Program-made: the position numbers and the translations under genes
Part shown: positions 1 to 64,000 of the stretch, piece after piece
How positions within the stretch are numbered: the stretch's first letter is position 1
How the letters are laid out: every line of letters begins with the position of its first letter
DNA from: an uncultured Gammaproteobacteria bacterium
GTDB taxonomy: Bacteria; Pseudomonadota; Gammaproteobacteria; Magnimaribacterales; TMED112
Reading direction: 5' to 3'
Length of the DNA: 64,000 nt
Assembly: GCA_913020145.1 (NCBI GenBank)
Contig: CAJWAI010000002.1
Coordinates: 11,667-75,666 of the forward strand
Notes under the pieces: generated by a model
The model's database searches: none
What the model saw: the letters and a program-made list of their open reading frames with translations, nothing else
What the model was told of the DNA's origin: nothing

Positions 1-597
1 GAAGATTTATCTGATTCAAAGTGGAAAGGACGTATTGTAATTAGAAGTTCATCAAATATGTATAATCAATCATTAGTTGCATCTTTAATCTCAAATAATG
101 GCATAGAAGCAACAGAAAAATGGGCAAAAGAACTAGTTTCAAATTTTGCTAGAAAACCACAAGGAAATGATAGATCACAAATTTTAGCTGTAGCTAATGG
201 AGAGGCAGACATTGCTATTGCAAATACATATTATCTTGGCTATATGCTCTCAGGACGAGGGGGTGAAGAGCAGGAAATGGCTGGTAATAAGGTTAAGATC
301 TACTTCCCAAACCAGGACAATAGAGGCACACATGTAAATATAAGCGGAGGTGGAGTTTTAAAAAATGCCCCAAATAAAGCTAATGCTGTTAAATTTTTAG
401 AATTTTTACTTACAGAAAAAGCACAAACTCATATTGTTAATAATACTTTTGAATATCCAATACTGGATACTGTAATGCCTAATCCACTGATAGCTCAATT
501 TGGCACTGATTTCAAAATTGATAGTACTTCTGTTGCTGATTTTGGGGATCTAAATCCTGAAGCTGTAAAATTGATGGATAGGGCAGGATGGAGATAA
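1..597 (+). CDS. Fe(3+) ABC transporter periplasmic substrate-binding protein, C-terminal part (5' end upstream of window)
   Basis: Frame 1 is open from base 1 (EDLSDSKWKGRIVIRSSSNMYNQSL...). The IANTYYLGYM segment and the position directly upstream of a two-domain permease plus ATPase fit the FbpA/AfuA/FutA family. Confidence 0.75.
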   Translation, partial: EDLSDSKWKGRIVIRSSSNMYNQSLVASLISNNGIEATEKWAKELVSNFARKPQGNDRSQILAVANGEADIAIANTYYLGYMLSGRGGEEQEMAGNKVKIYFPNQDNRGTHVNISGGGVLKNAPNKANAVKFLEFLLTEKAQTHIVNNTFEYPILDTVMPNPLIAQFGTDFKIDSTSVADFGDLNPEAVKLMDRAGWR

Positions 598-644
598 CCT
601 AACTTATTTTGATATAGTGAAATCTAATAACATATATTTATAAA

Positions 645-2249
645 GTGTTTAAACTACCTAGCCTATCTTTCTGGAATCTAATTCCCTTATTGACGCTTTT
701 AATCTTTATCATACCGATTTTAATAGTTGTATTTAGTTTATTTAGTGGCTTCTCCGAGAATATTAACCATATTTTCAATTACCTTTTATTTGAGTATGTT
801 TCCAATTCACTTATTTTAGTAATTGGAGTTTCTTTTCTCGTATTTCTTATTGGAGTCAGTACAGCATGGCTAGTAACTAATTATAGTTTTTATGGGAAGA
901 ATTTTTTTGAGTGGGCCTTAATTCTTCCACTAGCAATACCACCATATATCCTTGCTTACACATTTACAGGCCTATTTGATAATTTCGGTACCTTGAATAA
1001 CCTTGCTAGAGATATTTTTTTTCTCGATGAAAGTACAGTACTTTTTCCAAATGTAAGAAATATTTATGGCGGAATTATTATTTTTGCTTTTACTCTTTAT
1101 CCATATCTTTATCTTTTAGCAAGAATGTCATTTTTAAATCAATCTAAATCAATGATTGAATCAGGAATAATGCTAGGACTAAATCAATTTCAAGTTTTTT
1201 ATAAGGTAGCTTTACCACTAATAAGACCAGCAATTATAGGAGGCCTTATGTTAGTTTCAATGGAAGTTCTTTCAGATTTTGGTGCTGTTGAACATTTTGC
1301 TATACCAACATTTACAACTGGCATATTTAGGACTTGGCAGGGCCTGTATGATTTAACTAGCGCTATGCAGCTGGCATCAATTTTATTAATAATTATTACA
1401 GTTTTTATAATTGCTGAAAGAAAATCAAGAAGAGGGGCCATGTATTCTCCACAATCTTCTAATTTTAAGCCTATTAAAGAAGAAAAATTAAAGGGAATAA
1501 AAAGTGCTATAGCATTTTTCATCTGCCTTATACCAATACTTATAGGTTTTGTATTGCCTGTTTTTGAATTATCTGTTTGGGCTTTTAGTTATAACACAGC
1601 ATTTTTTAGTGAGAAATTTTTTCAGACAGCTTTAAATACAATAATAGTATCTATTTCTGCTGCTGTATTATGTGCAATACTCGCATTAATAGTTAACTTT
1701 TCAGTACGATTTAATAACAATAAACCCTTGAGCTCATTAAGTTCGCTTCTGACAATTGGATATGGTATGCCTGGATTGATATTGGCAATTGGAATAGTTA
1801 AGTTAACAACCACTTTAGATGCTAATTTCGATTTATTTATCACAGGATCATTATTTGGTCTCATAGTTGCTTATTTAATAAAATCATATGCATTACCTAA
1901 TTTATCTATTGAAGCCGGATTCAACAGGATAAACAAAAAAATTGATGATTCTGCAAGAACACTAAAATCTACAGGTTGGCATATGTTGCTAAATGTACAT
2001 TTTCCACTTCTTAGAGGAAGCATACTCACTGCAACTTTGTTAGGATTTTCTGAGATTGTAAAAGAACTTCCAGCAACCCTAATTTTAAGACCATTTAATT
2101 TTGATACCCTTGCAGTTTCTACATATTTATATGCTGCAGAAGAAAGAATGTTTGAGGCAGCAGCTCCAGCAATATCAATAGTACTAATAGGGCTAATCCC
2201 AATATTTTTTCTTTCACGAATGATTAGGAACTCAAAGCCTGTAAAATAA
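645..2249 (+). CDS. Iron(III) ABC transporter permease, duplicated MalFG-type domain (FbpB-like)
   Basis: 534 aa polytopic membrane protein with two permease halves. GTG start. Lies between the binding protein and the ATPase. Confidence 0.85.
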   Translation: MFKLPSLSFWNLIPLLTLLIFIIPILIVVFSLFSGFSENINHIFNYLLFEYVSNSLILVIGVSFLVFLIGVSTAWLVTNYSFYGKNFFEWALILPLAIPPYILAYTFTGLFDNFGTLNNLARDIFFLDESTVLFPNVRNIYGGIIIFAFTLYPYLYLLARMSFLNQSKSMIESGIMLGLNQFQVFYKVALPLIRPAIIGGLMLVSMEVLSDFGAVEHFAIPTFTTGIFRTWQGLYDLTSAMQLASILLIIITVFIIAERKSRRGAMYSPQSSNFKPIKEEKLKGIKSAIAFFICLIPILIGFVLPVFELSVWAFSYNTAFFSEKFFQTALNTIIVSISAAVLCAILALIVNFSVRFNNNKPLSSLSSLLTIGYGMPGLILAIGIVKLTTTLDANFDLFITGSLFGLIVAYLIKSYALPNLSIEAGFNRINKKIDDSARTLKSTGWHMLLNVHFPLLRGSILTATLLGFSEIVKELPATLILRPFNFDTLAVSTYLYAAEERMFEAAAPAISIVLIGLIPIFFLSRMIRNSKPVK

Positions 2250-2254
2250 ATCTT

Positions 2255-2902
2255 ATGAAAAAGTTTTTAGAAATTAATAACCTCTCTTTTTCTTATATGA
2301 AAAATGAATTAATTTTGAATCAAGTGAGTTTAAGCATAAACAAAGGAGAGTTTGTATCAGTTCTAGGTGTATCAGGTTCAGGTAAAACAACATTATTGAG
2401 GTTAATAGCTGGTTTAGATAAGCAAAATAGCGGATCAATCATATTAGAAAATAAAGTTATTGCTGATGAGAATTCAACACTTGCTCCAGAAAAAAGAAAT
2501 ATAGGATTGGTTGTTCAGGATAAAGCTTTATTTCCACACCTTAATGTGAAGGAAAATATTATGTTTGGAATTCGGAAGTTAAAAAATAAAGAGAATCTAG
2601 CTATGGAAATGATGAAATTATTTAGAATTGATCATCATATGGCTAAATATCCTCATGAATTATCAGGAGGAGAGCAGCAAAGAGTGGCACTAGCAAGAGC
2701 TTTAGTACCAAAACCGCAGCTATTACTCCTTGATGAACCATTTGATGGACTGGATAAAGTACTTAAAGCAGATCTACATATTGAAGTTAAGAAAATAGTT
2801 AAATTAAAAGAAATGACAGTTGTAATGGTAACGCATGATCATGATGAAGCTACATTATTATCAGATAGGGTTTTGTCTATAAAAGACGGCAATATCAATT
2901 AA
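2255..2902 (+). CDS. ABC transporter ATP-binding protein (FbpC-like, short form without C-terminal regulatory domain)
   Basis: Walker A GVSGSGKTT, signature LSGGEQQRVALARAL, Walker B LLLLDEP, H-loop VTHD. Only 215 aa. Confidence 0.85.
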   Translation: MKKFLEINNLSFSYMKNELILNQVSLSINKGEFVSVLGVSGSGKTTLLRLIAGLDKQNSGSIILENKVIADENSTLAPEKRNIGLVVQDKALFPHLNVKENIMFGIRKLKNKENLAMEMMKLFRIDHHMAKYPHELSGGEQQRVALARALVPKPQLLLLDEPFDGLDKVLKADLHIEVKKIVKLKEMTVVMVTHDHDEATLLSDRVLSIKDGNIN

Positions 2903-3696
2903 TCCATTTTTATTCTTATCTGATCAACTAATTCACTTGCTATTAGATTTTTAGAATGAGAAAAATCATCTGATGAAGAACCATGTAAAGCAACAGCAAC
3001 CTGACAACATTGCATAATTTCTAGCCCTTGTGCCACTAAACCTCCTACTAATCCAGCCAATACATCTCCAGTTCCAGCAGTACTAAGTTTACAGTCACCA
3101 TTCATACATCTATAGACCTTCTTTCCATCAGATATTAATGTCCTATAGCCTTTCAATATCACACAAGAATTATATTTATTGCTGATAGTAAGAATAGATT
3201 TAACTCTATTGTCTTTGATCTCTGAAGAAGAGACACCTAATAATTTAGCTGCTTCTCCTTCATGAGGTAATAGGATTTTTGCTTTTAAAGAATTATCAAT
3301 TTTTATCTGTTCAATATATGCAGCATCTAGAATTGTTGTAAATGGTCTATTCTTGATGAGATCATACGTTTTTCGAGTCCATTTATTATTAAGCGTTCCA
3401 GGACCCGCCAATATAGGAATGTTATCTGAAAGTATTTCAGCTAATCTATCCTGATTATCAAAAACTATTATTTCTGGAAATTCTTTAAGAACTTTTATTA
3501 CATTTTGGCTTTTAGTGTATAAGTATGCCAGCCCAACACCTGACTTAATTGCCATTTGAGCAGCTAAAATTATTGCACCTGGATAGTTTTCATCGCCACC
3601 AATAATAAGTAGTTGGCCAGAATCATATTTATTAGAATTAATATCTCTTTTTGGCAAAAACTTTTTGACGTCTTCAAAATCAAAATCAATTATCAT
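2899..3696 (-). CDS. nnrD: ADP-dependent NAD(P)H-hydrate dehydratase (YjeF C-terminal domain type)
   Basis: NKYDSGQLLIIGGDENYPGAIILAA N-terminus and the TAGTGDVLAG motif are characteristic of YjeF_C carbohydrate-kinase-like proteins. No epimerase domain. Confidence 0.8.
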   Translation of the reverse strand: MIIDFDFEDVKKFLPKRDINSNKYDSGQLLIIGGDENYPGAIILAAQMAIKSGVGLAYLYTKSQNVIKVLKEFPEIIVFDNQDRLAEILSDNIPILAGPGTLNNKWTRKTYDLIKNRPFTTILDAAYIEQIKIDNSLKAKILLPHEGEAAKLLGVSSSEIKDNRVKSILTISNKYNSCVILKGYRTLISDGKKVYRCMNGDCKLSTAGTGDVLAGLVGGLVAQGLEIMQCCQVAVALHGSSSDDFSHSKNLIASELVDQIRIKMD

Positions 3697-3733
3697 TAAT
3701 TAATAGTATAAAATACTGATAGTTTTTTTGATC

Positions 3734-4693
3734 ATGGGCAAAATTAAATATTTATTAATTATTTTTTTTACTTCATTCGTTTATGCAGAGACTGATGGCT
3801 ATGCAAAAAATGGTGATATTGAAATTTACTATATTGATTATGGGCCAGAAGAGGGCACTCCAGTTTTATTAGTTCAAGGCTTAGGAGGGCAATTAACGTT
3901 CTGGCCAGATGAATTGATAGAAATGTTTAAAGAGAATGGTTTTAGACCTATTGTTTACGATAATAGAGATGTAGGGCTATCTCATAGTTTTGAAGAATAT
4001 GGAAAACCAAATTTTGTTTGGAATTACATAAAATTTTACTTACGTCTGCCAATAAATTCAGTTTATTCGTTAACAGATATGTCAAATGATGGCATTGCAG
4101 TATTGGATGAGCTTGAAATTGAAAAATCACATGTTTTGGCTCAATCAATGGGTGGGATGATAACCCAGAGAATGGTTGCAGATAATAATGACAGGTTCAT
4201 ATCATATGTTCTTATCGCTTCGATGGCTGAAACACCGAATGTTAGCAATTCACCTAAAGGGGAATTAAGGGATCTCATCGAAAGTAGATCATTCAAGGAA
4301 GAATCGATTGACGAAAGGGTAGCTAGATCATTACGAATTTTTCAGATATTGAGTTCTGAGGGTGTAGTGATCGACGAAGATAGGTTTAGAGAAGAAGCAA
4401 TAAAAAATATAGAAAGAAGCCCAAATGATAGCGGTTTTTCAAGACAACTAATAGCAATACTAGCTGATGACAATAGATTTAATGAAGTAAAAAGAATATC
4501 AGTTCCAACCTTAGTTATTCATGGAAAGCTTGATCCATTAGTTCCTTTTGATGAAGGCAAAAAAACTGCTGAATCAATTCCAAACAGTAAGTTTATTGCA
4601 GTTGAAAAGATGCGTCATTTAATAGATGAGCCAGTACTAGAAGTTATAGAAGATCCGCTAATAGAACATCTAAGAAATGCTGAAGCTAACTAG
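3734..4693 (+). CDS. Secreted alpha/beta-fold hydrolase
   Basis: Signal-like N-terminus MGKIKYLLIIFFTSFVYA. Nucleophile elbow AQSMGG. C-terminal VIHGKLDP...H arrangement. ATG at 3734 preferred over the TTG at 3728. Confidence 0.75.
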   Translation: MGKIKYLLIIFFTSFVYAETDGYAKNGDIEIYYIDYGPEEGTPVLLVQGLGGQLTFWPDELIEMFKENGFRPIVYDNRDVGLSHSFEEYGKPNFVWNYIKFYLRLPINSVYSLTDMSNDGIAVLDELEIEKSHVLAQSMGGMITQRMVADNNDRFISYVLIASMAETPNVSNSPKGELRDLIESRSFKEESIDERVARSLRIFQILSSEGVVIDEDRFREEAIKNIERSPNDSGFSRQLIAILADDNRFNEVKRISVPTLVIHGKLDPLVPFDEGKKTAESIPNSKFIAVEKMRHLIDEPVLEVIEDPLIEHLRNAEAN

Positions 4694-5505
4694 TTAAGAC
4701 TTTCGTAAGATCCGATTATTCTAATTTCTTCTGACATTCCCTCAAGCGTATCTAGAAGTTTTATTATGTTCTTGTCCTCATAGAAACCTTCAAAATCAAT
4801 AAAAAATGTATGTAAAAAGTCATTATTTCTAGACGGCCTTGTTTCAATTCTAGTCATATTCACATCTAAATCAGCAAAAGGCTTAAGAATTTTCATTAAT
4901 GACCCAGGTTCATCTTGTATGTTGATCATGACTGAGGTTTTGTTGGTTTTACCTTTATCTTCGATCATTTTTCCAATAACAAGGAATCTTGTCTTATTGT
5001 CTGTACTATCTTGTATATCTTCCTCATGCGCATGTAATCCAAAGATTTCAACTGCATGTGAGTTTGCAATACAATAAATAGAAGAATCTTCTCTTGCATG
5101 CGAAGCTGCTTCCGCTGTACTAGTAGATACAATTTTTTCAGCATTAGGATAATACTTTCTGATCCAATTATTGCATTGACCAAAAACTTGAGGGTGAGAG
5201 GTAATCTTTTTTACATCATTAGGATTAAGTTCATTATTTGAAGAACAGAAAATATGCGAAACATTAAAGTTATATTCTTTTGTAATCTTAAGATCATAGT
5301 CAATTAAACAATTGAGAGACGAATTGATAACTCCTTGATAAGAGTTTTCAAATGGTATCACTCCATAGTAAGAATGGCTCAAAGCAACTTTCTCGAAAAT
5401 ATCTTCTATTGATGCTACAGCAACAAAGTCATCATTATTTGTAAATATTTTGCGTGCAGCTAAGTCAGAGTTTGTACCTTCTGGGCCTAAGTAGAAAATT
5501 TTCAT
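4690..5505 (-). CDS. pheA: Prephenate dehydratase (monofunctional, with ACT domain)
   Basis: YLGPEGTNS, ENSYQGVI, TRFLVIG and the ACT-region GSLMKILKPF...TRIETRPSR motifs. No chorismate mutase domain. Confidence 0.85.
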   Translation of the reverse strand: MKIFYLGPEGTNSDLAARKIFTNNDDFVAVASIEDIFEKVALSHSYYGVIPFENSYQGVINSSLNCLIDYDLKITKEYNFNVSHIFCSSNNELNPNDVKKITSHPQVFGQCNNWIRKYYPNAEKIVSTSTAEAASHAREDSSIYCIANSHAVEIFGLHAHEEDIQDSTDNKTRFLVIGKMIEDKGKTNKTSVMINIQDEPGSLMKILKPFADLDVNMTRIETRPSRNNDFLHTFFIDFEGFYEDKNIIKLLDTLEGMSEEIRIIGSYESLN

Positions 5506-5532
5506 TCAAGGATTGTAAGGTTTTTTAGACAT

Positions 5533-5562
5533 AAAAAAAACTGAGCAAGCTCAGTTTTTTTT
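5533..5562. terminator. Symmetric intrinsic terminator hairpin (A8-CTGAG-CAAG-CTCAG-T8)
   Basis: Perfect palindrome flanked by an 8-A run and an 8-T run. On the minus strand it sits 27 nt upstream of the pheA ATG. Confidence 0.7.
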
Positions 5563-5757
5563 AATTCGAGATCAGTAGGTGTCAAAAGTGAGATTACCTT
5601 CTGCATCCTTGAGTAAGATCTCTTTTACTCTCGGTGGTCAAATTCGGTCTTTTGCATGCTGACCTTCTTTGAACTTTCACCTTTCTGGTCTCTTCCTAAG
5701 TTAACTTTCTCATTCTTGGTTCTGCAGTTCCTTTCCTGATCTTGTTATCTTTAGGTA
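5563..5757 (-). promoter_or_regulatory. ORF-poor, relatively GC-richer leader / candidate structured RNA upstream of pheA
   Basis: No ORF of 60 aa or more on either strand. Composition is distinct from the flanking A/T-tract DNA. Has repeated AGATCTTAC segments and a complementary GGTAATCTC, plus 5' AGATCAGG pairing with 3' CCTACTGATCT. Ends at the terminator above. Confidence 0.35.
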
Positions 5758-5763
5758 AGATCT

Positions 5764-5792
5764 AATTTAAAATGTGTTACGACTTATTGCAA
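5764..5792 (-). promoter_or_regulatory. Candidate sigma70-type promoter for the pheA leader
   Basis: On the minus strand: TTGCAA (5792-5787), 17-nt spacer, TAAATT (5769-5764), with A-tracts further upstream. Each hexamer matches consensus only 4/6. Confidence 0.3.
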
Positions 5793-6011
5793 TACTTTTA
5801 GTGAAATAAATACCACTTTTTTTTATCTTTTTTTAAACCCCTTTTTTAATGGGCCTTTCAGAGGCTAAAAAAATTCATTTTTTTTTGTTTTTTTATTTCA
5901 ATGATTTAGTAATTGTATAAAAAATGAACAATCTGTATATTAATTCATCAAATGTATTTGTAAAAATATATTAAATATTCATTTATACTAGATTTAACAA
6001 AGGAGTTTTCA

Positions 6012-6803
6012 ATGAGTACAGTATTAATTACAGGACCAACGGCAGGTATTGGTAAATCTTTAGCAGTACAGATGGCAGAAAAAGGCTATGATTTATTGTT
6101 AGTAGCTAGAAGAGAACACAGATTAAAAGAAATTTCTGCGGAAATTAAAGAAAAATATAATGTAAAAGTTGACTATTTTGTTGCTGATCTAAAGGATAAA
6201 AGTGCTCCTCAAGCAATCTACAATTTTACAAAATCGCTAAATCTAGATATATCAACATTAATGCTTAATGCAGGTTATCAAATAAACACAAAACTTGAAG
6301 ATGCATCACTTGATGATGAGGAAGATTGTTTAAGAGTATTAGGTATTTCTGTAATCATGCTAACTAAATTATTCTTAAATAATTTAAAACAGCGTGGAGG
6401 CGGGCATATTATGGTTGTATCTTCAATGGCTGCATTCGCACCACCCTCTGGTGAGTTCGCTGTTCTTTATGGCCCAGTTAAAACTTTCATGAATAGATTT
6501 GTAGAAGCTCTAAATGGTGCATATAACAAACATAATATTTTTGCTACATCCGCATGTCCTGGATTTACTATTACTGAATTTCATGAAGTAAGTGGTGTTC
6601 AAGAAAGAATGGATAAAGTTCCAAATTATATGAAGATGAGTGCTGACGATGTAGCGAAAGAAAGTATTAATGGAATGTTCAAAAGAAAAGAAGTAATAAT
6701 AACTGGCGGATTAAATAGATTTTTAGTTGCTACTCTTAGGTGGTTCCCTAAATCTCTTATAAAGGTAATAGGAAATGCTTTAGCTGGCGGAAGATATAAG
6801 TAG
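6012..6803 (+). CDS. Short-chain dehydrogenase/reductase (SDR) family oxidoreductase
   Basis: TGPTAGIGKS cofactor motif, catalytic YGPVK with upstream SSMA. AAGGAG RBS at 6001-6006. Confidence 0.85.
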   Translation: MSTVLITGPTAGIGKSLAVQMAEKGYDLLLVARREHRLKEISAEIKEKYNVKVDYFVADLKDKSAPQAIYNFTKSLNLDISTLMLNAGYQINTKLEDASLDDEEDCLRVLGISVIMLTKLFLNNLKQRGGGHIMVVSSMAAFAPPSGEFAVLYGPVKTFMNRFVEALNGAYNKHNIFATSACPGFTITEFHEVSGVQERMDKVPNYMKMSADDVAKESINGMFKRKEVIITGGLNRFLVATLRWFPKSLIKVIGNALAGGRYK

Positions 6804-6859
6804 CTTTCTTTATATATTTTATTGCACACTTATAAAAACGCAGATATTCTACTAAGCGT

Positions 6860-7261
6860 ATGGATAATAGACTGCACCCAGTAGACGCATGGCACCTTTC
6901 ATTAGAAAAGAATGATCCTAACATTCTCTATGATGTATTAGATGATAGCTTTGAATTTTTCTCCCCAGCTGTTTTTAAAAGTAAAGAGAAATACATGGGC
7001 TTTATTTATCTAATGGCAGCATCAGAAACTTTTCTAGGAAAAAATTTTAGCTATAAAAGGCAAATCATAGGAGAAGACAATGCTGTATTAGAATTTGAGT
7101 GCACTATAGATGATGTAGCAGTTAATGGAGTTGATCTATTTAAATGGAATGAGGACAATAAATTTACTGAGATGAAAGTAATGATTAGAACTGAAAAAGC
7201 ATTGGAAGCGGTAAAGTCGGTAATGACGCAGCATCTGATGCGACCAGAAATTTGGAGGTAA
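6860..7261 (+). CDS. NTF2/SnoaL-like fold protein (function unknown)
   Basis: 133 aa. Size and pattern resemble the SnoaL/NTF2-like family. No catalytic motif recognised. Confidence 0.45.
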   Translation: MDNRLHPVDAWHLSLEKNDPNILYDVLDDSFEFFSPAVFKSKEKYMGFIYLMAASETFLGKNFSYKRQIIGEDNAVLEFECTIDDVAVNGVDLFKWNEDNKFTEMKVMIRTEKALEAVKSVMTQHLMRPEIWR

Positions 7262-7262
7262 T

Positions 7263-7682
7263 ATGGCAAAGAAATATGTAAATTATAGAGTTGGTGGAAC
7301 GCCAGAAAAAAAAGACGAAAATTATACTGTTTGGTCAAACGATTTATTGACTAAATTAATAGCTAGTAAAACAGTAATTGAACCTAATAAATCGACAATA
7401 GGACATAGACTTTTAGAAAGCGAAGTGGTTTATGTAATTCTTTCCGGTCGAGGGCTCATGGAAGTTATTGAATATACGAATACTGAAGACGGGCATGGAC
7501 ATGATCCTTCTGCTGGGATTATGCATAAGGATGAATATACTTTATCTACTGGTGATGTAATTCTTGCTGAAGAGGGCGACTATATTAAAGTTGCAAATGA
7601 AAGTGATCATGATCAGTTAGTTTATCTACGAATTTTTGATAAACCTGGCTGGAGAGACAGAGCAGCTAACTCTGAGGATTAG
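7263..7682 (+). CDS. Cupin-like small protein (function unknown)
   Basis: 139 aa. Beta-rich C-terminal half (GDVILAEEGDYIKVANES...LVYLRIF) resembles a cupin barrel. Starts 1 nt after the previous stop. Confidence 0.45.
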   Translation: MAKKYVNYRVGGTPEKKDENYTVWSNDLLTKLIASKTVIEPNKSTIGHRLLESEVVYVILSGRGLMEVIEYTNTEDGHGHDPSAGIMHKDEYTLSTGDVILAEEGDYIKVANESDHDQLVYLRIFDKPGWRDRAANSED

Positions 7683-8069
7683 TTGAAAAAAATATTATTA
7701 GTTTTTTTAATATCAGGCTGGATAAATTCAAAGCCTGAAGTGTATTTTATTGAACCAAATAATGGCGATGTTTTACCTGATACATTTACAGTTAAATTTG
7801 GTCTATCAGATTTTGGTATTGCTCCTGCTGGTTATGATATTCCTATGACAGGACATCATCATTTATTAGTTAATGCTGATTTACCAGAAGATTTATCTTT
7901 ACCAATTAAAGCTGATCAAAACTATATTCATTTTGGTCTTGGCCAAACAGAAGCAGAAATTACACTCGATAAAGGTGTTTATAGATTAAGACTTCTATTG
8001 GGAAATTATTTACATATACCTCATAGCGAACCAATATTCTCTGAAGAAATAATTGTTATCGTTAATTAA
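7683..8069 (+). CDS. Secreted DUF4399-like protein
   Basis: TTG start abutting the previous stop. Signal peptide. The TGHHHLLV motif is recalled as typical of DUF4399. Confidence 0.5.
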   Translation: MKKILLVFLISGWINSKPEVYFIEPNNGDVLPDTFTVKFGLSDFGIAPAGYDIPMTGHHHLLVNADLPEDLSLPIKADQNYIHFGLGQTEAEITLDKGVYRLRLLLGNYLHIPHSEPIFSEEIIVIVN

Positions 8070-8071
8070 TC

Positions 8072-8908
8072 ATGACTGAACTTACAGTTACGCAAGTGTA
8101 TGCAGTAGGTGCTCCAATAATATTAGCTTTAATTTTTATTGAAGCTCTCATTTCAAATTTACAGAATGCATCTTATTACAAGAAGGAAGACACTCTTTGT
8201 ACTATTGGCCTTCTAACTGGCAATATCTTGATGGTTTTTGCTATTAAAGGATTAACACTTGCCCTACATTTTTATTTATATCAATTCAGGCTATTTGATT
8301 TAGCTTCAATAATTCCTTTATGGGCAATGTGGATATTAACTTTTATTCTCATTGATTTAGTCTTTTATATATATCATCGTATTTCTCATAGAAGTAGATT
8401 TCTTTGGGCTATACACATGAGTCATCATTCAAGTGAAGAAATGAATTTTGCTGTTTCTTTTAGGCAGGCATGGCTTGGGCCGATATCAAAAATACCTTTT
8501 TTTATTATTTTGCCTTTAATAGGACTTGATCCAACTATTATTGCAGTTGCAGGAGTAATAAGTACTTTATGGGGAATTTTCGGACATACTCAAGTTATTG
8601 GAAAGCTTGGACCTATAGAGTGGATTTTTAACACACCTTCACATCATAGAGTTCACCATGGAGCAAATGAAGAATACATCGATAAGAATTACGGCAACTT
8701 ACTTATTATTTGGGATCGAATCTTTGGAACATTCGAACCAGAGAAAGCAAATGTTAGATATGGACTGGTGAAAAATGTTAATACATTTAATCCTGTAAAA
8801 ATAACTTTAATGGAATGGAGCTCTATGTATAGTGACATGAGTAAAGCATCAAATCTCCAAGAATTCATTAACATTTTTTTTGGACCACCAAAAACTAGAA
8901 ATAGATGA
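8072..8908 (+). CDS. Fatty acid hydroxylase / sterol desaturase family membrane di-iron enzyme
   Basis: Three histidine boxes (HRISHR, HMSHH, HHRVHH) in a polytopic membrane protein. Confidence 0.8.
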   Translation: MTELTVTQVYAVGAPIILALIFIEALISNLQNASYYKKEDTLCTIGLLTGNILMVFAIKGLTLALHFYLYQFRLFDLASIIPLWAMWILTFILIDLVFYIYHRISHRSRFLWAIHMSHHSSEEMNFAVSFRQAWLGPISKIPFFIILPLIGLDPTIIAVAGVISTLWGIFGHTQVIGKLGPIEWIFNTPSHHRVHHGANEEYIDKNYGNLLIIWDRIFGTFEPEKANVRYGLVKNVNTFNPVKITLMEWSSMYSDMSKASNLQEFINIFFGPPKTRNR

Positions 8909-9414
8909 AATTTGATCCAATGTTCACGCCAAAAGAAATGCTTGAAAAAGGTATTTTTGGGGGCACATATTTTGCGGAATTAATCGATTATAGGGATTAT
9001 CCTGAAGAATGGTTTGAAAATATAGATGAAAATTTCTATAAGTCTGATAAATATCTAACAAAAGTTAATTTTTTTAAAATTAAGTCCGGTCAATCACAGG
9101 AAGAATGGGAAGCTGCTGGATGGATGCATAAAGACGATCCTAGGGGATGGTTTGAATGGTATTGCAAATATTTTTTAGGCAGAAGACACGAAGATGATGA
9201 AAGACAGATTAAGAGATGGGCAGCATTTTGTGGCCCAAATGGAAGGTGGAGAAATATTATTTATGCAAAAATCCATGCATCAGGATTCAATCTAGAAAAT
9301 TGCCAAGATGTAAGTAGAAGAATTCAGCAATCTCTACTGCATTGGTCTTATATGGTAAACAAAAAAGATTATGCTACTTGGAAAAAAGAAAAAGGCATAA
9401 CTGTAGAATTTTAA
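8905..9414 (+). CDS. Hypothetical cytoplasmic protein, Trp/Arg-rich
   Basis: 169 aa ORF coupled by a 4-nt overlap to the hydroxylase gene. GWFEWYCKYFLGRRHEDDERQIKRW segment. No family recognised. Confidence 0.5.
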   Translation: MKFDPMFTPKEMLEKGIFGGTYFAELIDYRDYPEEWFENIDENFYKSDKYLTKVNFFKIKSGQSQEEWEAAGWMHKDDPRGWFEWYCKYFLGRRHEDDERQIKRWAAFCGPNGRWRNIIYAKIHASGFNLENCQDVSRRIQQSLLHWSYMVNKKDYATWKKEKGITVEF

Positions 9415-10595
9415 TCTTGGTCTAATTTGCTTTTGTCAGTTTCATCTCTATGTTTTTTGAGATATTTCATAAAAGGTGTCCCACCAGTGCCTCTAACTTT
9501 TGATCCACCAGAACCAAATAAAGTGCTTTTTGTATTCTGACTATGAATATAGTCAGCTGCATATTGAAGATGTTGTGTTCGAAAAATTGAAATCTCTTGA
9601 AGACAGTCGTCATATACTTGTTTTAAATCTTCATTATCATTAATGAAACCTTTAAGTTTGCTATGATTCTCAACGTATTCTATGAGTTCTCTATGACCTG
9701 GAGGCATGTAAAGACGCATTTCATCGAGATACTCTCTAAGTTCATCTCTTTCATGAACTACATTAAATAAAGCATCTAAAGTTGGCACTATTGAGCTTTG
9801 AGCACCAGTTTCTCCTCTATAAAGTTGTGGTTCATTATTAAAGCAATCTTCATAAATTAAACCATCAGGTAAATCAGGATTGTTTTTCCAGCCAAAAATA
9901 TAAGGCCTTACTCTATGGTAATAAATGTATGGATCACATTTTTCAGGCATCTTTCTAAAAATATGATTAACCTCCATCATAGACTCTTTAATAGTTGTTA
10001 ATTTTTCTGAAAGAAAATTTTTCTCGATAGAATCATTTTCAAAAGCTACTGCAATATCTAGAGCAGAGGTAATTGCTAATTTAGCTTCACTCTCAATGCA
10101 TACATGAATTGTGACAAACCAGTCCTCATCAATCCCTCCTAAGAAATTATAGTTAAGAGCAACATTATCAAGAGATACAGGTTCACCAGCATCAATTTTA
10201 TGCCAATTATCTAAACAATAACTTGCATAACTAAGGACAGCCGGCCTTCCCAACATTTCAGAAATTTTAACCCAAGGTTTAGCTAAGCAAGCTGGTAACA
10301 CTTTAGAAGGATTTAAATCACCCCATACATATGCATGGGCTAAAAAAGAAAACTGTACATTTAGTGATCTTAATTCTTCTTCCTTGTAGTTAGATAAATC
10401 ATGAGAAAAGAAAGAAGAGGGCAGCTTATCTACTTGATTTCTAATTTTATTTGTTAGCAGTAATTTTGGTATTGCTAAGGTTAGTTCCCTAAGTTTCAGA
10501 ACATCTTTATTAGAATCATCAAGATGATATAAAGGTTCTGTATTAGGCAAAAAACCATTAAATAACGTTTTATCAAGGCTCAAATAAGATTGCAT
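9411..10595 (-). CDS. Indoleamine 2,3-dioxygenase (IDO) family heme dioxygenase
   Basis: Collinear by eye with animal IDO1. HAYVWG matches MAYVWG; PYIFGWKNNPDLPDGLIYE matches IYLSGWKGNPQLSDGLVYE; ETGAQSS matches GGSAGQSS; MRLYMPPGHR matches MRRYMPPAHR; FRTQHLQYAADYI carries the proximal His; RGTGGTPFMKYLK matches KGTGGTDLMNFLK. Confidence 0.85.
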   Translation of the reverse strand: MQSYLSLDKTLFNGFLPNTEPLYHLDDSNKDVLKLRELTLAIPKLLLTNKIRNQVDKLPSSFFSHDLSNYKEEELRSLNVQFSFLAHAYVWGDLNPSKVLPACLAKPWVKISEMLGRPAVLSYASYCLDNWHKIDAGEPVSLDNVALNYNFLGGIDEDWFVTIHVCIESEAKLAITSALDIAVAFENDSIEKNFLSEKLTTIKESMMEVNHIFRKMPEKCDPYIYYHRVRPYIFGWKNNPDLPDGLIYEDCFNNEPQLYRGETGAQSSIVPTLDALFNVVHERDELREYLDEMRLYMPPGHRELIEYVENHSKLKGFINDNEDLKQVYDDCLQEISIFRTQHLQYAADYIHSQNTKSTLFGSGGSKVRGTGGTPFMKYLKKHRDETDKSKLDQD

Positions 10596-10669
10596 TTAAT
10601 TATTCTATATTAGATAAGTTTTTTTACATTATTTACTTGCATAATTTTACTTAATTCATATAATTCTTG

Positions 10670-10688
10670 AATGAGAATGATTCTCATT
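10670..10688. promoter_or_regulatory. Fur box-like 9-1-9 palindrome (AATGAGAAT-G-ATTCTCATT), followed by a second partial site GATTATCATTT at 10691-10701
   Basis: Same architecture as the GATAATGAT-A-ATCATTATC consensus. Lies 36 nt upstream of the ATG of a TonB-dependent receptor, within the 128-bp divergent region shared with the IDO gene. Confidence 0.6.
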
Positions 10689-10723
10689 TAGATTATCATT
10701 TAGATTTTAAGAAAAAGGTTGAT

Positions 10724-12784
10724 ATGAAGAATTTAATAAAAATATTATTTTTGCTATCAGGTGTGTTATTTGCACAAACTGATGGAAACTCAGAGGATCA
10801 AGTAGAGGAAGTTGTCGTAAAAGGTAATGTACTTTACTCGGATCAAGTAAATGCTCTTAAGACCCCGGTACCTGTTTTAGATGTACCGCAGACGGTAACC
10901 ATCGTTACAGACGATCAAATCCGTTCACAAGGTCTTAGAGAAATAGGAGATATTGTCCGTTACACACCTGGTGTGAATACATCACAAGGTGAAGGACACA
11001 GAGATGCAGTTGTTTTTAGAGGTGTTAGATCAACAGCAGACTTCTATTTGGATGGTGTAAGAGACGATGTTCAATACTATCGATCTTTATATAACGTTGA
11101 ACAAGTTGAAATTCTAAGAGGTCCGAATGCACTTTTATTCGGTCGTGGTGGTACTGGCGGTATCATTAATAGAGTTACTAAAAAAGCTGTTTTAGGTGAA
11201 ATGTTCGGCGGTTATGATCTAGGTACAGATTCATTTGGCGCTCTTGATTTTGCTGCTGATTATAATGTCCAAACTGGTGATAACACAGCACTTCGTTTTA
11301 ACATCCACAGTGATGCTTTAGAGAACCATAGAGACCATTATGATGGCACAAGATTTGGTATGAATCCGACGGTTACAATAGCTCTAAGCGATAAGACAAC
11401 TATGGATTTGTCTTATGAATATGCTGATCATGAGAGATTTATTGATAGAGGTATACCTACTATTAATAATGCACCTGATGAATCACTAAGCAGTATTGTC
11501 TTTGGTGATGAAGACATAAATGTCACTACTTTAGAAGCAAACATTATGCGTGCAAACGTAAGCCACAAATTCTCAGAAACTAGAAAGGGGAACCTAGCAG
11601 TTCAATCTAGTAGCTTTGAGAAAATGTATAGAAATTTATATGCTTCTGGCTATGATGGAACTCTAGTAACTATGGATGGTTATTTAGACCCAACTGAAAG
11701 AGACAACTTTATAGTCTCAGGTAATATAGTCAGCGAAGTAGTTACAGGTTCTGTTACTCATACTATCTTAGTAGGTGCAGAATTAATTAATACAGAAAAC
11801 AAAAACCATCGTTATGACACTAATTGGTCAACTACTGATGATGATAATGAAGTCTTTGATATTTCAAGACCTATGGACTTCACAGTCAATTCAGCTGGCG
11901 TTGCTACTGCTGTTAACTTTACAAACTCTTTAAAGAGTAAAACAGAGTCTGATATAGCAGTAACATCTTTATTTGTTCAAGATCAAATGGATCTTACAGA
12001 TAATGTAAAACTTATGATAGGTGGTCGTCTAGATAGTTTTGATATTACAGTTGATGACATAAAAAATGGAACATCTGAGTCAAGAACAGACGACAGGTTT
12101 TCTCCAAGAGCTGGCCTTATATATAAGCCTCAAGAAAGTGTTTCTTTATACATGAGTTATAGTGAAAGTTTCTTACCTAGATCTGGTGAGCAATTTAAAG
12201 CTCTAAGTGCTACATCAGCACGATTAGATCCTGACGTATTTGAAAGTACAGAACTTGGACTTAAATGGGCTATGACAGATACTCTAAGCTTTACAGCAGC
12301 TATATTTGATAGTGAGCAAACTAGAGCTGCATATGATAATGATACTGGTGAAAACTCAGAGATCAGAGGTCTAAGAGTAGATGGAATTGAACTTGAACTT
12401 AGAGGTCAAGTCAGTGATAAGCTAGAACTTGCAGTTGGATATAGCTCTTTAGAGGGCACAACTAGCTCAGGTGGTGTTGCTAGAGAGGTTCCTGATCATA
12501 CATTCTCATTATTTGCGAAATATCAAGTTGATGAGAGCTTTGGTTGGGCATTAGGTGTAACACAACAAGGCGAATCACATATCAAGGATAATAGTACTCT
12601 TATTTTACCTGAGTACACTAGATTTGATTTTGCTGCTTATTGGGATGTTTCAGATGATATGATTCTTAGATTGAATGTTGAGAATTTAACAGATGAACTT
12701 TATTTCCCACATTCACATAGTACTCACCAAGCTTCTGTTGGCGAGCCATTGAATGCTAGGGTCTCATTAAGTAAGAGTTTTTAA
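10724..12784 (+). CDS. TonB-dependent outer-membrane receptor (siderophore/iron-complex type)
   Basis: Signal peptide MKNLIKILFLLSGVLFAQ. Plug-domain motifs (VTIVTDDQIRSQG, VEILRGPNALLFGRGGTGGIIN). Beta-barrel ending in ...SLSKSF. ATG 10724 chosen because the TTG at 10667 would place the Fur box inside the coding sequence. Confidence 0.9.
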   Translation: MKNLIKILFLLSGVLFAQTDGNSEDQVEEVVVKGNVLYSDQVNALKTPVPVLDVPQTVTIVTDDQIRSQGLREIGDIVRYTPGVNTSQGEGHRDAVVFRGVRSTADFYLDGVRDDVQYYRSLYNVEQVEILRGPNALLFGRGGTGGIINRVTKKAVLGEMFGGYDLGTDSFGALDFAADYNVQTGDNTALRFNIHSDALENHRDHYDGTRFGMNPTVTIALSDKTTMDLSYEYADHERFIDRGIPTINNAPDESLSSIVFGDEDINVTTLEANIMRANVSHKFSETRKGNLAVQSSSFEKMYRNLYASGYDGTLVTMDGYLDPTERDNFIVSGNIVSEVVTGSVTHTILVGAELINTENKNHRYDTNWSTTDDDNEVFDISRPMDFTVNSAGVATAVNFTNSLKSKTESDIAVTSLFVQDQMDLTDNVKLMIGGRLDSFDITVDDIKNGTSESRTDDRFSPRAGLIYKPQESVSLYMSYSESFLPRSGEQFKALSATSARLDPDVFESTELGLKWAMTDTLSFTAAIFDSEQTRAAYDNDTGENSEIRGLRVDGIELELRGQVSDKLELAVGYSSLEGTTSSGGVAREVPDHTFSLFAKYQVDESFGWALGVTQQGESHIKDNSTLILPEYTRFDFAAYWDVSDDMILRLNVENLTDELYFPHSHSTHQASVGEPLNARVSLSKSF

Positions 12785-12970
12785 TTAAAACTCATAAGAA
12801 ATTAAATGGGGGGCAAGCAAATATTAAAGGTCTTGAGTTGTCATATTCCACCCTTGCAACATATGATGACCATTCAAGAACTATAATGCTTGCCTATACC
12901 ATTTTAGTTGTGAAATAGGCTTTCGATTCATATTTTTACCTTTCATAGAATAGGGAGACAGTTTCACTTA

Positions 12971-12998
12971 GCCCCTTAGAAATGAGGGGCTTTTTTTT
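12971..12998 (+). terminator. Intrinsic terminator (GCCCCT-tagaaatg-AGGGGC-T8)
   Basis: GC-rich 6-bp stem followed by eight T, about 190 nt downstream of the receptor stop. Confidence 0.7.
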
Positions 12999-13027
12999 AG
13001 ATAAAAACTGTTTAGACTAAAAGCATT

Positions 13028-13465
13028 ATGAAACTTAGTTATCCACCATTAATTGTTTTAGGATGCATTGCTGTTCAGGTTTTACTTAACATGCTAGTCC
13101 CTTTAGAAGTTAACTTAAGTCTTCTATTAGGTCTTCTTATACTTATATTTTCTTTAGGCACCATTACGTATGCTTTTAGAGAGCTTAATAATTATGAAAC
13201 AACATATATACCTGATGGAGAACCTGAGAAACTAGTTACTTCTGGCCCATTTTCTTTTAGTAGAAATCCTATCTACTTAGGTATGGCTGGAGTGCTTTTA
13301 GCAATTGCCTTTTTATTGCAATCACTTTCTGCTTTGTTAATACCTATATTGTTTATTTCAATAATACAAAACACCTGGATACCACATGAAGAGAAAAAAT
13401 TAGCGGAAATATTTGGAGAGGAGTGGATGACTTATTCAGAAAAAACAAAAAAATGGTTATGGTGA
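13028..13465 (+). CDS. Isoprenylcysteine carboxyl / phospholipid methyltransferase family membrane protein
   Basis: 145 aa with about 4 TM segments. LVTSGPFSFSRNPIYLGM and PHEEKKL match the ICMT/PEMT-type signature. Confidence 0.7.
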   Translation: MKLSYPPLIVLGCIAVQVLLNMLVPLEVNLSLLLGLLILIFSLGTITYAFRELNNYETTYIPDGEPEKLVTSGPFSFSRNPIYLGMAGVLLAIAFLLQSLSALLIPILFISIIQNTWIPHEEKKLAEIFGEEWMTYSEKTKKWLW

Positions 13466-14902
13466 GATATTCTCATTAATTAGTTGTTTCCATAGACGAT
13501 AATCATCTTCCATAATTTTATTTAGATTAGTATCTGGATTACATACTTTTTTTTCTTGTTTTTCTAATAAATCTATATTCATTAATCCAGCAGTAATACC
13601 AGCTAAGCAAGCTACGCCTTTTGCAGTCGATTCTGTATTTTTAGGCACTTGTATAGGGATATTTAATACATTGGCAATATGGGAAACAAAGGTTTTATTT
13701 GTTGCCATACCTCCATCGACACTTAAGGATTTAACATTTATTTCAGATTTTTCTAAGCAATCGACTATATCTTTAGTTTGATAGGAAATGGAATTAAAAG
13801 CTGCATTAATAAGATCTTTTTTCGTTGTGTCCCTAGTGATGCCATGAAAGCTTGCTCTAATATTAGAATCCCAATATGGAGCTCCAAGACCAGTGAATGC
13901 TGGTATAAAATGGACTCCATTAGCATTAGCATCTAAATTTAAAAATTTCTCGGATTCTGAACTTTCTTTGAAAAACTTAAGATTATCTCTTAACCATTGA
14001 ATTACTGTACCGGCAGAATATATACTACCTTCAACTGCATAATGAATCTGATTATTGAAACTAAAGCCTATAGTAGTTAAAAGACCCTGTTTAGAAGTTA
14101 GTGGTTTAAGTCCAATATTAGACATTAGAAAACAGCCTGTTCCATAGGTGCTTTTTAGATCACCAGCATTTAAACATCCTTGTCCAAATAATGCAGCTTG
14201 TTGGTCTCCTAATACTGCATTCACATAAATATTGTTGCATTCAGATAAAGAACCAAATGAATCATCAGAATTAGCAACTTCAGGTAACATTGATTCAGGA
14301 ATATCAAATAGATCAAGTAGATATTTATCCCAAGTAAGGGTATTTATATTGAACAACATTGTTCTTGATGCATTAGTTATATCAGTTTTGTATATGCTGC
14401 CTTTTGACAAAACATACATAAGGTATGTATCTACTGTGCCAAAACATAAATTTCCTTCTTTGGCTTTAACTTTTGCATCTTCAACATTATCTAATATCCA
14501 TTTTATTTTTGTTGCAGAAAAATAAGGGTCTAATAACAAGCCAGTACGTTCGGATATTTCCTTTAGAATTTCTTTATCTTTAATAGAAGAACAAAAATTC
14601 TCAGTTCTTCTATCTTGCCAGACTATAGCGTTATAGATTGGATTTCCTGACTTCCTATCCCAGACTATAGTTGTTTCTCTTTGATTAGTGATTGATGCTG
14701 AACAAATATCGTCTAGGTTAATATTGCTTAATGTATCTGTGACAGAATTGATCAAAGCACTTGGATCAATTTCTACCCATCCATCATTAGGGTAGATTAA
14801 TGGATATTCCTTTTGTGATATTTCAACAATTTCTGCATTAGAATCAAAGATAATTGATCTTGAACTTGTAGTACCTTGGTCAATTGTTAAAATCTTACTC
14901 AT
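13457..14902 (-). CDS. glpK: Glycerol kinase
   Basis: MSKILTIDQGTTSSRS N-terminus, GDQQAALFGQ, FGTKGTGCF-like segment. The internal ATG at 14902 gives the canonical N-terminus; the 28-aa extension in the ORF track is not GlpK-like. Confidence 0.9.
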   Translation of the reverse strand: MSKILTIDQGTTSSRSIIFDSNAEIVEISQKEYPLIYPNDGWVEIDPSALINSVTDTLSNINLDDICSASITNQRETTIVWDRKSGNPIYNAIVWQDRRTENFCSSIKDKEILKEISERTGLLLDPYFSATKIKWILDNVEDAKVKAKEGNLCFGTVDTYLMYVLSKGSIYKTDITNASRTMLFNINTLTWDKYLLDLFDIPESMLPEVANSDDSFGSLSECNNIYVNAVLGDQQAALFGQGCLNAGDLKSTYGTGCFLMSNIGLKPLTSKQGLLTTIGFSFNNQIHYAVEGSIYSAGTVIQWLRDNLKFFKESSESEKFLNLDANANGVHFIPAFTGLGAPYWDSNIRASFHGITRDTTKKDLINAAFNSISYQTKDIVDCLEKSEINVKSLSVDGGMATNKTFVSHIANVLNIPIQVPKNTESTAKGVACLAGITAGLMNIDLLEKQEKKVCNPDTNLNKIMEDDYRLWKQLINENISP

Positions 14903-15170
14903 GTCTAGAATAAATATTTTAACTCTAATCTTTGTAACATTCCTCATAAGCGGATGCTCTTCTGTAGAAAATAATTCATTTGGCAAAGAACGTGAAAAAA
15001 AGATAAATGAACTTAAGGATGATTGCTCATTTGCAACTATTGATTATGACAGGGCTGGGAATCCACTTTATATTTGTTATAAAGATAGCTCATCACTAAA
15101 TAGACCAAAAGATAAATCAGATTTAGATAAAGATAAATCAGACACTGAAGAGACAGCCACAGTTGATTAA
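14901..15170 (+). CDS. Small lipoprotein (function unknown)
   Basis: Lipobox FLISGC after a hydrophobic signal. Acidic/Lys-rich C-terminal tail. Confidence 0.6.
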   Translation: MSRINILTLIFVTFLISGCSSVENNSFGKEREKKINELKDDCSFATIDYDRAGNPLYICYKDSSSLNRPKDKSDLDKDKSDTEETATVD

Positions 15171-15393
15171 ATACACGATTTATTCAAAAAAAAATTGTTC
15201 TTACTGTAATAGAGCGGCTACTTTATTAGAAACTATGGATATTTCTTTTGAAATTAAAAAAATTGATGAAGACATAAATTTATATAAAGAAATGCAGGAG
15301 AAAGCTCCCCTAATGAAAACACTGCCAGTCATTTTAAAAAATAATGAATTAATTGGTGGTTTTAGCGATTTAGTAAAGTCTTTAAAGTCCTAA
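15163..15393 (+). CDS. Glutaredoxin
   Basis: 76 aa with CSYC active site and the TLPVI...GGFSDL glutaredoxin fold pattern. TTG start overlapping the upstream stop. Confidence 0.8.
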   Translation: MIKYTIYSKKNCSYCNRAATLLETMDISFEIKKIDEDINLYKEMQEKAPLMKTLPVILKNNELIGGFSDLVKSLKS

Positions 15394-16784
15394 TGGATCA
15401 TTTTATTTTTTATGATACTGAAACATCCTCTCTAAGAGAGTTAAATTTCGTTCAAGCCATTCAAATCGGTTCAATTTTAACAAATTCATCATTAAAGCAA
15501 ATCGATTCATTTAGTACATTATGCTCGCCATTACCATGGACTTTAGTTACACCTAAAGCACTTTTAATAAACAAAAAGAAAGAAATCTTTGATACTGAAA
15601 TTACTCATTATCAAATGATTAAATCTGCATATGGTAAATGGTCATCGTGGTCTTCTTCTGGCAAGGCAGTTTTTATTTCATACAATGGCATGCGTTTTGA
15701 TGAAGAAGTAATGAGGCGACAGTTTTATTGGAATTTGTTTGACCCATACATTACAAATACTAATGGAAACGCTCGCTTAGATCTTTATTTAAAAATGTAT
15801 GTAGTTGGGTACTTTTATAGAGATTTATTTCCAATTCCGGAAAAAAATAATCAAATTTCATTAAAGTTAGAACATTTTGCTGAGTTATTTAGAATGAATA
15901 CACAAAATGCTCATGATGCACTTGAAGATTGTGAATACTTAAAGGAACTTTTCAATCAAATTAAATCACGATTACCAAATTTTTATAATGAGATAATTAC
16001 AACAACTTCTAAACAAGAATTATTTGATCATTTGATTGCTAACGAAGTTAACTATCTTTCTTCTTATATTCCGTCTAATAAAACTTTAAGATCGATGCCT
16101 TTCACAATATTGGCAGGTATAGAAGCCATGAACCAAACAATAATATTTAATTTAAATAATGACCCCAAGGTTTATTTTGACTTAACTTTTTCGGAGTTGA
16201 GAGAAGTAATCGAAAATAGATCTGAATCTCCTTTTAAGACCATAGGCATAAACCGTACAATTCCAAGTATTTCAGCAGAAACTTTAAAACAAGATAAAAT
16301 TTTACCTAGTGACAATGATTTGTACTTAGAAAGAGCTAAACAACTTAGAAGTAACCCTGATTTTATTTTTAAAGTAAATGAGATCTTTGCAGATAAAGAA
16401 AAACCAATTTATCAAAACTCATATAATGAAGAGCAAATTTATTCAGGTGGATTTCCAAATCAAATTAACAAAGACAGAATGAAAAGTTTTCATAATGCAC
16501 AATCCCTTACGGAAAAACTCTCAATCGCAAATTCTTTTGATGACGAGAGACATCGAGATTTTGCAATACGAATTTGTGCTCAGGAATATCCTTCAGAGAT
16601 AGACATTAAGCACCTTCAACATTGCAAGAATTTGGTTAAATTGCGCTTCAGTGAAGATGGTCCTTGGCCTGATGCAAAAAAATATCTGCAAGAAGGGGAG
16701 AGCCTATTAGCAGAACTAACTAATCCAGATGAAAAAAAACTGGTGAAATTAGCAATTAATTCGATCAAATCTAGTCGAAATTAA
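15393..16784 (+). CDS. sbcB: Exodeoxyribonuclease I
   Basis: DEDDh exonuclease motifs (FYDTETSS, YNGMRFDEEV, HDALEDC) plus the long SH3-like/helical C-terminal region typical of ExoI. TAATG junction with the glutaredoxin gene. Confidence 0.8.
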   Translation: MDHFIFYDTETSSLRELNFVQAIQIGSILTNSSLKQIDSFSTLCSPLPWTLVTPKALLINKKKEIFDTEITHYQMIKSAYGKWSSWSSSGKAVFISYNGMRFDEEVMRRQFYWNLFDPYITNTNGNARLDLYLKMYVVGYFYRDLFPIPEKNNQISLKLEHFAELFRMNTQNAHDALEDCEYLKELFNQIKSRLPNFYNEIITTTSKQELFDHLIANEVNYLSSYIPSNKTLRSMPFTILAGIEAMNQTIIFNLNNDPKVYFDLTFSELREVIENRSESPFKTIGINRTIPSISAETLKQDKILPSDNDLYLERAKQLRSNPDFIFKVNEIFADKEKPIYQNSYNEEQIYSGGFPNQINKDRMKSFHNAQSLTEKLSIANSFDDERHRDFAIRICAQEYPSEIDIKHLQHCKNLVKLRFSEDGPWPDAKKYLQEGESLLAELTNPDEKKLVKLAINSIKSSRN

Positions 16785-16829
16785 TATATCTATTTGTTTA
16801 TAATAGGAACCCGAGTACGTCAGGGCATT

Positions 16830-18971
16830 ATGAAAAAAGTTTTATATATAATTTTTATTTCAAATCTATTTTTTGGAAATATTAATTTTGATGGTCATGT
16901 GAATGATGACGAATGGGCTAATACTGATAAATATTTAATATCATATGAAGTTGAGCCTGGATATAACACTCCCGCTAAATTTAAAACCGAAGCATTTATT
17001 ACCCATGATGAAAACTTCCTTTATGTTGGCTTTAAAGCATATGGCAATAAAGAAAATATTAGAGCTAGAATTCGAAGCAGAGATTCAATTTATTATTTAA
17101 ACGATTTTGTTGATATTGGGATAGACACTTATGCAGATGGCAGGTATACAGTTTCTTTTAGTGTAAATCCAAAGGGAAGTATAGGAGACCGTAAATATTC
17201 TTCATTTTGGCCAGATGCATCCTATAACGTAGAATTTGAAGGAGACGGACATTTTACAGATTATGGCTATGAGGCTGAATTAAGAATTCCTTTCACATCA
17301 TTAGACTTTCCTGAAACTGAAAATCAAAAATGGAAAATTTATTTTTTACGCAAGCTCTATGATAACGATAATGAAACTAGATATTTAAGTAGCAAGGACA
17401 TCGAAGGAGCTGGATGCCGTATCTGCCAATCTGATATTTTTTATGAATTTTCAGGCGTAAAAAAGAAGTCTAAAAAGCGCTTAATACCTTCAATAACAGC
17501 AAATTCATATGCAGAGAGAGATGATGCAGGAGAAATGAAAAGAAATTCACCTGACTCTGAAATTTCATTAGGAGGAGTATATGAATTAAATGGAAATAAT
17601 CTTGAATTTACTATTAATCCAGATTTTTCTCAGATTGAAGCAGATGAAAGTAAGATAGATGTAAATTCAACTACAGCATTAAGGTTTGAGGAAAGACGTA
17701 TATTTTTCAATGAGGGAAGAGATTTTCTTCAATCGAGACTAAATGCAGTTTATACAAGATCAATAAATAATCCTGAATACGCTATAAAATTATTTAATAG
17801 AGGAGATAAGCATAGTTATTATTTTCTTGATGCAGAAGATAGGAACACACCTATAATCATTCCTGGCAGCCAAAGATCTTATTCTGCTATTTTAGGAAAA
17901 AGCCACGCTAATATTTTTAGTTATAAATATAATCTTGAAAGAGGCCAATATTTATCATTCTTAACAACAAATAGATCTTATGATGGTGGTGGGTCTGGTT
18001 TGCTCTATTCTTCACGCGGATACATTATTTTAGATAAAAAATATTCAGCTTCATTTGAGATAGCTAAAAGTGAAACAGATGAGCCAATTAGTGATGCGAT
18101 TACCACTACTAATGGCACTAAAAATCATACCTATGCTTTAGATGGAGAATCATTTTCAGGATACGGTGGCCGATTTACATTTAGAAGTAATACAGAAAAA
18201 TGGGGCTGGAATTATGAATTTGAAACTAAATCACCTGACTTTAGAACAGATCTTGGTTTTACAAATGAAAATAATTGGAAAAAACACTCAGTAAGTGGAG
18301 ATTATAAGTATAGGTCTGATGGGTTGTTTAAATTTATAAAGCTGGATGCAGCAAGTGTGATCATGAAAAATTATCAGAATGATGTACTTGGACAAATGAC
18401 TAGAATAGGCTCAAGAATAGAATTCAATAACCCATTTGAGATCGAATTGAAAGCAGAAACTTGGAATAAATTCCAGTTTGAAAATTATATCTTTAATGAC
18501 ACTTATGAATATGAAATTGATATCAATTACAGTACACCAAAATTATTTTTTAAAGTTAGAAATGATTGGGGCGATGCAATTGCTAGGAATATAGCAGTTC
18601 CAGAATTAGGAGACAGAAGGAATACATCAATGGATGCTTGGCTTAATGTCAGTGACCAGTTTTTTGTAGGAGCAAATATCAGACAGAGTGAATTAAAAAG
18701 TAAAACAACTGGAGAGGATTTCTTTTCCGGATACATTGGCTCATTAAAGACCACTTATCAATTTAATAAATACTCATTCTTAAAATTAACTTATGAATAT
18801 AATAATTTTAACGAAGATTCATATTTGCAGGCACTTTTTCAATGGCAACCAGATTCAGCAACAATTTTCTACCTTGGTGGAACATTTAACCGTGAAGATA
18901 TTGAAGGCACATGGGAAAATGAAAGTTCTCAAATTTATATGAAATTTCAATATCTATTCAATTTCGATTAA
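16830..18971 (+). CDS. Secreted/outer-membrane protein, CBM9-like N-domain plus DUF5916-like beta-rich C-domain (function unknown)
   Basis: Signal peptide MKKVLYIIFISNLFFG. Family resemblance is from memory only. Aromatic-rich C-terminus YMKFQYLFNFD. Confidence 0.5.
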   Translation: MKKVLYIIFISNLFFGNINFDGHVNDDEWANTDKYLISYEVEPGYNTPAKFKTEAFITHDENFLYVGFKAYGNKENIRARIRSRDSIYYLNDFVDIGIDTYADGRYTVSFSVNPKGSIGDRKYSSFWPDASYNVEFEGDGHFTDYGYEAELRIPFTSLDFPETENQKWKIYFLRKLYDNDNETRYLSSKDIEGAGCRICQSDIFYEFSGVKKKSKKRLIPSITANSYAERDDAGEMKRNSPDSEISLGGVYELNGNNLEFTINPDFSQIEADESKIDVNSTTALRFEERRIFFNEGRDFLQSRLNAVYTRSINNPEYAIKLFNRGDKHSYYFLDAEDRNTPIIIPGSQRSYSAILGKSHANIFSYKYNLERGQYLSFLTTNRSYDGGGSGLLYSSRGYIILDKKYSASFEIAKSETDEPISDAITTTNGTKNHTYALDGESFSGYGGRFTFRSNTEKWGWNYEFETKSPDFRTDLGFTNENNWKKHSVSGDYKYRSDGLFKFIKLDAASVIMKNYQNDVLGQMTRIGSRIEFNNPFEIELKAETWNKFQFENYIFNDTYEYEIDINYSTPKLFFKVRNDWGDAIARNIAVPELGDRRNTSMDAWLNVSDQFFVGANIRQSELKSKTTGEDFFSGYIGSLKTTYQFNKYSFLKLTYEYNNFNEDSYLQALFQWQPDSATIFYLGGTFNREDIEGTWENESSQIYMKFQYLFNFD

Positions 18972-18995
18972 TCAATTGGTGTAGAATAAAAACAT

Positions 18996-19283
18996 ATGTC
19001 CAAAATTACTAAAGAACTTGCTGATCTAGCTCAGATGCTAATTAATATGCAGAATGATCTAGGATTGAAGGATTTAAATCCAACAGAAGCGCATGTCTTG
19101 CTTATGATTATTAGAGAATATGAACTAAAAGGAAGATGTTCGATGCTTAAAGCTGTAGAGGTATCAAAAAAATCTCGTTCTACAGTTTACAAGGCTATAA
19201 GAAAATTAGTAAAGGCTGGAATTATCAATATCCAGAATTCTAAATCTGATAAGAGATCATTTTTAGTAGTTCCTAAAATTTAA
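18996..19283 (+). CDS. Small winged-helix (MarR-like) transcriptional regulator
   Basis: 95 aa. LNPTEAHVLLMI...VSKKSRSTVYKAIRKLVKAGII looks like an HTH plus wing. Shorter than a canonical MarR. Confidence 0.5.
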   Translation: MSKITKELADLAQMLINMQNDLGLKDLNPTEAHVLLMIIREYELKGRCSMLKAVEVSKKSRSTVYKAIRKLVKAGIINIQNSKSDKRSFLVVPKI

Positions 19284-19291
19284 AATCAATC

Positions 19292-19846
19292 ATGCCTAAA
19301 TTTTTTGAATTATCAATTTATACATGTTTTTTTTATTTTTTGGTGTGGGTAATCTGGTTATTTTTAGTAATCCCTGTCGAAGCTGATGGAGATATAGGAT
19401 TTGGAAGTTTAGCTTTTCTCCCACATGCAGCTAGAGTATTACCGGTGCTATTTTTCGGCGGAAAAGCAATACCAGCTATTTATTTTTCTGAGCTAGTGGC
19501 AACCAACTATATAGGGGAACTTGAGTACTCTACATCATATGGTGCCCTCATAAGCAGTACAGCAATTCTTATATCGTGGGGAGCATTTAAATTATTAGAT
19601 GTGGATCTAAAATCAAAGAGAGTACTTAGAAATACAGATTGGAAGCATGTTACTTTATTTATATTAGTTTCAGCATTAGTTAATGGTATTGGAAATGGTG
19701 CTTACTATATCTATCAATATGAAGTATTTGATCCATTAATAAGTATGCGTTTTGTAGTTGGAGATATTGTAGGAGCAACAATAGTGATATTATCACTTAT
19801 GTTTTTAACAGGATTTATTAAGGTTCCAGAGATAAAAGATGATTGA
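19292..19846 (+). CDS. Integral membrane protein (function unknown)
   Basis: 184 aa with about 5 hydrophobic segments. Overlaps the downstream ABC ATPase gene by 8 nt. Confidence 0.5.
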   Translation: MPKFFELSIYTCFFYFLVWVIWLFLVIPVEADGDIGFGSLAFLPHAARVLPVLFFGGKAIPAIYFSELVATNYIGELEYSTSYGALISSTAILISWGAFKLLDVDLKSKRVLRNTDWKHVTLFILVSALVNGIGNGAYYIYQYEVFDPLISMRFVVGDIVGATIVILSLMFLTGFIKVPEIKDD

Positions 19847-20597
19847 AGTAAAAAACTTATCTAAACAATTTATGGTGCCTACTGATAAAAAAGGTTTATT
19901 TGGCAAAAAAAAGGAACCCTTTTGGGCTGTAGATTCATTAGATTTCTCAGCTAGTAAAGGAAGTGTTGTCAGTATACTCGGGCCAAATGGATGCGGAAAA
20001 ACAACTACACTTCGTATGATCGCGGCAATGCTTACTCCATCACGTGGTACTGCATTCATTGATACATTAGATGTAAGAAAACATAAGCAAAAAATTAAGT
20101 CAAAGATCGGTTATATGACAAATAATACCTCTTTGTATGATCGACTAAACGTAATCGAAACAATTACTTTCTTTGCTGAATTAAATCAAATACCAAAAGA
20201 TATCTACAAAGAAAGAGCGCAAAAATTATTTGATCAGCTCGATATGAATGACTATCTCTTAAAAAGAATCTCAGATCTTAGTACAGGGATGAAGCAAAAA
20301 ACTTCAATTGTAAGAACCCTAATTCATGACCCTGATTTAATCATCCTTGATGAACCTACTACAGGTGTCGATGTTACAGGCCAATCAGTAATAGTTGATT
20401 TAATAAAATCTATTAAAGAATCCGGGAAGACATTAATATTTTCTACACATCAACTAAATGAAGTAAGAGATATTGCTGACCACATAATCGTCATGAAGGC
20501 TGGAAAAAAAGTATTTGATGGTGATAACCAACAATTTCAGAATCTTGATAACGATAAATCATTTACAGAAATTTTTATGGAGATGGTAGATGATTAA
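19839..20597 (+). CDS. ABC-2 type exporter ATP-binding protein (NatA-like)
   Basis: Walker A GPNGCGKTT, signature LSTGMKQK, Walker B LIILDEPTTGVD, H-loop STHQ. Confidence 0.85.
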   Translation: MIEVKNLSKQFMVPTDKKGLFGKKKEPFWAVDSLDFSASKGSVVSILGPNGCGKTTTLRMIAAMLTPSRGTAFIDTLDVRKHKQKIKSKIGYMTNNTSLYDRLNVIETITFFAELNQIPKDIYKERAQKLFDQLDMNDYLLKRISDLSTGMKQKTSIVRTLIHDPDLIILDEPTTGVDVTGQSVIVDLIKSIKESGKTLIFSTHQLNEVRDIADHIIVMKAGKKVFDGDNQQFQNLDNDKSFTEIFMEMVDD

Positions 20598-21798
20598 ATG
20601 GCAAACACTTCTAATTAAGGAAATTAGACATCTCTTCAGAGATACAAAAACAATCATTCAGACTGTTGTTGTTCCAACCTTTCTAACGCCATTACTTATA
20701 ACAGGCATAGTCTGGTATATAAGCTCAATAGCAATTGAAGAAAGTAAAAAAGATTATGAAGTCGCACTTTACGATATAGGAAACAATGAACTAGTAAAAA
20801 AATTTGAAGAGGCTGAAAGATTAAATATAACGATATATGACTCTATAGATAAAATCGTTGATTCAGTAAAAAATGAAAGTTCAGAAATAGGAATAGTTAT
20901 TGAAGATGGGTTCCAACAAAATTTAACGAACAATACCAGTTCAGAAATTACAATCTACTCGAAAAATATTGATACATTTTCACAAGCAAAAAGTTTAGCT
21001 GAAGATGTTATTGATAATTTTGAGAATGATGAACGAGCAAGTCGTCTATCAAGTCTTAATCTAGATGAAGAGTTCATTAATCCAATCAATATACTTGAGG
21101 AAGATCTAACAACTGAGAAAGAAGCAGCTGGATCAATTTTTGGTGGCATTCTTGCCTTCTTCTTCGTTATGTATGTAATTACTGGATCAATGTATCCTGC
21201 AATTGACTTAGGTGCAGGAGAAAAGGAAAGAGGGACAATGGAAACATTGGTTTCAACAAATATTTCATCACTAGAAATAATTGTAGGAAAAATGCTATCA
21301 GTAACAGCATCTGCTGTTCTGACAGCAACATTCTCTTTATTAGGGTTTATTATTCCAGTCTTAATAATTTTCTTTTTCTATGCTGACTCAATTCCTGAGA
21401 GCTTATTTGATACTTTATCGTCTTTAGTAAATCCAATTGCTTTTCTTGGCATCTTTGGATTGATAATTCCACTAAGTATTCTAATGGGAGCATTATTGCT
21501 TGCTGTATCTGTCTATTCAAAAAATACTAAAGAGGCTGGCTTACTATTAGGAAATTTGGTTATAGTATTCTTCCTGCCCGCATATATACCTTTATTTAAC
21601 CCAGGACTAGAACTTGATTTTATAGGTTCAATTATTCCTTGTTATAACTTGGCCTTACTTACAAACTCGTTAATTGCTGAAAATACCAATTGGATGCTTT
21701 ATCTTAGTGCATTGGGTTCAACAGTCGTTTACTGTTGTATCGCAATATACATTACTTACATTATGTTCGATGATGAAAAAATCATCTTTAGAAGTTAA
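20590..21798 (+). CDS. ABC-2 type exporter permease (NatB-like)
   Basis: 402 aa. N-terminal TM, large extracytoplasmic loop, then 5 C-terminal TMs. 8-nt overlap with the ATPase gene. Confidence 0.75.
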   Translation: MIKWQTLLIKEIRHLFRDTKTIIQTVVVPTFLTPLLITGIVWYISSIAIEESKKDYEVALYDIGNNELVKKFEEAERLNITIYDSIDKIVDSVKNESSEIGIVIEDGFQQNLTNNTSSEITIYSKNIDTFSQAKSLAEDVIDNFENDERASRLSSLNLDEEFINPINILEEDLTTEKEAAGSIFGGILAFFFVMYVITGSMYPAIDLGAGEKERGTMETLVSTNISSLEIIVGKMLSVTASAVLTATFSLLGFIIPVLIIFFFYADSIPESLFDTLSSLVNPIAFLGIFGLIIPLSILMGALLLAVSVYSKNTKEAGLLLGNLVIVFFLPAYIPLFNPGLELDFIGSIIPCYNLALLTNSLIAENTNWMLYLSALGSTVVYCCIAIYITYIMFDDEKIIFRS

Positions 21799-22430
21799 TG
21801 GAAGTAATTAATACACCAGTTTCACCATATATTCAAAACGCACCTATAGCATATTGTGCAACTACTCTTGAATCTATTTATGTAGACCCTGGAGACGAAA
21901 TTGAAAAGCTAATGACCGTAAGTAACGAACTAAATTTAAAGCCTCAATATATATTTATTACGCATGGACATATTGATCATGCCGGTGGAGCTGTAGAACT
22001 TGCCAGAGAGCACGATCTTAAAATTATAGGACCACATATAGACGATAAATTTCTTCTTGATGTATTAGAAATACAGGGGCAAATGTATGGAATGAAAGCA
22101 GAAAATTTTACTCCTGAAAAATGGTTAAATCATAAAGATAGTATTAGTTTTGGAAATCAAAAATTAGAAATCTTATTGTGTCCTGGACATACACCTGGTC
22201 ATATTATTGCGGTTAATCATGATGCTAAAAAAGTAATTGGTGGTGATGTTCTATTCAATGGTTCTATCGGTCGGACTGATTTACCACAAGGCAATCATCA
22301 AGATTTAATTGACTCAATTAAAAACAATATGTTAACTCTTGATGATGATTATGATGTTTATTGTGGTCATGGACCAAATACAACAATTGGACATGAAAGA
22401 GCCACTAATCCATTTTTAATAGATGCTTAA
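21798..22430 (+). CDS. MBL-fold metallo-hydrolase (glyoxalase II-like)
   Basis: THGHIDHAGG metal motif, later PGHTPGH and GD...GS.GRTD. Confidence 0.85.
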   Translation: MEVINTPVSPYIQNAPIAYCATTLESIYVDPGDEIEKLMTVSNELNLKPQYIFITHGHIDHAGGAVELAREHDLKIIGPHIDDKFLLDVLEIQGQMYGMKAENFTPEKWLNHKDSISFGNQKLEILLCPGHTPGHIIAVNHDAKKVIGGDVLFNGSIGRTDLPQGNHQDLIDSIKNNMLTLDDDYDVYCGHGPNTTIGHERATNPFLIDA

Positions 22431-22872
22431 CGAAAACTCAATACATCTCATGAATAGGGTTATTAAGTTATCAAAAGATAATCTAAATAATAATAAAGTT
22501 CCTATAGCTGCCATTGTGGTTGATAGCTCAACAAATGAAATAATTTCAGAGGCTACGAATGGAGATTCTGTTTTAGATCATGCTGAGATCTTAGTTTTAA
22601 AAAAAGCCTTAGATAAATTATCTACAAATCGATTATATGAATGCGATATTTATGTAACTATTGAGCCTTGCCCAATGTGCGCTACTGCTATAGCAAAAAC
22701 ACATATAAGAAGATTGTATTTTGGTGCAGAGGACAAGAAAGGAGGAGGAGTTATTAACGGACCAAAAATATTTAGCCACTCTAATTTAAAAGTGCCGGAA
22801 GTTATTTCTCATTGCTTTGCAGAAGAAACTAGTAATCTATTAAAAAAATTCTTTGAGAGTAAAAGAAATTAA
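22423..22872 (+). CDS. tadA: tRNA-specific adenosine deaminase
   Basis: HAEILVLKKA and PCPMCATAI zinc motifs of the CDA fold. 149 aa. Confidence 0.85.
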   Translation: MLNENSIHLMNRVIKLSKDNLNNNKVPIAAIVVDSSTNEIISEATNGDSVLDHAEILVLKKALDKLSTNRLYECDIYVTIEPCPMCATAIAKTHIRRLYFGAEDKKGGGVINGPKIFSHSNLKVPEVISHCFAEETSNLLKKFFESKRN

Positions 22873-22895
22873 TAATCTACAGGTATAATCTATCT

Positions 22896-24212
22896 ATGTC
22901 TGAATTTGATCTGGTTCTTAAAAATGCCACAGTCTTTTTGCCATCAGGAAGAGAGAATACCGATATTGGAATTAAAGAAGATAAAATTGTCTTTATCGGA
23001 GATATAGGCGATTCAAATAATTCTTTGGATTGTACAAATCTTTTTATTTTTCCTGGCTTAATTGATACTCAATGTCATTTTAGAGAGCCCGGTGGTGAAC
23101 ATAAGGAAACAATTCAAACAGGCACTATGTCTGCAGCATTAGGCGGAATAACAGGTATATTCGAGATGCCTAATACAAACCCTCTTACAACAACACCTGA
23201 AGCTTTAGAACATAAAATAAGGCGCGGAGTAGACACTGCTTATACTGATTTTGCTTTTTATTTTGGAGGCACTCATGAAAATTCTTCAAATCTACCTGAA
23301 TGGGAAAAATTGCCAGGAGTATGTGGAATTAAAATTTTTATGGGATCAAGTACAGGAAATCTTCTCTCTGCAACAGATGAAGAAGTTGAAGCTGTAGTTG
23401 CTAATGGTAGAAGAGTGATAGCAGTTCATGCTGAAGATGAATTCATAATGAATGAGAATAAAAAAACAATCTTAAAAGATAGCAATGATGTAGGAATGCA
23501 TTGTAAATGGAGAAATGTTGAAAGCGCTTTAAATGCAACTAGAAGAGTAGTTACTTTAGGAAAAAAACATAATAGACACATTCATGTTCTGCATATTACA
23601 ACAGCAGATGAGATGGATTTTCTACGTGATAATAAGGACACGGCAACTGTAGAAGTGCTTCCAAATCATTTAACAATGCATGCACCAGAATGTTATGAAG
23701 AATTAGGCACGCTAGCACAACAAAACCCTCCTATAAGAGAAAAAGAACATCAAGATGCATTATGGCGTGCTATAGATGATGGTACTGTAGATATAGTTGC
23801 ATCTGATCATGCTCCACATACACTTGAAGAAAAGTCTGGTATATATCCAGGCACGCCTAGCGGCACTCCTGGAGTGCAAACTTTATTGCCTGTGATGTTA
23901 GATCATGCTGCTAATGGAAAGTTAAGTTATGAACGCATTGTTGATCTAATGGCATATGGTCCAAAAAAAGTTCATAAGATTAAGAACAAATGTGCAATAA
24001 GAGAGGGGTATGATGCAGATTTTACTGTTGTAGACCCAAACCTTATTCACAAGATTACCAATGAAGAACAAGCATCCAAGTCTGGCTGGACTCCATATAA
24101 CAGTAAAGAAGTAAAAGGTTACCCAGTAATGACCATAATTAGAGGTAAAGTGGTAATGAAAGATGGAGAACTTTTAGAGCGTCAAGCTAAACCAATAGAA
24201 TTTCAAATTTAA
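22896..24212 (+). CDS. pyrC: Dihydroorotase (class I, allantoinase-like amidohydrolase)
   Basis: [21 protein letters not shown] motifs. 438 aa. Confidence 0.8.
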
Positions 24213-24430
24213 GGAACAGGATCATGCCCTGAACCACCCCAAGGATGACATCTAGCTATTCTTTTTGTTCCAAGCCATATTCCCTTAATAGGCCCATACT
24301 TATCAATAGCTTCAATTGTGTATTGAGAGCAAGTTGGAAAATACCTGCAACTCTGGCCCAGTAAAGGAGAAAGCAATATCTGATATAGCTTAATAGGAAT
24401 AATGAATATTAAATTAAAGATTTTTAACAT
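24209..24430 (-). CDS. yidD: Membrane protein insertion efficiency factor YidD
   Basis: [10 protein letters not shown] and ARCHPWG motifs. 73 aa. Confidence 0.9.
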
Positions 24431-26377
24431 TTATTTTTGAAGTGGTGTTTTGACTTCTTGTTTAATAGATTTAATAAATTTATTTAATTCTATAGTTTCT
24501 GTCTTTTCACTGCCAAGCCTTCTTACAGAAACTGTTTTATCTTCGACCTCTTTTTTACCTAGAGCTAAAATTATTGGATTTTTAGATACGCTATGCTCTC
24601 GAACTTTATAACTTATTTTTTCATTTCTTAAATCCAATAAACATCTAATTCCTTGTTCATTTAATTCATCTGAAATTGATTGAGCGTATTCTTTTGCATC
24701 GTCGGTTATAGTTGCTAACACCACTTGATTAGGAGCTAACCAAAGAGGTAGATTGCCACCATAATTCTCAATCAATATACCAATAAAACGTTCAAATGAA
24801 CCGAGTATAGCTCTATGCATCATTACAGGTATATGCTTATTACCATCTTTGCCAACATATGATGCTTCAAGTCTTTCAGGTAAATTAAAATCAAGTTGCC
24901 ATGTACCGCATTGCCAATCTCTGCCCAATGCATCAGTTAAAACAAAATCAAGTTTAGGACCATAAAAAGCCCCATCTCCCTCATCTATTTCATATGGAAG
25001 TTTAAGATTTTCTATAGCTTTCTTTAAAGATTTCTCAGCTTTATCCCAGACTTTATCTGTGCCAACTCTCACTTCTGGTCTGGTTGAAAGTTTAATTTTA
25101 AATGTATTGAAACCTAGATCGCTGTATATATTTGATAAAAGATCTATAAATAAACTAGTCTCTGATTCAATTTGATCTTCAGTACAAAATATATGTCCAT
25201 CATCTTGAGTAAAACCTCTTACTCTCATTAAGCCATGCATTGTTCCTGAGGGTTCATATCTATGACAAGAACCAAACTCTGCAAGTCTATAAGGTAAATC
25301 TCTATAGGATTTTATATCCTGGTTATAGACCTGAACATGACATGGACAATTCATTGGCTTTAAAGCATTAACTCTTTTTTCATTTGCATGTTCTTCATCA
25401 ATTTCAGTAATGAACATGTTTTCTCTATATTTATCCCAATGCCCTGATTTTTCCCATAATTTTCTATCTACAACTTGAGGAGTATTGATTTCTTGATACT
25501 CAGCATTTCTTTGCATTTTTCTTACATAATTCTGAAGTTCAGAATAAATAGTCCATCCTGATGGATGCCAAAAAACCATACCAGGAGCTTCATCTTGAAA
25601 ATGAAATAGACGCATTTCTTTACCTAATTTTCTATGATCTCTTTTTTCAGCTTCTGCCAACTGATTGAGATATGCTTCTAGTTCCTTTTTGGTATTCCAT
25701 GCTGTGCCATAGATTCTTGTAAGCATCGGTTTAGTAGAATCACCTCTCCAATATGCTCCAGCAACTTTTGTAAGCTTAAACTCTCCACACATATCTAGAT
25801 TAGGCAAATGAGGCCCTCTACATAGATCTATAAATCCTGTTTCATCTTGTGTATATAGCTGAAAATCATTTTTTTGCCCTGAGTCAGTTATTATTTCAGC
25901 TTTGAAACCTTCATCAAGGCCATCAAACACTTCTAGAGCTTCTTTTTTTGAATGATAGGTTTTAGTAATATTAGATTTTGATTTAATTATCTTTTTCATC
26001 TCATCCTCGATTTTAGGCAAATCATCAGATGAGATAGGCTTATTCATAAAAAAATCATAGTAAAAACCATCATCAATAGTTGGACCAATCGCCAATTTTG
26101 CATCTGGATATAGGTTTTTTACAGCTAAAGCTAGTACTTGAGCAGCTAGAGTGTGTCGCATTATTTCAAGACCCTCATCTGAGCCTTTAGTGATAATAGA
26201 AACTTCAGCCTTATTAGGAAGAATATCACTTAAATCTCTTTGCTCTCCGTCAATGACAACAGCAATTGAATCTTTTGCTAATCTAGCTCCAATTGAAGCA
26301 GCTAAATCAAAACCAGTGCTTTTTGATGGAAGTTCTTTGCTAGAACCATCTGGCAGCTTAATTACAATATTTCCCAT
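24431..26377 (-). CDS. thrS: Threonine--tRNA ligase
   Basis: N-terminal TGS domain, editing domain, class II core (FRGD-like RVRGFTQDDGHIF) and anticodon-binding domain. 648 aa. Confidence 0.95.
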   Translation of the reverse strand: MGNIVIKLPDGSSKELPSKSTGFDLAASIGARLAKDSIAVVIDGEQRDLSDILPNKAEVSIITKGSDEGLEIMRHTLAAQVLALAVKNLYPDAKLAIGPTIDDGFYYDFFMNKPISSDDLPKIEDEMKKIIKSKSNITKTYHSKKEALEVFDGLDEGFKAEIITDSGQKNDFQLYTQDETGFIDLCRGPHLPNLDMCGEFKLTKVAGAYWRGDSTKPMLTRIYGTAWNTKKELEAYLNQLAEAEKRDHRKLGKEMRLFHFQDEAPGMVFWHPSGWTIYSELQNYVRKMQRNAEYQEINTPQVVDRKLWEKSGHWDKYRENMFITEIDEEHANEKRVNALKPMNCPCHVQVYNQDIKSYRDLPYRLAEFGSCHRYEPSGTMHGLMRVRGFTQDDGHIFCTEDQIESETSLFIDLLSNIYSDLGFNTFKIKLSTRPEVRVGTDKVWDKAEKSLKKAIENLKLPYEIDEGDGAFYGPKLDFVLTDALGRDWQCGTWQLDFNLPERLEASYVGKDGNKHIPVMMHRAILGSFERFIGILIENYGGNLPLWLAPNQVVLATITDDAKEYAQSISDELNEQGIRCLLDLRNEKISYKVREHSVSKNPIILALGKKEVEDKTVSVRRLGSEKTETIELNKFIKSIKQEVKTPLQK

Positions 26378-27693
26378 TCCGTTTTTCCATTAACGTCCTT
26401 TATGGACACATTCATTTTACTCAATTTATCGCGAATTTTATCAGCTCTATCATAATCACCTGAATTTCTAGCATCATCTCTTTCTTTAACTAGTTCATTG
26501 ATTTCATTAACTTGTTCATCTGATAAAGAAAGATCTTGATTTGACCCTTCAAAAATATATTTAAAGGTCGCTATCTCATTTTTTATATTTTCATTAGGCT
26601 CTGAGACTAAATCTTGCATTGTCCTAATAGCAAGTGGTGTATTTAGATCATCCATTAATATCTCAGCAATCTTTGAATCAGCATGAAATTTTTCTTCAAT
26701 TTCTCCATACTTCTTGAAAGCATTTTGTAACTTGACGTAAATATTATGTGATTGATCAAGTAGCTCTTCGCTCCATGGTATAGGTTGCCTGTAATGAGTC
26801 GAAAGAAGGGCAAGTCTAACCTCATTACCTTTATATTTTTTTAGTAATTGATCTATATATATGACATTGCCTAAAGATTTAGACATCTTTTCATCTTCAA
26901 GATTTAAGAAACCATTATGAACCCAATATTTAGCAAATGATGTTGGATCTTCATTACCATGATAAGCACAGGTTTGTGCAATCTCATTATCATGATGAGG
27001 AAACTTTAGATCATTGCCACCAGAATGAATATCAAATGGAATATCTAAGGTTGATTCAGACATAACAGAGCATTCTAGATGCCAGCCAGGCCTGCCTCTA
27101 CCCCAGGGAGAATCCCATCCAGGATCATCATCAAGTGAAGGTTTCCATAATGTAAAATCATTTGGACTTTCTTTAAAATCTTCAACTTTAACTCTTGAAC
27201 CAGATTCATGTTCGTCTAGCTTTCTATCTGAAAGGCAACCGTAATTTGGAAATGATGAGACTCTAAAAAGCACATTACTGTCCTTTTCATAGGCATTATC
27301 AGAAGCAATAAGCTTTTCAATGTAAGCTATCATGTCATCGATATAATCAGTAGCAAAGGGCTGAATATCAGGTTTAGAAATGCCTAAGAGCGCTGTATCT
27401 TCTTGATATTGATTAAAGTACTTGGTCGAAATATCTTTGATGGATAAATTCTCTTCTTTAGCAGCGTCTATTATTTTGTCATCTATGTCAGTGATATTGC
27501 ATACATAAGTAACTTTGCTATAGATGCCTTTTAAAATTTTTGCTAAAAGATCTGCTGATATGAAGGCTCTAGCATTACCTATGTGAATCTTGTTATATAC
27601 GGTTGGCCCGCAAGCATAAAATTTTATGTGATTGGGATCATTAGGAATGAACTCTTCCTTTTTCTTAGAAAGACTATTGTAAATTCTAAGCAT
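26362..27693 (-). CDS. cysS: Cysteine--tRNA ligase
   Basis: HIGNAR (HIGH) and KMSKSLGN motifs. 443 aa. The 3' end overlaps the thrS start by 16 nt. Confidence 0.95.
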   Translation of the reverse strand: MLRIYNSLSKKKEEFIPNDPNHIKFYACGPTVYNKIHIGNARAFISADLLAKILKGIYSKVTYVCNITDIDDKIIDAAKEENLSIKDISTKYFNQYQEDTALLGISKPDIQPFATDYIDDMIAYIEKLIASDNAYEKDSNVLFRVSSFPNYGCLSDRKLDEHESGSRVKVEDFKESPNDFTLWKPSLDDDPGWDSPWGRGRPGWHLECSVMSESTLDIPFDIHSGGNDLKFPHHDNEIAQTCAYHGNEDPTSFAKYWVHNGFLNLEDEKMSKSLGNVIYIDQLLKKYKGNEVRLALLSTHYRQPIPWSEELLDQSHNIYVKLQNAFKKYGEIEEKFHADSKIAEILMDDLNTPLAIRTMQDLVSEPNENIKNEIATFKYIFEGSNQDLSLSDEQVNEINELVKERDDARNSGDYDRADKIRDKLSKMNVSIKDVNGKTEWEIL

Positions 27694-28140
27694 TTATTCT
27701 CCGTAATATCCTGCAGTATTTCCTGGATGTTCAGAGACCTCTACAGATAATACTTTTACATTATAGCCATTTAACTTGAAATGATTATCTAAAAACTTAA
27801 AAGTCATTTCTGCAAACCTCTCACAACTTATTTCAGGGACCTCTACAATTTTTGCAATTTTATTATTTTCCAATAATTTTATTTCATCAATATGAGGGTC
27901 ATTTGCCGCAACTAGAAGGGTGTGGTCAAAATGATCTCGTAACCAGTTTTCTAAAAAACTAAAATTACCAAAATCGTATACCCAATTTTTCTTATCTAGT
28001 TCATTGGCACCTAAAGTTATGATAAATCCCAGACTGTATCCGTGAATATAGCTGCAGTGAGAATCTGCCGACCACTGCCTAAAAGCGCAAGAGAAACCCT
28101 TGTCATGACCATATGTCTTAACTACTTTATAAGTACTCAT
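27694..28140 (-). CDS. QueD / 6-pyruvoyl-tetrahydropterin synthase family protein (atypical)
   Basis: SHCSYIHGYSL aligns by eye with the CGRLHGHSF region of QueD. C-terminal ...EHPGNTAGYYGE resembles ...ETCTAGCIYRGE. Lies next to folE. Confidence 0.65.
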   Translation of the reverse strand: MSTYKVVKTYGHDKGFSCAFRQWSADSHCSYIHGYSLGFIITLGANELDKKNWVYDFGNFSFLENWLRDHFDHTLLVAANDPHIDEIKLLENNKIAKIVEVPEISCERFAEMTFKFLDNHFKLNGYNVKVLSVEVSEHPGNTAGYYGE

Positions 28141-28699
28141 TTATTAGATCTCTTAATTGTTTAAATGGTAATCCATTGATTGCCTCAAGGCTCCCAATAA
28201 CTTCTTTATGAAGTTTATATCCATTTTCTTCGAACTTATAGGATGCACATGAATTTAAGGGGCTATCAAGCTCCACATAGTTTTTTATTTCAGCAGCAGT
28301 TAAATTTTTCATAGTCAAAGTGCATATAGCAGTATATTTGTTAATTACCTCGCTATTCTTCACAAAAACGTAAGACCCTATTAGATGATGTGTATTTCCT
28401 GAAAGTATTTTTAAATTATTAATTGCCTTAGTTACTGTTAATGGTTTTTCAAAAATATCATTATTGAAGATACATATTTGGTCACAACCCAAAATTATAT
28501 TCTCTGGGTATATGGTTGATAAGCTTTGTGCCTTAGCCTCAGCCAAAAAGTAACTTAGTTGTCTTGGATCAACTAAAGTAGAATTTTCTTTTAGTTCGTC
28601 TTCATTTATTAAGGGCTTCTCACAAATATAAGGAACATCATACTTAGAAAGAATTTCTTTTCGAATCTGTGATGAAGATGCAAGAACTAATGGCTTCAA
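28127..28699 (-). CDS. maf: Maf-like nucleoside triphosphate pyrophosphatase
   Basis: LVLASSSQIRKEIL N-terminus and GCDQ segment typical of Maf/YhdE. 190 aa. Confidence 0.8.
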   Translation of the reverse strand: MKPLVLASSSQIRKEILSKYDVPYICEKPLINEDELKENSTLVDPRQLSYFLAEAKAQSLSTIYPENIILGCDQICIFNNDIFEKPLTVTKAINNLKILSGNTHHLIGSYVFVKNSEVINKYTAICTLTMKNLTAAEIKNYVELDSPLNSCASYKFEENGYKLHKEVIGSLEAINGLPFKQLRDLINEYL

Positions 28700-28704
28700 G
28701 TGTC

Positions 28705-29283
28705 CTAGAATTTGGGCAGATTAATGAAACTTAAGAATTCATTTCTTGTTCTTGGATTATCATTAAAAACGCCACGCATAGCACTAGTCACTGTTGATGA
28801 TTCAGGCTTGTTTACTCCTCTAGTAGTCATGCACTGATGAGATGCATCAATTACAACTGCTACACCTTTAGGTTGAAGGACATTTTCAATGGCATTTGCA
28901 ATTTGTGCAGTCATTTTTTCTTGAATTTGTAATCTTTTTGCAAATATATCAACCACTCTTGCTAATTTACTTATACCTACGACTCTATTATTTGGTATAT
29001 ATGCAATATGTGCTCTTCCTATAATTGGCACCATATGGTGTTCACAATGTGACTCAACACCAATATCTTTTACTAATACCATCTCATCGTATCCTTCTAC
29101 TTCCTCAAATGTTGTTCTTAAGATTTCTTCTGGATCCTGTTCATAGCCAGCAAAGAATTCTTTATAGGCTCTAGCTACTCTATCAGGCGTGCCTACCAAT
29201 CCTTCTCTATCAGGGTCATCACCGGCCCATAACAGCAATTTTCTTACAGCTTCATGGACTTCTTTTTCTGTCGGTTTGCTCAT
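28705..29283 (-). CDS. folE: GTP cyclohydrolase I
   Basis: [20 protein letters not shown] and QERMT-like QEKMTAQIA motifs. Confidence 0.95.
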
Positions 29284-29321
29284 AAAGGCTTATTATAACT
29301 ACAAGAATGTCTTTTCTGTAA

Positions 29322-30278
29322 CTATTTAAACGGGATTTCTATAAATTCAAGTAGATTTTTTTCTTCATCTCTTAAAACAATATTCATATTTGCGCTAGTG
29401 AATTCGATTACACCATAGTTATGAATCGTATGTGTTTCACCAAGTAATAGGGTGTCTGTCTCTGGATAAGGTGGAAGACCACGATTTAATGATGAGGCTG
29501 TTATTTCAATAAGATTTCCTTTCTTATAAATACCTCCACGGTGCCTATCCCCACTAACGATCAACACTGTTGAATCTAGTTTTTCAAGCATAGAAATAAG
29601 CTTCGTTCTTTCATGTGGAAAATTAGACCATTTTTCAAATCTATGTTCTGTAGCTAATAATTGAATTGATGTAGCTAAAATCAAAATATCATGAGGTTGT
29701 AAAAGCTCACCTTTTAGCCAATTCCATTGCTCTTTGCCTAAGATTGTTGAAGTAGGGGCAGTATTTTTTTGATAAGCGCCATCTTTTTTAATTAAGTCAC
29801 TCCGAAAATACCTAGTATCAAGCCCTATAATAAGTACTTTTTTATCTGAAATTGATTTTGTAGTGCTGAAATATATCCCTTCTCTTGATCTTCTTTTATC
29901 AGAATCAGGAATATTCCAAAAATTATTAAATAATTCTTGCGATTGGGATCTATATTTATATGATGCTCCTCCATCATTTAAACCAAAGTCATGATCATCC
30001 CAAATAACGAGAAGCTCAGTCTCTTTTAGCCATGCAGGCATAATCGAACTAAAAAGTTCATAAGACTGCTTTAAATAGTCTAATTCCCCACTTGGAATAT
30101 CCCCATAAACGTTATCGCCTAAAAAAAAGAATGCATCTAAGTTCTCGTCTGCAAGTGCATCCCACGCCGGTGTAGGATAATTTTGGTTATTACACGAACC
30201 TAAGCCTATTTTGTACTGAACCTCAGCAGTAACTAAGTTAGAAAATATGAAAACAAGGAGAAAATTTATTAGTTTCAT
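29322..30278 (-). CDS. PhoD-like metallophosphatase (short alkaline phosphatase D family)
   Basis: Signal peptide MKLINFLLVFIFSNLVTA. GSCNNQ, FLGDNVY, IWDDHDFGLNDGG and SGDRH metallophosphoesterase motifs. The internal ATG at 30278 gives the signal peptide. Confidence 0.75.
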   Translation of the reverse strand: MKLINFLLVFIFSNLVTAEVQYKIGLGSCNNQNYPTPAWDALADENLDAFFFLGDNVYGDIPSGELDYLKQSYELFSSIMPAWLKETELLVIWDDHDFGLNDGGASYKYRSQSQELFNNFWNIPDSDKRRSREGIYFSTTKSISDKKVLIIGLDTRYFRSDLIKKDGAYQKNTAPTSTILGKEQWNWLKGELLQPHDILILATSIQLLATEHRFEKWSNFPHERTKLISMLEKLDSTVLIVSGDRHRGGIYKKGNLIEITASSLNRGLPPYPETDTLLLGETHTIHNYGVIEFTSANMNIVLRDEEKNLLEFIEIPFK

Positions 30279-30355
30279 TAATGATAAATTGTAACACTTA
30301 CATTGAATTAACTTAGACAAGAAAACTAAAAGATTGTATATTATTTAGCTCGTTT

Positions 30356-30430
30356 GCGACCATAGTATAACGGCTATTACGAGGCCTTGCCAAGGCTTAG
30401 ATTCGAGTTCGATTCTCGATGGTCGCTCCA
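30356..30430 (+). tRNA. tRNA-Gly (anticodon GCC)
   Basis: Acceptor GCGACCA/TGGTCGC. Anticodon arm AGGCC-TTGCCAA-GGCTT. T-arm TCGAG-TTCGATT-CTCGA. Encoded CCA end. Confidence 0.9.
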
Positions 30431-30439
30431 CTACAGAGG

Positions 30440-30832
30440 CTAATTTCTCTGAAGAAACTGTTTTGTTATAGAACAGGTTTGAACAGAAAATACAGTTTCA
30501 CCATTTATAGATCCAGTGAAAATATTATCAATTTTACTTAGATTGATTACTCCAACAATTTCATTATTACCATGCCCCCAATTAATAAAGTCATCACTTT
30601 CATCAATTTTTTGATGTTTTACAGAAGGCTCACCACCAGGATAATTAAAATAAGTAAGATAATTTTCTCTTTTATTTATATAGAAAGTCATATCAGGGGA
30701 AGTGCAGTTACCATCTCTACTATTGACATCGTAGTAATGATGAGGAGTAAATAAACCTGATAAAGCACCATAAAAACCAATGACTATGGCCATTAATATT
30801 AATATTACATATAGAATTCTTTCGCCCTTCAC
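30440..30832 (-). CDS. Membrane-anchored hypothetical protein
   Basis: 130 aa with an N-terminal TM (ILYVILILMAIVIGFYGALSGLF). No family recognised. Confidence 0.45.
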   Translation of the reverse strand: MKGERILYVILILMAIVIGFYGALSGLFTPHHYYDVNSRDGNCTSPDMTFYINKRENYLTYFNYPGGEPSVKHQKIDESDDFINWGHGNNEIVGVINLSKIDNIFTGSINGETVFSVQTCSITKQFLQRN

Positions 30833-30835
30833 TTT

Positions 30836-31150
30836 CTACTGAAATGCCTTTGCGACACAAGCAGTGGCTATTCCGACAAGTTTCTCATTAGCCGCAATTA
30901 TTTGAATTTGTTCAAATTCAGAAGCACCTAACATTTCCATGCTTAATAAACCTAATTCAACGTATGTAAATTGATTTGCTACACCATGTGTAGCACAACC
31001 ACAATATTCAAATTGAAAGCCAAGCATTTGATCGAACTCGGGAACAACTTCATCTACGCAACCTTCAAAGAAACTTTTAAGTAAAGTTTTATCTTCGATT
31101 TCACCATCACTAAAAAATGAAATTAATAGTATTAATAATATCTTCTTCAT
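30836..31150 (-). CDS. Small secreted Cys-containing hypothetical protein
   Basis: The internal ATG gives the signal-like N-terminus MKKILLILLISFF. 4 Cys residues. No family recognised. Confidence 0.4.
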   Translation of the reverse strand: MKKILLILLISFFSDGEIEDKTLLKSFFEGCVDEVVPEFDQMLGFQFEYCGCATHGVANQFTYVELGLLSMEMLGASEFEQIQIIAANEKLVGIATACVAKAFQ

Positions 31151-31233
31151 TAAATTAGAATAACAAAGAGTAAACATTTGTCATTATTTAGGTAACAATA
31201 TAAATATGTTATTTAATTAAATTGGAGTTAATC

Positions 31234-31668
31234 ATGATTAAGAAATTTTTTATTCTATTTTTATTTATATCTTTAAATTCATACTCTCATACAGTAAAAG
31301 AAGGTGATATGGATGGTTCATGGCGAGCAATTGAGGCTTTCATTAATGGTGAAGAACAAGAAGTTGTTGATGGTTTAATGGTTGCAACTGAGGGCTATAT
31401 GTCTGTTAATTGGACAGCAGCTGATGGCAATAAATATTTCAATTACTCATCCTATGAAATCAATAATGGTGCAGTAAGTGTAGAAATTTTAAATCACACG
31501 CTAGATCAATATATAGGCGCTAAATTTACTCATAAACCCAATTTTATGGGCGACAAGAAATCCTATATAACAACTTTTACTTGGGACGATGTTGAGTATA
31601 CACATAGATGGGAAAAGATGAGTTGTGCATACGAAAAATGCGCACGTATTTCAGATTTTAGAGATTAA
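31234..31668 (+). CDS. Small secreted hypothetical protein
   Basis: MIKKFFILFLFISLNSYS signal. Beta-rich body. No family recognised. Confidence 0.45.
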   Translation: MIKKFFILFLFISLNSYSHTVKEGDMDGSWRAIEAFINGEEQEVVDGLMVATEGYMSVNWTAADGNKYFNYSSYEINNGAVSVEILNHTLDQYIGAKFTHKPNFMGDKKSYITTFTWDDVEYTHRWEKMSCAYEKCARISDFRD

Positions 31669-31673
31669 TATTA

Positions 31674-32642
31674 ATGGTAAATATTGGTGACTTACGTGCT
31701 AGTTATGAACGTATTTCTAACTATTTAGTTGAAACACCAATACTTTCATCTGGTAACCTTAATAAAAAATTTGAAGCAAATATTTTCCTTAAGAATGAAG
31801 TAGATCAATTAACAGGTTCTTTTAAAATTAGAGGAGCATTATCTGCTCTAAGTCACCTAAAAAGTCATGGTGTTGAAGGTGTAGTAGCTTTTTCGTCCGG
31901 AAACCATGCTCAAGGTGTTTCCAAAGCTGCACAGATCTTTGATATGAAGGCAATTATTGTGATGCCAAAGGATGCGCCGAAAAATAAAATTGAAAAGACC
32001 AAAGGAAATGGTGCTGAAATTGTACTCTATGAGAGACATGTGCAAAGTAGAGAAGAAATTGCAGAACAAATAGCAAAAGATAAAGATTACCCTCTAGTAA
32101 GACCGTTTGATAATCAGCAAATTATTGCAGGGCAGGGCAGTTTTGGTTTAGAGGCATGCGAGTTTTTTCTTGCTAATGATATCAAACCAGATATTGTCTT
32201 ATCGTGTACATCTGGCGGTGGCCTAGTTGCAGGAACTAGCATAGCTTTTAAACATTACTTTCCTGATACAGAAATTTACCCAGTAGAGCCTTTAACTTGT
32301 AATGACACGCAAATATCATTAGAAAATAAAACTAGAACAGAAATAAAGAATCATATTCCAACTATTTGTGATGCTTTAGAAGTGGAGATACCAGGAAAGC
32401 TGACCTTCCCTATAAACCTTCAAAATTGTAAAAAGGGATTAGCCGTTTCTGATAAAGAAGTCTGTCAAGCTATGAAGTATTTGTATGAGGAATTCAATGT
32501 AAAGAGTGAGCCAAGTGGTTGTGTGAGTCTCGCTGCTATTCTTTCTAACAAGATCGATGTCAGAGAAAAAAATGTTCTAGTTACTATATCTGGTGGCAAT
32601 GTTGATGCAGATAGTTTTGATAAATATATAGACTCAGCTTAA
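31674..32642 (+). CDS. PLP-dependent threonine/serine dehydratase family enzyme (serine racemase / hydroxyaspartate ammonia-lyase-like, no regulatory domain)
   Basis: GSFKIRGA (PLP lysine), SSGNHAQGV, CTSGGGL motifs. 322 aa. Confidence 0.85.
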   Translation: MVNIGDLRASYERISNYLVETPILSSGNLNKKFEANIFLKNEVDQLTGSFKIRGALSALSHLKSHGVEGVVAFSSGNHAQGVSKAAQIFDMKAIIVMPKDAPKNKIEKTKGNGAEIVLYERHVQSREEIAEQIAKDKDYPLVRPFDNQQIIAGQGSFGLEACEFFLANDIKPDIVLSCTSGGGLVAGTSIAFKHYFPDTEIYPVEPLTCNDTQISLENKTRTEIKNHIPTICDALEVEIPGKLTFPINLQNCKKGLAVSDKEVCQAMKYLYEEFNVKSEPSGCVSLAAILSNKIDVREKNVLVTISGGNVDADSFDKYIDSA

Positions 32643-32750
32643 AAACTTATATAACAAATATAAAAATGTTCCAATTGACAAAACTATTACCAGAATCACT
32701 CCTAGCGCATAGGTGATTTGCATAGCTTTGTCTTCTGGCCTAAACAATTT

Positions 32751-34022
32751 CTATTTGGTTATATCTTTATAAATAATGCCTTCTTTCATAACAAAGACAA
32801 CATTTTCCATGACTGAAATATCTTCTAAGGGATTACCTTCAACAGCAATTATATCTGCGATCTTACCTTCTTCCAAAGAGCCTAATTCATCTGAGATTCT
32901 GAGTAATTTTGCTGTTTCCATGGTTGCTGATTTAATTGCTTCCATTTCGTCCATACCATATTTGACCATGTATACAAATTCTTGCCAGTTCGTACCATGC
33001 GCTTGCACACCAACATCAGTACCAAATGCAATTTTGACACCTCTATTATAAGCTTTGCCAAAGGTTGCTCCGATCTGTGGCCCAACAGTAGCAGCTTTAG
33101 GTCTGACAATTTCAGGGAAATAGTTATCGATTTTAGATTTTTCTGCAACAAATTCTCCAGCAGAGATTGTAGGTACATAATAGGTGCCTCTCTCAATCAT
33201 GAGATCCATAACTTCTTCGGTCATAAAAGTACCATGCTCAACTGAATCAACTCCTGCTAAAACAGCTCTTTTCATGCCTTCAGGACCATGTGCATGAACG
33301 GCAACCCAAAAACCATAATCTTTTGCAGCTTCTACAACAGCTTCAATTTCCTCTTCTGTAAATTGAGGGTTGTCTCCTGATTTAGCTACACTAAGAACAC
33401 CACCAGTCACTGTTAATTTTATTCCATCAGCACCATCTTTATATCTTTGTCTTACGGCAGTAAATGCCTCATAAGGACCATTAATTACACCATCCTCAGG
33501 TGTAGGGTACTCATATTCATCGGCACTCATACCATTAGTTGGATCGGCATGACCACCAGTTGTAGCTATACTTTTACCAGCAGCAAAAATTCTGGGACCC
33601 ACGACTTGTTTAGAATTTATAGTATCTCTTAAGCTAATAGCTACTAAACCGCTATCACCAACTTGTCTCACAGTGGTAAAGCCTGCATCAAGAGTTATTA
33701 CTGCATGTTTTGCAGCTAATATAGCCACAGTTTCTCTTTCCACTTTCACTGGTCTTTCTGCTTTTGATTGGTACTCCCCACCAAAATGAACATGCATATC
33801 CATTAAACCTGGCATGACGGTATAAGACTTAAGGTTTATATATTCATATCCAGCAGGGTTTAAATATCCCTTAGAAATGGATTTAATCTTCCCATCATTA
33901 ATTATGATGGTTGAATTTGTCTTTGAGTCATTTGATACACCATCAATATAAACAGATGTATGAATCAGGGTTTCAGCATTAAGCTGAAAAATAACTAATG
34001 TTAAAAGTAATAAAAATCTCAT
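32751..34022 (-). CDS. Secreted metal-dependent amidohydrolase (Xaa-Pro dipeptidase / imidazolonepropionase-related)
   Basis: Signal peptide. [28 protein letters not shown] motifs. Confidence 0.8.
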
Positions 34023-34052
34023 CTTTTTCTCTTAAGTTCTTATAATTAAACC

Positions 34053-34655
34053 ATGATAAGACATTTTAGTCAGTTATTGGCAATAACCTTATTTTTGATA
34101 TCTTGTTCTGCTGATGAGATTAATAAAACTGAAACTGAAGTAATTAGTGACTCTTATTTCTTTCAAAAGAAGGTCTTTAATGTAAATCTTTATAGCTGTA
34201 TATCAAGAAGTGATAGATTTAGTGCTAACCACCTTATTACCTATGACCGCCTTAATCAGATTAGATTATCTGAAATAGTAGATGATAAAGAAGAAATTGA
34301 AGGATGTACTTTAGAATCATTTAGATTAAAAGAACTTACCCCTAATTATTCATACCTCCTAAACAACTCTTTTTTATTGGAAAGTTCCATATGTACTTCA
34401 CTAAGTGATGAAAATCTAGAATCTAATCTTGAACCGTACATGTCAACTCTTAAGCGAGAGGAAATTAAAGTCTGGACGGGAATAACTGATATCAATGAAA
34501 ATACTTTTTTATGGGTTAATGTTTGGCAATCTGAGGAATCTAGAACAGAATTTATGAGCTATTGGCTAGATACAAGGAAATCTGGCATTTTAGCTAACGA
34601 TTTAAGAAATATAGCCTATTGTCAGACTCCAGAGATCTTAATGTTTCTTAAATAA
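34053..34655 (+). CDS. Lipoprotein, function unknown
   Basis: Lipobox LFLISC after a signal sequence. 200 aa. No family recognised. Confidence 0.45.
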   Translation: MIRHFSQLLAITLFLISCSADEINKTETEVISDSYFFQKKVFNVNLYSCISRSDRFSANHLITYDRLNQIRLSEIVDDKEEIEGCTLESFRLKELTPNYSYLLNNSFLLESSICTSLSDENLESNLEPYMSTLKREEIKVWTGITDINENTFLWVNVWQSEESRTEFMSYWLDTRKSGILANDLRNIAYCQTPEILMFLK

Positions 34656-34682
34656 TATATAAGCTCTATAATATATGGCGCT

Positions 34683-34758
34683 GCGACTGTGGTGTTAATG
34701 GCTAGCACAAAAGCCTTCCAAGCTTTTGGTATGGGTTCGAATCCCATCAGTCGCTCCA
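34683..34758 (+). tRNA. tRNA-Gly (anticodon UCC)
   Basis: Acceptor GCGACTG/CAGTCGC. Anticodon arm AAAGC-CTTCCAA-GCTTT. T-arm ATGGG-TTCGAAT-CCCAT. Encoded CCA end. Confidence 0.9.
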
Positions 34759-34777
34759 GTTTTTGTATAATATTCAC

Positions 34778-35284
34778 ATGTTAAATTTTCAAAAACAAGA
34801 TTCTTTGCAAACTCTTCATGAAGGATTGCTGGAATTTTATTCAATAAATCCACATTTTAGAGAATTAGTTGAAAAAGATAGCCCAAACGCCATGGTTTTC
34901 AAGGAACATGACTATACACATGTACTTTTTGGCTTAGGCACATCCATTGAAGAAGAATCTATATTAGATACATATGTAATTTGGGGCATGAAATTTAACT
35001 GGGGAAAGATTTTTGATTTTTATAAAGATCCAGAATACAAAGAAGTTATTGGTGATATTGTCACTAAACATGGCGGCTACTGGGGCATATTAAAAATATA
35101 TTTAGGGTTAATGTGGGTAAAAATGAAAGTTTTTTCTAGATGCATGAAAATGACCAAGAGGTGGAATTATCATGATATTTCTGAAGATGTTCTTAATACT
35201 CCTTTACGAGATTTAAGAAGGGAATACAACATTCAATTAATCCCTTTAGAAGAAATACCAATCGGTCGATACGTTTCTGAATAA
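34778..35284 (+). CDS. Hypothetical protein with a Coq4-like HDxxH...E motif
   Basis: EHDYTHVLFGLGTSIEEE fits the HDxxH-(x)9-11-E pattern. ATG 34778 preferred over the TTG at 34763, which lies 5 nt after the tRNA. Confidence 0.4.
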   Translation: MLNFQKQDSLQTLHEGLLEFYSINPHFRELVEKDSPNAMVFKEHDYTHVLFGLGTSIEEESILDTYVIWGMKFNWGKIFDFYKDPEYKEVIGDIVTKHGGYWGILKIYLGLMWVKMKVFSRCMKMTKRWNYHDISEDVLNTPLRDLRREYNIQLIPLEEIPIGRYVSE

Positions 35285-35307
35285 AAAAAGGGCATATTTC
35301 TATGCCC
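35283..35307 (-). terminator. Intrinsic terminator between convergent genes (GGGCATA-tttc-TATGCCC with a 7-A/T run)
   Basis: 7-bp stem. The U-run follows the hairpin on the minus strand, so it suits the mscS-family gene. It is weaker in the plus direction. Confidence 0.6.
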
Positions 35308-35360
35308 TTAATCGAGTGAGGATGTCGATATTAACTTTGACTATAAGAAATAGAAAAAGT

Positions 35361-36404
35361 TCAATTTTTTTCTACATGTATTGTTCTTGTTGGATAAGCA
35401 AAGTCTGAACCATTATTTTTAACTATTCTCATTATCTCCATAATTAGCTCTTCTCTAGCAACACAATAATCATGCCACTGAGTAGACTTTGTAAAACAAT
35501 TTACAAGAACATCAATACTGGAGTCATTAAAGTCTGTAACTCTAATTGTTGATTGGACTTGATCTGCATCGACTAAATTAGTGTTTTTTTCTATGTAAGA
35601 TTCAATATCTTTTCTAATTGCCATAATAGTCTCTGGAGTTGTCTCATAAAGTAGCCCAACATGGAATCTAATTCTTCTAAAAGGCATCTCAGAGAAGTTA
35701 ATTATCTCTGAATCACTTAATACAGAGTTAGGAACATAAATTGGCGCCTTATCAAATCTTCGTATTAGTGTGGATCTGAAATCTATTTTTTCAACTGATC
35801 CTTCAGCTACGCCTTCAATATTTATCCAATCGCCTTGTTTAAATCTTTTTTCTCCAATGATAAGTAATCCACCTATTAAATTTTTAAAGAAATTCTGAGC
35901 ACCTAGTGCTAAAGCAACGGAGAATAGACCTAAACCTGCAATAATAGATGCTGCATCAACACCCCATAGCTCAAGTACACTAACTATTCCAAGTAAGTAA
36001 AAAACTAATTTTAATGTTCTAAATATCCAGGCTCTTAAGGTTGTAGATAAGAAGTCATATTTTTCACCTATAAAGTCTCTTAGTGGATCGGTAGTATCTG
36101 CAATAGACCAAAAAATAGCTATATAAAAATAACTTTTAATTAAAAGGTCAGCATAGGTATTGTAGGTTTCTGTTAGCGGTAAAGCTTGAACCATAGCATA
36201 TAAACCAATACCTAAAGGAATTAGTGTTAGTGGCTTCTTAAGTGTTTTAATAAAAGTATCATCATGTTCGGTTTGACTATGACTAGCAAAACTCATAAGT
36301 GCTTTAAAAACTAATGTGCGTGCAATGATGATAGCTGCAGCTGTAAGTCCTGCAATAACAGCAAGATTTATAGCTAATTCTTCATTAAATAGATCTAAAT
36401 TCAT
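35361..36404 (-). CDS. Mechanosensitive ion channel (MscS family)
   Basis: Multiple N-terminal TMs, then the FKQGDWINIEGVAEGSVEKIDFRSTLIRRFD beta-domain signature. Confidence 0.85.
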   Translation of the reverse strand: MNLDLFNEELAINLAVIAGLTAAAIIIARTLVFKALMSFASHSQTEHDDTFIKTLKKPLTLIPLGIGLYAMVQALPLTETYNTYADLLIKSYFYIAIFWSIADTTDPLRDFIGEKYDFLSTTLRAWIFRTLKLVFYLLGIVSVLELWGVDAASIIAGLGLFSVALALGAQNFFKNLIGGLLIIGEKRFKQGDWINIEGVAEGSVEKIDFRSTLIRRFDKAPIYVPNSVLSDSEIINFSEMPFRRIRFHVGLLYETTPETIMAIRKDIESYIEKNTNLVDADQVQSTIRVTDFNDSSIDVLVNCFTKSTQWHDYCVAREELIMEIMRIVKNNGSDFAYPTRTIHVEKN

Positions 36405-38116
36405 TTTTTACTCGATATTCCTATAGACATGTAGTCATCCGATCGAGGATCACTCACACCTATTAATTTATCATTTTCAATCATTATAGATGATGTTATA
36501 CCGTTACTGTAATCATAGTTGGGTGGTCTTTGTTTTAAAGTAAAGCCAAGGGCAATTAATTCGTTCATTAACTTTTCATCAAAATCTTCATACATGAGTG
36601 TTTCTGGTTTCCATTGATGATGATATCTATAAAGATGTACAGAATCCTCAGGACTCAGACCAAATTCATAATAATTTAAAATTATTTGCAAAACGGCTGT
36701 AATTATTCTTGACCCTCCCTGAGCACCTGTAACTAAAATAGGCTTTTCATTTTTAAATACTATTGTCGGTGTCATGGAACTTAGAGGTCTTTTCATGGGT
36801 TCAATCTTATTTGCTTCATTGCCCAATAATTCAAAATAGTTGGGTTGATTGGGAGATGCAGAAAAATCATCCATCTCATTGTTCAATAATAATCCGGTAT
36901 TTTTTATTACAACTCCAGAACCATAAGCGGTATTTAGGGTCGTTGTAGTGCTAACAGCATTTCCATACTTATCTACAACAGAATAGTGTGTGGTATTTTC
37001 TTTAATCTTTAAATTTTGAGGATCAAAATGGCTTGAGTCACTTGTTTTGGAATCATTAACTTTAAGAAGCAGTTCTTTAGCAATATTTTTATCTAAAAAT
37101 GCTTCCATTGGCACAGGATAAAAATCTGGGTCAGCTAAATGAATAGATCTAAGTGAGTAAGCAATTTGCATAATCTCACTAATTTTTAAAATATTTCCAG
37201 CGGTATGTGGTTTGGTTCTATCTAATTCAATGTTTTCAATCATGTTGAACATTAACGCCAATAAAAGTCCACCAGAAGACGGAGGAGGCATAGTTACGAC
37301 TTTCAGATCTTTATACTGAAACTCAATTGGTTGTCTAAATTTAGCTTTATAGTTTTGCAGGTCTTTTAAAGTAATTAATCCATCATTATTCTTCATATCT
37401 GAATGAATTTTTTGAGCAACACTTCCTTTATAAAAACCAGCTGGGCCAAATTTAGCCACTAGTTTTAAGGTATTTGCTAAGTCCTTTTGAACTAGAAGCA
37501 TGCCTTCTTTTAATGGCTCACCATTACGAAAAAATATTTCCTGTCCATTAATTGTCTTGCTTAACTTTCTTCTATTAGTTTCTTTGTCTAACGAGTTTGC
37601 AAGAGTGGTTGTCACTTCAAATCCATTCTCAGCTAAGTCAATTGCTGGCTCTAATAATATCTTCCATGGAAGAGAACCAAACCTTTGATGAGCTATATAA
37701 AGACCATAAACAGTACCCGGTACACCTGAACTTAAATATGATTCTAATGCAAGCTTTCTATCTACTTCCCCATCAATGATAAACATATCTTCTGTAGCTG
37801 CTTTTGGGGCCATTTCTCTATAATCAAGAGCATAATTTAGCTTTGATTCTGAATCATGAATTATCATGAAACCACCGCCGCCAATAGGGCTTGCTTGTGG
37901 TAATACTACTGACAGCGCAAAAGAAATAGCAATTGAAGAATCAATTGCATTACCACCTTTTTTTAATATTTCATTTCCGACTCTCGAAGCTAAAAAATGC
38001 CTAGTAACGACCATAGATTCATTAGATTCAACAGTCTTACCTTCATCAACTATTTCAGCTCGGGCTAATGTGAGAGGTAACAATAAAACTAATAAAAAAA
38101 TTATTCTATTTACCAT
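36401..38116 (-). CDS. ggt: Gamma-glutamyltransferase
   Basis: Signal peptide. Autoprocessing/catalytic site ENTTHYSVVDKYGNAVS. GGSRII and MDDF motifs. Confidence 0.9.
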   Translation of the reverse strand: MVNRIIFLLVLLLPLTLARAEIVDEGKTVESNESMVVTRHFLASRVGNEILKKGGNAIDSSIAISFALSVVLPQASPIGGGGFMIIHDSESKLNYALDYREMAPKAATEDMFIIDGEVDRKLALESYLSSGVPGTVYGLYIAHQRFGSLPWKILLEPAIDLAENGFEVTTTLANSLDKETNRRKLSKTINGQEIFFRNGEPLKEGMLLVQKDLANTLKLVAKFGPAGFYKGSVAQKIHSDMKNNDGLITLKDLQNYKAKFRQPIEFQYKDLKVVTMPPPSSGGLLLALMFNMIENIELDRTKPHTAGNILKISEIMQIAYSLRSIHLADPDFYPVPMEAFLDKNIAKELLLKVNDSKTSDSSHFDPQNLKIKENTTHYSVVDKYGNAVSTTTTLNTAYGSGVVIKNTGLLLNNEMDDFSASPNQPNYFELLGNEANKIEPMKRPLSSMTPTIVFKNEKPILVTGAQGGSRIITAVLQIILNYYEFGLSPEDSVHLYRYHHQWKPETLMYEDFDEKLMNELIALGFTLKQRPPNYDYSNGITSSIMIENDKLIGVSDPRSDDYMSIGISSKK

Positions 38117-39114
38117 AAAAAACCTTTCTTTTTCATAGTCTTTTGAGTCCAGTCTTTTTCTAATAGTTCCTCAAATCTATATGCATTGTTAGGATTTGCT
38201 ATCCTTTTATTCTTTATATCAATACCACTAAAATCTCTGTAATCATTTAAATTTCTTTCAGAACCAAGACCGTAGGATCCTTTAAGTTTCCCCTTAATAA
38301 TTTCTTCAATACGTATTTTACTTTTTCGTTGTAGCTCTAGCCATTTAATAGTTCTATTTTTATCTTCTTCTTCGTTCCAATGCATAGGCCTAGTAAATTG
38401 ATCTGAGTCATTAACATAACAATGAAATATCGGAATTTTAGGAATATGGAAGATATCAAATCCTCTAGTAAATAATCGGATAGCTAAACTCGTTTCTTCT
38501 CCTTCAAAATATAAATGTGGATCATAGGGAACATTTTCTACAAACTCTTTAGTTGAAAATAAGAAACCTGCGGATAATAAAAATCCTTTGTATATTTGTT
38601 TTGATTCAGTTGGCATGCCTTTCTGCATAGAAAAATACCCATCTTTAAAAACTTTATCTTCATCAAGCACCATGACATGTGTAGAGGAGTCATTCTCTTG
38701 ATTTTTTTTAAAGACTTTTTTGTCAAAATCAATGACTTCAAAACCTCTAGGATAGGCAGAAATTACAGGTTTATCGTGATTTTTTTTTATAGTATTAATG
38801 TAATTTAGTAAATATTCATCCCAGTCTTTTTCAAATAATGTATGTGAATCAATCTGCAAAAAATAATCTTCATCTTTCATTAATGTCTGAGCCAGAGATC
38901 TAGCCCAACACGGACCTCGAGCTGCTTCAGGATCAAGGTGAGTATAAGTAATTTGTTTTGACAATTTAGATTTAGAAAAGTCTAATTTAAAGTCACACTG
39001 ATCAACTATTCCAAATGTAAGATTATCTTTATATTTAGCTGCAGAGTAGGCACTATGAATTGTCACAGGTAACAACTTGTCTTGATACGATGCAATTGAT
39101 ATAAAAATTTTCAT
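38110..39114 (-). CDS. Glycosyltransferase, GlcNAc-transferase-like family
   Basis: The N-terminus KIFISIASYQD...GIVDQ resembles the Glycosyltransferase (GlcNAc) family as recalled. QIDSH segment. 7-nt overlap with ggt. Confidence 0.55.
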   Translation of the reverse strand: MKIFISIASYQDKLLPVTIHSAYSAAKYKDNLTFGIVDQCDFKLDFSKSKLSKQITYTHLDPEAARGPCWARSLAQTLMKDEDYFLQIDSHTLFEKDWDEYLLNYINTIKKNHDKPVISAYPRGFEVIDFDKKVFKKNQENDSSTHVMVLDEDKVFKDGYFSMQKGMPTESKQIYKGFLLSAGFLFSTKEFVENVPYDPHLYFEGEETSLAIRLFTRGFDIFHIPKIPIFHCYVNDSDQFTRPMHWNEEEDKNRTIKWLELQRKSKIRIEEIIKGKLKGSYGLGSERNLNDYRDFSGIDIKNKRIANPNNAYRFEELLEKDWTQKTMKKKGFLW

Positions 39115-39671
39115 TAGTGTTTAGTTATAATTTCGCTGTTTTGAATTTTATCAATATCATAGCCAACTTGACCTGATATCTCTTTTATTAGGTCTTTAGG
39201 ATCTCTTTCAAATACAACTAGAGGATCTATATCTAATATTAACCAACTATTTTTTGATACTTCATAATCTAGTTGACCTGCATCCCAACCACAGTAACCC
39301 AAGGCTAATCTATATTGATCATTAAATTTACCCTGGCCGATAGACTTTAGTACATCGATACTTGAAGTTAGATTTAAGCCTTTTTCAACACAAAGGGATT
39401 CTTTTTCGTCCGCCTGATTATGGATTACAAATAATTTATTAATATCAACAGGACCACCATTTAAAATATGTTTCTGGTCTTTGGAGGTTTTTATATCTAA
39501 TGATTTAAATATTTTTTCTTCGCTTATTGGAATAATTTTATTCATAACCACGCCTAATGCTCCATTCTTATTATGTTCAAATATATATACCAAACCGTTA
39601 TAGAAATAATCATTTTGATTTTTCTCTTGGAAAAAGAGGAATTTGTTCACAAAGAAATTTTCTTCTGACAT
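39114..39671 (-). CDS. YqgE/AlgH family protein (UPF0301)
   Basis: NGALGVVMNK, GGPV and LGYCGWDAGQLDYEV..NSW motifs. Confidence 0.8.
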   Translation of the reverse strand: MSEENFFVNKFLFFQEKNQNDYFYNGLVYIFEHNKNGALGVVMNKIIPISEEKIFKSLDIKTSKDQKHILNGGPVDINKLFVIHNQADEKESLCVEKGLNLTSSIDVLKSIGQGKFNDQYRLALGYCGWDAGQLDYEVSKNSWLILDIDPLVVFERDPKDLIKEISGQVGYDIDKIQNSEIITKH

Positions 39672-39705
39672 AATCTTAGTTTAAGGTTTTCCATAAATTT
39701 TTAAT

Positions 39706-41379
39706 ATGCCCGAGACAAAGATAACAACAGAAACGAATCTAAAGGCCGCTTTTGCTGAACTAAGAAAAACAAACCCATTATTCGAACTAGAAAATCGTAA
39801 ATTAGTTAATGGCATTGAATACAATGTTTTTAAAAGTGCTCCCAAAACGCTTAGAGATCTTTTTGATGTAATACATCTTTTACATGGAGATTTTCCAGTC
39901 CTTCTTGATGAAGGTAAACAGCTTAGTTATCTGGAAACAATGGCTAAGGCTAAAAATCTTGCTAATTACCTTACAGATAGAGGCATTAAACCTGGTGATA
40001 GAGTTGGTATATGCATGCAAAATTGTGCTGAGTGGATTATTGCTCATTTAGCTATTTCTGGTCATGGAGCTACTTCCGTTCCCTTGAATTCATGGTGGCG
40101 AGAAGAAGAACTTAAATATGGAGTGGAACATAGTGAGGTAAAAATTATCTTCCTTGATACAAAAAGATATGAATTCATTAAAGACTTACCTGTTGAAAAA
40201 ATTATTATTGGTGATGATCAAATAGATGGATGCACGAATTTCTCATCTACAGTTGAGGGAAGCTGTGATTCATGGCCAGAGCTTAATGCTAATGATGAAG
40301 ATGTAAATGTAATACTTTACACATCTGGAAGCACAGGCATGCCTAAAGGAGTAATGCTTTCTCATTTATCTGTTATTAATGCACTTTTTGGATTTTATAC
40401 CTTTGGGGAACTAAGAGGATTGATCCATCAGGAAGAGCTATTAGACGTTGAGAATGCATCAATTCTCTTAAATGTTCCTTTGTTTCATGTAACTGGTTTG
40501 ATTACTCAGTTTTTATTATCAATGTTGGCAAAAAGAAACATAATACTTATGCGTAAGTGGGATGCAACTGAAGCTCTCGAGTTAATTACAAAACATAAAG
40601 TAACTAATTTAAGTGGTGTCCCAGCTCAATCCTGGGACTTGCTAAACCATCCAGAAGTGGATAATTATGATTTAAGTTCTTTAACTGATATTGCAGCTGG
40701 AGGTGCTGCAAGACCAGAAGAACAGGTTATAAATCTAGATAAGAAATTTAGCATTCCTCAGAGTTTTGCATGGGGTATGACTGAAACAACGGCAATAGGA
40801 ACTCTATTAAGAGGTAATGATTACTTAGAGAGACCAAACAGTGCTGGTTTATGTGTGCCTGATTTAACAGAGATAGGAATAATTGATGAAAAGTGGAATT
40901 TTTTAGATGCAGGTCAAATCGGAGAGATGGTATTTAAATCTCCAACAAATACTATTGGGTATTTAAAAAACCCTGAAGAAACTAATAATACAATTAAAGA
41001 TGGCTGGCTTAGGACAGGTGATCTTGGATACCTCGATACTGATGGTTATATCTTCATAGTAGATAGAAAAAAAGCATTAATTATTAGAGGCGGAGAAAAT
41101 ATTTCATGCCTTGAAGTTGAAAATGCACTGGACAAATATAATGGAATTATTGAATCCTGTGTGTGTGGGATATATGATGAAAAATTCGGAGAAGTAGTGG
41201 GCTCATATATATATGCTGAAGAAGAACTTGATATAGAATTAATAAAAGAATTCCTCTCGAAATATTTAGCCAATTATAAAGTCCCTGAGATATTTATATT
41301 TACAGATAAACCTTTACCAAGAATCGCTTCAGAAAAACTTGATAGGGTTGGAATTAAGGAATTACTTGCTAAGAAATAA
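39706..41379 (+). CDS. Acyl-CoA synthetase / AMP-dependent ligase (long-chain fatty acid-CoA ligase-like)
   Basis: ILYTSGSTGMPKGV AMP-binding motif, GWGMTE, WLRTGDLGYLDTDGYIFIVDRKK. Confidence 0.85.
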   Translation: MPETKITTETNLKAAFAELRKTNPLFELENRKLVNGIEYNVFKSAPKTLRDLFDVIHLLHGDFPVLLDEGKQLSYLETMAKAKNLANYLTDRGIKPGDRVGICMQNCAEWIIAHLAISGHGATSVPLNSWWREEELKYGVEHSEVKIIFLDTKRYEFIKDLPVEKIIIGDDQIDGCTNFSSTVEGSCDSWPELNANDEDVNVILYTSGSTGMPKGVMLSHLSVINALFGFYTFGELRGLIHQEELLDVENASILLNVPLFHVTGLITQFLLSMLAKRNIILMRKWDATEALELITKHKVTNLSGVPAQSWDLLNHPEVDNYDLSSLTDIAAGGAARPEEQVINLDKKFSIPQSFAWGMTETTAIGTLLRGNDYLERPNSAGLCVPDLTEIGIIDEKWNFLDAGQIGEMVFKSPTNTIGYLKNPEETNNTIKDGWLRTGDLGYLDTDGYIFIVDRKKALIIRGGENISCLEVENALDKYNGIIESCVCGIYDEKFGEVVGSYIYAEEELDIELIKEFLSKYLANYKVPEIFIFTDKPLPRIASEKLDRVGIKELLAKK

Positions 41380-41380
41380 T

Positions 41381-42079
41381 ATGACTAATAGCGTAAAAAA
41401 ATCTATCTATATTGTTGAAGATGAACCAGATATAAGAGAAACACTTTCATACAATCTAATCCAAGAAGGTTTCATAGTTTCTGAATTTCCTGACGCAGAA
41501 TCATGCCTTAATAAATTAAATCACACAAAACCTGATTTAGTTATTCTTGACCTTATGTTGCCAGGTATGTCAGGCCTTGATTTATGCAAAATAATTAAGA
41601 GTGATAAAGGGCTAAAACATTTGGCTATCATTATGCTCACAGCTAAAGGAGAAGAAGTCGATAGAATTTTAGGGTTCGAGCTTGGTGCAGATGATTACGT
41701 TACAAAACCCTTTAGTGTTAGAGAACTAATATTAAGAGTTAAAGTAATATTAAAAAAACATGGCGAACCAATTGAAGAAAACGAATTAATAGAGTTTGGA
41801 TCAATTAAATTAAATCTCGACGCTCATGAGGTTTTAATTAATGATGATGAGGTTATTCTTACCGCATTAGAATTCAAACTTCTCAAACATCTAATTCAAA
41901 GAAGGGGTAGAGTTCAAACTAGGGACCAGCTTCTTGGTGATGTATGGGGTTATAGCTCAGAAGTTACTACAAGGACTGTTGATACCCATATAAAGCGACT
42001 CAGAGAGAAACTTGGCCAAGTTGGTAACTATATTCAAACTATAAGAGGTGTTGGGTATAGGCTAAATAACCAAAGTTAA
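41381..42079 (+). CDS. phoB: OmpR-family response regulator, PhoB-like
   Basis: Receiver domain (VEDEPDI, DLVILDLMLPG, MLTAKGEEVDRILGFELGADDYVTKPFSVREL) and a winged-helix C-terminus (TVDTHIKRLREKL, IQTIRGVGYRL). ATG lies 1 nt after the upstream stop. The ORF-track start at 41339 would overlap the ligase gene. Confidence 0.75.
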   Translation: MTNSVKKSIYIVEDEPDIRETLSYNLIQEGFIVSEFPDAESCLNKLNHTKPDLVILDLMLPGMSGLDLCKIIKSDKGLKHLAIIMLTAKGEEVDRILGFELGADDYVTKPFSVRELILRVKVILKKHGEPIEENELIEFGSIKLNLDAHEVLINDDEVILTALEFKLLKHLIQRRGRVQTRDQLLGDVWGYSSEVTTRTVDTHIKRLREKLGQVGNYIQTIRGVGYRLNNQS

Positions 42080-43857
42080 TGCGTTCATTTATTTCCCGAA
42101 TAAGAGTTTCTAGAATTTTTTTATTGTCAGTAACATTTCTGACATTTGTTATCTTCTTCATATCAACAATCTTTTCAACTTTTATTTATAACAATACAAA
42201 ACAACAATTAATTGAGTCGTTATATATTCAAGCTAAGGCAATAGATAAATTAATCCCTGCATTAGATGATCTACCGCTGAATAATTTTGACTCTATTGCT
42301 AATAAACTAGATATTGAAGGGACTAATCAAGAAAAACTGCGGGTTACAATTATTGATGAAAATTGGGTTGTAATAGGTGACTCATTTCTTTCCAGTGAAG
42401 ATCTAAGTGATATTGAAATTCACTCGCCAGATACACGTTTAGAGATTAAAAATGCTTTACTCGATAAATATGGTACAACAACACGAATAAGTGAAACTAC
42501 AGGTGATGAACTTATCTATGTCGCAATCTTAAGAGATCCAAACGATAGATCAAAAGGGTTAATTAGAGTAGCCTTACCTTTTAATTATTACACCTCAATT
42601 TTTAATTTTTTTATCTACCCCTTCGTTATTCTATTAATTCTAGTGATAGCATCTTCAAGCTTCCTATCATTTAACGTCCAGAATGATCTAAGAAAAAATC
42701 TGGATTCTTTATTGAGAAACACTCAAAAGGCTCTTAAAGGAAAAAGAATCAAAGAAAGTCTGGGAAAAAAAGATACGCAAATTGGTTCAATAGAAGATGC
42801 TGTAAACGATATTTCAATAAGATTAAACAATGAGATCCAACAGACCGTCGAACAGCGAAAAGAATTTGGTAATGTTTTAGATAATGTCAATCAGGGTGTA
42901 ATTATCTTTAATAAAAACTTTAAAGTACGCTTTTCTAACGATATCGCTTTAGAAATGTTTGGAAAACATGAATTCTTTTTAAATGAAAAAATAAAATCAA
43001 AAAAACTACTAAAAATTAACAAATTACTAAAATCAACCAAAGATAATTTGTCTGCTGAGAGCGAATTATCAATAAAGCTGTCTGGTGAAGATAGAAATTT
43101 TCTTCTCTCAGCTACTAAAATGGAAACAACCAACGAATACATATTAGTAATAAATGACATTTCATCTCTTAGAAAATTAGAAGAGCTCCGAAAACAATTT
43201 GTTACAGATATATCTCATGAGATAAAAACACCTATTTCTGTAATTAGAGCCAATTCTGAGACTTTATCTAGTACTGGAGCAATAAAAGATCCTAAATTAG
43301 CAGAAAAGTTTTTAAATTCTATCCTTAATAATTCAGAGCGCTTGAGTGAAATGTTGGACGACTTATTAGAATTAGAAAAAATTGAATTTGGAGGACTGGT
43401 ATTAAATAGAAAAAAATTTAATGTTAGTGATCAGATAGACCTAATTTTAGAATCACAGCAAGCTTTAGCAGACGAGAATGAAATTACTATCACAAATTAC
43501 ATCGATAAAAATATCTCACTAAAAGTAGATAAAGATTCTTTTACTACAATTTTTTCAAATTTAATTAATAACTCTATTAAATATTCACGAGCAAAAGGAA
43601 ATATTGATCTAAAAGCAATAGAAAATAAAAGTGCATTAATAATATCAATTGCAGATGAAGGCTTAGGCATAGAAAAACAGTATCTAAACAAGGTATTTAA
43701 TCGGTTCTATCGAACACCAAAAGCACGCGCTAATACTAAGGGTACGGGGCTAGGGCTATCACTTGTAAAACAACTAGCTTCAAGAATGAACGCTGAAGCT
43801 GAAATTGAGTCAAAGATAGGGAAAGGTACAACAGTTTTTGTCACCTTTCCTACTTAA
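42079..43857 (+). CDS. Sensor histidine kinase, PhoR-like, with a large extracytoplasmic domain
   Basis: TM1 (aa ~12-36), ~135-aa loop, TM2 (aa ~172-197), linker/PAS-like region, H-box DISHEIKTPISVI, N/G boxes (NLINNSIKYS, DEGLGI, GTGLGLSLV). TAATG junction with phoB. Confidence 0.7.
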   Translation: MRSFISRIRVSRIFLLSVTFLTFVIFFISTIFSTFIYNNTKQQLIESLYIQAKAIDKLIPALDDLPLNNFDSIANKLDIEGTNQEKLRVTIIDENWVVIGDSFLSSEDLSDIEIHSPDTRLEIKNALLDKYGTTTRISETTGDELIYVAILRDPNDRSKGLIRVALPFNYYTSIFNFFIYPFVILLILVIASSSFLSFNVQNDLRKNLDSLLRNTQKALKGKRIKESLGKKDTQIGSIEDAVNDISIRLNNEIQQTVEQRKEFGNVLDNVNQGVIIFNKNFKVRFSNDIALEMFGKHEFFLNEKIKSKKLLKINKLLKSTKDNLSAESELSIKLSGEDRNFLLSATKMETTNEYILVINDISSLRKLEELRKQFVTDISHEIKTPISVIRANSETLSSTGAIKDPKLAEKFLNSILNNSERLSEMLDDLLELEKIEFGGLVLNRKKFNVSDQIDLILESQQALADENEITITNYIDKNISLKVDKDSFTTIFSNLINNSIKYSRAKGNIDLKAIENKSALIISIADEGLGIEKQYLNKVFNRFYRTPKARANTKGTGLGLSLVKQLASRMNAEAEIESKIGKGTTVFVTFPT

Positions 43858-43872
43858 TAGTAAAATTAATAC

Positions 43873-44304
43873 ATGAATAGAAGCGACATTATTAGATTAA
43901 CAATATTTTCATTTTTTCTTATTTTGATTCTATTTTTTTATTACAACATTGGTTTTCTAACATTTAGTAATGCAAATATTGATGAGGAGCTGCCAACTCC
44001 TGTTAAAGAAGAAAAAATTACTACATCCCAGAACATCGGTTCAATTGATAGTGCAACTCAATTAACCTTAGGGTTTGAAATAGTAGGAATCAGAGGTAAC
44101 AACCCAGATAGTACAATCATAATCTTAGATAAGGATCAATATAGGTTAATAGAGCAGGGGTCAAATGTAACTCAACAAATTACCTTTTCCCATACAGACG
44201 GATCTAGAGCATATTTTTTTGATGGCAATAACTATACTTTTCTTGATATCATAGGTTCAGAGAAATCTTTTGATCAAAATAGAATAGATCTAATACAGGA
44301 ATAA
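43873..44304 (+). CDS. Candidate minimal GspC (T2SS inner-membrane/secretin-coupling protein), no PDZ domain
   Basis: Position immediately 5' of gspD. N-terminal TM (LTIFSFFLILILFFYY) plus a ~110-aa periplasmic domain. Assigned by position and topology only. Confidence 0.4.
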   Translation: MNRSDIIRLTIFSFFLILILFFYYNIGFLTFSNANIDEELPTPVKEEKITTSQNIGSIDSATQLTLGFEIVGIRGNNPDSTIIILDKDQYRLIEQGSNVTQQITFSHTDGSRAYFFDGNNYTFLDIIGSEKSFDQNRIDLIQE

Positions 44305-44305
44305 T

Positions 44306-46132
44306 ATGTTTTTAAAGAGATTAATAATTGCGGTATCTTTGTCTCTAACGCTAACAGCGCAAGACCAGAATATTTTTTATAAAGATGCCGATATTAAAAC
44401 TTTTGCTCAAGATATAGCATTGTTAACAGATAAAACTATTATTCTTGATCCTAGAGTAAAAGGTTTAATAACAATTTATTCAGATGCCCCCTTAAATTCA
44501 GATTCTATTTGGGAGGTCTTCCTTTCCACAATGGAAGTTCAAGGTTATAACGTTTTAAAAGATGGAGACATCTATAGAGTTATACCATCACAAGAAGGTG
44601 TGAAGAACTTCTCTGAAGATGGTGATTTTCAAGGCTCAATTGGATCAGAAGTAATCAAATTAAGATTTTCTAGTGCAAAAGATATAGTAAATGCTGTTAA
44701 ACCAATAGTTGGCGTTAGATCTTATATTGTAGCTTTAAACAATGATAGAGAAGTACTTATCTCCGATGATGCAGACAATATAAAACGAATTAAAGACATA
44801 ATAAGAAATTTAGACTCTGAGCTTGATACAAGTATTTCTGAATTTAAATTAAAAAATTTATCAGCAATTGAAGCACTAAGACTTATTAATTCATTGAAGA
44901 CAGACCCTAATACACGATTTGATAAATTAGCTGTAGCAACTTTTCAAGGCTCAAATAAATTAATATTTAGCGGTCCATTAGAAATAGTAATCCGAGCCAA
45001 AAGAGTTTTATCACAGTTAGATCTAGATAATAATTTAAATGAAAATACAAAAGTAATTTATCTTAACTATTCTAAAGCAGAAGATATATTACAAATTCTT
45101 ACAGATGTTTCTGCCTCTTTTAATCAAGAAGAGAACGTTGATTATAAGACTGTTATTACATCTCATGAGGAAACAAATTCAATAATCATTAGATCAAATC
45201 CTCAGTCCATTAAAACTCTAACTTCAATAGTCGAGCAATTAGATATAAGAAGACCTCAAGTTTATGTTGAAGCAATTATAGTTGAGATTTCTGATGAATC
45301 TGCTAGAGCCTTAGGTGTAGATACAATATATTCCGGAGATTCTACAGGAAATACACCAATTGCATTAACAAGATTTCCTACAACAACAAATCCAGATTTA
45401 TTGTCGATTGTAGGATCTGCTGATGATAATACTGATATTGGCTCTTCAACTGGTGCTGCTTCATCTATTCTTAGCACAAGAGGTTTTGTTGCGGGGTTAG
45501 GAAACTTTACCGATGGAGAGGATAATTTTGCTGTACTGCTGTCTCTGCTAAGAGAAGATCAAAACTCCAATATTCTTTCTACACCATCAGCAGTAGTAAT
45601 GGATAATGAGGAGGCATCATTACTTGTCGGCCAAGAAATTCCTATTACTACTGGAGAATCTTTGGGTGCTAATAATATTACACCGTTCAGAACTACAGCT
45701 AGAGAAGAAATAGGAGTGAAATTAGAGATAAAGCCGCAAATCAATGATTCTGGGTCTGTAGCATTATTTATAAGGCAAGAAGTTTCAAGCATTGCTGGTG
45801 CTCAGCTGCCAAACTCAAATGACTTAATTACAAATAAAAGAGAAATAGAAACAACAGTTTTAGCTGACAATGGACAAATATTAGTTCTTGGCGGATTGAT
45901 AAGTGAGGATGTTCAAGAATCAGTCAATAAAGTTCCTCTTTTAGGAGATATTCCTCTTCTAGGTAGACTTTTTAGATCATCTGCTAAGTCAATTCAAAGA
46001 AGAAATTTAATGATCTTTCTCAAACCAACTATTCTTAGAGATTCATTAACTACAAAAGATCTATCAGAAGAAAAATATAATTTAATCAAAGCACAGCAAA
46101 TTTTAAAAGAAGAAGATCAAGATACTGAATAA
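44306..46132 (+). CDS. gspD: Type II secretion system secretin
   Basis: Signal peptide, N-domain repeats, and secretin core with VLVLGGLISE...VPLLGDIPLLGRLFRS. Confidence 0.9.
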   Translation: MFLKRLIIAVSLSLTLTAQDQNIFYKDADIKTFAQDIALLTDKTIILDPRVKGLITIYSDAPLNSDSIWEVFLSTMEVQGYNVLKDGDIYRVIPSQEGVKNFSEDGDFQGSIGSEVIKLRFSSAKDIVNAVKPIVGVRSYIVALNNDREVLISDDADNIKRIKDIIRNLDSELDTSISEFKLKNLSAIEALRLINSLKTDPNTRFDKLAVATFQGSNKLIFSGPLEIVIRAKRVLSQLDLDNNLNENTKVIYLNYSKAEDILQILTDVSASFNQEENVDYKTVITSHEETNSIIIRSNPQSIKTLTSIVEQLDIRRPQVYVEAIIVEISDESARALGVDTIYSGDSTGNTPIALTRFPTTTNPDLLSIVGSADDNTDIGSSTGAASSILSTRGFVAGLGNFTDGEDNFAVLLSLLREDQNSNILSTPSAVVMDNEEASLLVGQEIPITTGESLGANNITPFRTTAREEIGVKLEIKPQINDSGSVALFIRQEVSSIAGAQLPNSNDLITNKREIETTVLADNGQILVLGGLISEDVQESVNKVPLLGDIPLLGRLFRSSAKSIQRRNLMIFLKPTILRDSLTTKDLSEEKYNLIKAQQILKEEDQDTE

Positions 46133-46134
46133 AA

Positions 46135-47583
46135 ATGAATCTTCCTCTGCCTTATAGTTATTGCAAGTTAAATAAAGTAACAATCACTAATGAAAATAAT
46201 CATTCAACTTTACATGTCTGTGGTGAATTAAAGCCAATCATTTTATCTTCAATTCAGAATTTATTTGCCGATAGTGTTGAGAAGAAGACTTATTCTGATG
46301 ATGATTTTCAAAGTCTATTAACAGAGCTCTACACAGACAAAACTGAAGATTTAGATTTTTCGGAACTAGATAACCTAGATTTAGCAGATATTGCTAATTC
46401 TATTTCTCCATCTGACGATCTTCTAGATGATAAAAATAAAGGACCAATTATTAAATTAATTAATGCAACAATTACTAAAGCTATAAAAGCTAGATCATCT
46501 GATATCCATTTAGAGCCATTTGAAAATAAATTAAGCATACGATTTAGGGTCGATGGAGTATTAAGAGAAGTATTACAGTATCAAAAAAATATAACTCAGA
46601 TGATTATTTCAAGAATAAAAATTATGTCTAAATTAGATATATCTGAAAGAAGGTTACCTCAAGATGGACGAATTTCGATATCAATAGGTAAAAGAGAGGT
46701 TGATTTACGTGTGTCCACGTTGCCGTCATCATTCGGGGAACGTGTTGTTCTTAGAATACTTGAAAAAGATAAAACCCATATAAATTTAAATGATCTCGGC
46801 TTTTCTAGTGAAACTCTGGATAGCTTTAAAAAAGGTCTTTCTAAAACAGAGGGCATTATTCTCGTTACTGGTCCAACCGGCTCAGGAAAAACAACATCCT
46901 TATATGCAGGATTAAAAGAAATCTCAGATAGATCTCAAAATATACTTACTATTGAAGATCCAGTTGAATATGCTCTTGATGGAATAGGGCAGACTCAGGT
47001 AAATAATAAAACGGGCTTAACATTTGCAAAAGGCCTAAGAGCTATTCTTAGACAAGATCCTGATATTGTAATGGTCGGTGAAATAAGAGATAAAGAGACA
47101 GCTGAAATTGCTATACAAGCCAGCTTAACTGGACATTTAGTTCTATCAACTGTTCACACAAATAGTGCTGTTAATGCAATTACTAGATTAAGAGATATGG
47201 GCATTGAACCATATCTACTATCATCAAGTTTAGTCTATGTCTTATCACAAAGATTAGTAAGAAAACTTTGTGATAAATGTAAGGTTGTAGACGAAGATCA
47301 TAAGAGTTTAAGCATTCTGCAAAAATATAATATTAGTGAAGTTATTTATAAAAGTTGTGGTTGTGATGAATGTGAACATACAGGATTTAAGGGACGTCTA
47401 AGTGTAGGTGAACATATTTTAATGGATGAGACAATAAGTGACTTGATCCATAAATCTGCATCTGAAAATGAAATAGCTGATTACGCTTATTCAAATAATA
47501 AAAAACTTTTTGAGAATGCATTATTAACATTGAAAGATGGTAAAACTTCATTATCCGAGTTACTTAGAATTACAGAAGACTAA
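46135..47583 (+). CDS. gspE: Type II secretion ATPase
   Basis: Walker A GPTGSGKTT, Asp box, Walker B IVMVGEIRD, His box, tetracysteine CDKC...CGCDEC. Confidence 0.9.
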   Translation: MNLPLPYSYCKLNKVTITNENNHSTLHVCGELKPIILSSIQNLFADSVEKKTYSDDDFQSLLTELYTDKTEDLDFSELDNLDLADIANSISPSDDLLDDKNKGPIIKLINATITKAIKARSSDIHLEPFENKLSIRFRVDGVLREVLQYQKNITQMIISRIKIMSKLDISERRLPQDGRISISIGKREVDLRVSTLPSSFGERVVLRILEKDKTHINLNDLGFSSETLDSFKKGLSKTEGIILVTGPTGSGKTTSLYAGLKEISDRSQNILTIEDPVEYALDGIGQTQVNNKTGLTFAKGLRAILRQDPDIVMVGEIRDKETAEIAIQASLTGHLVLSTVHTNSAVNAITRLRDMGIEPYLLSSSLVYVLSQRLVRKLCDKCKVVDEDHKSLSILQKYNISEVIYKSCGCDECEHTGFKGRLSVGEHILMDETISDLIHKSASENEIADYAYSNNKKLFENALLTLKDGKTSLSELLRITED

Positions 47584-48779
47584 TGGCAACCTTTAAATAT
47601 TTAGCCTTTAATGGCCAAGAAAAAAAAATTAGAGGCTATATTAATGCCACTGATCAAGTAGAGGCTATTTCAATGTTGCAAAGTAAGGGTTTAAATCCTT
47701 TATCAGTTACTCAGAGTGAACAAAAAAAATCAAAAATTAAAATCTCGACAAGAGATCTTTCTATTTTTACTAAACAAATGTCAGCATTACTTTCAGCTGG
47801 AACACCATTAGAAAAATCACTTGAATTACTAAGTCTACAAACTAACAATAATAAATTTTCACAGGTTTTACTTAATATTATGGAAGATGTTACTGAAGGT
47901 AATAGCTTAAGTTCTTCTTTAAAAAAATTTCCTAGAATATTTGATGAAATATACACTTCAACTATTTACGCTGGTGAAACATCAGCTGCACTTGCTGAGG
48001 TCTTTTCTGACCTATCTGAATATTTAGATAAGGAAACACAGATTAAATCTCAAGTTACTGGTGCACTTGTATACCCAAGTATCTTATTTTTTGTTTCATT
48101 AGCAGTAATATACGCTCTATTAACCTTTGTTTTGCCACAAGTAGTCGAACAATTTGTTTCTTCTAATGTTTCATTGCCTCTGTTAACACAAATACTACTA
48201 AACTTCTCAGCTGTTTTTCCTTATATAGTTTTTTCCTTCTTAGGAATATTTGCAAGTTGTTATTTCTTACTGCAATCAAATTTTCTCTCAACTGAATTTA
48301 AATTAAGTGTCTCAAAACTTTTTCTTAAGACTCCACTATTTGGACAGATCATACTATTTGATCAAACTGCTAGATTCTGCTCATCAATGAGATTAATGAC
48401 AAAAGCAGGTTTAAATACAATTGATAGTCTTCATATTGCGAAAGATACTTTTAAAAATAAGTATTTAAAGAATGAAGTAAGTATAGTCGTTAGCAAAGTT
48501 AATGCTGGGACATCAATCAGCCAAGCCTTTGCACTATCTAAAATTTTTCCTACTGTATTTCATCAACTTCTTAGTTCTGGTGATATGGGAAGTCAAATAA
48601 GTGAAATGTTTGAAAAGATTAAAAATTTTCTTGATCAGGAGGTAGAAACAAGAAGAAATGTATTACTTACACTCTTGCAGCCAATTGTAATATTAACAAT
48701 GGGCGTATTTGTAATGCTTATTGTTTTGGCAATAATGTTGCCTTTATTACAAATGAATAATTTAATATTCAATATATGA
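47583..48779 (+). CDS. gspF: Type II secretion inner-membrane platform protein
   Basis: 398 aa with two GspF-type repeats and 3 TMs. Shares a TAATG junction with gspE. Confidence 0.85.
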   Translation: MATFKYLAFNGQEKKIRGYINATDQVEAISMLQSKGLNPLSVTQSEQKKSKIKISTRDLSIFTKQMSALLSAGTPLEKSLELLSLQTNNNKFSQVLLNIMEDVTEGNSLSSSLKKFPRIFDEIYTSTIYAGETSAALAEVFSDLSEYLDKETQIKSQVTGALVYPSILFFVSLAVIYALLTFVLPQVVEQFVSSNVSLPLLTQILLNFSAVFPYIVFSFLGIFASCYFLLQSNFLSTEFKLSVSKLFLKTPLFGQIILFDQTARFCSSMRLMTKAGLNTIDSLHIAKDTFKNKYLKNEVSIVVSKVNAGTSISQAFALSKIFPTVFHQLLSSGDMGSQISEMFEKIKNFLDQEVETRRNVLLTLLQPIVILTMGVFVMLIVLAIMLPLLQMNNLIFNI

Positions 48780-49204
48780 AAAAATTACTTAAAAAAGGTT
48801 TTACTTTATTAGAGTTGCTTATAGTCATCGTCATTATGGGATTATTAGTTTCTCTTGTATCTCTTAACTTATTTCCAACATTGAATAATGCTTATGTAGA
48901 AGTTGCAAAGACTGATATTAAAAAAATAGAGCAAGCAGTGCTCATGTTTAAACTTAGTGAAGGATCCTACCCTACACAGCAGCAAGGCATAAAAAGTTTA
49001 AAGGAAAATCCAGGTAATCTTAAAAGACCTGGTAAATATCCTTCTGGTGGCTTCATAAACAAACTTCCTAAAGATCCTTGGGGTAATGATTATGTGTATA
49101 TCTACCCAGGACAATATGGTGAATTTGACATTATCTCTTACGGCGCAGATGGACAACCTGGTGGAGAAGGGGAAAATGCAGATATCAACAGCTCAACTCA
49201 ATAA
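48776..49204 (+). CDS. gspG: Type II secretion major pseudopilin
   Basis: Prepilin leader MKKLLKKG/FTLLELLIV (Glu+5). DPWGNDYVY and GADGQPGGEGENADI Ca-site region. Confidence 0.9.
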   Translation: MKKLLKKGFTLLELLIVIVIMGLLVSLVSLNLFPTLNNAYVEVAKTDIKKIEQAVLMFKLSEGSYPTQQQGIKSLKENPGNLKRPGKYPSGGFINKLPKDPWGNDYVYIYPGQYGEFDIISYGADGQPGGEGENADINSSTQ

Positions 49205-49574
49205 AGGCTTTACTTTACTTGAAATAATTATTGTTCTGACAATAATCTCCCTTGCATCAACATCTTTTTATCTACTGTTGCGACAACCAGTCCCTGAAGA
49301 AAGTCTCACGGACAAGATTACGCACCTCCAAGAAAATAGTCTTTATACAGGCTTAACTTTTTCTTTTACAAAAGACTCAATCAAAATATACAAAAAGGGT
49401 GAATGGGTTAAATTTGAAGATTTTGATACATCGTATGTACAAAGCTATGAAGATAGTAATGGTCAAAATAGACAAATTAAAGAGGATGAAATGTACTTAA
49501 TAATAGCCCCTGGAAATCAAACTTCTGTACAAAAAATTACACTAAATAACAATGAGTCAATTGAAATTAATTAA
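49176..49574 (+). CDS. gspH: Type II secretion minor pseudopilin GspH
   Basis: MQISTAQLNKG/FTLLEIIIV prepilin signal. ATG 49176 chosen; the ORF-track start at 49086 adds 30 non-pilin residues inside gspG. Confidence 0.7.
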   Translation: MQISTAQLNKGFTLLEIIIVLTIISLASTSFYLLLRQPVPEESLTDKITHLQENSLYTGLTFSFTKDSIKIYKKGEWVKFEDFDTSYVQSYEDSNGQNRQIKEDEMYLIIAPGNQTSVQKITLNNNESIEIN

Positions 49575-49896
49575 TTACAGAGGCGGATTTAGCCTACTAG
49601 AGGTTGTAATATCTTTGTTGATTATATCGGTTACCTTTCTAGCTTATGGTCAATTGATTGAACAAAATTTAAGAGCACAGGATCTCAAACAGAATTTTAT
49701 TGATGATCACCAACTAAAAACAAATGTTCTAACAATATATGTTGCTAACCCTAGGATTGATAATGGCCAGATTAGAGAACTTCTAGACCTAGATTCAATT
49801 TCTCATAGGCAACTAAGCAGATACAATGCTCTTGTCGAAATTGAGATCAAATTCGAAAAAGATTCTGATAAATTCTCATTCAAAGTTATTCAATGA
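49552..49896 (+). CDS. gspI: Type II secretion minor pseudopilin GspI
   Basis: Prepilin signal ...YRGG/FSLLEVVISL. Size and position fit. Confidence 0.7.
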   Translation: MSQLKLINYRGGFSLLEVVISLLIISVTFLAYGQLIEQNLRAQDLKQNFIDDHQLKTNVLTIYVANPRIDNGQIRELLDLDSISHRQLSRYNALVEIEIKFEKDSDKFSFKVIQ

Positions 49897-50477
49897 AATT
49901 AACTAAAGGATTTACTTTAATTGAAATTCTTGTTGCCTTATTGGCAGCATCAATCATTTCAATTATGTCCTTTGAATTTCTTTCCAATAGTGTATTTCTT
50001 AAAGAAAGAGTCGATGTAAACATTAAAAGAGATTCTGAACACATTAATACCATTAACACTATTCGTTTAGATCTAATGCAGGCAGTGCCATTTGATATGA
50101 AAGATCAGAATGGCCGTAACCTTGATCTTTCTTTTATAGGAAATTCTTCAAATCGCCTTATGACATTTGTTTCCTTAAGCACAAGTGATCATCTACGATC
50201 AGTTTCTAAGCTACGAAGAATCATTTATTTATATGAAGATAATCAACTGATTAGAATTACAACTCTATCTAATAAAGAGCAGGTCGAAACATCACGTAAG
50301 ATTTTAATAAAAAACATAAATAATTTAGAAGTTCGTTTTGGTGAAGAATTGGATGATGCAGAAATTGACTGGCCAAATTTGCAATATAGTTCAATTATAG
50401 ATTTTCCAAGATATATCTATTTCTCTTATGAAATTGATAATTCTCAATATCAGCAAGTATTTAGTACATTCAAATGA
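49893..50477 (+). CDS. gspJ: Type II secretion minor pseudopilin GspJ
   Basis: MKLTKG/FTLIEILVAL prepilin signal. 194 aa. Position fits. Confidence 0.7.
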   Translation: MKLTKGFTLIEILVALLAASIISIMSFEFLSNSVFLKERVDVNIKRDSEHINTINTIRLDLMQAVPFDMKDQNGRNLDLSFIGNSSNRLMTFVSLSTSDHLRSVSKLRRIIYLYEDNQLIRITTLSNKEQVETSRKILIKNINNLEVRFGEELDDAEIDWPNLQYSSIIDFPRYIYFSYEIDNSQYQQVFSTFK

Positions 50478-51409
50478 AAAAAGGTTTTGTTTTAATATCA
50501 ACATTAGCTCTAATACTTATTCTTAGTTTTTTAGTCTTAGTGCTTAGCAGAACTATCTATACAGACACTTTAAAGACAAATATCTATTCAACATCAATAG
50601 AGAAGCGTATTGAATTAATTAATACAGAAAAAATTCTTATTGATACTTTTATCAGTAATTCAGATAGATTAAGAAATGTAGAATTTGCAGAAGGTGAGCT
50701 CAATTTTATAATAAACACTAAGATCCCTGATTTATTAATTGAGCTGAATGATTTATCCACATGTTTTAACTTAAATTCTTTAGTTAAGCCATTTAGAAAT
50801 ATCTATGTAAAAAATGAATTAGTTGGCGAACGTTTTAAGAATTTCTTAAAAATTAATGAAATTGATAGAAATAAACATAGAGAATTTTTAGATCGCTTAT
50901 ATGATTCACTTGATACAGATAGTCTGCCTGAGCCATTTGGTGCAGAGGATTTGTTTTATATTGCTAATGAAAACTTATCATTAAGTCCTGATCAGCCTTA
51001 TTTGCATAAAAGTCAAATAAAAAATTTATCGTTGCTTACTGATAACGAAATATTTCAAATTTATCCAAATATTTGTGCGCTTCCACATAATGAATTGCAA
51101 TTCAATATAAATGGCCTAAACGAACAAAATTATTTAGTTCTATTAGCAATGTCTCCTAACTTATCTTTTAATGACATAGAGAAACTGATAATTAATAGGC
51201 CTCCACAAGGCTATATAAGCTTTGCAAATGTTATCAACCTCTCTGGTATCAGTGAAGATCGAATTGATAGTTCTCTATTGATATATAAACCAGAATACCT
51301 GCAAATTAACTATACTTTTGATTTAGAAGGACAATTTTTTCATTTTTACAGTGTAATAAGTTTAAAAACAAGAAATAATAACCTTATCCATAGAAGTACA
51401 TCATTATGA
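50474..51409 (+). CDS. gspK: Type II secretion minor pseudopilin GspK
   Basis: MKKG/FVLISTLAL leader lacking Glu+5, as is typical for GspK. 311 aa. Position fits. Confidence 0.65.
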   Translation: MKKGFVLISTLALILILSFLVLVLSRTIYTDTLKTNIYSTSIEKRIELINTEKILIDTFISNSDRLRNVEFAEGELNFIINTKIPDLLIELNDLSTCFNLNSLVKPFRNIYVKNELVGERFKNFLKINEIDRNKHREFLDRLYDSLDTDSLPEPFGAEDLFYIANENLSLSPDQPYLHKSQIKNLSLLTDNEIFQIYPNICALPHNELQFNINGLNEQNYLVLLAMSPNLSFNDIEKLIINRPPQGYISFANVINLSGISEDRIDSSLLIYKPEYLQINYTFDLEGQFFHFYSVISLKTRNNNLIHRSTSL

Positions 51410-52434
51410 AGATTTTTTTATTTATTGATCAATCCTTAGAATCAGGACATTTAATTAGCGACGACAAAAATAAGAAAGTTAAGTTAGATGAGTTGAAAGA
51501 TTTTAATGATATTTTATTTGTTTTACCTAATGAGACCTTAACTTTCGTTAAACATGATGGAAATCTTAAGAATACAAAGAATTTGCATGCTTCTATTATC
51601 AATTCAGTAAATGTCATTGATTTTGATGAAAGGTCTGAATTACAAGTACTTGGCTCATCAAATTCGCAAAACTTTTTTACGATTAAAAAAGATTACTTAA
51701 ATTTATTAAAGGAAAGGTTTAAGCGTGCAGAAACTAAAATTAAGCTGACTTCTGATTTGCTTTTTTTTAAAGAAATATTTAATACCGATATTAGTTTTAA
51801 TAAATCAATTTTTTATAAAGAGGGTGGAGATGTTATTAAGTTAACTGAACAGGCATTTTCTTTGCTTGAACAAACAAATTTAGAAATAGCCCCTAAATTT
51901 CTTGATGATTTAAAAGTAGATGATGATGCAAAAATTACTTTTCATGAGTTCGATTTATTTAATTTTCAAAATACCTTTGGTTTTAGTGCAATTAAGAAAT
52001 GGATTTATGCAGCAATATCTTTAATTGTTTTACTTAATGTAATTGGTTTAGTTAACATCATGTCTAATTGGAACCAAATAAAAAAAATGGATAGCATGTT
52101 GGCGGAAATGTATTTATCAATTTATCCAGATGATGATGTTATCTCACTCGATGAACAAATTGCAGCAAAGTTTAATACTCCTCCTGAGAATACAACTTCT
52201 ACCACTTCAAAGGTCTCACAATTAATTTTAGATATTGCTAGTACAGCACAAATTATTGAGCTCAGTTTTACTGATGAACAAGACCAATATTTATTTATAA
52301 AATGTATATTTAAAAAGTTATCTGAAGAACAAATATTCATAGAAAATCAACAGAATAATAATCTAACTGTATCTGTCGTTGATAGGGTAGATAGTAAAGA
52401 TATAGTAATTACACAATTTAAATATGAATTATAA
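51406..52434 (+). CDS. gspL: Type II secretion protein GspL (bitopic, cytoplasmic actin-like domain)
   Basis: 342 aa with a single central TM (WIYAAISLIVLLNVIGLV). Lies after gspK. Assigned by order and topology. Confidence 0.55.
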   Translation: MKIFLFIDQSLESGHLISDDKNKKVKLDELKDFNDILFVLPNETLTFVKHDGNLKNTKNLHASIINSVNVIDFDERSELQVLGSSNSQNFFTIKKDYLNLLKERFKRAETKIKLTSDLLFFKEIFNTDISFNKSIFYKEGGDVIKLTEQAFSLLEQTNLEIAPKFLDDLKVDDDAKITFHEFDLFNFQNTFGFSAIKKWIYAAISLIVLLNVIGLVNIMSNWNQIKKMDSMLAEMYLSIYPDDDVISLDEQIAAKFNTPPENTTSTTSKVSQLILDIASTAQIIELSFTDEQDQYLFIKCIFKKLSEEQIFIENQQNNNLTVSVVDRVDSKDIVITQFKYEL

Positions 52435-52837
52435 GTTTTCAAATAGAGAAAAAATATTGATAAAAATTCTTGGTGTTTTATCTGTAATATTTTTAGTCTA
52501 TTTTGTTGAAATAAAAATACTTTCTGGTCTTGCGGATTCTAGAGACGCACTTCGCAACAAAGTACAAAACTTTAATACTACAAAACAACAATTAGCACAA
52601 CTTAAAGCATATCGAGATGAAGTTATTAATCCAAATTCAACTACAAAATTTTCTACTCACTTAGAATTAAATAAATACTTAAATCAAGGTAGTGGGGATA
52701 TATTCAAAGTAAGTATGCTCACAACTAATGATCTATTAGAGTTGTTAAGATTTATGCATGGTCTAAACTTAAATACTATTGATATAAAATTAGTTGACGA
52801 AAATAACTATATATTGAATGTAAGCTTTAATGATTAG
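52424..52837 (+). CDS. gspM: Type II secretion protein GspM
   Basis: 137 aa with an N-terminal TM (ILGVLSVIFLVYFV). Assigned by position and topology. Confidence 0.5.
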   Translation: MNYKFSNREKILIKILGVLSVIFLVYFVEIKILSGLADSRDALRNKVQNFNTTKQQLAQLKAYRDEVINPNSTTKFSTHLELNKYLNQGSGDIFKVSMLTTNDLLELLRFMHGLNLNTIDIKLVDENNYILNVSFND

Positions 52838-53489
52838 ATTTTTAATTGCCTTTATTGTTATTGTCCTTTTATTGGGCCTTTCTTTATTTTTTGTACCAAT
52901 AGATACATTACTTAAAAGATTTAATACCTCATCTGCAGTAAGTTATTCCCTTGCCGAGGGAAATCTTTTTAATGGAAGAATAAATGATGTTTCCTATAAG
53001 ACGTCTGAAGATGCAGTGCCACTAGATCTTGGTGACTATTTTTATGATGGCAACATCCAGTTTACCGGTATTAAAGTAACATTTAATAATGAGGATAGCA
53101 GTACCTTAGGAGTTGTAAAAACAAACTTTTTTAATGGCAATCTATATCTAGAAGATTTTTCTACCAAAACCGAATACAAGACCAATGGACTAGGTATGTT
53201 AGGACTAAAAGTTGAGATTGATAAATTAACAATGAATGATGGATTATGTAGCTCTATAACAGGCACAATGTCGTTATCAAATGATTCATTTAACGAAGTT
53301 GTAAAGGGCGACATAAAATGCCTAGAGAATAATATATATGAAGCTGATCTATTTAATTCTAATAATGTTGAAATGGGAACAATAATCTACAGGCCGGGTT
53401 TTATAGATTTAGAAATTGAAACGGCTATTTTAAAAGCAGATGTATCAGTCTTTTTAGGAAAAAGAATGGGCTTTACAATTCCCCTTTAA
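52830..53489 (+). CDS. Type II secretion protein GspN-like
   Basis: 219 aa with an N-terminal TM. Last gene of the cluster. Assigned by position and topology. Confidence 0.45.
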   Translation: MIRFLIAFIVIVLLLGLSLFFVPIDTLLKRFNTSSAVSYSLAEGNLFNGRINDVSYKTSEDAVPLDLGDYFYDGNIQFTGIKVTFNNEDSSTLGVVKTNFFNGNLYLEDFSTKTEYKTNGLGMLGLKVEIDKLTMNDGLCSSITGTMSLSNDSFNEVVKGDIKCLENNIYEADLFNSNNVEMGTIIYRPGFIDLEIETAILKADVSVFLGKRMGFTIPL

Positions 53490-54300
53490 TAACTTTCTTA
53501 ATTAATCCATCTGATATGCTCCAAAAACTGTTTTCAATAGTCTGAGCACCAATACTAGTTAAAAATAATAAGTAAATTTCCGCAGCTATAGGAACTATAT
53601 CTATTCTATCCTCTGGGATTTCATAAGTATCAAGAAGTACTTTTTCTTCTATTTGATTATAGGTTTTGACTAAATTTTTAAGCTTAGCTACTTCAATTAC
53701 ACCTGTATGGTTATTTGCTTGCATTATTGCCCTTAAATTTCCTCCTAAACCGAAAGTTGTAGATACTGGCTTGAATTTTTCGAGCCAACTACTAAATTCT
53801 CTCATTGCTTCATTTCTAGCGTTTTGATCTAGATTGAGAAGTCTAACCGCACCCAGTTGGAAGGACTCATAATGGATTTTACCTGTCTTATTTATGCATA
53901 CTTCAACGCTACCACCGCCAATATCAATAACTGCAGAATCCTGAATATTTTTATTAAAATCTATTAGTAACGATGCCTCTTGCTTACCTGTAAGAATTTT
54001 TAAGTTAATATCTAATTCCTTTAATTTTTCAGTCAAATAATGAGAATTACTGGAATCTCTTACAGCAGATGTGGCTATAAAATATGACTGTTCTACATTT
54101 CTTTCAATAAAAATCTTTGAGTAACTTTCGAGTAAATCAATCAGCGCATTAATTGTTATTTCTGATAACTTATTGTTATTAAATACATCTCTTCCTAGTC
54201 TCAATGGTTCTCTATAATATTCAAGTAACTCAAAATTTTCTGAATTGAAAATCTTATATTTAACAGCATTAGATCCAATATCAACAATAGAAATTTTCAT
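53473..54300 (-). CDS. Ppx/GppA family phosphatase, short two-domain form
   Basis: ASKHA-fold motifs IVDIGSNAVK and VIDIGGGSVE. 275 aa, so it lacks the C-terminal HD-like domains of long exopolyphosphatases. Confidence 0.75.
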   Translation of the reverse strand: MKISIVDIGSNAVKYKIFNSENFELLEYYREPLRLGRDVFNNNKLSEITINALIDLLESYSKIFIERNVEQSYFIATSAVRDSSNSHYLTEKLKELDINLKILTGKQEASLLIDFNKNIQDSAVIDIGGGSVEVCINKTGKIHYESFQLGAVRLLNLDQNARNEAMREFSSWLEKFKPVSTTFGLGGNLRAIMQANNHTGVIEVAKLKNLVKTYNQIEEKVLLDTYEIPEDRIDIVPIAAEIYLLFLTSIGAQTIENSFWSISDGLIKKVIKGEL

Positions 54301-54305
54301 GAAAG

Positions 54306-55139
54306 TTAATCTGAAAAGGGCGCTAATATTTTATATTGCTCATAGGTAAGATTCTCAAACAATACTCCTTCTATATAGCATGAATATTGTCCAATATCCT
54401 CACCCCATTTAGGCGGTTCAAGTATTTTTTTTCGGTTGTAATCAAGTGTATTAAGAATATAACGCAGTGCACTTAACCTTGCTATCATTTTGTTATTGGC
54501 ATTAATAACAATCCAAGGAGAATTTGCTCTTGCAGTAACGTCAAACATTTGATTCTTATATAAAGTGAAAACATCCCACTTGTTAACCATGCGTTTATCT
54601 GAGTCAGATAGCTTCCAATATTTAAGTTTGCTATGTTTTCTTGCTGAGAGTCGTCTTTTTTGTTGATCTTTATCGATAGAAAAATAAAACTTAACTACTT
54701 CCAAACCATTTTTAATAAGTTTGTCTTCCCACTTATTTACATTATTCATGAAATCTTCATATTGGGGTTTTGTGCAATATCCTAACGTTGGTTCAGTTAA
54801 GGCGCGTGTATACCAAGACCTATCAAATAAAACTAACTTTCCCTCGTCGGGCAACTCTTTCTCCCATCGTTGAAACCATTCTTTTTTTTCTTTAGCTGTA
54901 GGTATGCCTAAGTGCACATAACGAAAATTTGATGGTCTGAGATGTTCAGAAAAGAAATTAATTGTGGATGATTTTCCAGCGGTATCTCTGCCTTCAAAAC
55001 ACAACGCTATTCTTCTTTTATTTTTAATTACATCTTCTTGAAGTTTGAGCAATTCAACTTGAAGATTGTATTTTTCCTTCCTGTATATGATTGGACCTAA
55101 GGATTTGTATTGCTCAAATTTGTACTCAATAACGCTCAT
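54306..55139 (-). CDS. ppk2: Polyphosphate kinase 2 (single-domain PPK2)
   Basis: FEGRDTAGKSSTI Walker A, FDRSWY, lid region. 277 aa. Confidence 0.9.
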   Translation of the reverse strand: MSVIEYKFEQYKSLGPIIYRKEKYNLQVELLKLQEDVIKNKRRIALCFEGRDTAGKSSTINFFSEHLRPSNFRYVHLGIPTAKEKKEWFQRWEKELPDEGKLVLFDRSWYTRALTEPTLGYCTKPQYEDFMNNVNKWEDKLIKNGLEVVKFYFSIDKDQQKRRLSARKHSKLKYWKLSDSDKRMVNKWDVFTLYKNQMFDVTARANSPWIVINANNKMIARLSALRYILNTLDYNRKKILEPPKWGEDIGQYSCYIEGVLFENLTYEQYKILAPFSD

Positions 55140-55189
55140 GTAAACTTCTAGAAAAGAGGGTATAGTATAAACAAATATCAGACTTATAA

Positions 55190-56452
55190 ATGGGAATAGT
55201 TGAATTAACCTTATTCGGAATACCTTTAATCCTTATATCTGCAATTTTTTTAGGGTTTTTCTCAGCCTACGGTGTTGGTGCTAATGATGTTGCCAATGCT
55301 ATGGGTACTTCTGTAGGAAGCAAAGTTCTCACTGTTAAACAAGCCATACTTATAGCAGCAGTATTTGAGTTCTTAGGTGCATTTCTTGCTGGGGGAGGCG
55401 TTACACAAACTATAAGGAAAGGGGTAATAGATCCTGAATTATTTGCGGAGAATCTCGATATTTTTATCTATGGAATGATCTCTGCTTTATTTGCTTCTGG
55501 CGTTTGGCTCTTAATAGCCAGTTTACGGGGCTGGCCTGTCTCAACTACACATACAATTGTTGGTGCAATAGTAGGGTTTGGCATCTACACGCTTGGTATG
55601 GATAAAATTAATTGGTCTGTTGTTGGAAATATAGGCTTGTCTTGGATTACATCGCCATTATCATCAGCACTTGTTGCCGGAGTTTTTTACTACATCTGTA
55701 AAGAATTCATAATAAAAAAACAGACAAGGTATGAGCCTCTTATAGTCAACTTTTATATCTTTCTAGCTGGATTTGCAATCGCATTAATTACAGTCACAAA
55801 AGGACTGAAGAATATATTCAAGCAACAAGGTTTTGCTCCAACTTTCAGTGATAGTGTTTTAATTTCAGTTGTTGCTGCTTTAGTCTTTACATTTATATTC
55901 TATACATTCTTTAGATATAAATTTAAAAACACTACACGCAATCCAGAAGCGCAGTTTGCGTATTTAATGGTCTTTACTTCATGTGCTGTTGCATTTGCAC
56001 ATGGCTCAAATGATGTTGCCAATGCAATTGGTCCATTAGCTGCTGTAAATCAAGCTACAAACCAATTACTAAACCAACCATATTCATTAGAGACACCTCT
56101 ATGGATTCTATTTCTAGGAGCTGCTGGTATTGTCGTCGGTTTAGCTACACTTGGTTATAGAGTTATGAAAACTATTGGTGAGAAAATTGTTACGCTTTCT
56201 CCAAGCAAAGGTTTTTCTGCACAACTTGCTGCTGCTCTAACTGTAGTAATTGCTAGTCAACTGAATATGCCTGTTTCTACTACACATACTTTAGTAGGAG
56301 CAGTAATTGGAATTGGTTTAGTCGAAGGTATCGGGTCTATTAATGTTAAATCCGTTCAAACAATCGTTATGTCTTGGGTAATTACTTTACCTGCAGGAGC
56401 ACTTCTTGCTGTAATATTCTTAGAAATCTTTATGAATTTATTTACTTACTAA
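55190..56452 (+). CDS. Inorganic phosphate transporter, PiT family
   Basis: Duplicated GANDVANAMGT / GSNDVANAIGP signatures in a polytopic protein of 420 aa. Confidence 0.9.
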   Translation: MGIVELTLFGIPLILISAIFLGFFSAYGVGANDVANAMGTSVGSKVLTVKQAILIAAVFEFLGAFLAGGGVTQTIRKGVIDPELFAENLDIFIYGMISALFASGVWLLIASLRGWPVSTTHTIVGAIVGFGIYTLGMDKINWSVVGNIGLSWITSPLSSALVAGVFYYICKEFIIKKQTRYEPLIVNFYIFLAGFAIALITVTKGLKNIFKQQGFAPTFSDSVLISVVAALVFTFIFYTFFRYKFKNTTRNPEAQFAYLMVFTSCAVAFAHGSNDVANAIGPLAAVNQATNQLLNQPYSLETPLWILFLGAAGIVVGLATLGYRVMKTIGEKIVTLSPSKGFSAQLAAALTVVIASQLNMPVSTTHTLVGAVIGIGLVEGIGSINVKSVQTIVMSWVITLPAGALLAVIFLEIFMNLFTY

Positions 56453-56547
56453 GCTTAGATACCTTATAAAATTTCACTAAATTTATGCCTTAATGTCACA
56501 TACATTTAACACAATCTATATATCTTCATTAACTGACGGTTATAAAT

Positions 56548-59082
56548 ATGAAGAAATTATATCTACTTTTTTTATCTTTAAGTTTTATTCTTTATTCACA
56601 AGAAGAAGTAAATAATGACGAAGTCGAGGAAGTTGTTGTATCTGCAGTAGGAACAATAGCTAGTCTAAAATCTGGTATAGAGAGACAAAGAAAATCTAAT
56701 CAAGTTGTTTCAGTAGTAGATTCAGATGCATTAGGAGAATTTCCTGATGAGACAGCTGCTGAATCAGTAAGACGTCTTTCTGGAGTGTCCGTAGAGAATG
56801 ACCAAGGTGAAGGACGGTATGTAACTCTTAGAGGCATGTCTGGAGATCTAAATGCAGTCACGATGAATGGTGCCACTATTCCAGCTCCTGAGAGCGGTAG
56901 AAAGGTTCTATTAGATGGTCTGCCAACTGAACTATTAGATTCAATTGAAGTATATAAAACTCTTGTGCCTTCACAAGATTTAGAAGGTATAGGTGGTCGA
57001 ATTGAATTTAAAACTAAACGTGCTACAGATTTAGATAAAAGGTTAGTCAAACTTAGGTATGACGTTCAATATAACGAATTCGTTGATGATGCAGATAGTC
57101 CTAAATATTCGTTTACCTATGGAGATAAACTAAACGACAACTTTGGCGCAATTTTTGGCTACACATATCAAAGCAAACATATTATTTCTAATAACAATGA
57201 AGTCGGTTATGAGCCCTGGAAAATTGATGATAATGGTAACAAGTATCTAGGAAGAGACTGGGAAATGAGATATTACGATCTAACCAGAGAAAGAGAAGGA
57301 TATACATTAGATATGGATCTAATAGTTAATGGTGATACTGCACTCTTTTTTAATTATCTATTTAATGAATACACAGATGACGAAATAAGACATAAAGATG
57401 AATATAGAGCTCGAGATGTACTTGAGCCATCCATAACTTCAGTATCTGCAGCATATCAAAGAATTACAGCTGACAAAGAATCAAAAAAGAGAATTGAGAC
57501 TAGAACCATTGAAACGCAAGTAATAGGTATGGATACGGTTATTGCAGGATTTGATGTACGTATGCAACTAAGTAATTCTTTTGCAGAAGAAGCTGACAAT
57601 AATAATGTTGATGCAAAATTTCGTGCTGAGTGTCGTATAAGAGAAGGTACAGATGCATGTGGAACCTTTAATTGGTCAAATCCTAAGTTTTTAAGGTTAG
57701 ATTTAGCTCCTGCGGCTGCTAATCTACGAAATCCTGAATCCTATGAATGGGATGAATTTGAAATTGATTATGGCGTAATTCAAGATGAAGAAGACGCATT
57801 TAAAATTGATTTTGAAACCAGTGAGATAAGTTTTGGTGATAATCCAATGACAATTGAATTTGGTTATAAAAGTAGCACGAGAACTAAATCTAATAATGAA
57901 GGAAATTACGATGCTAGTGGTGATGTGGCTGAGGGATTGATTAACTATTCGCCATACACTCCTAGTCAATATTGGTATTTTCCCGTTAATCTCACATTTT
58001 TTGCGGATCCAAATGTTGTATTTGGACTTCAAGATCAATTTAGACCACTAAGCACTGATCTTGCTGACTTTTGGACAACTAAAGAAGAAATTGATGCGCT
58101 ATACATTATGAGTACCATTGATTTTGGTAACACAATTGTTGTTGTGGGTGTACGTAATGAAAATACAACTTTTCATACTATGGGTTACAACGATGGAAAT
58201 GCAGATGATCTATTGGAATTTTCTAGAGACTATAGTTACTTAGCTCCAAGTATTAACGTTAAGTACAACATAACTGAGAATCTTCAAATGAGAACTTCGT
58301 ATTACAGCTCTCTATCGAGGCCTGGGTTTGGTGAAACTGCACCAATAGCAGAAATAGAAGAAGGTGTAGCTGGTGAGTTTTCTGGTGAAATGGGTAATCC
58401 AGACCTTAAACCTTATGAAGCAGATAATTTTGACCTCAGTGTTGAATACTATGAAGAAGACTTTGTTTTTACACTAGGCATGTTCCATAAAGATATTGCT
58501 AATACAATTTATCCACGTGTCTTAGCCAATCAAACAGTAGGTGGTTTGTTCTTTTCTGAACTTGAAACCTATGCTAATGCAGGAGCATCATCGATAACGG
58601 GATTTGAGCTTAATCTCTTTTCTGAGCTAGATAAGTACTTACCTATCGAAGGCTTCTTTATGGCATTTAACACGACTATAAGCGACGGTGAAAGTGAATT
58701 TGATACTGGAATTGATACCTTTACTATTCCATTCAGAAAACTATCCGAAGAAAATGCAAACTTTTCATTTGGATACGATAAAGGCAAGTTTGACGCAAGA
58801 TTTGCAGCTAATTATCGTTCAAGCTATTTAGACTATCTTGGTGATGAAGGTGATGATGTCCTTGATGGTGATTTTGGTTACGGTTTTATGAGATTTACTG
58901 ACGATTATCTTTCTTATGATCTAACTGCTAAATATAAATACAGCGATAAGTTAACTTTTAGATTTGAAGGCAAGAATTTAGCCAATAGACCTGAATTTTA
59001 CTATTGGAATACTTCCGATAGACTGTCACAATATGATGAATATGGATATTCAATGTCATTCGGTATTAGATACACCTTCTAA
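56548..59082 (+). CDS. TonB-dependent outer-membrane receptor
   Basis: Signal peptide, plug domain (VSVVDSDALGEFPDETAAESVRRLSGVSV, YVTLRGM), and a long beta-barrel ending in FGIRYTF. Confidence 0.85.
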   Translation: MKKLYLLFLSLSFILYSQEEVNNDEVEEVVVSAVGTIASLKSGIERQRKSNQVVSVVDSDALGEFPDETAAESVRRLSGVSVENDQGEGRYVTLRGMSGDLNAVTMNGATIPAPESGRKVLLDGLPTELLDSIEVYKTLVPSQDLEGIGGRIEFKTKRATDLDKRLVKLRYDVQYNEFVDDADSPKYSFTYGDKLNDNFGAIFGYTYQSKHIISNNNEVGYEPWKIDDNGNKYLGRDWEMRYYDLTREREGYTLDMDLIVNGDTALFFNYLFNEYTDDEIRHKDEYRARDVLEPSITSVSAAYQRITADKESKKRIETRTIETQVIGMDTVIAGFDVRMQLSNSFAEEADNNNVDAKFRAECRIREGTDACGTFNWSNPKFLRLDLAPAAANLRNPESYEWDEFEIDYGVIQDEEDAFKIDFETSEISFGDNPMTIEFGYKSSTRTKSNNEGNYDASGDVAEGLINYSPYTPSQYWYFPVNLTFFADPNVVFGLQDQFRPLSTDLADFWTTKEEIDALYIMSTIDFGNTIVVVGVRNENTTFHTMGYNDGNADDLLEFSRDYSYLAPSINVKYNITENLQMRTSYYSSLSRPGFGETAPIAEIEEGVAGEFSGEMGNPDLKPYEADNFDLSVEYYEEDFVFTLGMFHKDIANTIYPRVLANQTVGGLFFSELETYANAGASSITGFELNLFSELDKYLPIEGFFMAFNTTISDGESEFDTGIDTFTIPFRKLSEENANFSFGYDKGKFDARFAANYRSSYLDYLGDEGDDVLDGDFGYGFMRFTDDYLSYDLTAKYKYSDKLTFRFEGKNLANRPEFYYWNTSDRLSQYDEYGYSMSFGIRYTF

Positions 59083-60127
59083 CAATATTTTAAAAAGAGC
59101 GGGCTTCGTGCTTGCTCTTTTTTTCTCAGCTATTCTTTATACAGCTGAAATTGATTATTCAGCTGAAACTGATCCAGTTATTACCAAAGGAGACTCTGCT
59201 GATGATCCCGCTATTTGGTTTAACTCTAAAGATCCAAAAAAATCCTTGATCTTTGGTACTGATAAGAACTCTGGTATTTATGTCTACGATATAGAAGGCA
59301 ATGCATTAAGTTATGCCAATCTTGGAAGAATTAATAATATAGATCTTCGAGAAAAGGATGGTGAATTACATATTGTTACATCCAATAGAACAGCAAGCAC
59401 ATTAGATTATTGGAAATTTCCTACTGATGATTTGTTTGAGTACTTTCAAAATTTACCTTTAGATTCATTCACTGAGGATTTAGATCATGTGCACCTTGAG
59501 GCTGGTATGGATATCTATGGTATTTGTATGGGTTTAGTAGGAGGTAATTTACGAGCAATATTAACGGAAGAAGAGGGTAAAACAATTCAATATTGGGATT
59601 TAAAGACACAGGAGATAATAGGCACCATTGATATAACAGCCGAAGAAACTAATGTGCCTCTTTTTGGTAATGAGGCTGAAGGATGTGTAATTGATGATGA
59701 AAATGAACATATCATTATTTCACGAGAAGGTATGAGAGGTATTCTTAACGCCTATGACGCCAATACACTTGGATTTATTAAGGTAATTGATTCAAGATCT
59801 GGGAATATCGGAGGTGACCCTGAAGGTGTAACCATCTATAAAACATCAGATAAAGAGGGTTTTATTATTGTGTCATCTCAAGGTGATAGCAAATTTAATC
59901 TATACAACAGACAATTTCCCTTTGATTACGTTAAATCTTTTACAGTTAATGATGTTTCAGATACAGATGGAATAGATGTTACAAATAAAGCTATAGACGA
60001 CTTATACACTCAGGGATTTTTAGTTGTACAAGATGGGTACAATTCACCTGATAATCAGAATTTTAAGATTGTTGATATGGAGCAAGTACTTAAAAAAAAA
60101 GTGAAGAATCCTGGCTCGACAGATTAA
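59033..60127 (+). CDS. Beta-propeller phytase (3-phytase family)
   Basis: DSADDPAIWFNSKDPKKSLIFGTDKNSGIYVYDIEG closely parallels the Bacillus PhyC N-terminal blade. Later EAEGC and DPEGVTIY segments. Start is uncertain: the first canonical start codons overlap the receptor gene by 50 nt. Confidence 0.8.
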   Translation: MMNMDIQCHSVLDTPSNNILKRAGFVLALFFSAILYTAEIDYSAETDPVITKGDSADDPAIWFNSKDPKKSLIFGTDKNSGIYVYDIEGNALSYANLGRINNIDLREKDGELHIVTSNRTASTLDYWKFPTDDLFEYFQNLPLDSFTEDLDHVHLEAGMDIYGICMGLVGGNLRAILTEEEGKTIQYWDLKTQEIIGTIDITAEETNVPLFGNEAEGCVIDDENEHIIISREGMRGILNAYDANTLGFIKVIDSRSGNIGGDPEGVTIYKTSDKEGFIIVSSQGDSKFNLYNRQFPFDYVKSFTVNDVSDTDGIDVTNKAIDDLYTQGFLVVQDGYNSPDNQNFKIVDMEQVLKKKVKNPGSTD

Positions 60128-60201
60128 AAGCATTTAGTGTTGAGAATCCAGTTGTAGCCCCTTTCTTACTTACTATTCTTGGTTTTCTTGAATCTTTTGT
60201 C

Positions 60202-60621
60202 TTGAGTGGGGTTTTATTTCCAAGTCTTTTTTTATATTTGCTTGCTGTTTTTCTTTATTTAGAGGGAATATCAAATATTTATCTAATAACGATCTTTGCG
60301 TATATGGGTTCTTTTTCTGGTGATCAATCAAGTTATTTAATGGGTAGAATATTCGGAACAAAAATTATGAACTGGAAGTTTTTTGAAAAGCATAAAGATA
60401 AAGTTGATAAAACAAAGAATTGGTTCGATAAATATGAATTTGGTGCGATTTTACTTGGACGTATGACACCTAGTATCAGACCATTTGCTCCATTTTTTGT
60501 GGGTACTTTTAAACTGGACTATAAGCGCTTCCTTATATTTGATTTAATCGCTTGTACTGTTTGGGCATCGGGGTTAGTCCTTTTGGTTGTATTATGGGAA
60601 TATATAGCTAACCTTTTTTAA
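60202..60621 (+). CDS. DedA family membrane protein (start codon unresolved)
   Basis: The GDQSSYLMGR and LLGRMTPSIRPFAPFFVG segments are DedA/SNARE-associated signatures. The frame is open and DedA-like from 60094 but has no ATG/GTG/TTG before 60202. Confidence 0.6.
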   Translation: MSGVLFPSLFLYLLAVFLYLEGISNIYLITIFAYMGSFSGDQSSYLMGRIFGTKIMNWKFFEKHKDKVDKTKNWFDKYEFGAILLGRMTPSIRPFAPFFVGTFKLDYKRFLIFDLIACTVWASGLVLLVVLWEYIANLF

Positions 60622-60622
60622 T

Positions 60623-60799
60623 ATGATTGGATACTTAAGCTTAATTTTACTCGTTATTTTGACCGTTCTTTTGGTCTACTATTTTTTTACAGAGAAAACG
60701 AATGGTTTTTTTAGAAGCTTTTTAGTTAAGTTCTCTGCATTACTATTAACAATAATATGTGTCTATTTATTTATAAGACTTTTTAGGTATGTAATTTGA
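60623..60799 (+). CDS. Candidate 58-aa two-TM small membrane protein (below ORF-track cutoff)
   Basis: ATG lies 1 nt after the dedA stop. The TGA overlaps the ATG of the HIT gene (TGATG). Two hydrophobic helices: MIGYLSLILLVILTVLLVYYFF and FSALLLTIICVYLFI. Confidence 0.35.
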   Translation: MIGYLSLILLVILTVLLVYYFFTEKTNGFFRSFLVKFSALLLTIICVYLFIRLFRYVI

Positions 60800-61140
60800 T
60801 GAGTGATTCATTATTTACCAAAATTAGAAAAGGAGAAATTCCAGGTACTATTGTTTATCAGGATGAGCTATGCTTCGCTATTGAAGACATTGCACCGCAA
60901 GCCCCTATACATATCCTTATAATCCCTATTAAAGAGATTGAAAAAGTTTCAGACGCTTCTGAAGAAGATATCAATCTTTTAGGCCATCTACTTCATGTAT
61001 CTAAGAAAATTGCACAAAATCATAATTTAGATAATAACTATAGGTTAGTTATAAATAATGGCGCTAGAGCTGGCCAAACGGTATTTCATATACATGTACA
61101 TCTATTAGGTGGTAAAAGCCTAGAATGGCATCCTGCCTAA
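60799..61140 (+). CDS. Histidine triad (HIT) nucleotide-binding protein
   Basis: HIHVHLLGG triad. N-terminus LFTKIRKGEIPGTIVYQDE. Confidence 0.9.
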   Translation: MSDSLFTKIRKGEIPGTIVYQDELCFAIEDIAPQAPIHILIIPIKEIEKVSDASEEDINLLGHLLHVSKKIAQNHNLDNNYRLVINNGARAGQTVFHIHVHLLGGKSLEWHPA

Positions 61141-61258
61141 ACAAAGGTTGCGCCGACTAAAAGAATCAATACAATGAGCGCAATTACACCAAAAAAGATT
61201 ACGATATTTCTAATAAGTGTTTTATCATCTTCCATATTAAAATTTTATATCTATTAAC

Positions 61259-62356
61259 ATGACTCGCATAGAGCCTTACAGTGACAAAGAGGTTAAATTT
61301 GTCTTAGAGAACCTTCTAAAAGATAAAGAGTTCTTAAATTTTGTTAAAGAGAATCTAAATTCTTCGACTTCTAAGTTTTTATCTATTCCTGGATCAAAGT
61401 TCTTAGCTTTACAGCTTTTTAAATCTAAAGTTAGAAAAATAAGCACAATTGATGAATTTCAAGATCAAGTAATGATCGTTCTAAAAAGTGTAATAAGTCA
61501 AACAATGGATAAATTTTCCTATTCAGGTACAGATCAATTAGATATAAATAAACCGTACATTTTTATAAGCAATCATAGAGACATAACCTTAGATTCTGCT
61601 TTATGTAATTATGCTATTCATTCAACAGGACTAAAAACAACGCATAATGCTATTGGAGACAATCTTGTAAGTATAGATTGGATGGGGGACTTATTAAGAC
61701 TAAATAAAAGTTTCGTTGTTCCAAGAGGCGGTGATTCAAAAAAAGAGATTTACAACAATCTCTTTAATGTATCTAGCTACATTAAAAATACTCTAAATGC
61801 TGGAAATCATATATGGATAGCACAGCGTCAAGGAAGGGCAAAAGATGGAATAGATAAAACTGATCCTGCTGTTTTAAAAATGCTTCATATAGCTCTAAGA
61901 AAAAGTAGTAATTTTGAAGATCTTACTAAATATTACAATATTATTCCCTGCTCAGTTTCGTATGAATTTGATCCTTTAGCAAAAGAAAAGGCTAGACAAG
62001 ATGTTGATGCTAAAAATAAAAAAGAACAAGATGACATAAAGCATATTTTTAGAGGAATTATGGAACACAAAGGTTTTGTACATTTGAATCTTGGCGAGCA
62101 AATTACTGGTTGCTACTCTCCTGAAGATCTTTCAAGAGAAATAGATCGATCAATTATCGAAAATTATAAAGTTTGGGATACTAATATGTATGCCTATAAA
62201 TATCTTCATGAACAGGTAAATGATGAAGATTTTCCACGAGCTAGTAGTTATTTTAATGAACTGAGAACTTCTATGACGAATAAAGAGTTAGAATATATAA
62301 TGAATCAGTATTCAAACCCTCTAGTTGCTAAAGGAGAATTTAAAAATGAGCGATGA
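61259..62356 (+). CDS. Acyltransferase-like protein (PlsC/LPLAT-related)
   Basis: FISNHRDITLDSA resembles the HX4D block (spacing here is H-x5-D, with another Asp at +2). Later PRGG and AQRQGRAKDG blocks. Family assignment is tentative. Confidence 0.5.
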   Translation: MTRIEPYSDKEVKFVLENLLKDKEFLNFVKENLNSSTSKFLSIPGSKFLALQLFKSKVRKISTIDEFQDQVMIVLKSVISQTMDKFSYSGTDQLDINKPYIFISNHRDITLDSALCNYAIHSTGLKTTHNAIGDNLVSIDWMGDLLRLNKSFVVPRGGDSKKEIYNNLFNVSSYIKNTLNAGNHIWIAQRQGRAKDGIDKTDPAVLKMLHIALRKSSNFEDLTKYYNIIPCSVSYEFDPLAKEKARQDVDAKNKKEQDDIKHIFRGIMEHKGFVHLNLGEQITGCYSPEDLSREIDRSIIENYKVWDTNMYAYKYLHEQVNDEDFPRASSYFNELRTSMTNKELEYIMNQYSNPLVAKGEFKNER

Positions 62357-62471
62357 CCAATTCTATAAGTCAAAAGAAGATTCAGATAACTCATCCTCTG
62401 ATGCACTAGTTGCACTAGTTATTATAATTTGCGGTGTACTTGCTGCTACTTTATACGTGAGTTCCTTATGA
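62346..62471 (+). CDS. Candidate 41-aa tail-anchored small membrane protein
   Basis: Overlaps the upstream gene by 11 nt and the downstream SDR start by ATGA. Acidic N-terminal half, then ALVALVIIICGVLAATLYV. Confidence 0.3.
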   Translation: MSDDQFYKSKEDSDNSSSDALVALVIIICGVLAATLYVSSL

Positions 62472-63262
62472 GTCTAAATATTAAAGATCTTTTTAATATA
62501 GAAGGTAAAATTGCCGTTGTGACCGGTGGCTCCAGAGGAATAGGTGAAATGATTGCCTCTGGTTTCTTAGCAAACGGTGCCAAAGTTTATATAACAGCTA
62601 GAAAAGAAGAAGCTTTAATAGCTAAAGCTGAAGAACTTAGTAGTGAATATAATGCTGAGTGCATCCCCTTTTGTGCAGATCTTTCAAAAGAAGAGGGCAT
62701 AACTAACTTTAGTAATTTTTTAATTGATAAAGAACCTGAAGGTATCGATTTTCTAATAAATAATGCTGGTGCTGCATGGGGAGCACCCTTTGATGAGTAT
62801 CCTATAGAAGGTTGGGATAAAGTTGTTGATCTAAACCTGAAAAGTCCTTTTTTTATAACTCAGAAACTTGCCAAACTACTGGAAAAGAAAGGAAATTCAG
62901 ATGATCCTTCAAGAATAGTAAACATTGCATCAATTGATGGCATTGGAGTGTCAAATATGGCTGATACTTATGCTTATTCTGCATCTAAATCGGGAATAAT
63001 ACATTTAACAAAACATTTAGCTAAGACGCTTGTCGAAAGAAACATAATTGTCAATGCCATAGCTCCAGGTCCTTTTGATAGTCATATGTTGGGTAAAGCC
63101 GTAAATTTTGACTATGGTTTTATAGCTGATATGAATCCTAGAAAAAGAATAGGGACACCTCAAGATATGGCAGGATTATGTATATATCTGTGTTCTAGAG
63201 CTGGAGCCTTCACAGTAGGTGAAACTGTGACTTGTGATGGCGGCATGGTCACGACGCGTTAG
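62468..63262 (+). CDS. SDR family oxidoreductase (3-oxoacyl-ACP reductase/RhlG-like)
   Basis: VTGGSRGIGEMIA, NNAG, catalytic YSASK. ATG 62468 gives the canonical N-terminus MSLNIKDLF..GKIAVVTGG. Confidence 0.85.
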   Translation: MSLNIKDLFNIEGKIAVVTGGSRGIGEMIASGFLANGAKVYITARKEEALIAKAEELSSEYNAECIPFCADLSKEEGITNFSNFLIDKEPEGIDFLINNAGAAWGAPFDEYPIEGWDKVVDLNLKSPFFITQKLAKLLEKKGNSDDPSRIVNIASIDGIGVSNMADTYAYSASKSGIIHLTKHLAKTLVERNIIVNAIAPGPFDSHMLGKAVNFDYGFIADMNPRKRIGTPQDMAGLCIYLCSRAGAFTVGETVTCDGGMVTTR

Positions 63263-63302
63263 TTAAAATAGTTAAATTCTCTTAGTAATTAGATATTTAG
63301 GT

Positions 63303-64000
63303 TTATAAATCATCTATTAAATTATTAACACAGTTTCCAAAGGAATCGGTGCCTTTAACAAGACCCATTTCCTCACAAATTTCTGGAATATATACATCAT
63401 TCATATAATATCCAATTTCTTTTCTTCCATCGGAATAACTGTAAGTGCCTCGTCCATGGAATCCACCATCTTTGAATTCGCCTATATATTTGGCTCCGTT
63501 AGAGAAGTTGAGAGTGCCTTGTCCATGGAATCCACCATCTTTGAATTCGCCTACGTATTTGGATCCGTCAGCGTAAGTAATAGTGCCTTGTCCGTTATAT
63601 TTCATATCTTTATATTCGCCAACGTGTTTCAAAATCCTCTTATCTCCTTCTCCTGTGACATAAGTGCTAACCCCCTGTCCGTTCGGCATATCATCCCTCC
63701 ATTGACCGACGTATTTGTTTCCATTAGCCCAAGTGTAAGTTCCTTGTCCATGATATAAGTTATCCTTGAATTCGCCGACGTATTTGTCGCCTTTGTGTGG
63801 TTCATTCGCAAAAGTGTAAGTGCCTTGTCCGTGGAATTGGTTATCCTTCCACTGGCCGACGTATTTGTCGCCTTTGTTGGGTCCACTATAGGTTCGAGTG
63901 CCTTTTCCATGAGGGTTGCCATCCTTCCATTGACCGACGTATTTTTCTCCGTCGGCAAAAGTGTAAGTGCCTTGTCCGTGAAATTTATCATCCTTAAATT
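63303..64000 (-). CDS. MORN-repeat protein, C-terminal part (5' end beyond window)
   Basis: The minus-strand frame is open from 63998 down to the stop at 63303. At least 8 YVG(Q/E)(W/F)KD..xHGxGTxT(F/Y) repeats, then a short Cys-containing tail. The Met at 63689 is internal. Confidence 0.8.
   Translation of the reverse strand, partial: FKDDKFHGQGTYTFADGEKYVGQWKDGNPHGKGTRTYSGPNKGDKYVGQWKDNQFHGQGTYTFANEPHKGDKYVGEFKDNLYHGQGTYTWANGNKYVGQWRDDMPNGQGVSTYVTGEGDKRILKHVGEYKDMKYNGQGTITYADGSKYVGEFKDGGFHGQGTLNFSNGAKYIGEFKDGGFHGRGTYSYSDGRKEIGYYMNDVYIPEICEEMGLVKGTDSFGNCVNNLIDDL
63430..64000. repeat. Coding tandem repeat, ~69-81 bp period (MORN units)
   Basis: For example, ATGGAATCCACCATCTTTGAATTCGCC recurs 69 bp apart (about 63466 and 63535). 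CGACGTATTTGT(C/T) recurs at about 63708, 63775, 63856 and 63937. Confidence 0.7.

Follow-up and report, generated by a model that had tools for sequence, protein, structure and literature searches.

A PhoB/PhoR-like sensor pair directly upstream of type II secretion genes in a candidate phosphorus-acquisition island of SAR86

SAR86 is an uncultured, globally abundant clade of the surface ocean, and its nutrient strategy must therefore be read from genomes. In the 64-kb stretch of SAR86 DNA analysed here (the window), positions 39706-53489 contain 15 co-directional open reading frames (ORFs) for an acyl-CoA ligase, an OmpR-family response regulator (RR), a histidine kinase (HK) and type II secretion system (T2SS) proteins from gspC-like to gspN-like:

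39706-41379, forward strand: acyl-CoA ligase, FadD-like (Pfam AMP-binding, 1.3e-72)
41381-42079, forward strand: OmpR-family response regulator, PhoB-like (Pfam; TIGR02154 is the top family)
42079-43857, forward strand: sensor histidine kinase with TM helix, periplasmic sCache-like domain (~130 aa), TM helix, PAS, HisKA and HATPase (Pfam, topology)
43873-44304, forward strand: GspC-like protein, N-terminal TM helix and beta-rich domain (position and topology only)
44306-46132, forward strand: GspD secretin (Pfam N0 PF21305, Secretin_N PF03958 and Secretin PF00263, all above gathering scores)
46135-47583, forward strand: GspE ATPase (Pfam T2SSE, 490 bits, 2.9e-147; GSPE_N1E, 30.5 bits)
47583-48779, forward strand: GspF platform protein (Pfam T2SSF, 190 bits, two stretches)
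48776-49204, forward strand: GspG major pseudopilin (Pfam T2SSG, 1.9e-36; N_methyl)
49176-49574, forward strand: GspH-like minor pseudopilin (N_methyl; weak match to the N-terminus of TIGR01708 GspH)
49552-49896, forward strand: GspI-like minor pseudopilin (N_methyl; position)
49893-50477, forward strand: GspJ (Pfam T2SSJ, 1e-10)
50474-51409, forward strand: GspK (Pfam T2SSK_1st, 6.9e-11)
51406-52434, forward strand: GspL, strongly diverged (predicted fold; AF2 pLDDT 77, Foldseek)
52424-52837, forward strand: GspM (Pfam T2SSM, 27.0 bits against a gathering score of 27.8, E = 6e-6; three orthologs match)
52830-53489, forward strand: probable GspN-like protein (weak T2SSN in two orthologs, E = 0.0047; N-terminal TM helix; position)

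Family searches place GspD, E, F, G, J and K above the Pfam threshold, along with the AMP-binding domain of the ligase, the RR and the HK. The best NCBIfam match of the ligase is a long-chain-fatty-acid-CoA ligase subfamily, below its cutoff, and its IMG name is long-chain acyl-CoA synthetase. Among Pfam matches, GspH and GspI are recognised by the prepilin N-methylation motif only; the gspH-like ORF opens at 49086, with ATG 49176 as its probable start. The GspC-like protein (143 aa, a single TM helix at residues 3-33) has no match in Pfam, NCBIfam or the PDB, its model (pLDDT 48) is of insufficient quality for fold comparison, and its 322 homologs all fall within the SAR86 clade. Similarly, GspL has no sequence-level match in profile or homology searches, and the top Foldseek matches of its predicted model are the EpsL/GspL cytoplasmic and PulL/XcpY/EpsL periplasmic domains. 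A preliminary description of this DNA had called the secretion set complete; a real T2SS set does lie directly behind the two-component system, but the word is slightly overstated, because the prepilin peptidase gene gspO/pilD is absent from the string and from the rest of the 64 kb. That gene may lie elsewhere in the genome, and the T2SS encoded here may be the only one. The founding SAR86 genome paper reported no pili and left secretion systems unmentioned.

The ORFs of the string follow one another almost without gaps, and every junction position given in the preliminary description is reproduced. The ligase and RR are separated by 1 nt, the RR stop and HK start codon share TAATG at 42079, and a 15-nt spacer lies between the HK stop (43857) and the gspC-like ATG (43873). 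At the successive gsp junctions after gspC, the gaps are +1, +2, -1, -4, -5, -23, -4, -4, -4, -11 and -8 nt, and the whole upstream region of the ligase comprises 34 nt. With its 15 genes, the string is the longest run in the window, where the other runs contain 4-5 genes. A terminator-like hairpin was looked for at the HK/gspC junction and none was found.

The window is about 94% coding. Outside the string, the median co-directional gap is 5 nt, and 21/34 co-directional gaps are 20 nt or shorter. Divergent genes are 30-50 nt apart, while convergent genes have tiny or negative gaps and, as a rule, no terminator hairpins, which makes the missing hairpin at the HK/gspC junction uninformative. 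In the SAR86 lineage L048, the start codons of ppk2 and PHO4 are separated by 3 nt. Given this distance and the short divergent gaps, promoters inside neighbouring genes must, to judge from the sequences, be routine in the clade.

The preliminary description had seen no space left for either a promoter or a terminator between the two-component system and the secretion genes and read the 15 genes as one obligate operon, in which the T2SS depends wholly on the promoter or promoters of the ligase and phoBR genes and is hard-wired to phosphate starvation. Consistent with this reading are the junctions of at most 15 nt without a terminator-like hairpin between the units, the clade-wide retention of the layout, and the phosphorus genes on the downstream side. 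However, tight gaps and missing hairpins are the norm in this genome, even in convergent and divergent pairs, and are thus no sign of obligate co-transcription. Furthermore, the ligase/RR junction is variable: in two lineages it measures 24-27 nt and contains a -10-like hexamer. The HK/gspC junction itself also carries a promoter-like site, and related sites precede the ligase:

43838-43866, forward strand: sigma-70-like site TTGTCA-17-TAAAAT, 10/12 consensus, spanning the HK 3' end, stop and spacer
39646-39674, forward strand: promoter-like site TTCACA-17-CATAAT with TG, 5' of the ligase, 10/12 match, overlapping the start of algH on the opposite strand
39694-39699, forward strand: -10-like TAAATT with leaderless-type geometry, separated by 6 nt from the ligase ATG

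At the junction site, 6 nt separate the TAAAAT hexamer from the gspC ATG. In the window, a TAnnnT hexamer at a distance of exactly 6 nt from the start codon precedes 10/35 unit-first genes (those whose upstream gap is 5 nt or longer) and 0/29 of the tightly coupled ones (binomial p = 2e-8). The ten comprise gspC, the ligase, algH and seven more, some of them with a perfect TATAAT, TACAAT or TAGAAT hexamer. At gspC, the arrangement of a -35-like element, 17 nt, a -10-like element, 6-7 nt and ATG is kept in all seven SAR86 lineages aligned at the junction, and the hexamer varies (TAAAAT or TAGTAT) while the TAnnnT form stays in distant lineages. Promoter-like hexamers are common in this 32% GC genome, with 54 found against 81 expected in shuffles. 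Additionally, the gspC -35 element sits in the codons of a conserved FFV motif, and part of the -10 element overlaps the in-frame stops TAA TAG TAA of the spacer, so some of the conservation at the junction is explicable otherwise. Upstream of the ligase, the site at 39646-39674 is conserved between lineages but confounded by algH coding, and TAAATT is kept in L007, L011 and L013 and not in the L001 tier. Taken together, the near-consensus match, the unit-first geometry and its retention in seven lineages speak against the absence of a promoter; the gsp genes probably have one of their own, and hard-wiring to the sensor pair is improbable. In silico, the 15 genes do not appear to be a single operon lacking an internal promoter, and the obligate operon is considered unlikely.

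The TAAAAT-type element could instead act in translation, as an AT-rich, S1-dependent non-Shine-Dalgarno site or by favouring re-initiation, or it could result from the tandem stops. The rarity of Shine-Dalgarno motifs in the genome and the stops in the spacer fit this alternative; a Shine-Dalgarno control gave 1/10 vs 13/55. In contrast, the motif is missing from all 29 tightly coupled genes, which also need initiation; perfect -10 hexamers at a fixed 6 nt match leaderless-promoter geometry; and the hexamer changes where its general form is kept. This alternative, with the element as translation signal or stop-codon by-product, is regarded as quite improbable. Leaderless units, in which roughly 6 nt separate a TANNNT -10 element from the start codon, have been described for Actinobacteria and Deinococcus. 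The same -10-to-ATG geometry is seen in SAR86 at the putative promoters of the ten genes named above, and no report of leaderless transcription in SAR86 was found in the searchable literature.

Phosphorus-related genes follow directly after the gsp genes, a context that strongly supports a phosphorus theme, and a further phosphatase gene lies at a distance:

53473-54300, reverse strand: Ppx/GppA-family phosphatase (ppx), convergent with gspN (17-nt overlap) and its neighbour in all lineages
54306-55139, reverse strand: polyphosphate kinase 2 (ppk2), conserved neighbour
55190-56452, forward strand: PHO4/Pit-type phosphate transporter, conserved neighbour
56548-59082, forward strand: TonB-dependent receptor (TBDR), in L049, missing in L048
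59033-60127, forward strand: beta-propeller phytase with Sec-type signal peptide, conserved, candidate T2SS cargo
29322-30320, reverse strand: PhoD-like phosphatase, signal peptide of the Sec and not the Tat type, candidate cargo encoded at a distance

The phytase and the PhoD-like protein had both been proposed as cargo, and Sec-type signal peptides are predicted on both. The order RR/HK-gsp is the same in every SAR86 lineage sampled: ligase, RR, HK, gspC to gspN and ppx are collinear in L001 and L004-L013, with HK identity falling from 92% to 51%, and the string order also occurs in L041. In L048 and L049, collinearity includes ppk2, PHO4 and the phytase gene. Gene order in SAR86 is conserved well beyond this block, extending to mscS, ggt, algH, VTT and HIT, and adjacency is therefore weak evidence of functional coupling.

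The regulator and kinase resemble PhoB and PhoR to different degrees. The RR matches TIGR02154 PhoB best, at 244.6 bits, which is under the equivalog cutoff of 296.2 bits and 28 bits above CreB, whereas on the E. coli-specific models CreB (216 bits) exceeds PhoB (199.5 bits). Its ten nearest non-SAR86 relatives are also sub-threshold for PhoB, at 245-269 bits. Among solved structures RegX3 (PDB 2oqr) matches it best, and among receiver-only chains the receiver of E. coli PhoB; identity to E. coli PhoB is 42%, and members of the RR cluster are annotated PhoB in IMG. The HK falls below both PhoR equivalogs (TIGR02966, 222.6 vs 334.2 bits; PRK11006, 144 vs 390 bits) and aligns with E. coli PhoR at 28% over the generic DHp-CA core only. 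Its top NCBIfam match is PnpS, and the WalK and Bacteroidota-PhoR models span its full length, all below cutoffs. Classical PhoR of Proteobacteria, which signals via PstSCAB-PhoU, has no periplasmic domain, as is the rule in gammaproteobacteria, and this sets the sCache-like domain of this HK apart. The earlier label phoB-phoR thus stands as far as the top RR family and the phosphorus-gene context are concerned, but not at the level of equivalogs or sensor architecture. The analysis partly supports a PhoB/PhoR-like pair whose kinase appears to have the architecture of the WalK or Bacillus-PhoR type.

A search for Pho boxes (11-bp-phased TGTCA-type direct repeats) gave 6 matches against 5.84 expected, with none in the relevant upstream regions and no phased repeats upstream of the phosphorus genes; the SAR86 motif may differ. 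Neither pstSCAB nor phoU occurs within the 64-kb window, and SAR86 has been described as having no Pst-type ABC phosphate importer (Dupont et al., 2012), which in our reading fits a non-canonical Pho sensor as its only one. In addition, SAR86 transcripts annotated as phoBR and pit are higher upon phosphorus depletion (PMC12981677).

These observations bear on a further alternative, in which the adjacency is incidental: the T2SS would have a housekeeping role and be expressed constitutively from a promoter of its own, the PhoB-like RR/HK pair would be non-Pho or have other targets, and the gene order would stem from general SAR86 collinearity. The sub-cutoff scores of both proteins and of the nearest RR relatives, the CreB preference on E. 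coli-specific models, the sensor architecture, the lack of Pho boxes in the window and the equal conservation of unrelated flanking genes all agree with it, as does the near-consensus -35 element at gsp, unlike typical PhoB-dependent promoters. However, five downstream phosphorus genes flank the pair across lineages, apart from the TBDR in L048, PhoB is still the top family, and the best solved relative, RegX3, is a phosphate regulator. The response of the phoBR-annotated transcripts to phosphorus depletion and the lack of a Pst-type importer likewise argue against it, and we assign incidental adjacency a low probability.

We consider it somewhat probable that the locus is a phosphorus-acquisition island in which the gsp genes are transcribed from their own promoter with upstream read-through, and in which the phytase is a plausible cargo. 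In this clade-wide SAR86 island, with its PhoB/PhoR-like pair directly upstream of the T2SS operon, gsp transcription would most likely start from a sigma-70-type promoter within the last HK codons and the 15-nt spacer, and the geometry of this promoter would make the gspC mRNA leaderless or nearly so. Read-through from the ligase/RR/HK unit would probably add transcription, since no terminator lies between the units, and the outcome would be a basal T2SS level with a boost upon induction of the upstream unit. The Sec-exported phytase would plausibly be secreted, and its products taken in via the adjacent receptor and transporter. A bolder form of this reading is tentative and rather doubtful: SAR86 would sense phosphorus without PstSCAB-PhoU through the PhoB-like RR and Cache kinase, the locus would drive the only T2SS through read-through and a leaderless promoter, exporting phytase or other phosphatases, and an island of ~20 kb would sense, secrete, hydrolyse, import and store phosphorus. 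The combination of Pho-like sensor, T2SS, polyphosphate enzymes, Pit transporter and phytase suggests mining of organic phosphorus by secreted enzymes, and the island offers testable targets for metatranscriptomics of phosphorus limitation in the ocean. As a caution on method, tiny gaps in streamlined genomes do not equate to obligate co-transcription, given that a promoter may be embedded in the preceding gene and that many genes at the head of a unit have a leaderless appearance.

Several known systems resemble parts of this island. In Pseudomonas aeruginosa, Hxc is a second, dedicated T2SS with LapA as cargo and with Pho boxes, controlled in trans by a canonical PhoBR located elsewhere, and Xcp2 of P. 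putida, with UxpA/B, is a related phosphate-linked T2SS. As in these systems, the SAR86 T2SS would serve phosphate scavenging, and genes for candidate cargo of the phosphatase type lie close by, but unlike Hxc it lies directly behind the regulator genes and no Pho box was detected. The preliminary description took this layout to be apparently undescribed, which seems true of the physical arrangement in the literature searched, although Pho control of a T2SS is itself known (PMC11208175; Hxc). In Caulobacter crescentus, the sole general T2SS, TBDRs and a phytase belong to one PhoB regulon (PMC11208175). Both hosts are oligotrophic and aquatic and combine a T2SS with TBDRs and phytase; however, the Caulobacter genes are dispersed and under canonical PhoR-PhoB/PstSCAB, while those of SAR86 are clustered with a non-canonical kinase. 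The TM-Cache-TM-PAS-DHp-CA architecture of this kinase is shared with SenX3-RegX3, PnpRS, Bacillus PhoPR and Bacteroidota PhoBR (NCBIfam NF053854/NF053855), but the SAR86 proteins score below the family cutoffs and their host is gammaproteobacterial. Finally, a beta-propeller phytase and a TBDR form a known gene pair in aquatic Proteobacteria. The SAR86 TBDR gene is likewise followed by the phytase gene, which it overlaps, but here the pair adjoins PHO4, ppk2, ppx and the T2SS genes, and the receptor is dispensable in L048.

The genes of this SAR86 window for a type II secretion system (T2SS) lie in a string of 15 co-directional ORFs (39706-53489), running from an acyl-CoA ligase through an OmpR-family response regulator (RR, 41381-42079) and a sensor histidine kinase (HK, 42079-43857) to gspN. 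The ORFs were recovered at the coordinates of the preliminary description, and its junctions were reproduced:

41379/41381 (+): ligase stop and RR ATG
42079 (+): RR/HK junction, TAATG overlap
43857/43873: HK stop and gspC ATG, separated by the 15-nt spacer TAGTAAAATTAATAC

All gsp junctions past gspC range from +2 to -23 nt, and the divergent gap 5' of the ligase is 34 nt. gspC shares the reading frame of the HK gene, with in-frame stop codons in the 15-nt spacer. The ligase/RR gap varies among lineages, mostly from 1-8 nt, and reaches 24-27 nt in two, both of which have a TAAATT hexamer 6 nt before the RR start.

Pfam searches bear out the AMP-binding ligase, the OmpR-type response regulator, the kinase (HisKA/HATPase) and, among the Gsp proteins, D, E, F, G, J and K, while the H-like and I-like genes show only the prepilin N-methylation motif. 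GspM is borderline (27.0 vs 27.8 bits, with a match in three orthologs), and for GspN two orthologs give a weak match (E = 0.005). Between K and M lies a 342-aa ORF without any sequence match; all 90 of its homologs are restricted to the clade. The top Foldseek matches of its AlphaFold model (pLDDT 77, built on database homologs) are EpsL/GspL for the cytoplasmic domain (1yf5, 4pht) and PulL/XcpY/EpsL for the periplasmic one (5hl8, 5n7l, 2w7v), and the predicted fold identifies this ORF as GspL. At the gspC position, a 143-aa protein with a single TM helix near its N-terminus and a C-terminal region rich in beta structure is a putative GspC by position, with no profile match and a model (pLDDT 48, from a database-homolog alignment) too poor for use. 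Some database calls of its homologs (P0383-P0400) are 157-163 aa rather than 143-145, presumably owing to upstream alternative starts. Ortholog-alignment profiles of C, L and N gave nothing significant against PDB sequences, nor did hhalign against E. coli K-12 GspC/L/M, where the sole hint was to GspL (E = 0.075, in the TM region). No prepilin peptidase was found in the 64-kb window. In one related locus (L004, on a 561-kb contig of ERZ28548090), many gsp genes, among them gspD, E, F, J, K and L, appear fragmented; because they are intact in all other lineages, these splits are most likely frameshift errors of a long-read "pilon" assembly and not pseudogenisation.

The label phoB-phoR given to the regulatory pair holds in part. 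PhoB is the best family of the RR (TIGR02154, 244.6 bits, under the 296.2-bit equivalog cutoff), followed by Bacteroidota PhoB (217.6 bits) and CreB (216.3 bits). The RR is 42% identical to E. coli PhoB, among solved structures its best relative is RegX3, which regulates phosphate responses in mycobacteria, its best receiver-only chain is the E. coli PhoB receiver, and members of its cluster are named PhoB in IMG. Outside SAR86, the ten nearest representatives (50-54% identity) likewise all score below threshold, at 245-269 bits, so that by sequence the RR is placed as a member of a PhoB-like subfamily and not of the canonical ortholog group. One such relative adjoins a PAS-HisKA kinase and has no pst genes in its vicinity, the relatives' contigs being too short or uninformative. 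The HK, too, scores below the cutoffs of the NCBIfam families that it matches best, namely PnpS and, over the full length, WalK and Bacteroidota PhoR, and its similarity to E. coli PhoR is confined to the DHp-CA core (28%). Its architecture is non-classical: two TM helices surround a periplasmic domain of ~130 aa (residues ~39-170), with weak sCache_like matches in seven of seven orthologs, a domain that classical proteobacterial PhoR lacks. Homologs of the HK were found in marine metagenomes and in SAR86-labelled MAGs.

The genomic context speaks for a phosphate role, as five phosphorus genes (Ppx/GppA, PPK2, PHO4, a TonB receptor and phytase) lie 3' of the T2SS. In a mesocosm metatranscriptome, phoBRU and pit transcripts induced by P depletion were assigned to SAR86 (PMC12981677). 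Neither pstSCAB, phoU nor a second two-component system was found in the 64-kb window. Pho boxes of the E. coli-type consensus, from which SAR86's own box may differ, occur there only at chance level, and 10-12-bp-phased direct repeats upstream of the phosphorus genes do not rise above chance. The pair is probably the phosphate-responsive system of the clade, of a non-canonical type and possibly Pst-independent. The ABC importers with binding proteins described in SAR86 are only those for oligopeptides and Fe(III), phosphate being taken up by secondary transporters (Dupont et al., 2012, PMC3358033). Because SAR86 thus reportedly lacks Pst-type ABC importers, the Cache-like domain of the HK hints at Pst-independent sensing of phosphate or organophosphate. 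A non-Pho regulator lying incidentally beside the T2SS would fit the sub-threshold scores and the unusual kinase; set against the PhoB family match and the phosphorus genes, this is considered unlikely.

The preliminary description also argued that the lack of space at the junctions leaves no room for a promoter or terminator, and that the T2SS therefore appears hard-wired to the pair, a model that amounts to an obligate single 15-gene operon. However, tight spacing is the background condition in this window and clade. The window is ~94% coding, and co-directional genes outside the string are separated by a median of 5 nt. Of the eight divergent pairs, six lie merely 30-50 nt apart, and in one related lineage (L048, 13766-13770) the start codons of the divergent ppk2 and PHO4 genes are separated by 3 nt. 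Four of the eight convergent pairs were counted as overlapping, and convergent overlaps of 4-17 nt are listed at five positions (2899/2902, 4690/4693, 9411/9414, 13457/13465 and 53473/53489, the last being the 17-nt gspN/ppx overlap). Promoters and terminators of this clade must therefore routinely lie within coding sequence. The convergent overlaps leave no room for intrinsic terminators, implying that termination depends on Rho or is unusual in some other way, or that antisense read-through is tolerated.

In a consensus scan, two of the best plus-strand matches fall at expected starts of transcription units, and both are predictions, promoter-like hexamers being common in AT-rich DNA:

39646-39674 (+): promoter-like site upstream of the ligase
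43838 (TTGTCA), 17-nt spacer, 43861-43866 (TAAAAT) (+): promoter-like site across the HK stop, ending 6 nt before the gspC ATG

The geometry of the second site recurs across the window. Of the 35 genes whose upstream gap is 5 nt or more, 10 have a TAnnnT hexamer whose end lies exactly 6 nt from the start codon, as against none of the 29 genes that are tightly coupled (per-position background 0.027; binomial p = 2e-8), and the set includes perfect TATAAT, TACAAT and TAGAAT hexamers. gspC has the best -35 in the set (5/6), and the ligase (TAAATT) and algH (TAAACT) are also members. Examples of these starts, by position or gene and strand, are:

22896 (+)
34053 (+)
4690-5505 (-)
9411-10595 (-)
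39114-39671 (-)
39706 (+)
43873 (+)

This arrangement is known for leaderless mRNAs, and it suggests that leaderless transcripts may be widespread in SAR86, an uncommon trait among gammaproteobacteria if so; a literature search found no report of them in this clade. Seven SAR86 lineages keep the order TTGTnA (-35-like), 17 nt, TAnnnT, 6-7 nt and ATG at the HK/gspC junction, where the -35 falls in conserved FFV codons and the spacer has in-frame stop codons; the hexamer differs among them (TAAAAT vs TAGTAT) and the stop codon shifts. The motif could instead be a translation signal, a reading judged quite improbable given its absence from the 29 tightly coupled genes and the fixed 6-nt distance of its -10-like hexamers. 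The difference in Shine-Dalgarno motifs between the putative leaderless genes and all others is not significant because such motifs are scarce overall. With a promoter-like site straddling the HK stop and a junction geometry that is a general signature, an obligate operon appears unlikely.

Slightly better than even is the estimate for the mechanism considered most likely, namely two transcription units, ligase-RR-HK and gspC-N, the latter with its own predicted promoter inside the 3' end of the HK gene. Since there is no terminator between the two units, read-through from the first would probably add to gsp expression. Pho systems are usually induced by P limitation; if the RR/HK unit is so induced, the T2SS would be boosted above a basal level. 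The phytase, for which the proposed Sec-type signal is supported by prediction, would be a plausible substrate, and its neighbours, the TonB receptor, the PHO4 transporter, PPK2 and Ppx, would supply the remaining steps of import and storage.

For synteny, 24 genes of the window were placed on eleven related loci, in which the order mscS-ggt-GT-algH, divergent ligase-RR-HK-gspC..N and convergent ppx is identical at HK identities from 92% to 51%, and also in a further abundant lineage (L041). In loci anchored on GspL, ppk2, the PHO4-type transporter, phytase (with or without the TonB receptor) and then VTT/HIT genes are conserved. The RR/HK-gsp order is thus conserved in every SAR86 lineage sampled, and from this collinearity, which includes the downstream phosphorus genes, the arrangement is taken to be ancient in SAR86. 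Conserved adjacency is nevertheless weak evidence of functional coupling, because unrelated flanking genes are equally collinear. A mobile or laterally acquired island was rejected on the grounds of uniform GC (~32% in the window) and of the collinearity in all lineages sampled. The TonB receptor upstream of phytase is present in L049 and missing in L048, and the phytase therefore has no strict need for it as a partner.

Pho control of a T2SS is already established, as in the Hxc/LapA system of P. aeruginosa. In Caulobacter, the sole T2SS is a member of the PhoB regulon, as are TonB receptors and a phytase (PMC11208175). Unlike these systems, the SAR86 locus brings a Pho-like sensor pair, the T2SS and the other parts of a phosphorus module physically together. 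The proposed hard-wiring is not supported; what is new in SAR86 is the physical clustering, its presence in every sampled lineage and the non-canonical sensor kinase. The layout does appear undescribed, as a literature search found no paper on a T2SS or this island in SAR86; it should be useful to marine microbiologists and can be tested with existing metatranscriptomes.

The PhoD-like phosphatase (29322-30320, -), also proposed as cargo, has a Sec-type signal peptide (MKLINFLLVFIFSNLVTA/EV) without a twin-arginine motif, and its Pfam match is partial (residues 164-262). Canonical PhoD is a Tat substrate. A 725-aa ORF (16794-18971, +) with a signal-peptide-like N-terminus (MKKVLYIIFISNLFF...) and no Pfam match is possibly a secreted or outer-membrane protein, and hence conceivably another T2SS substrate. 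A full-length IMES-1 RNA motif (RF02034; 5556-5750, -; 119 bits vs a gathering score of 81) lies within the 506 nt that separate the prephenate dehydratase gene from an SDR gene, which assigns this ncRNA of marine metagenomes to a SAR86 genome; an ncRNA of SAR86 that is abundant in metatranscriptomes was mentioned previously (Dupont 2012, PMC3358033). Finally, a bacterial indoleamine 2,3-dioxygenase homolog (9411-10595, -; PF01231, 1.6e-87) adjoins a TonB-dependent receptor (10667-12784).
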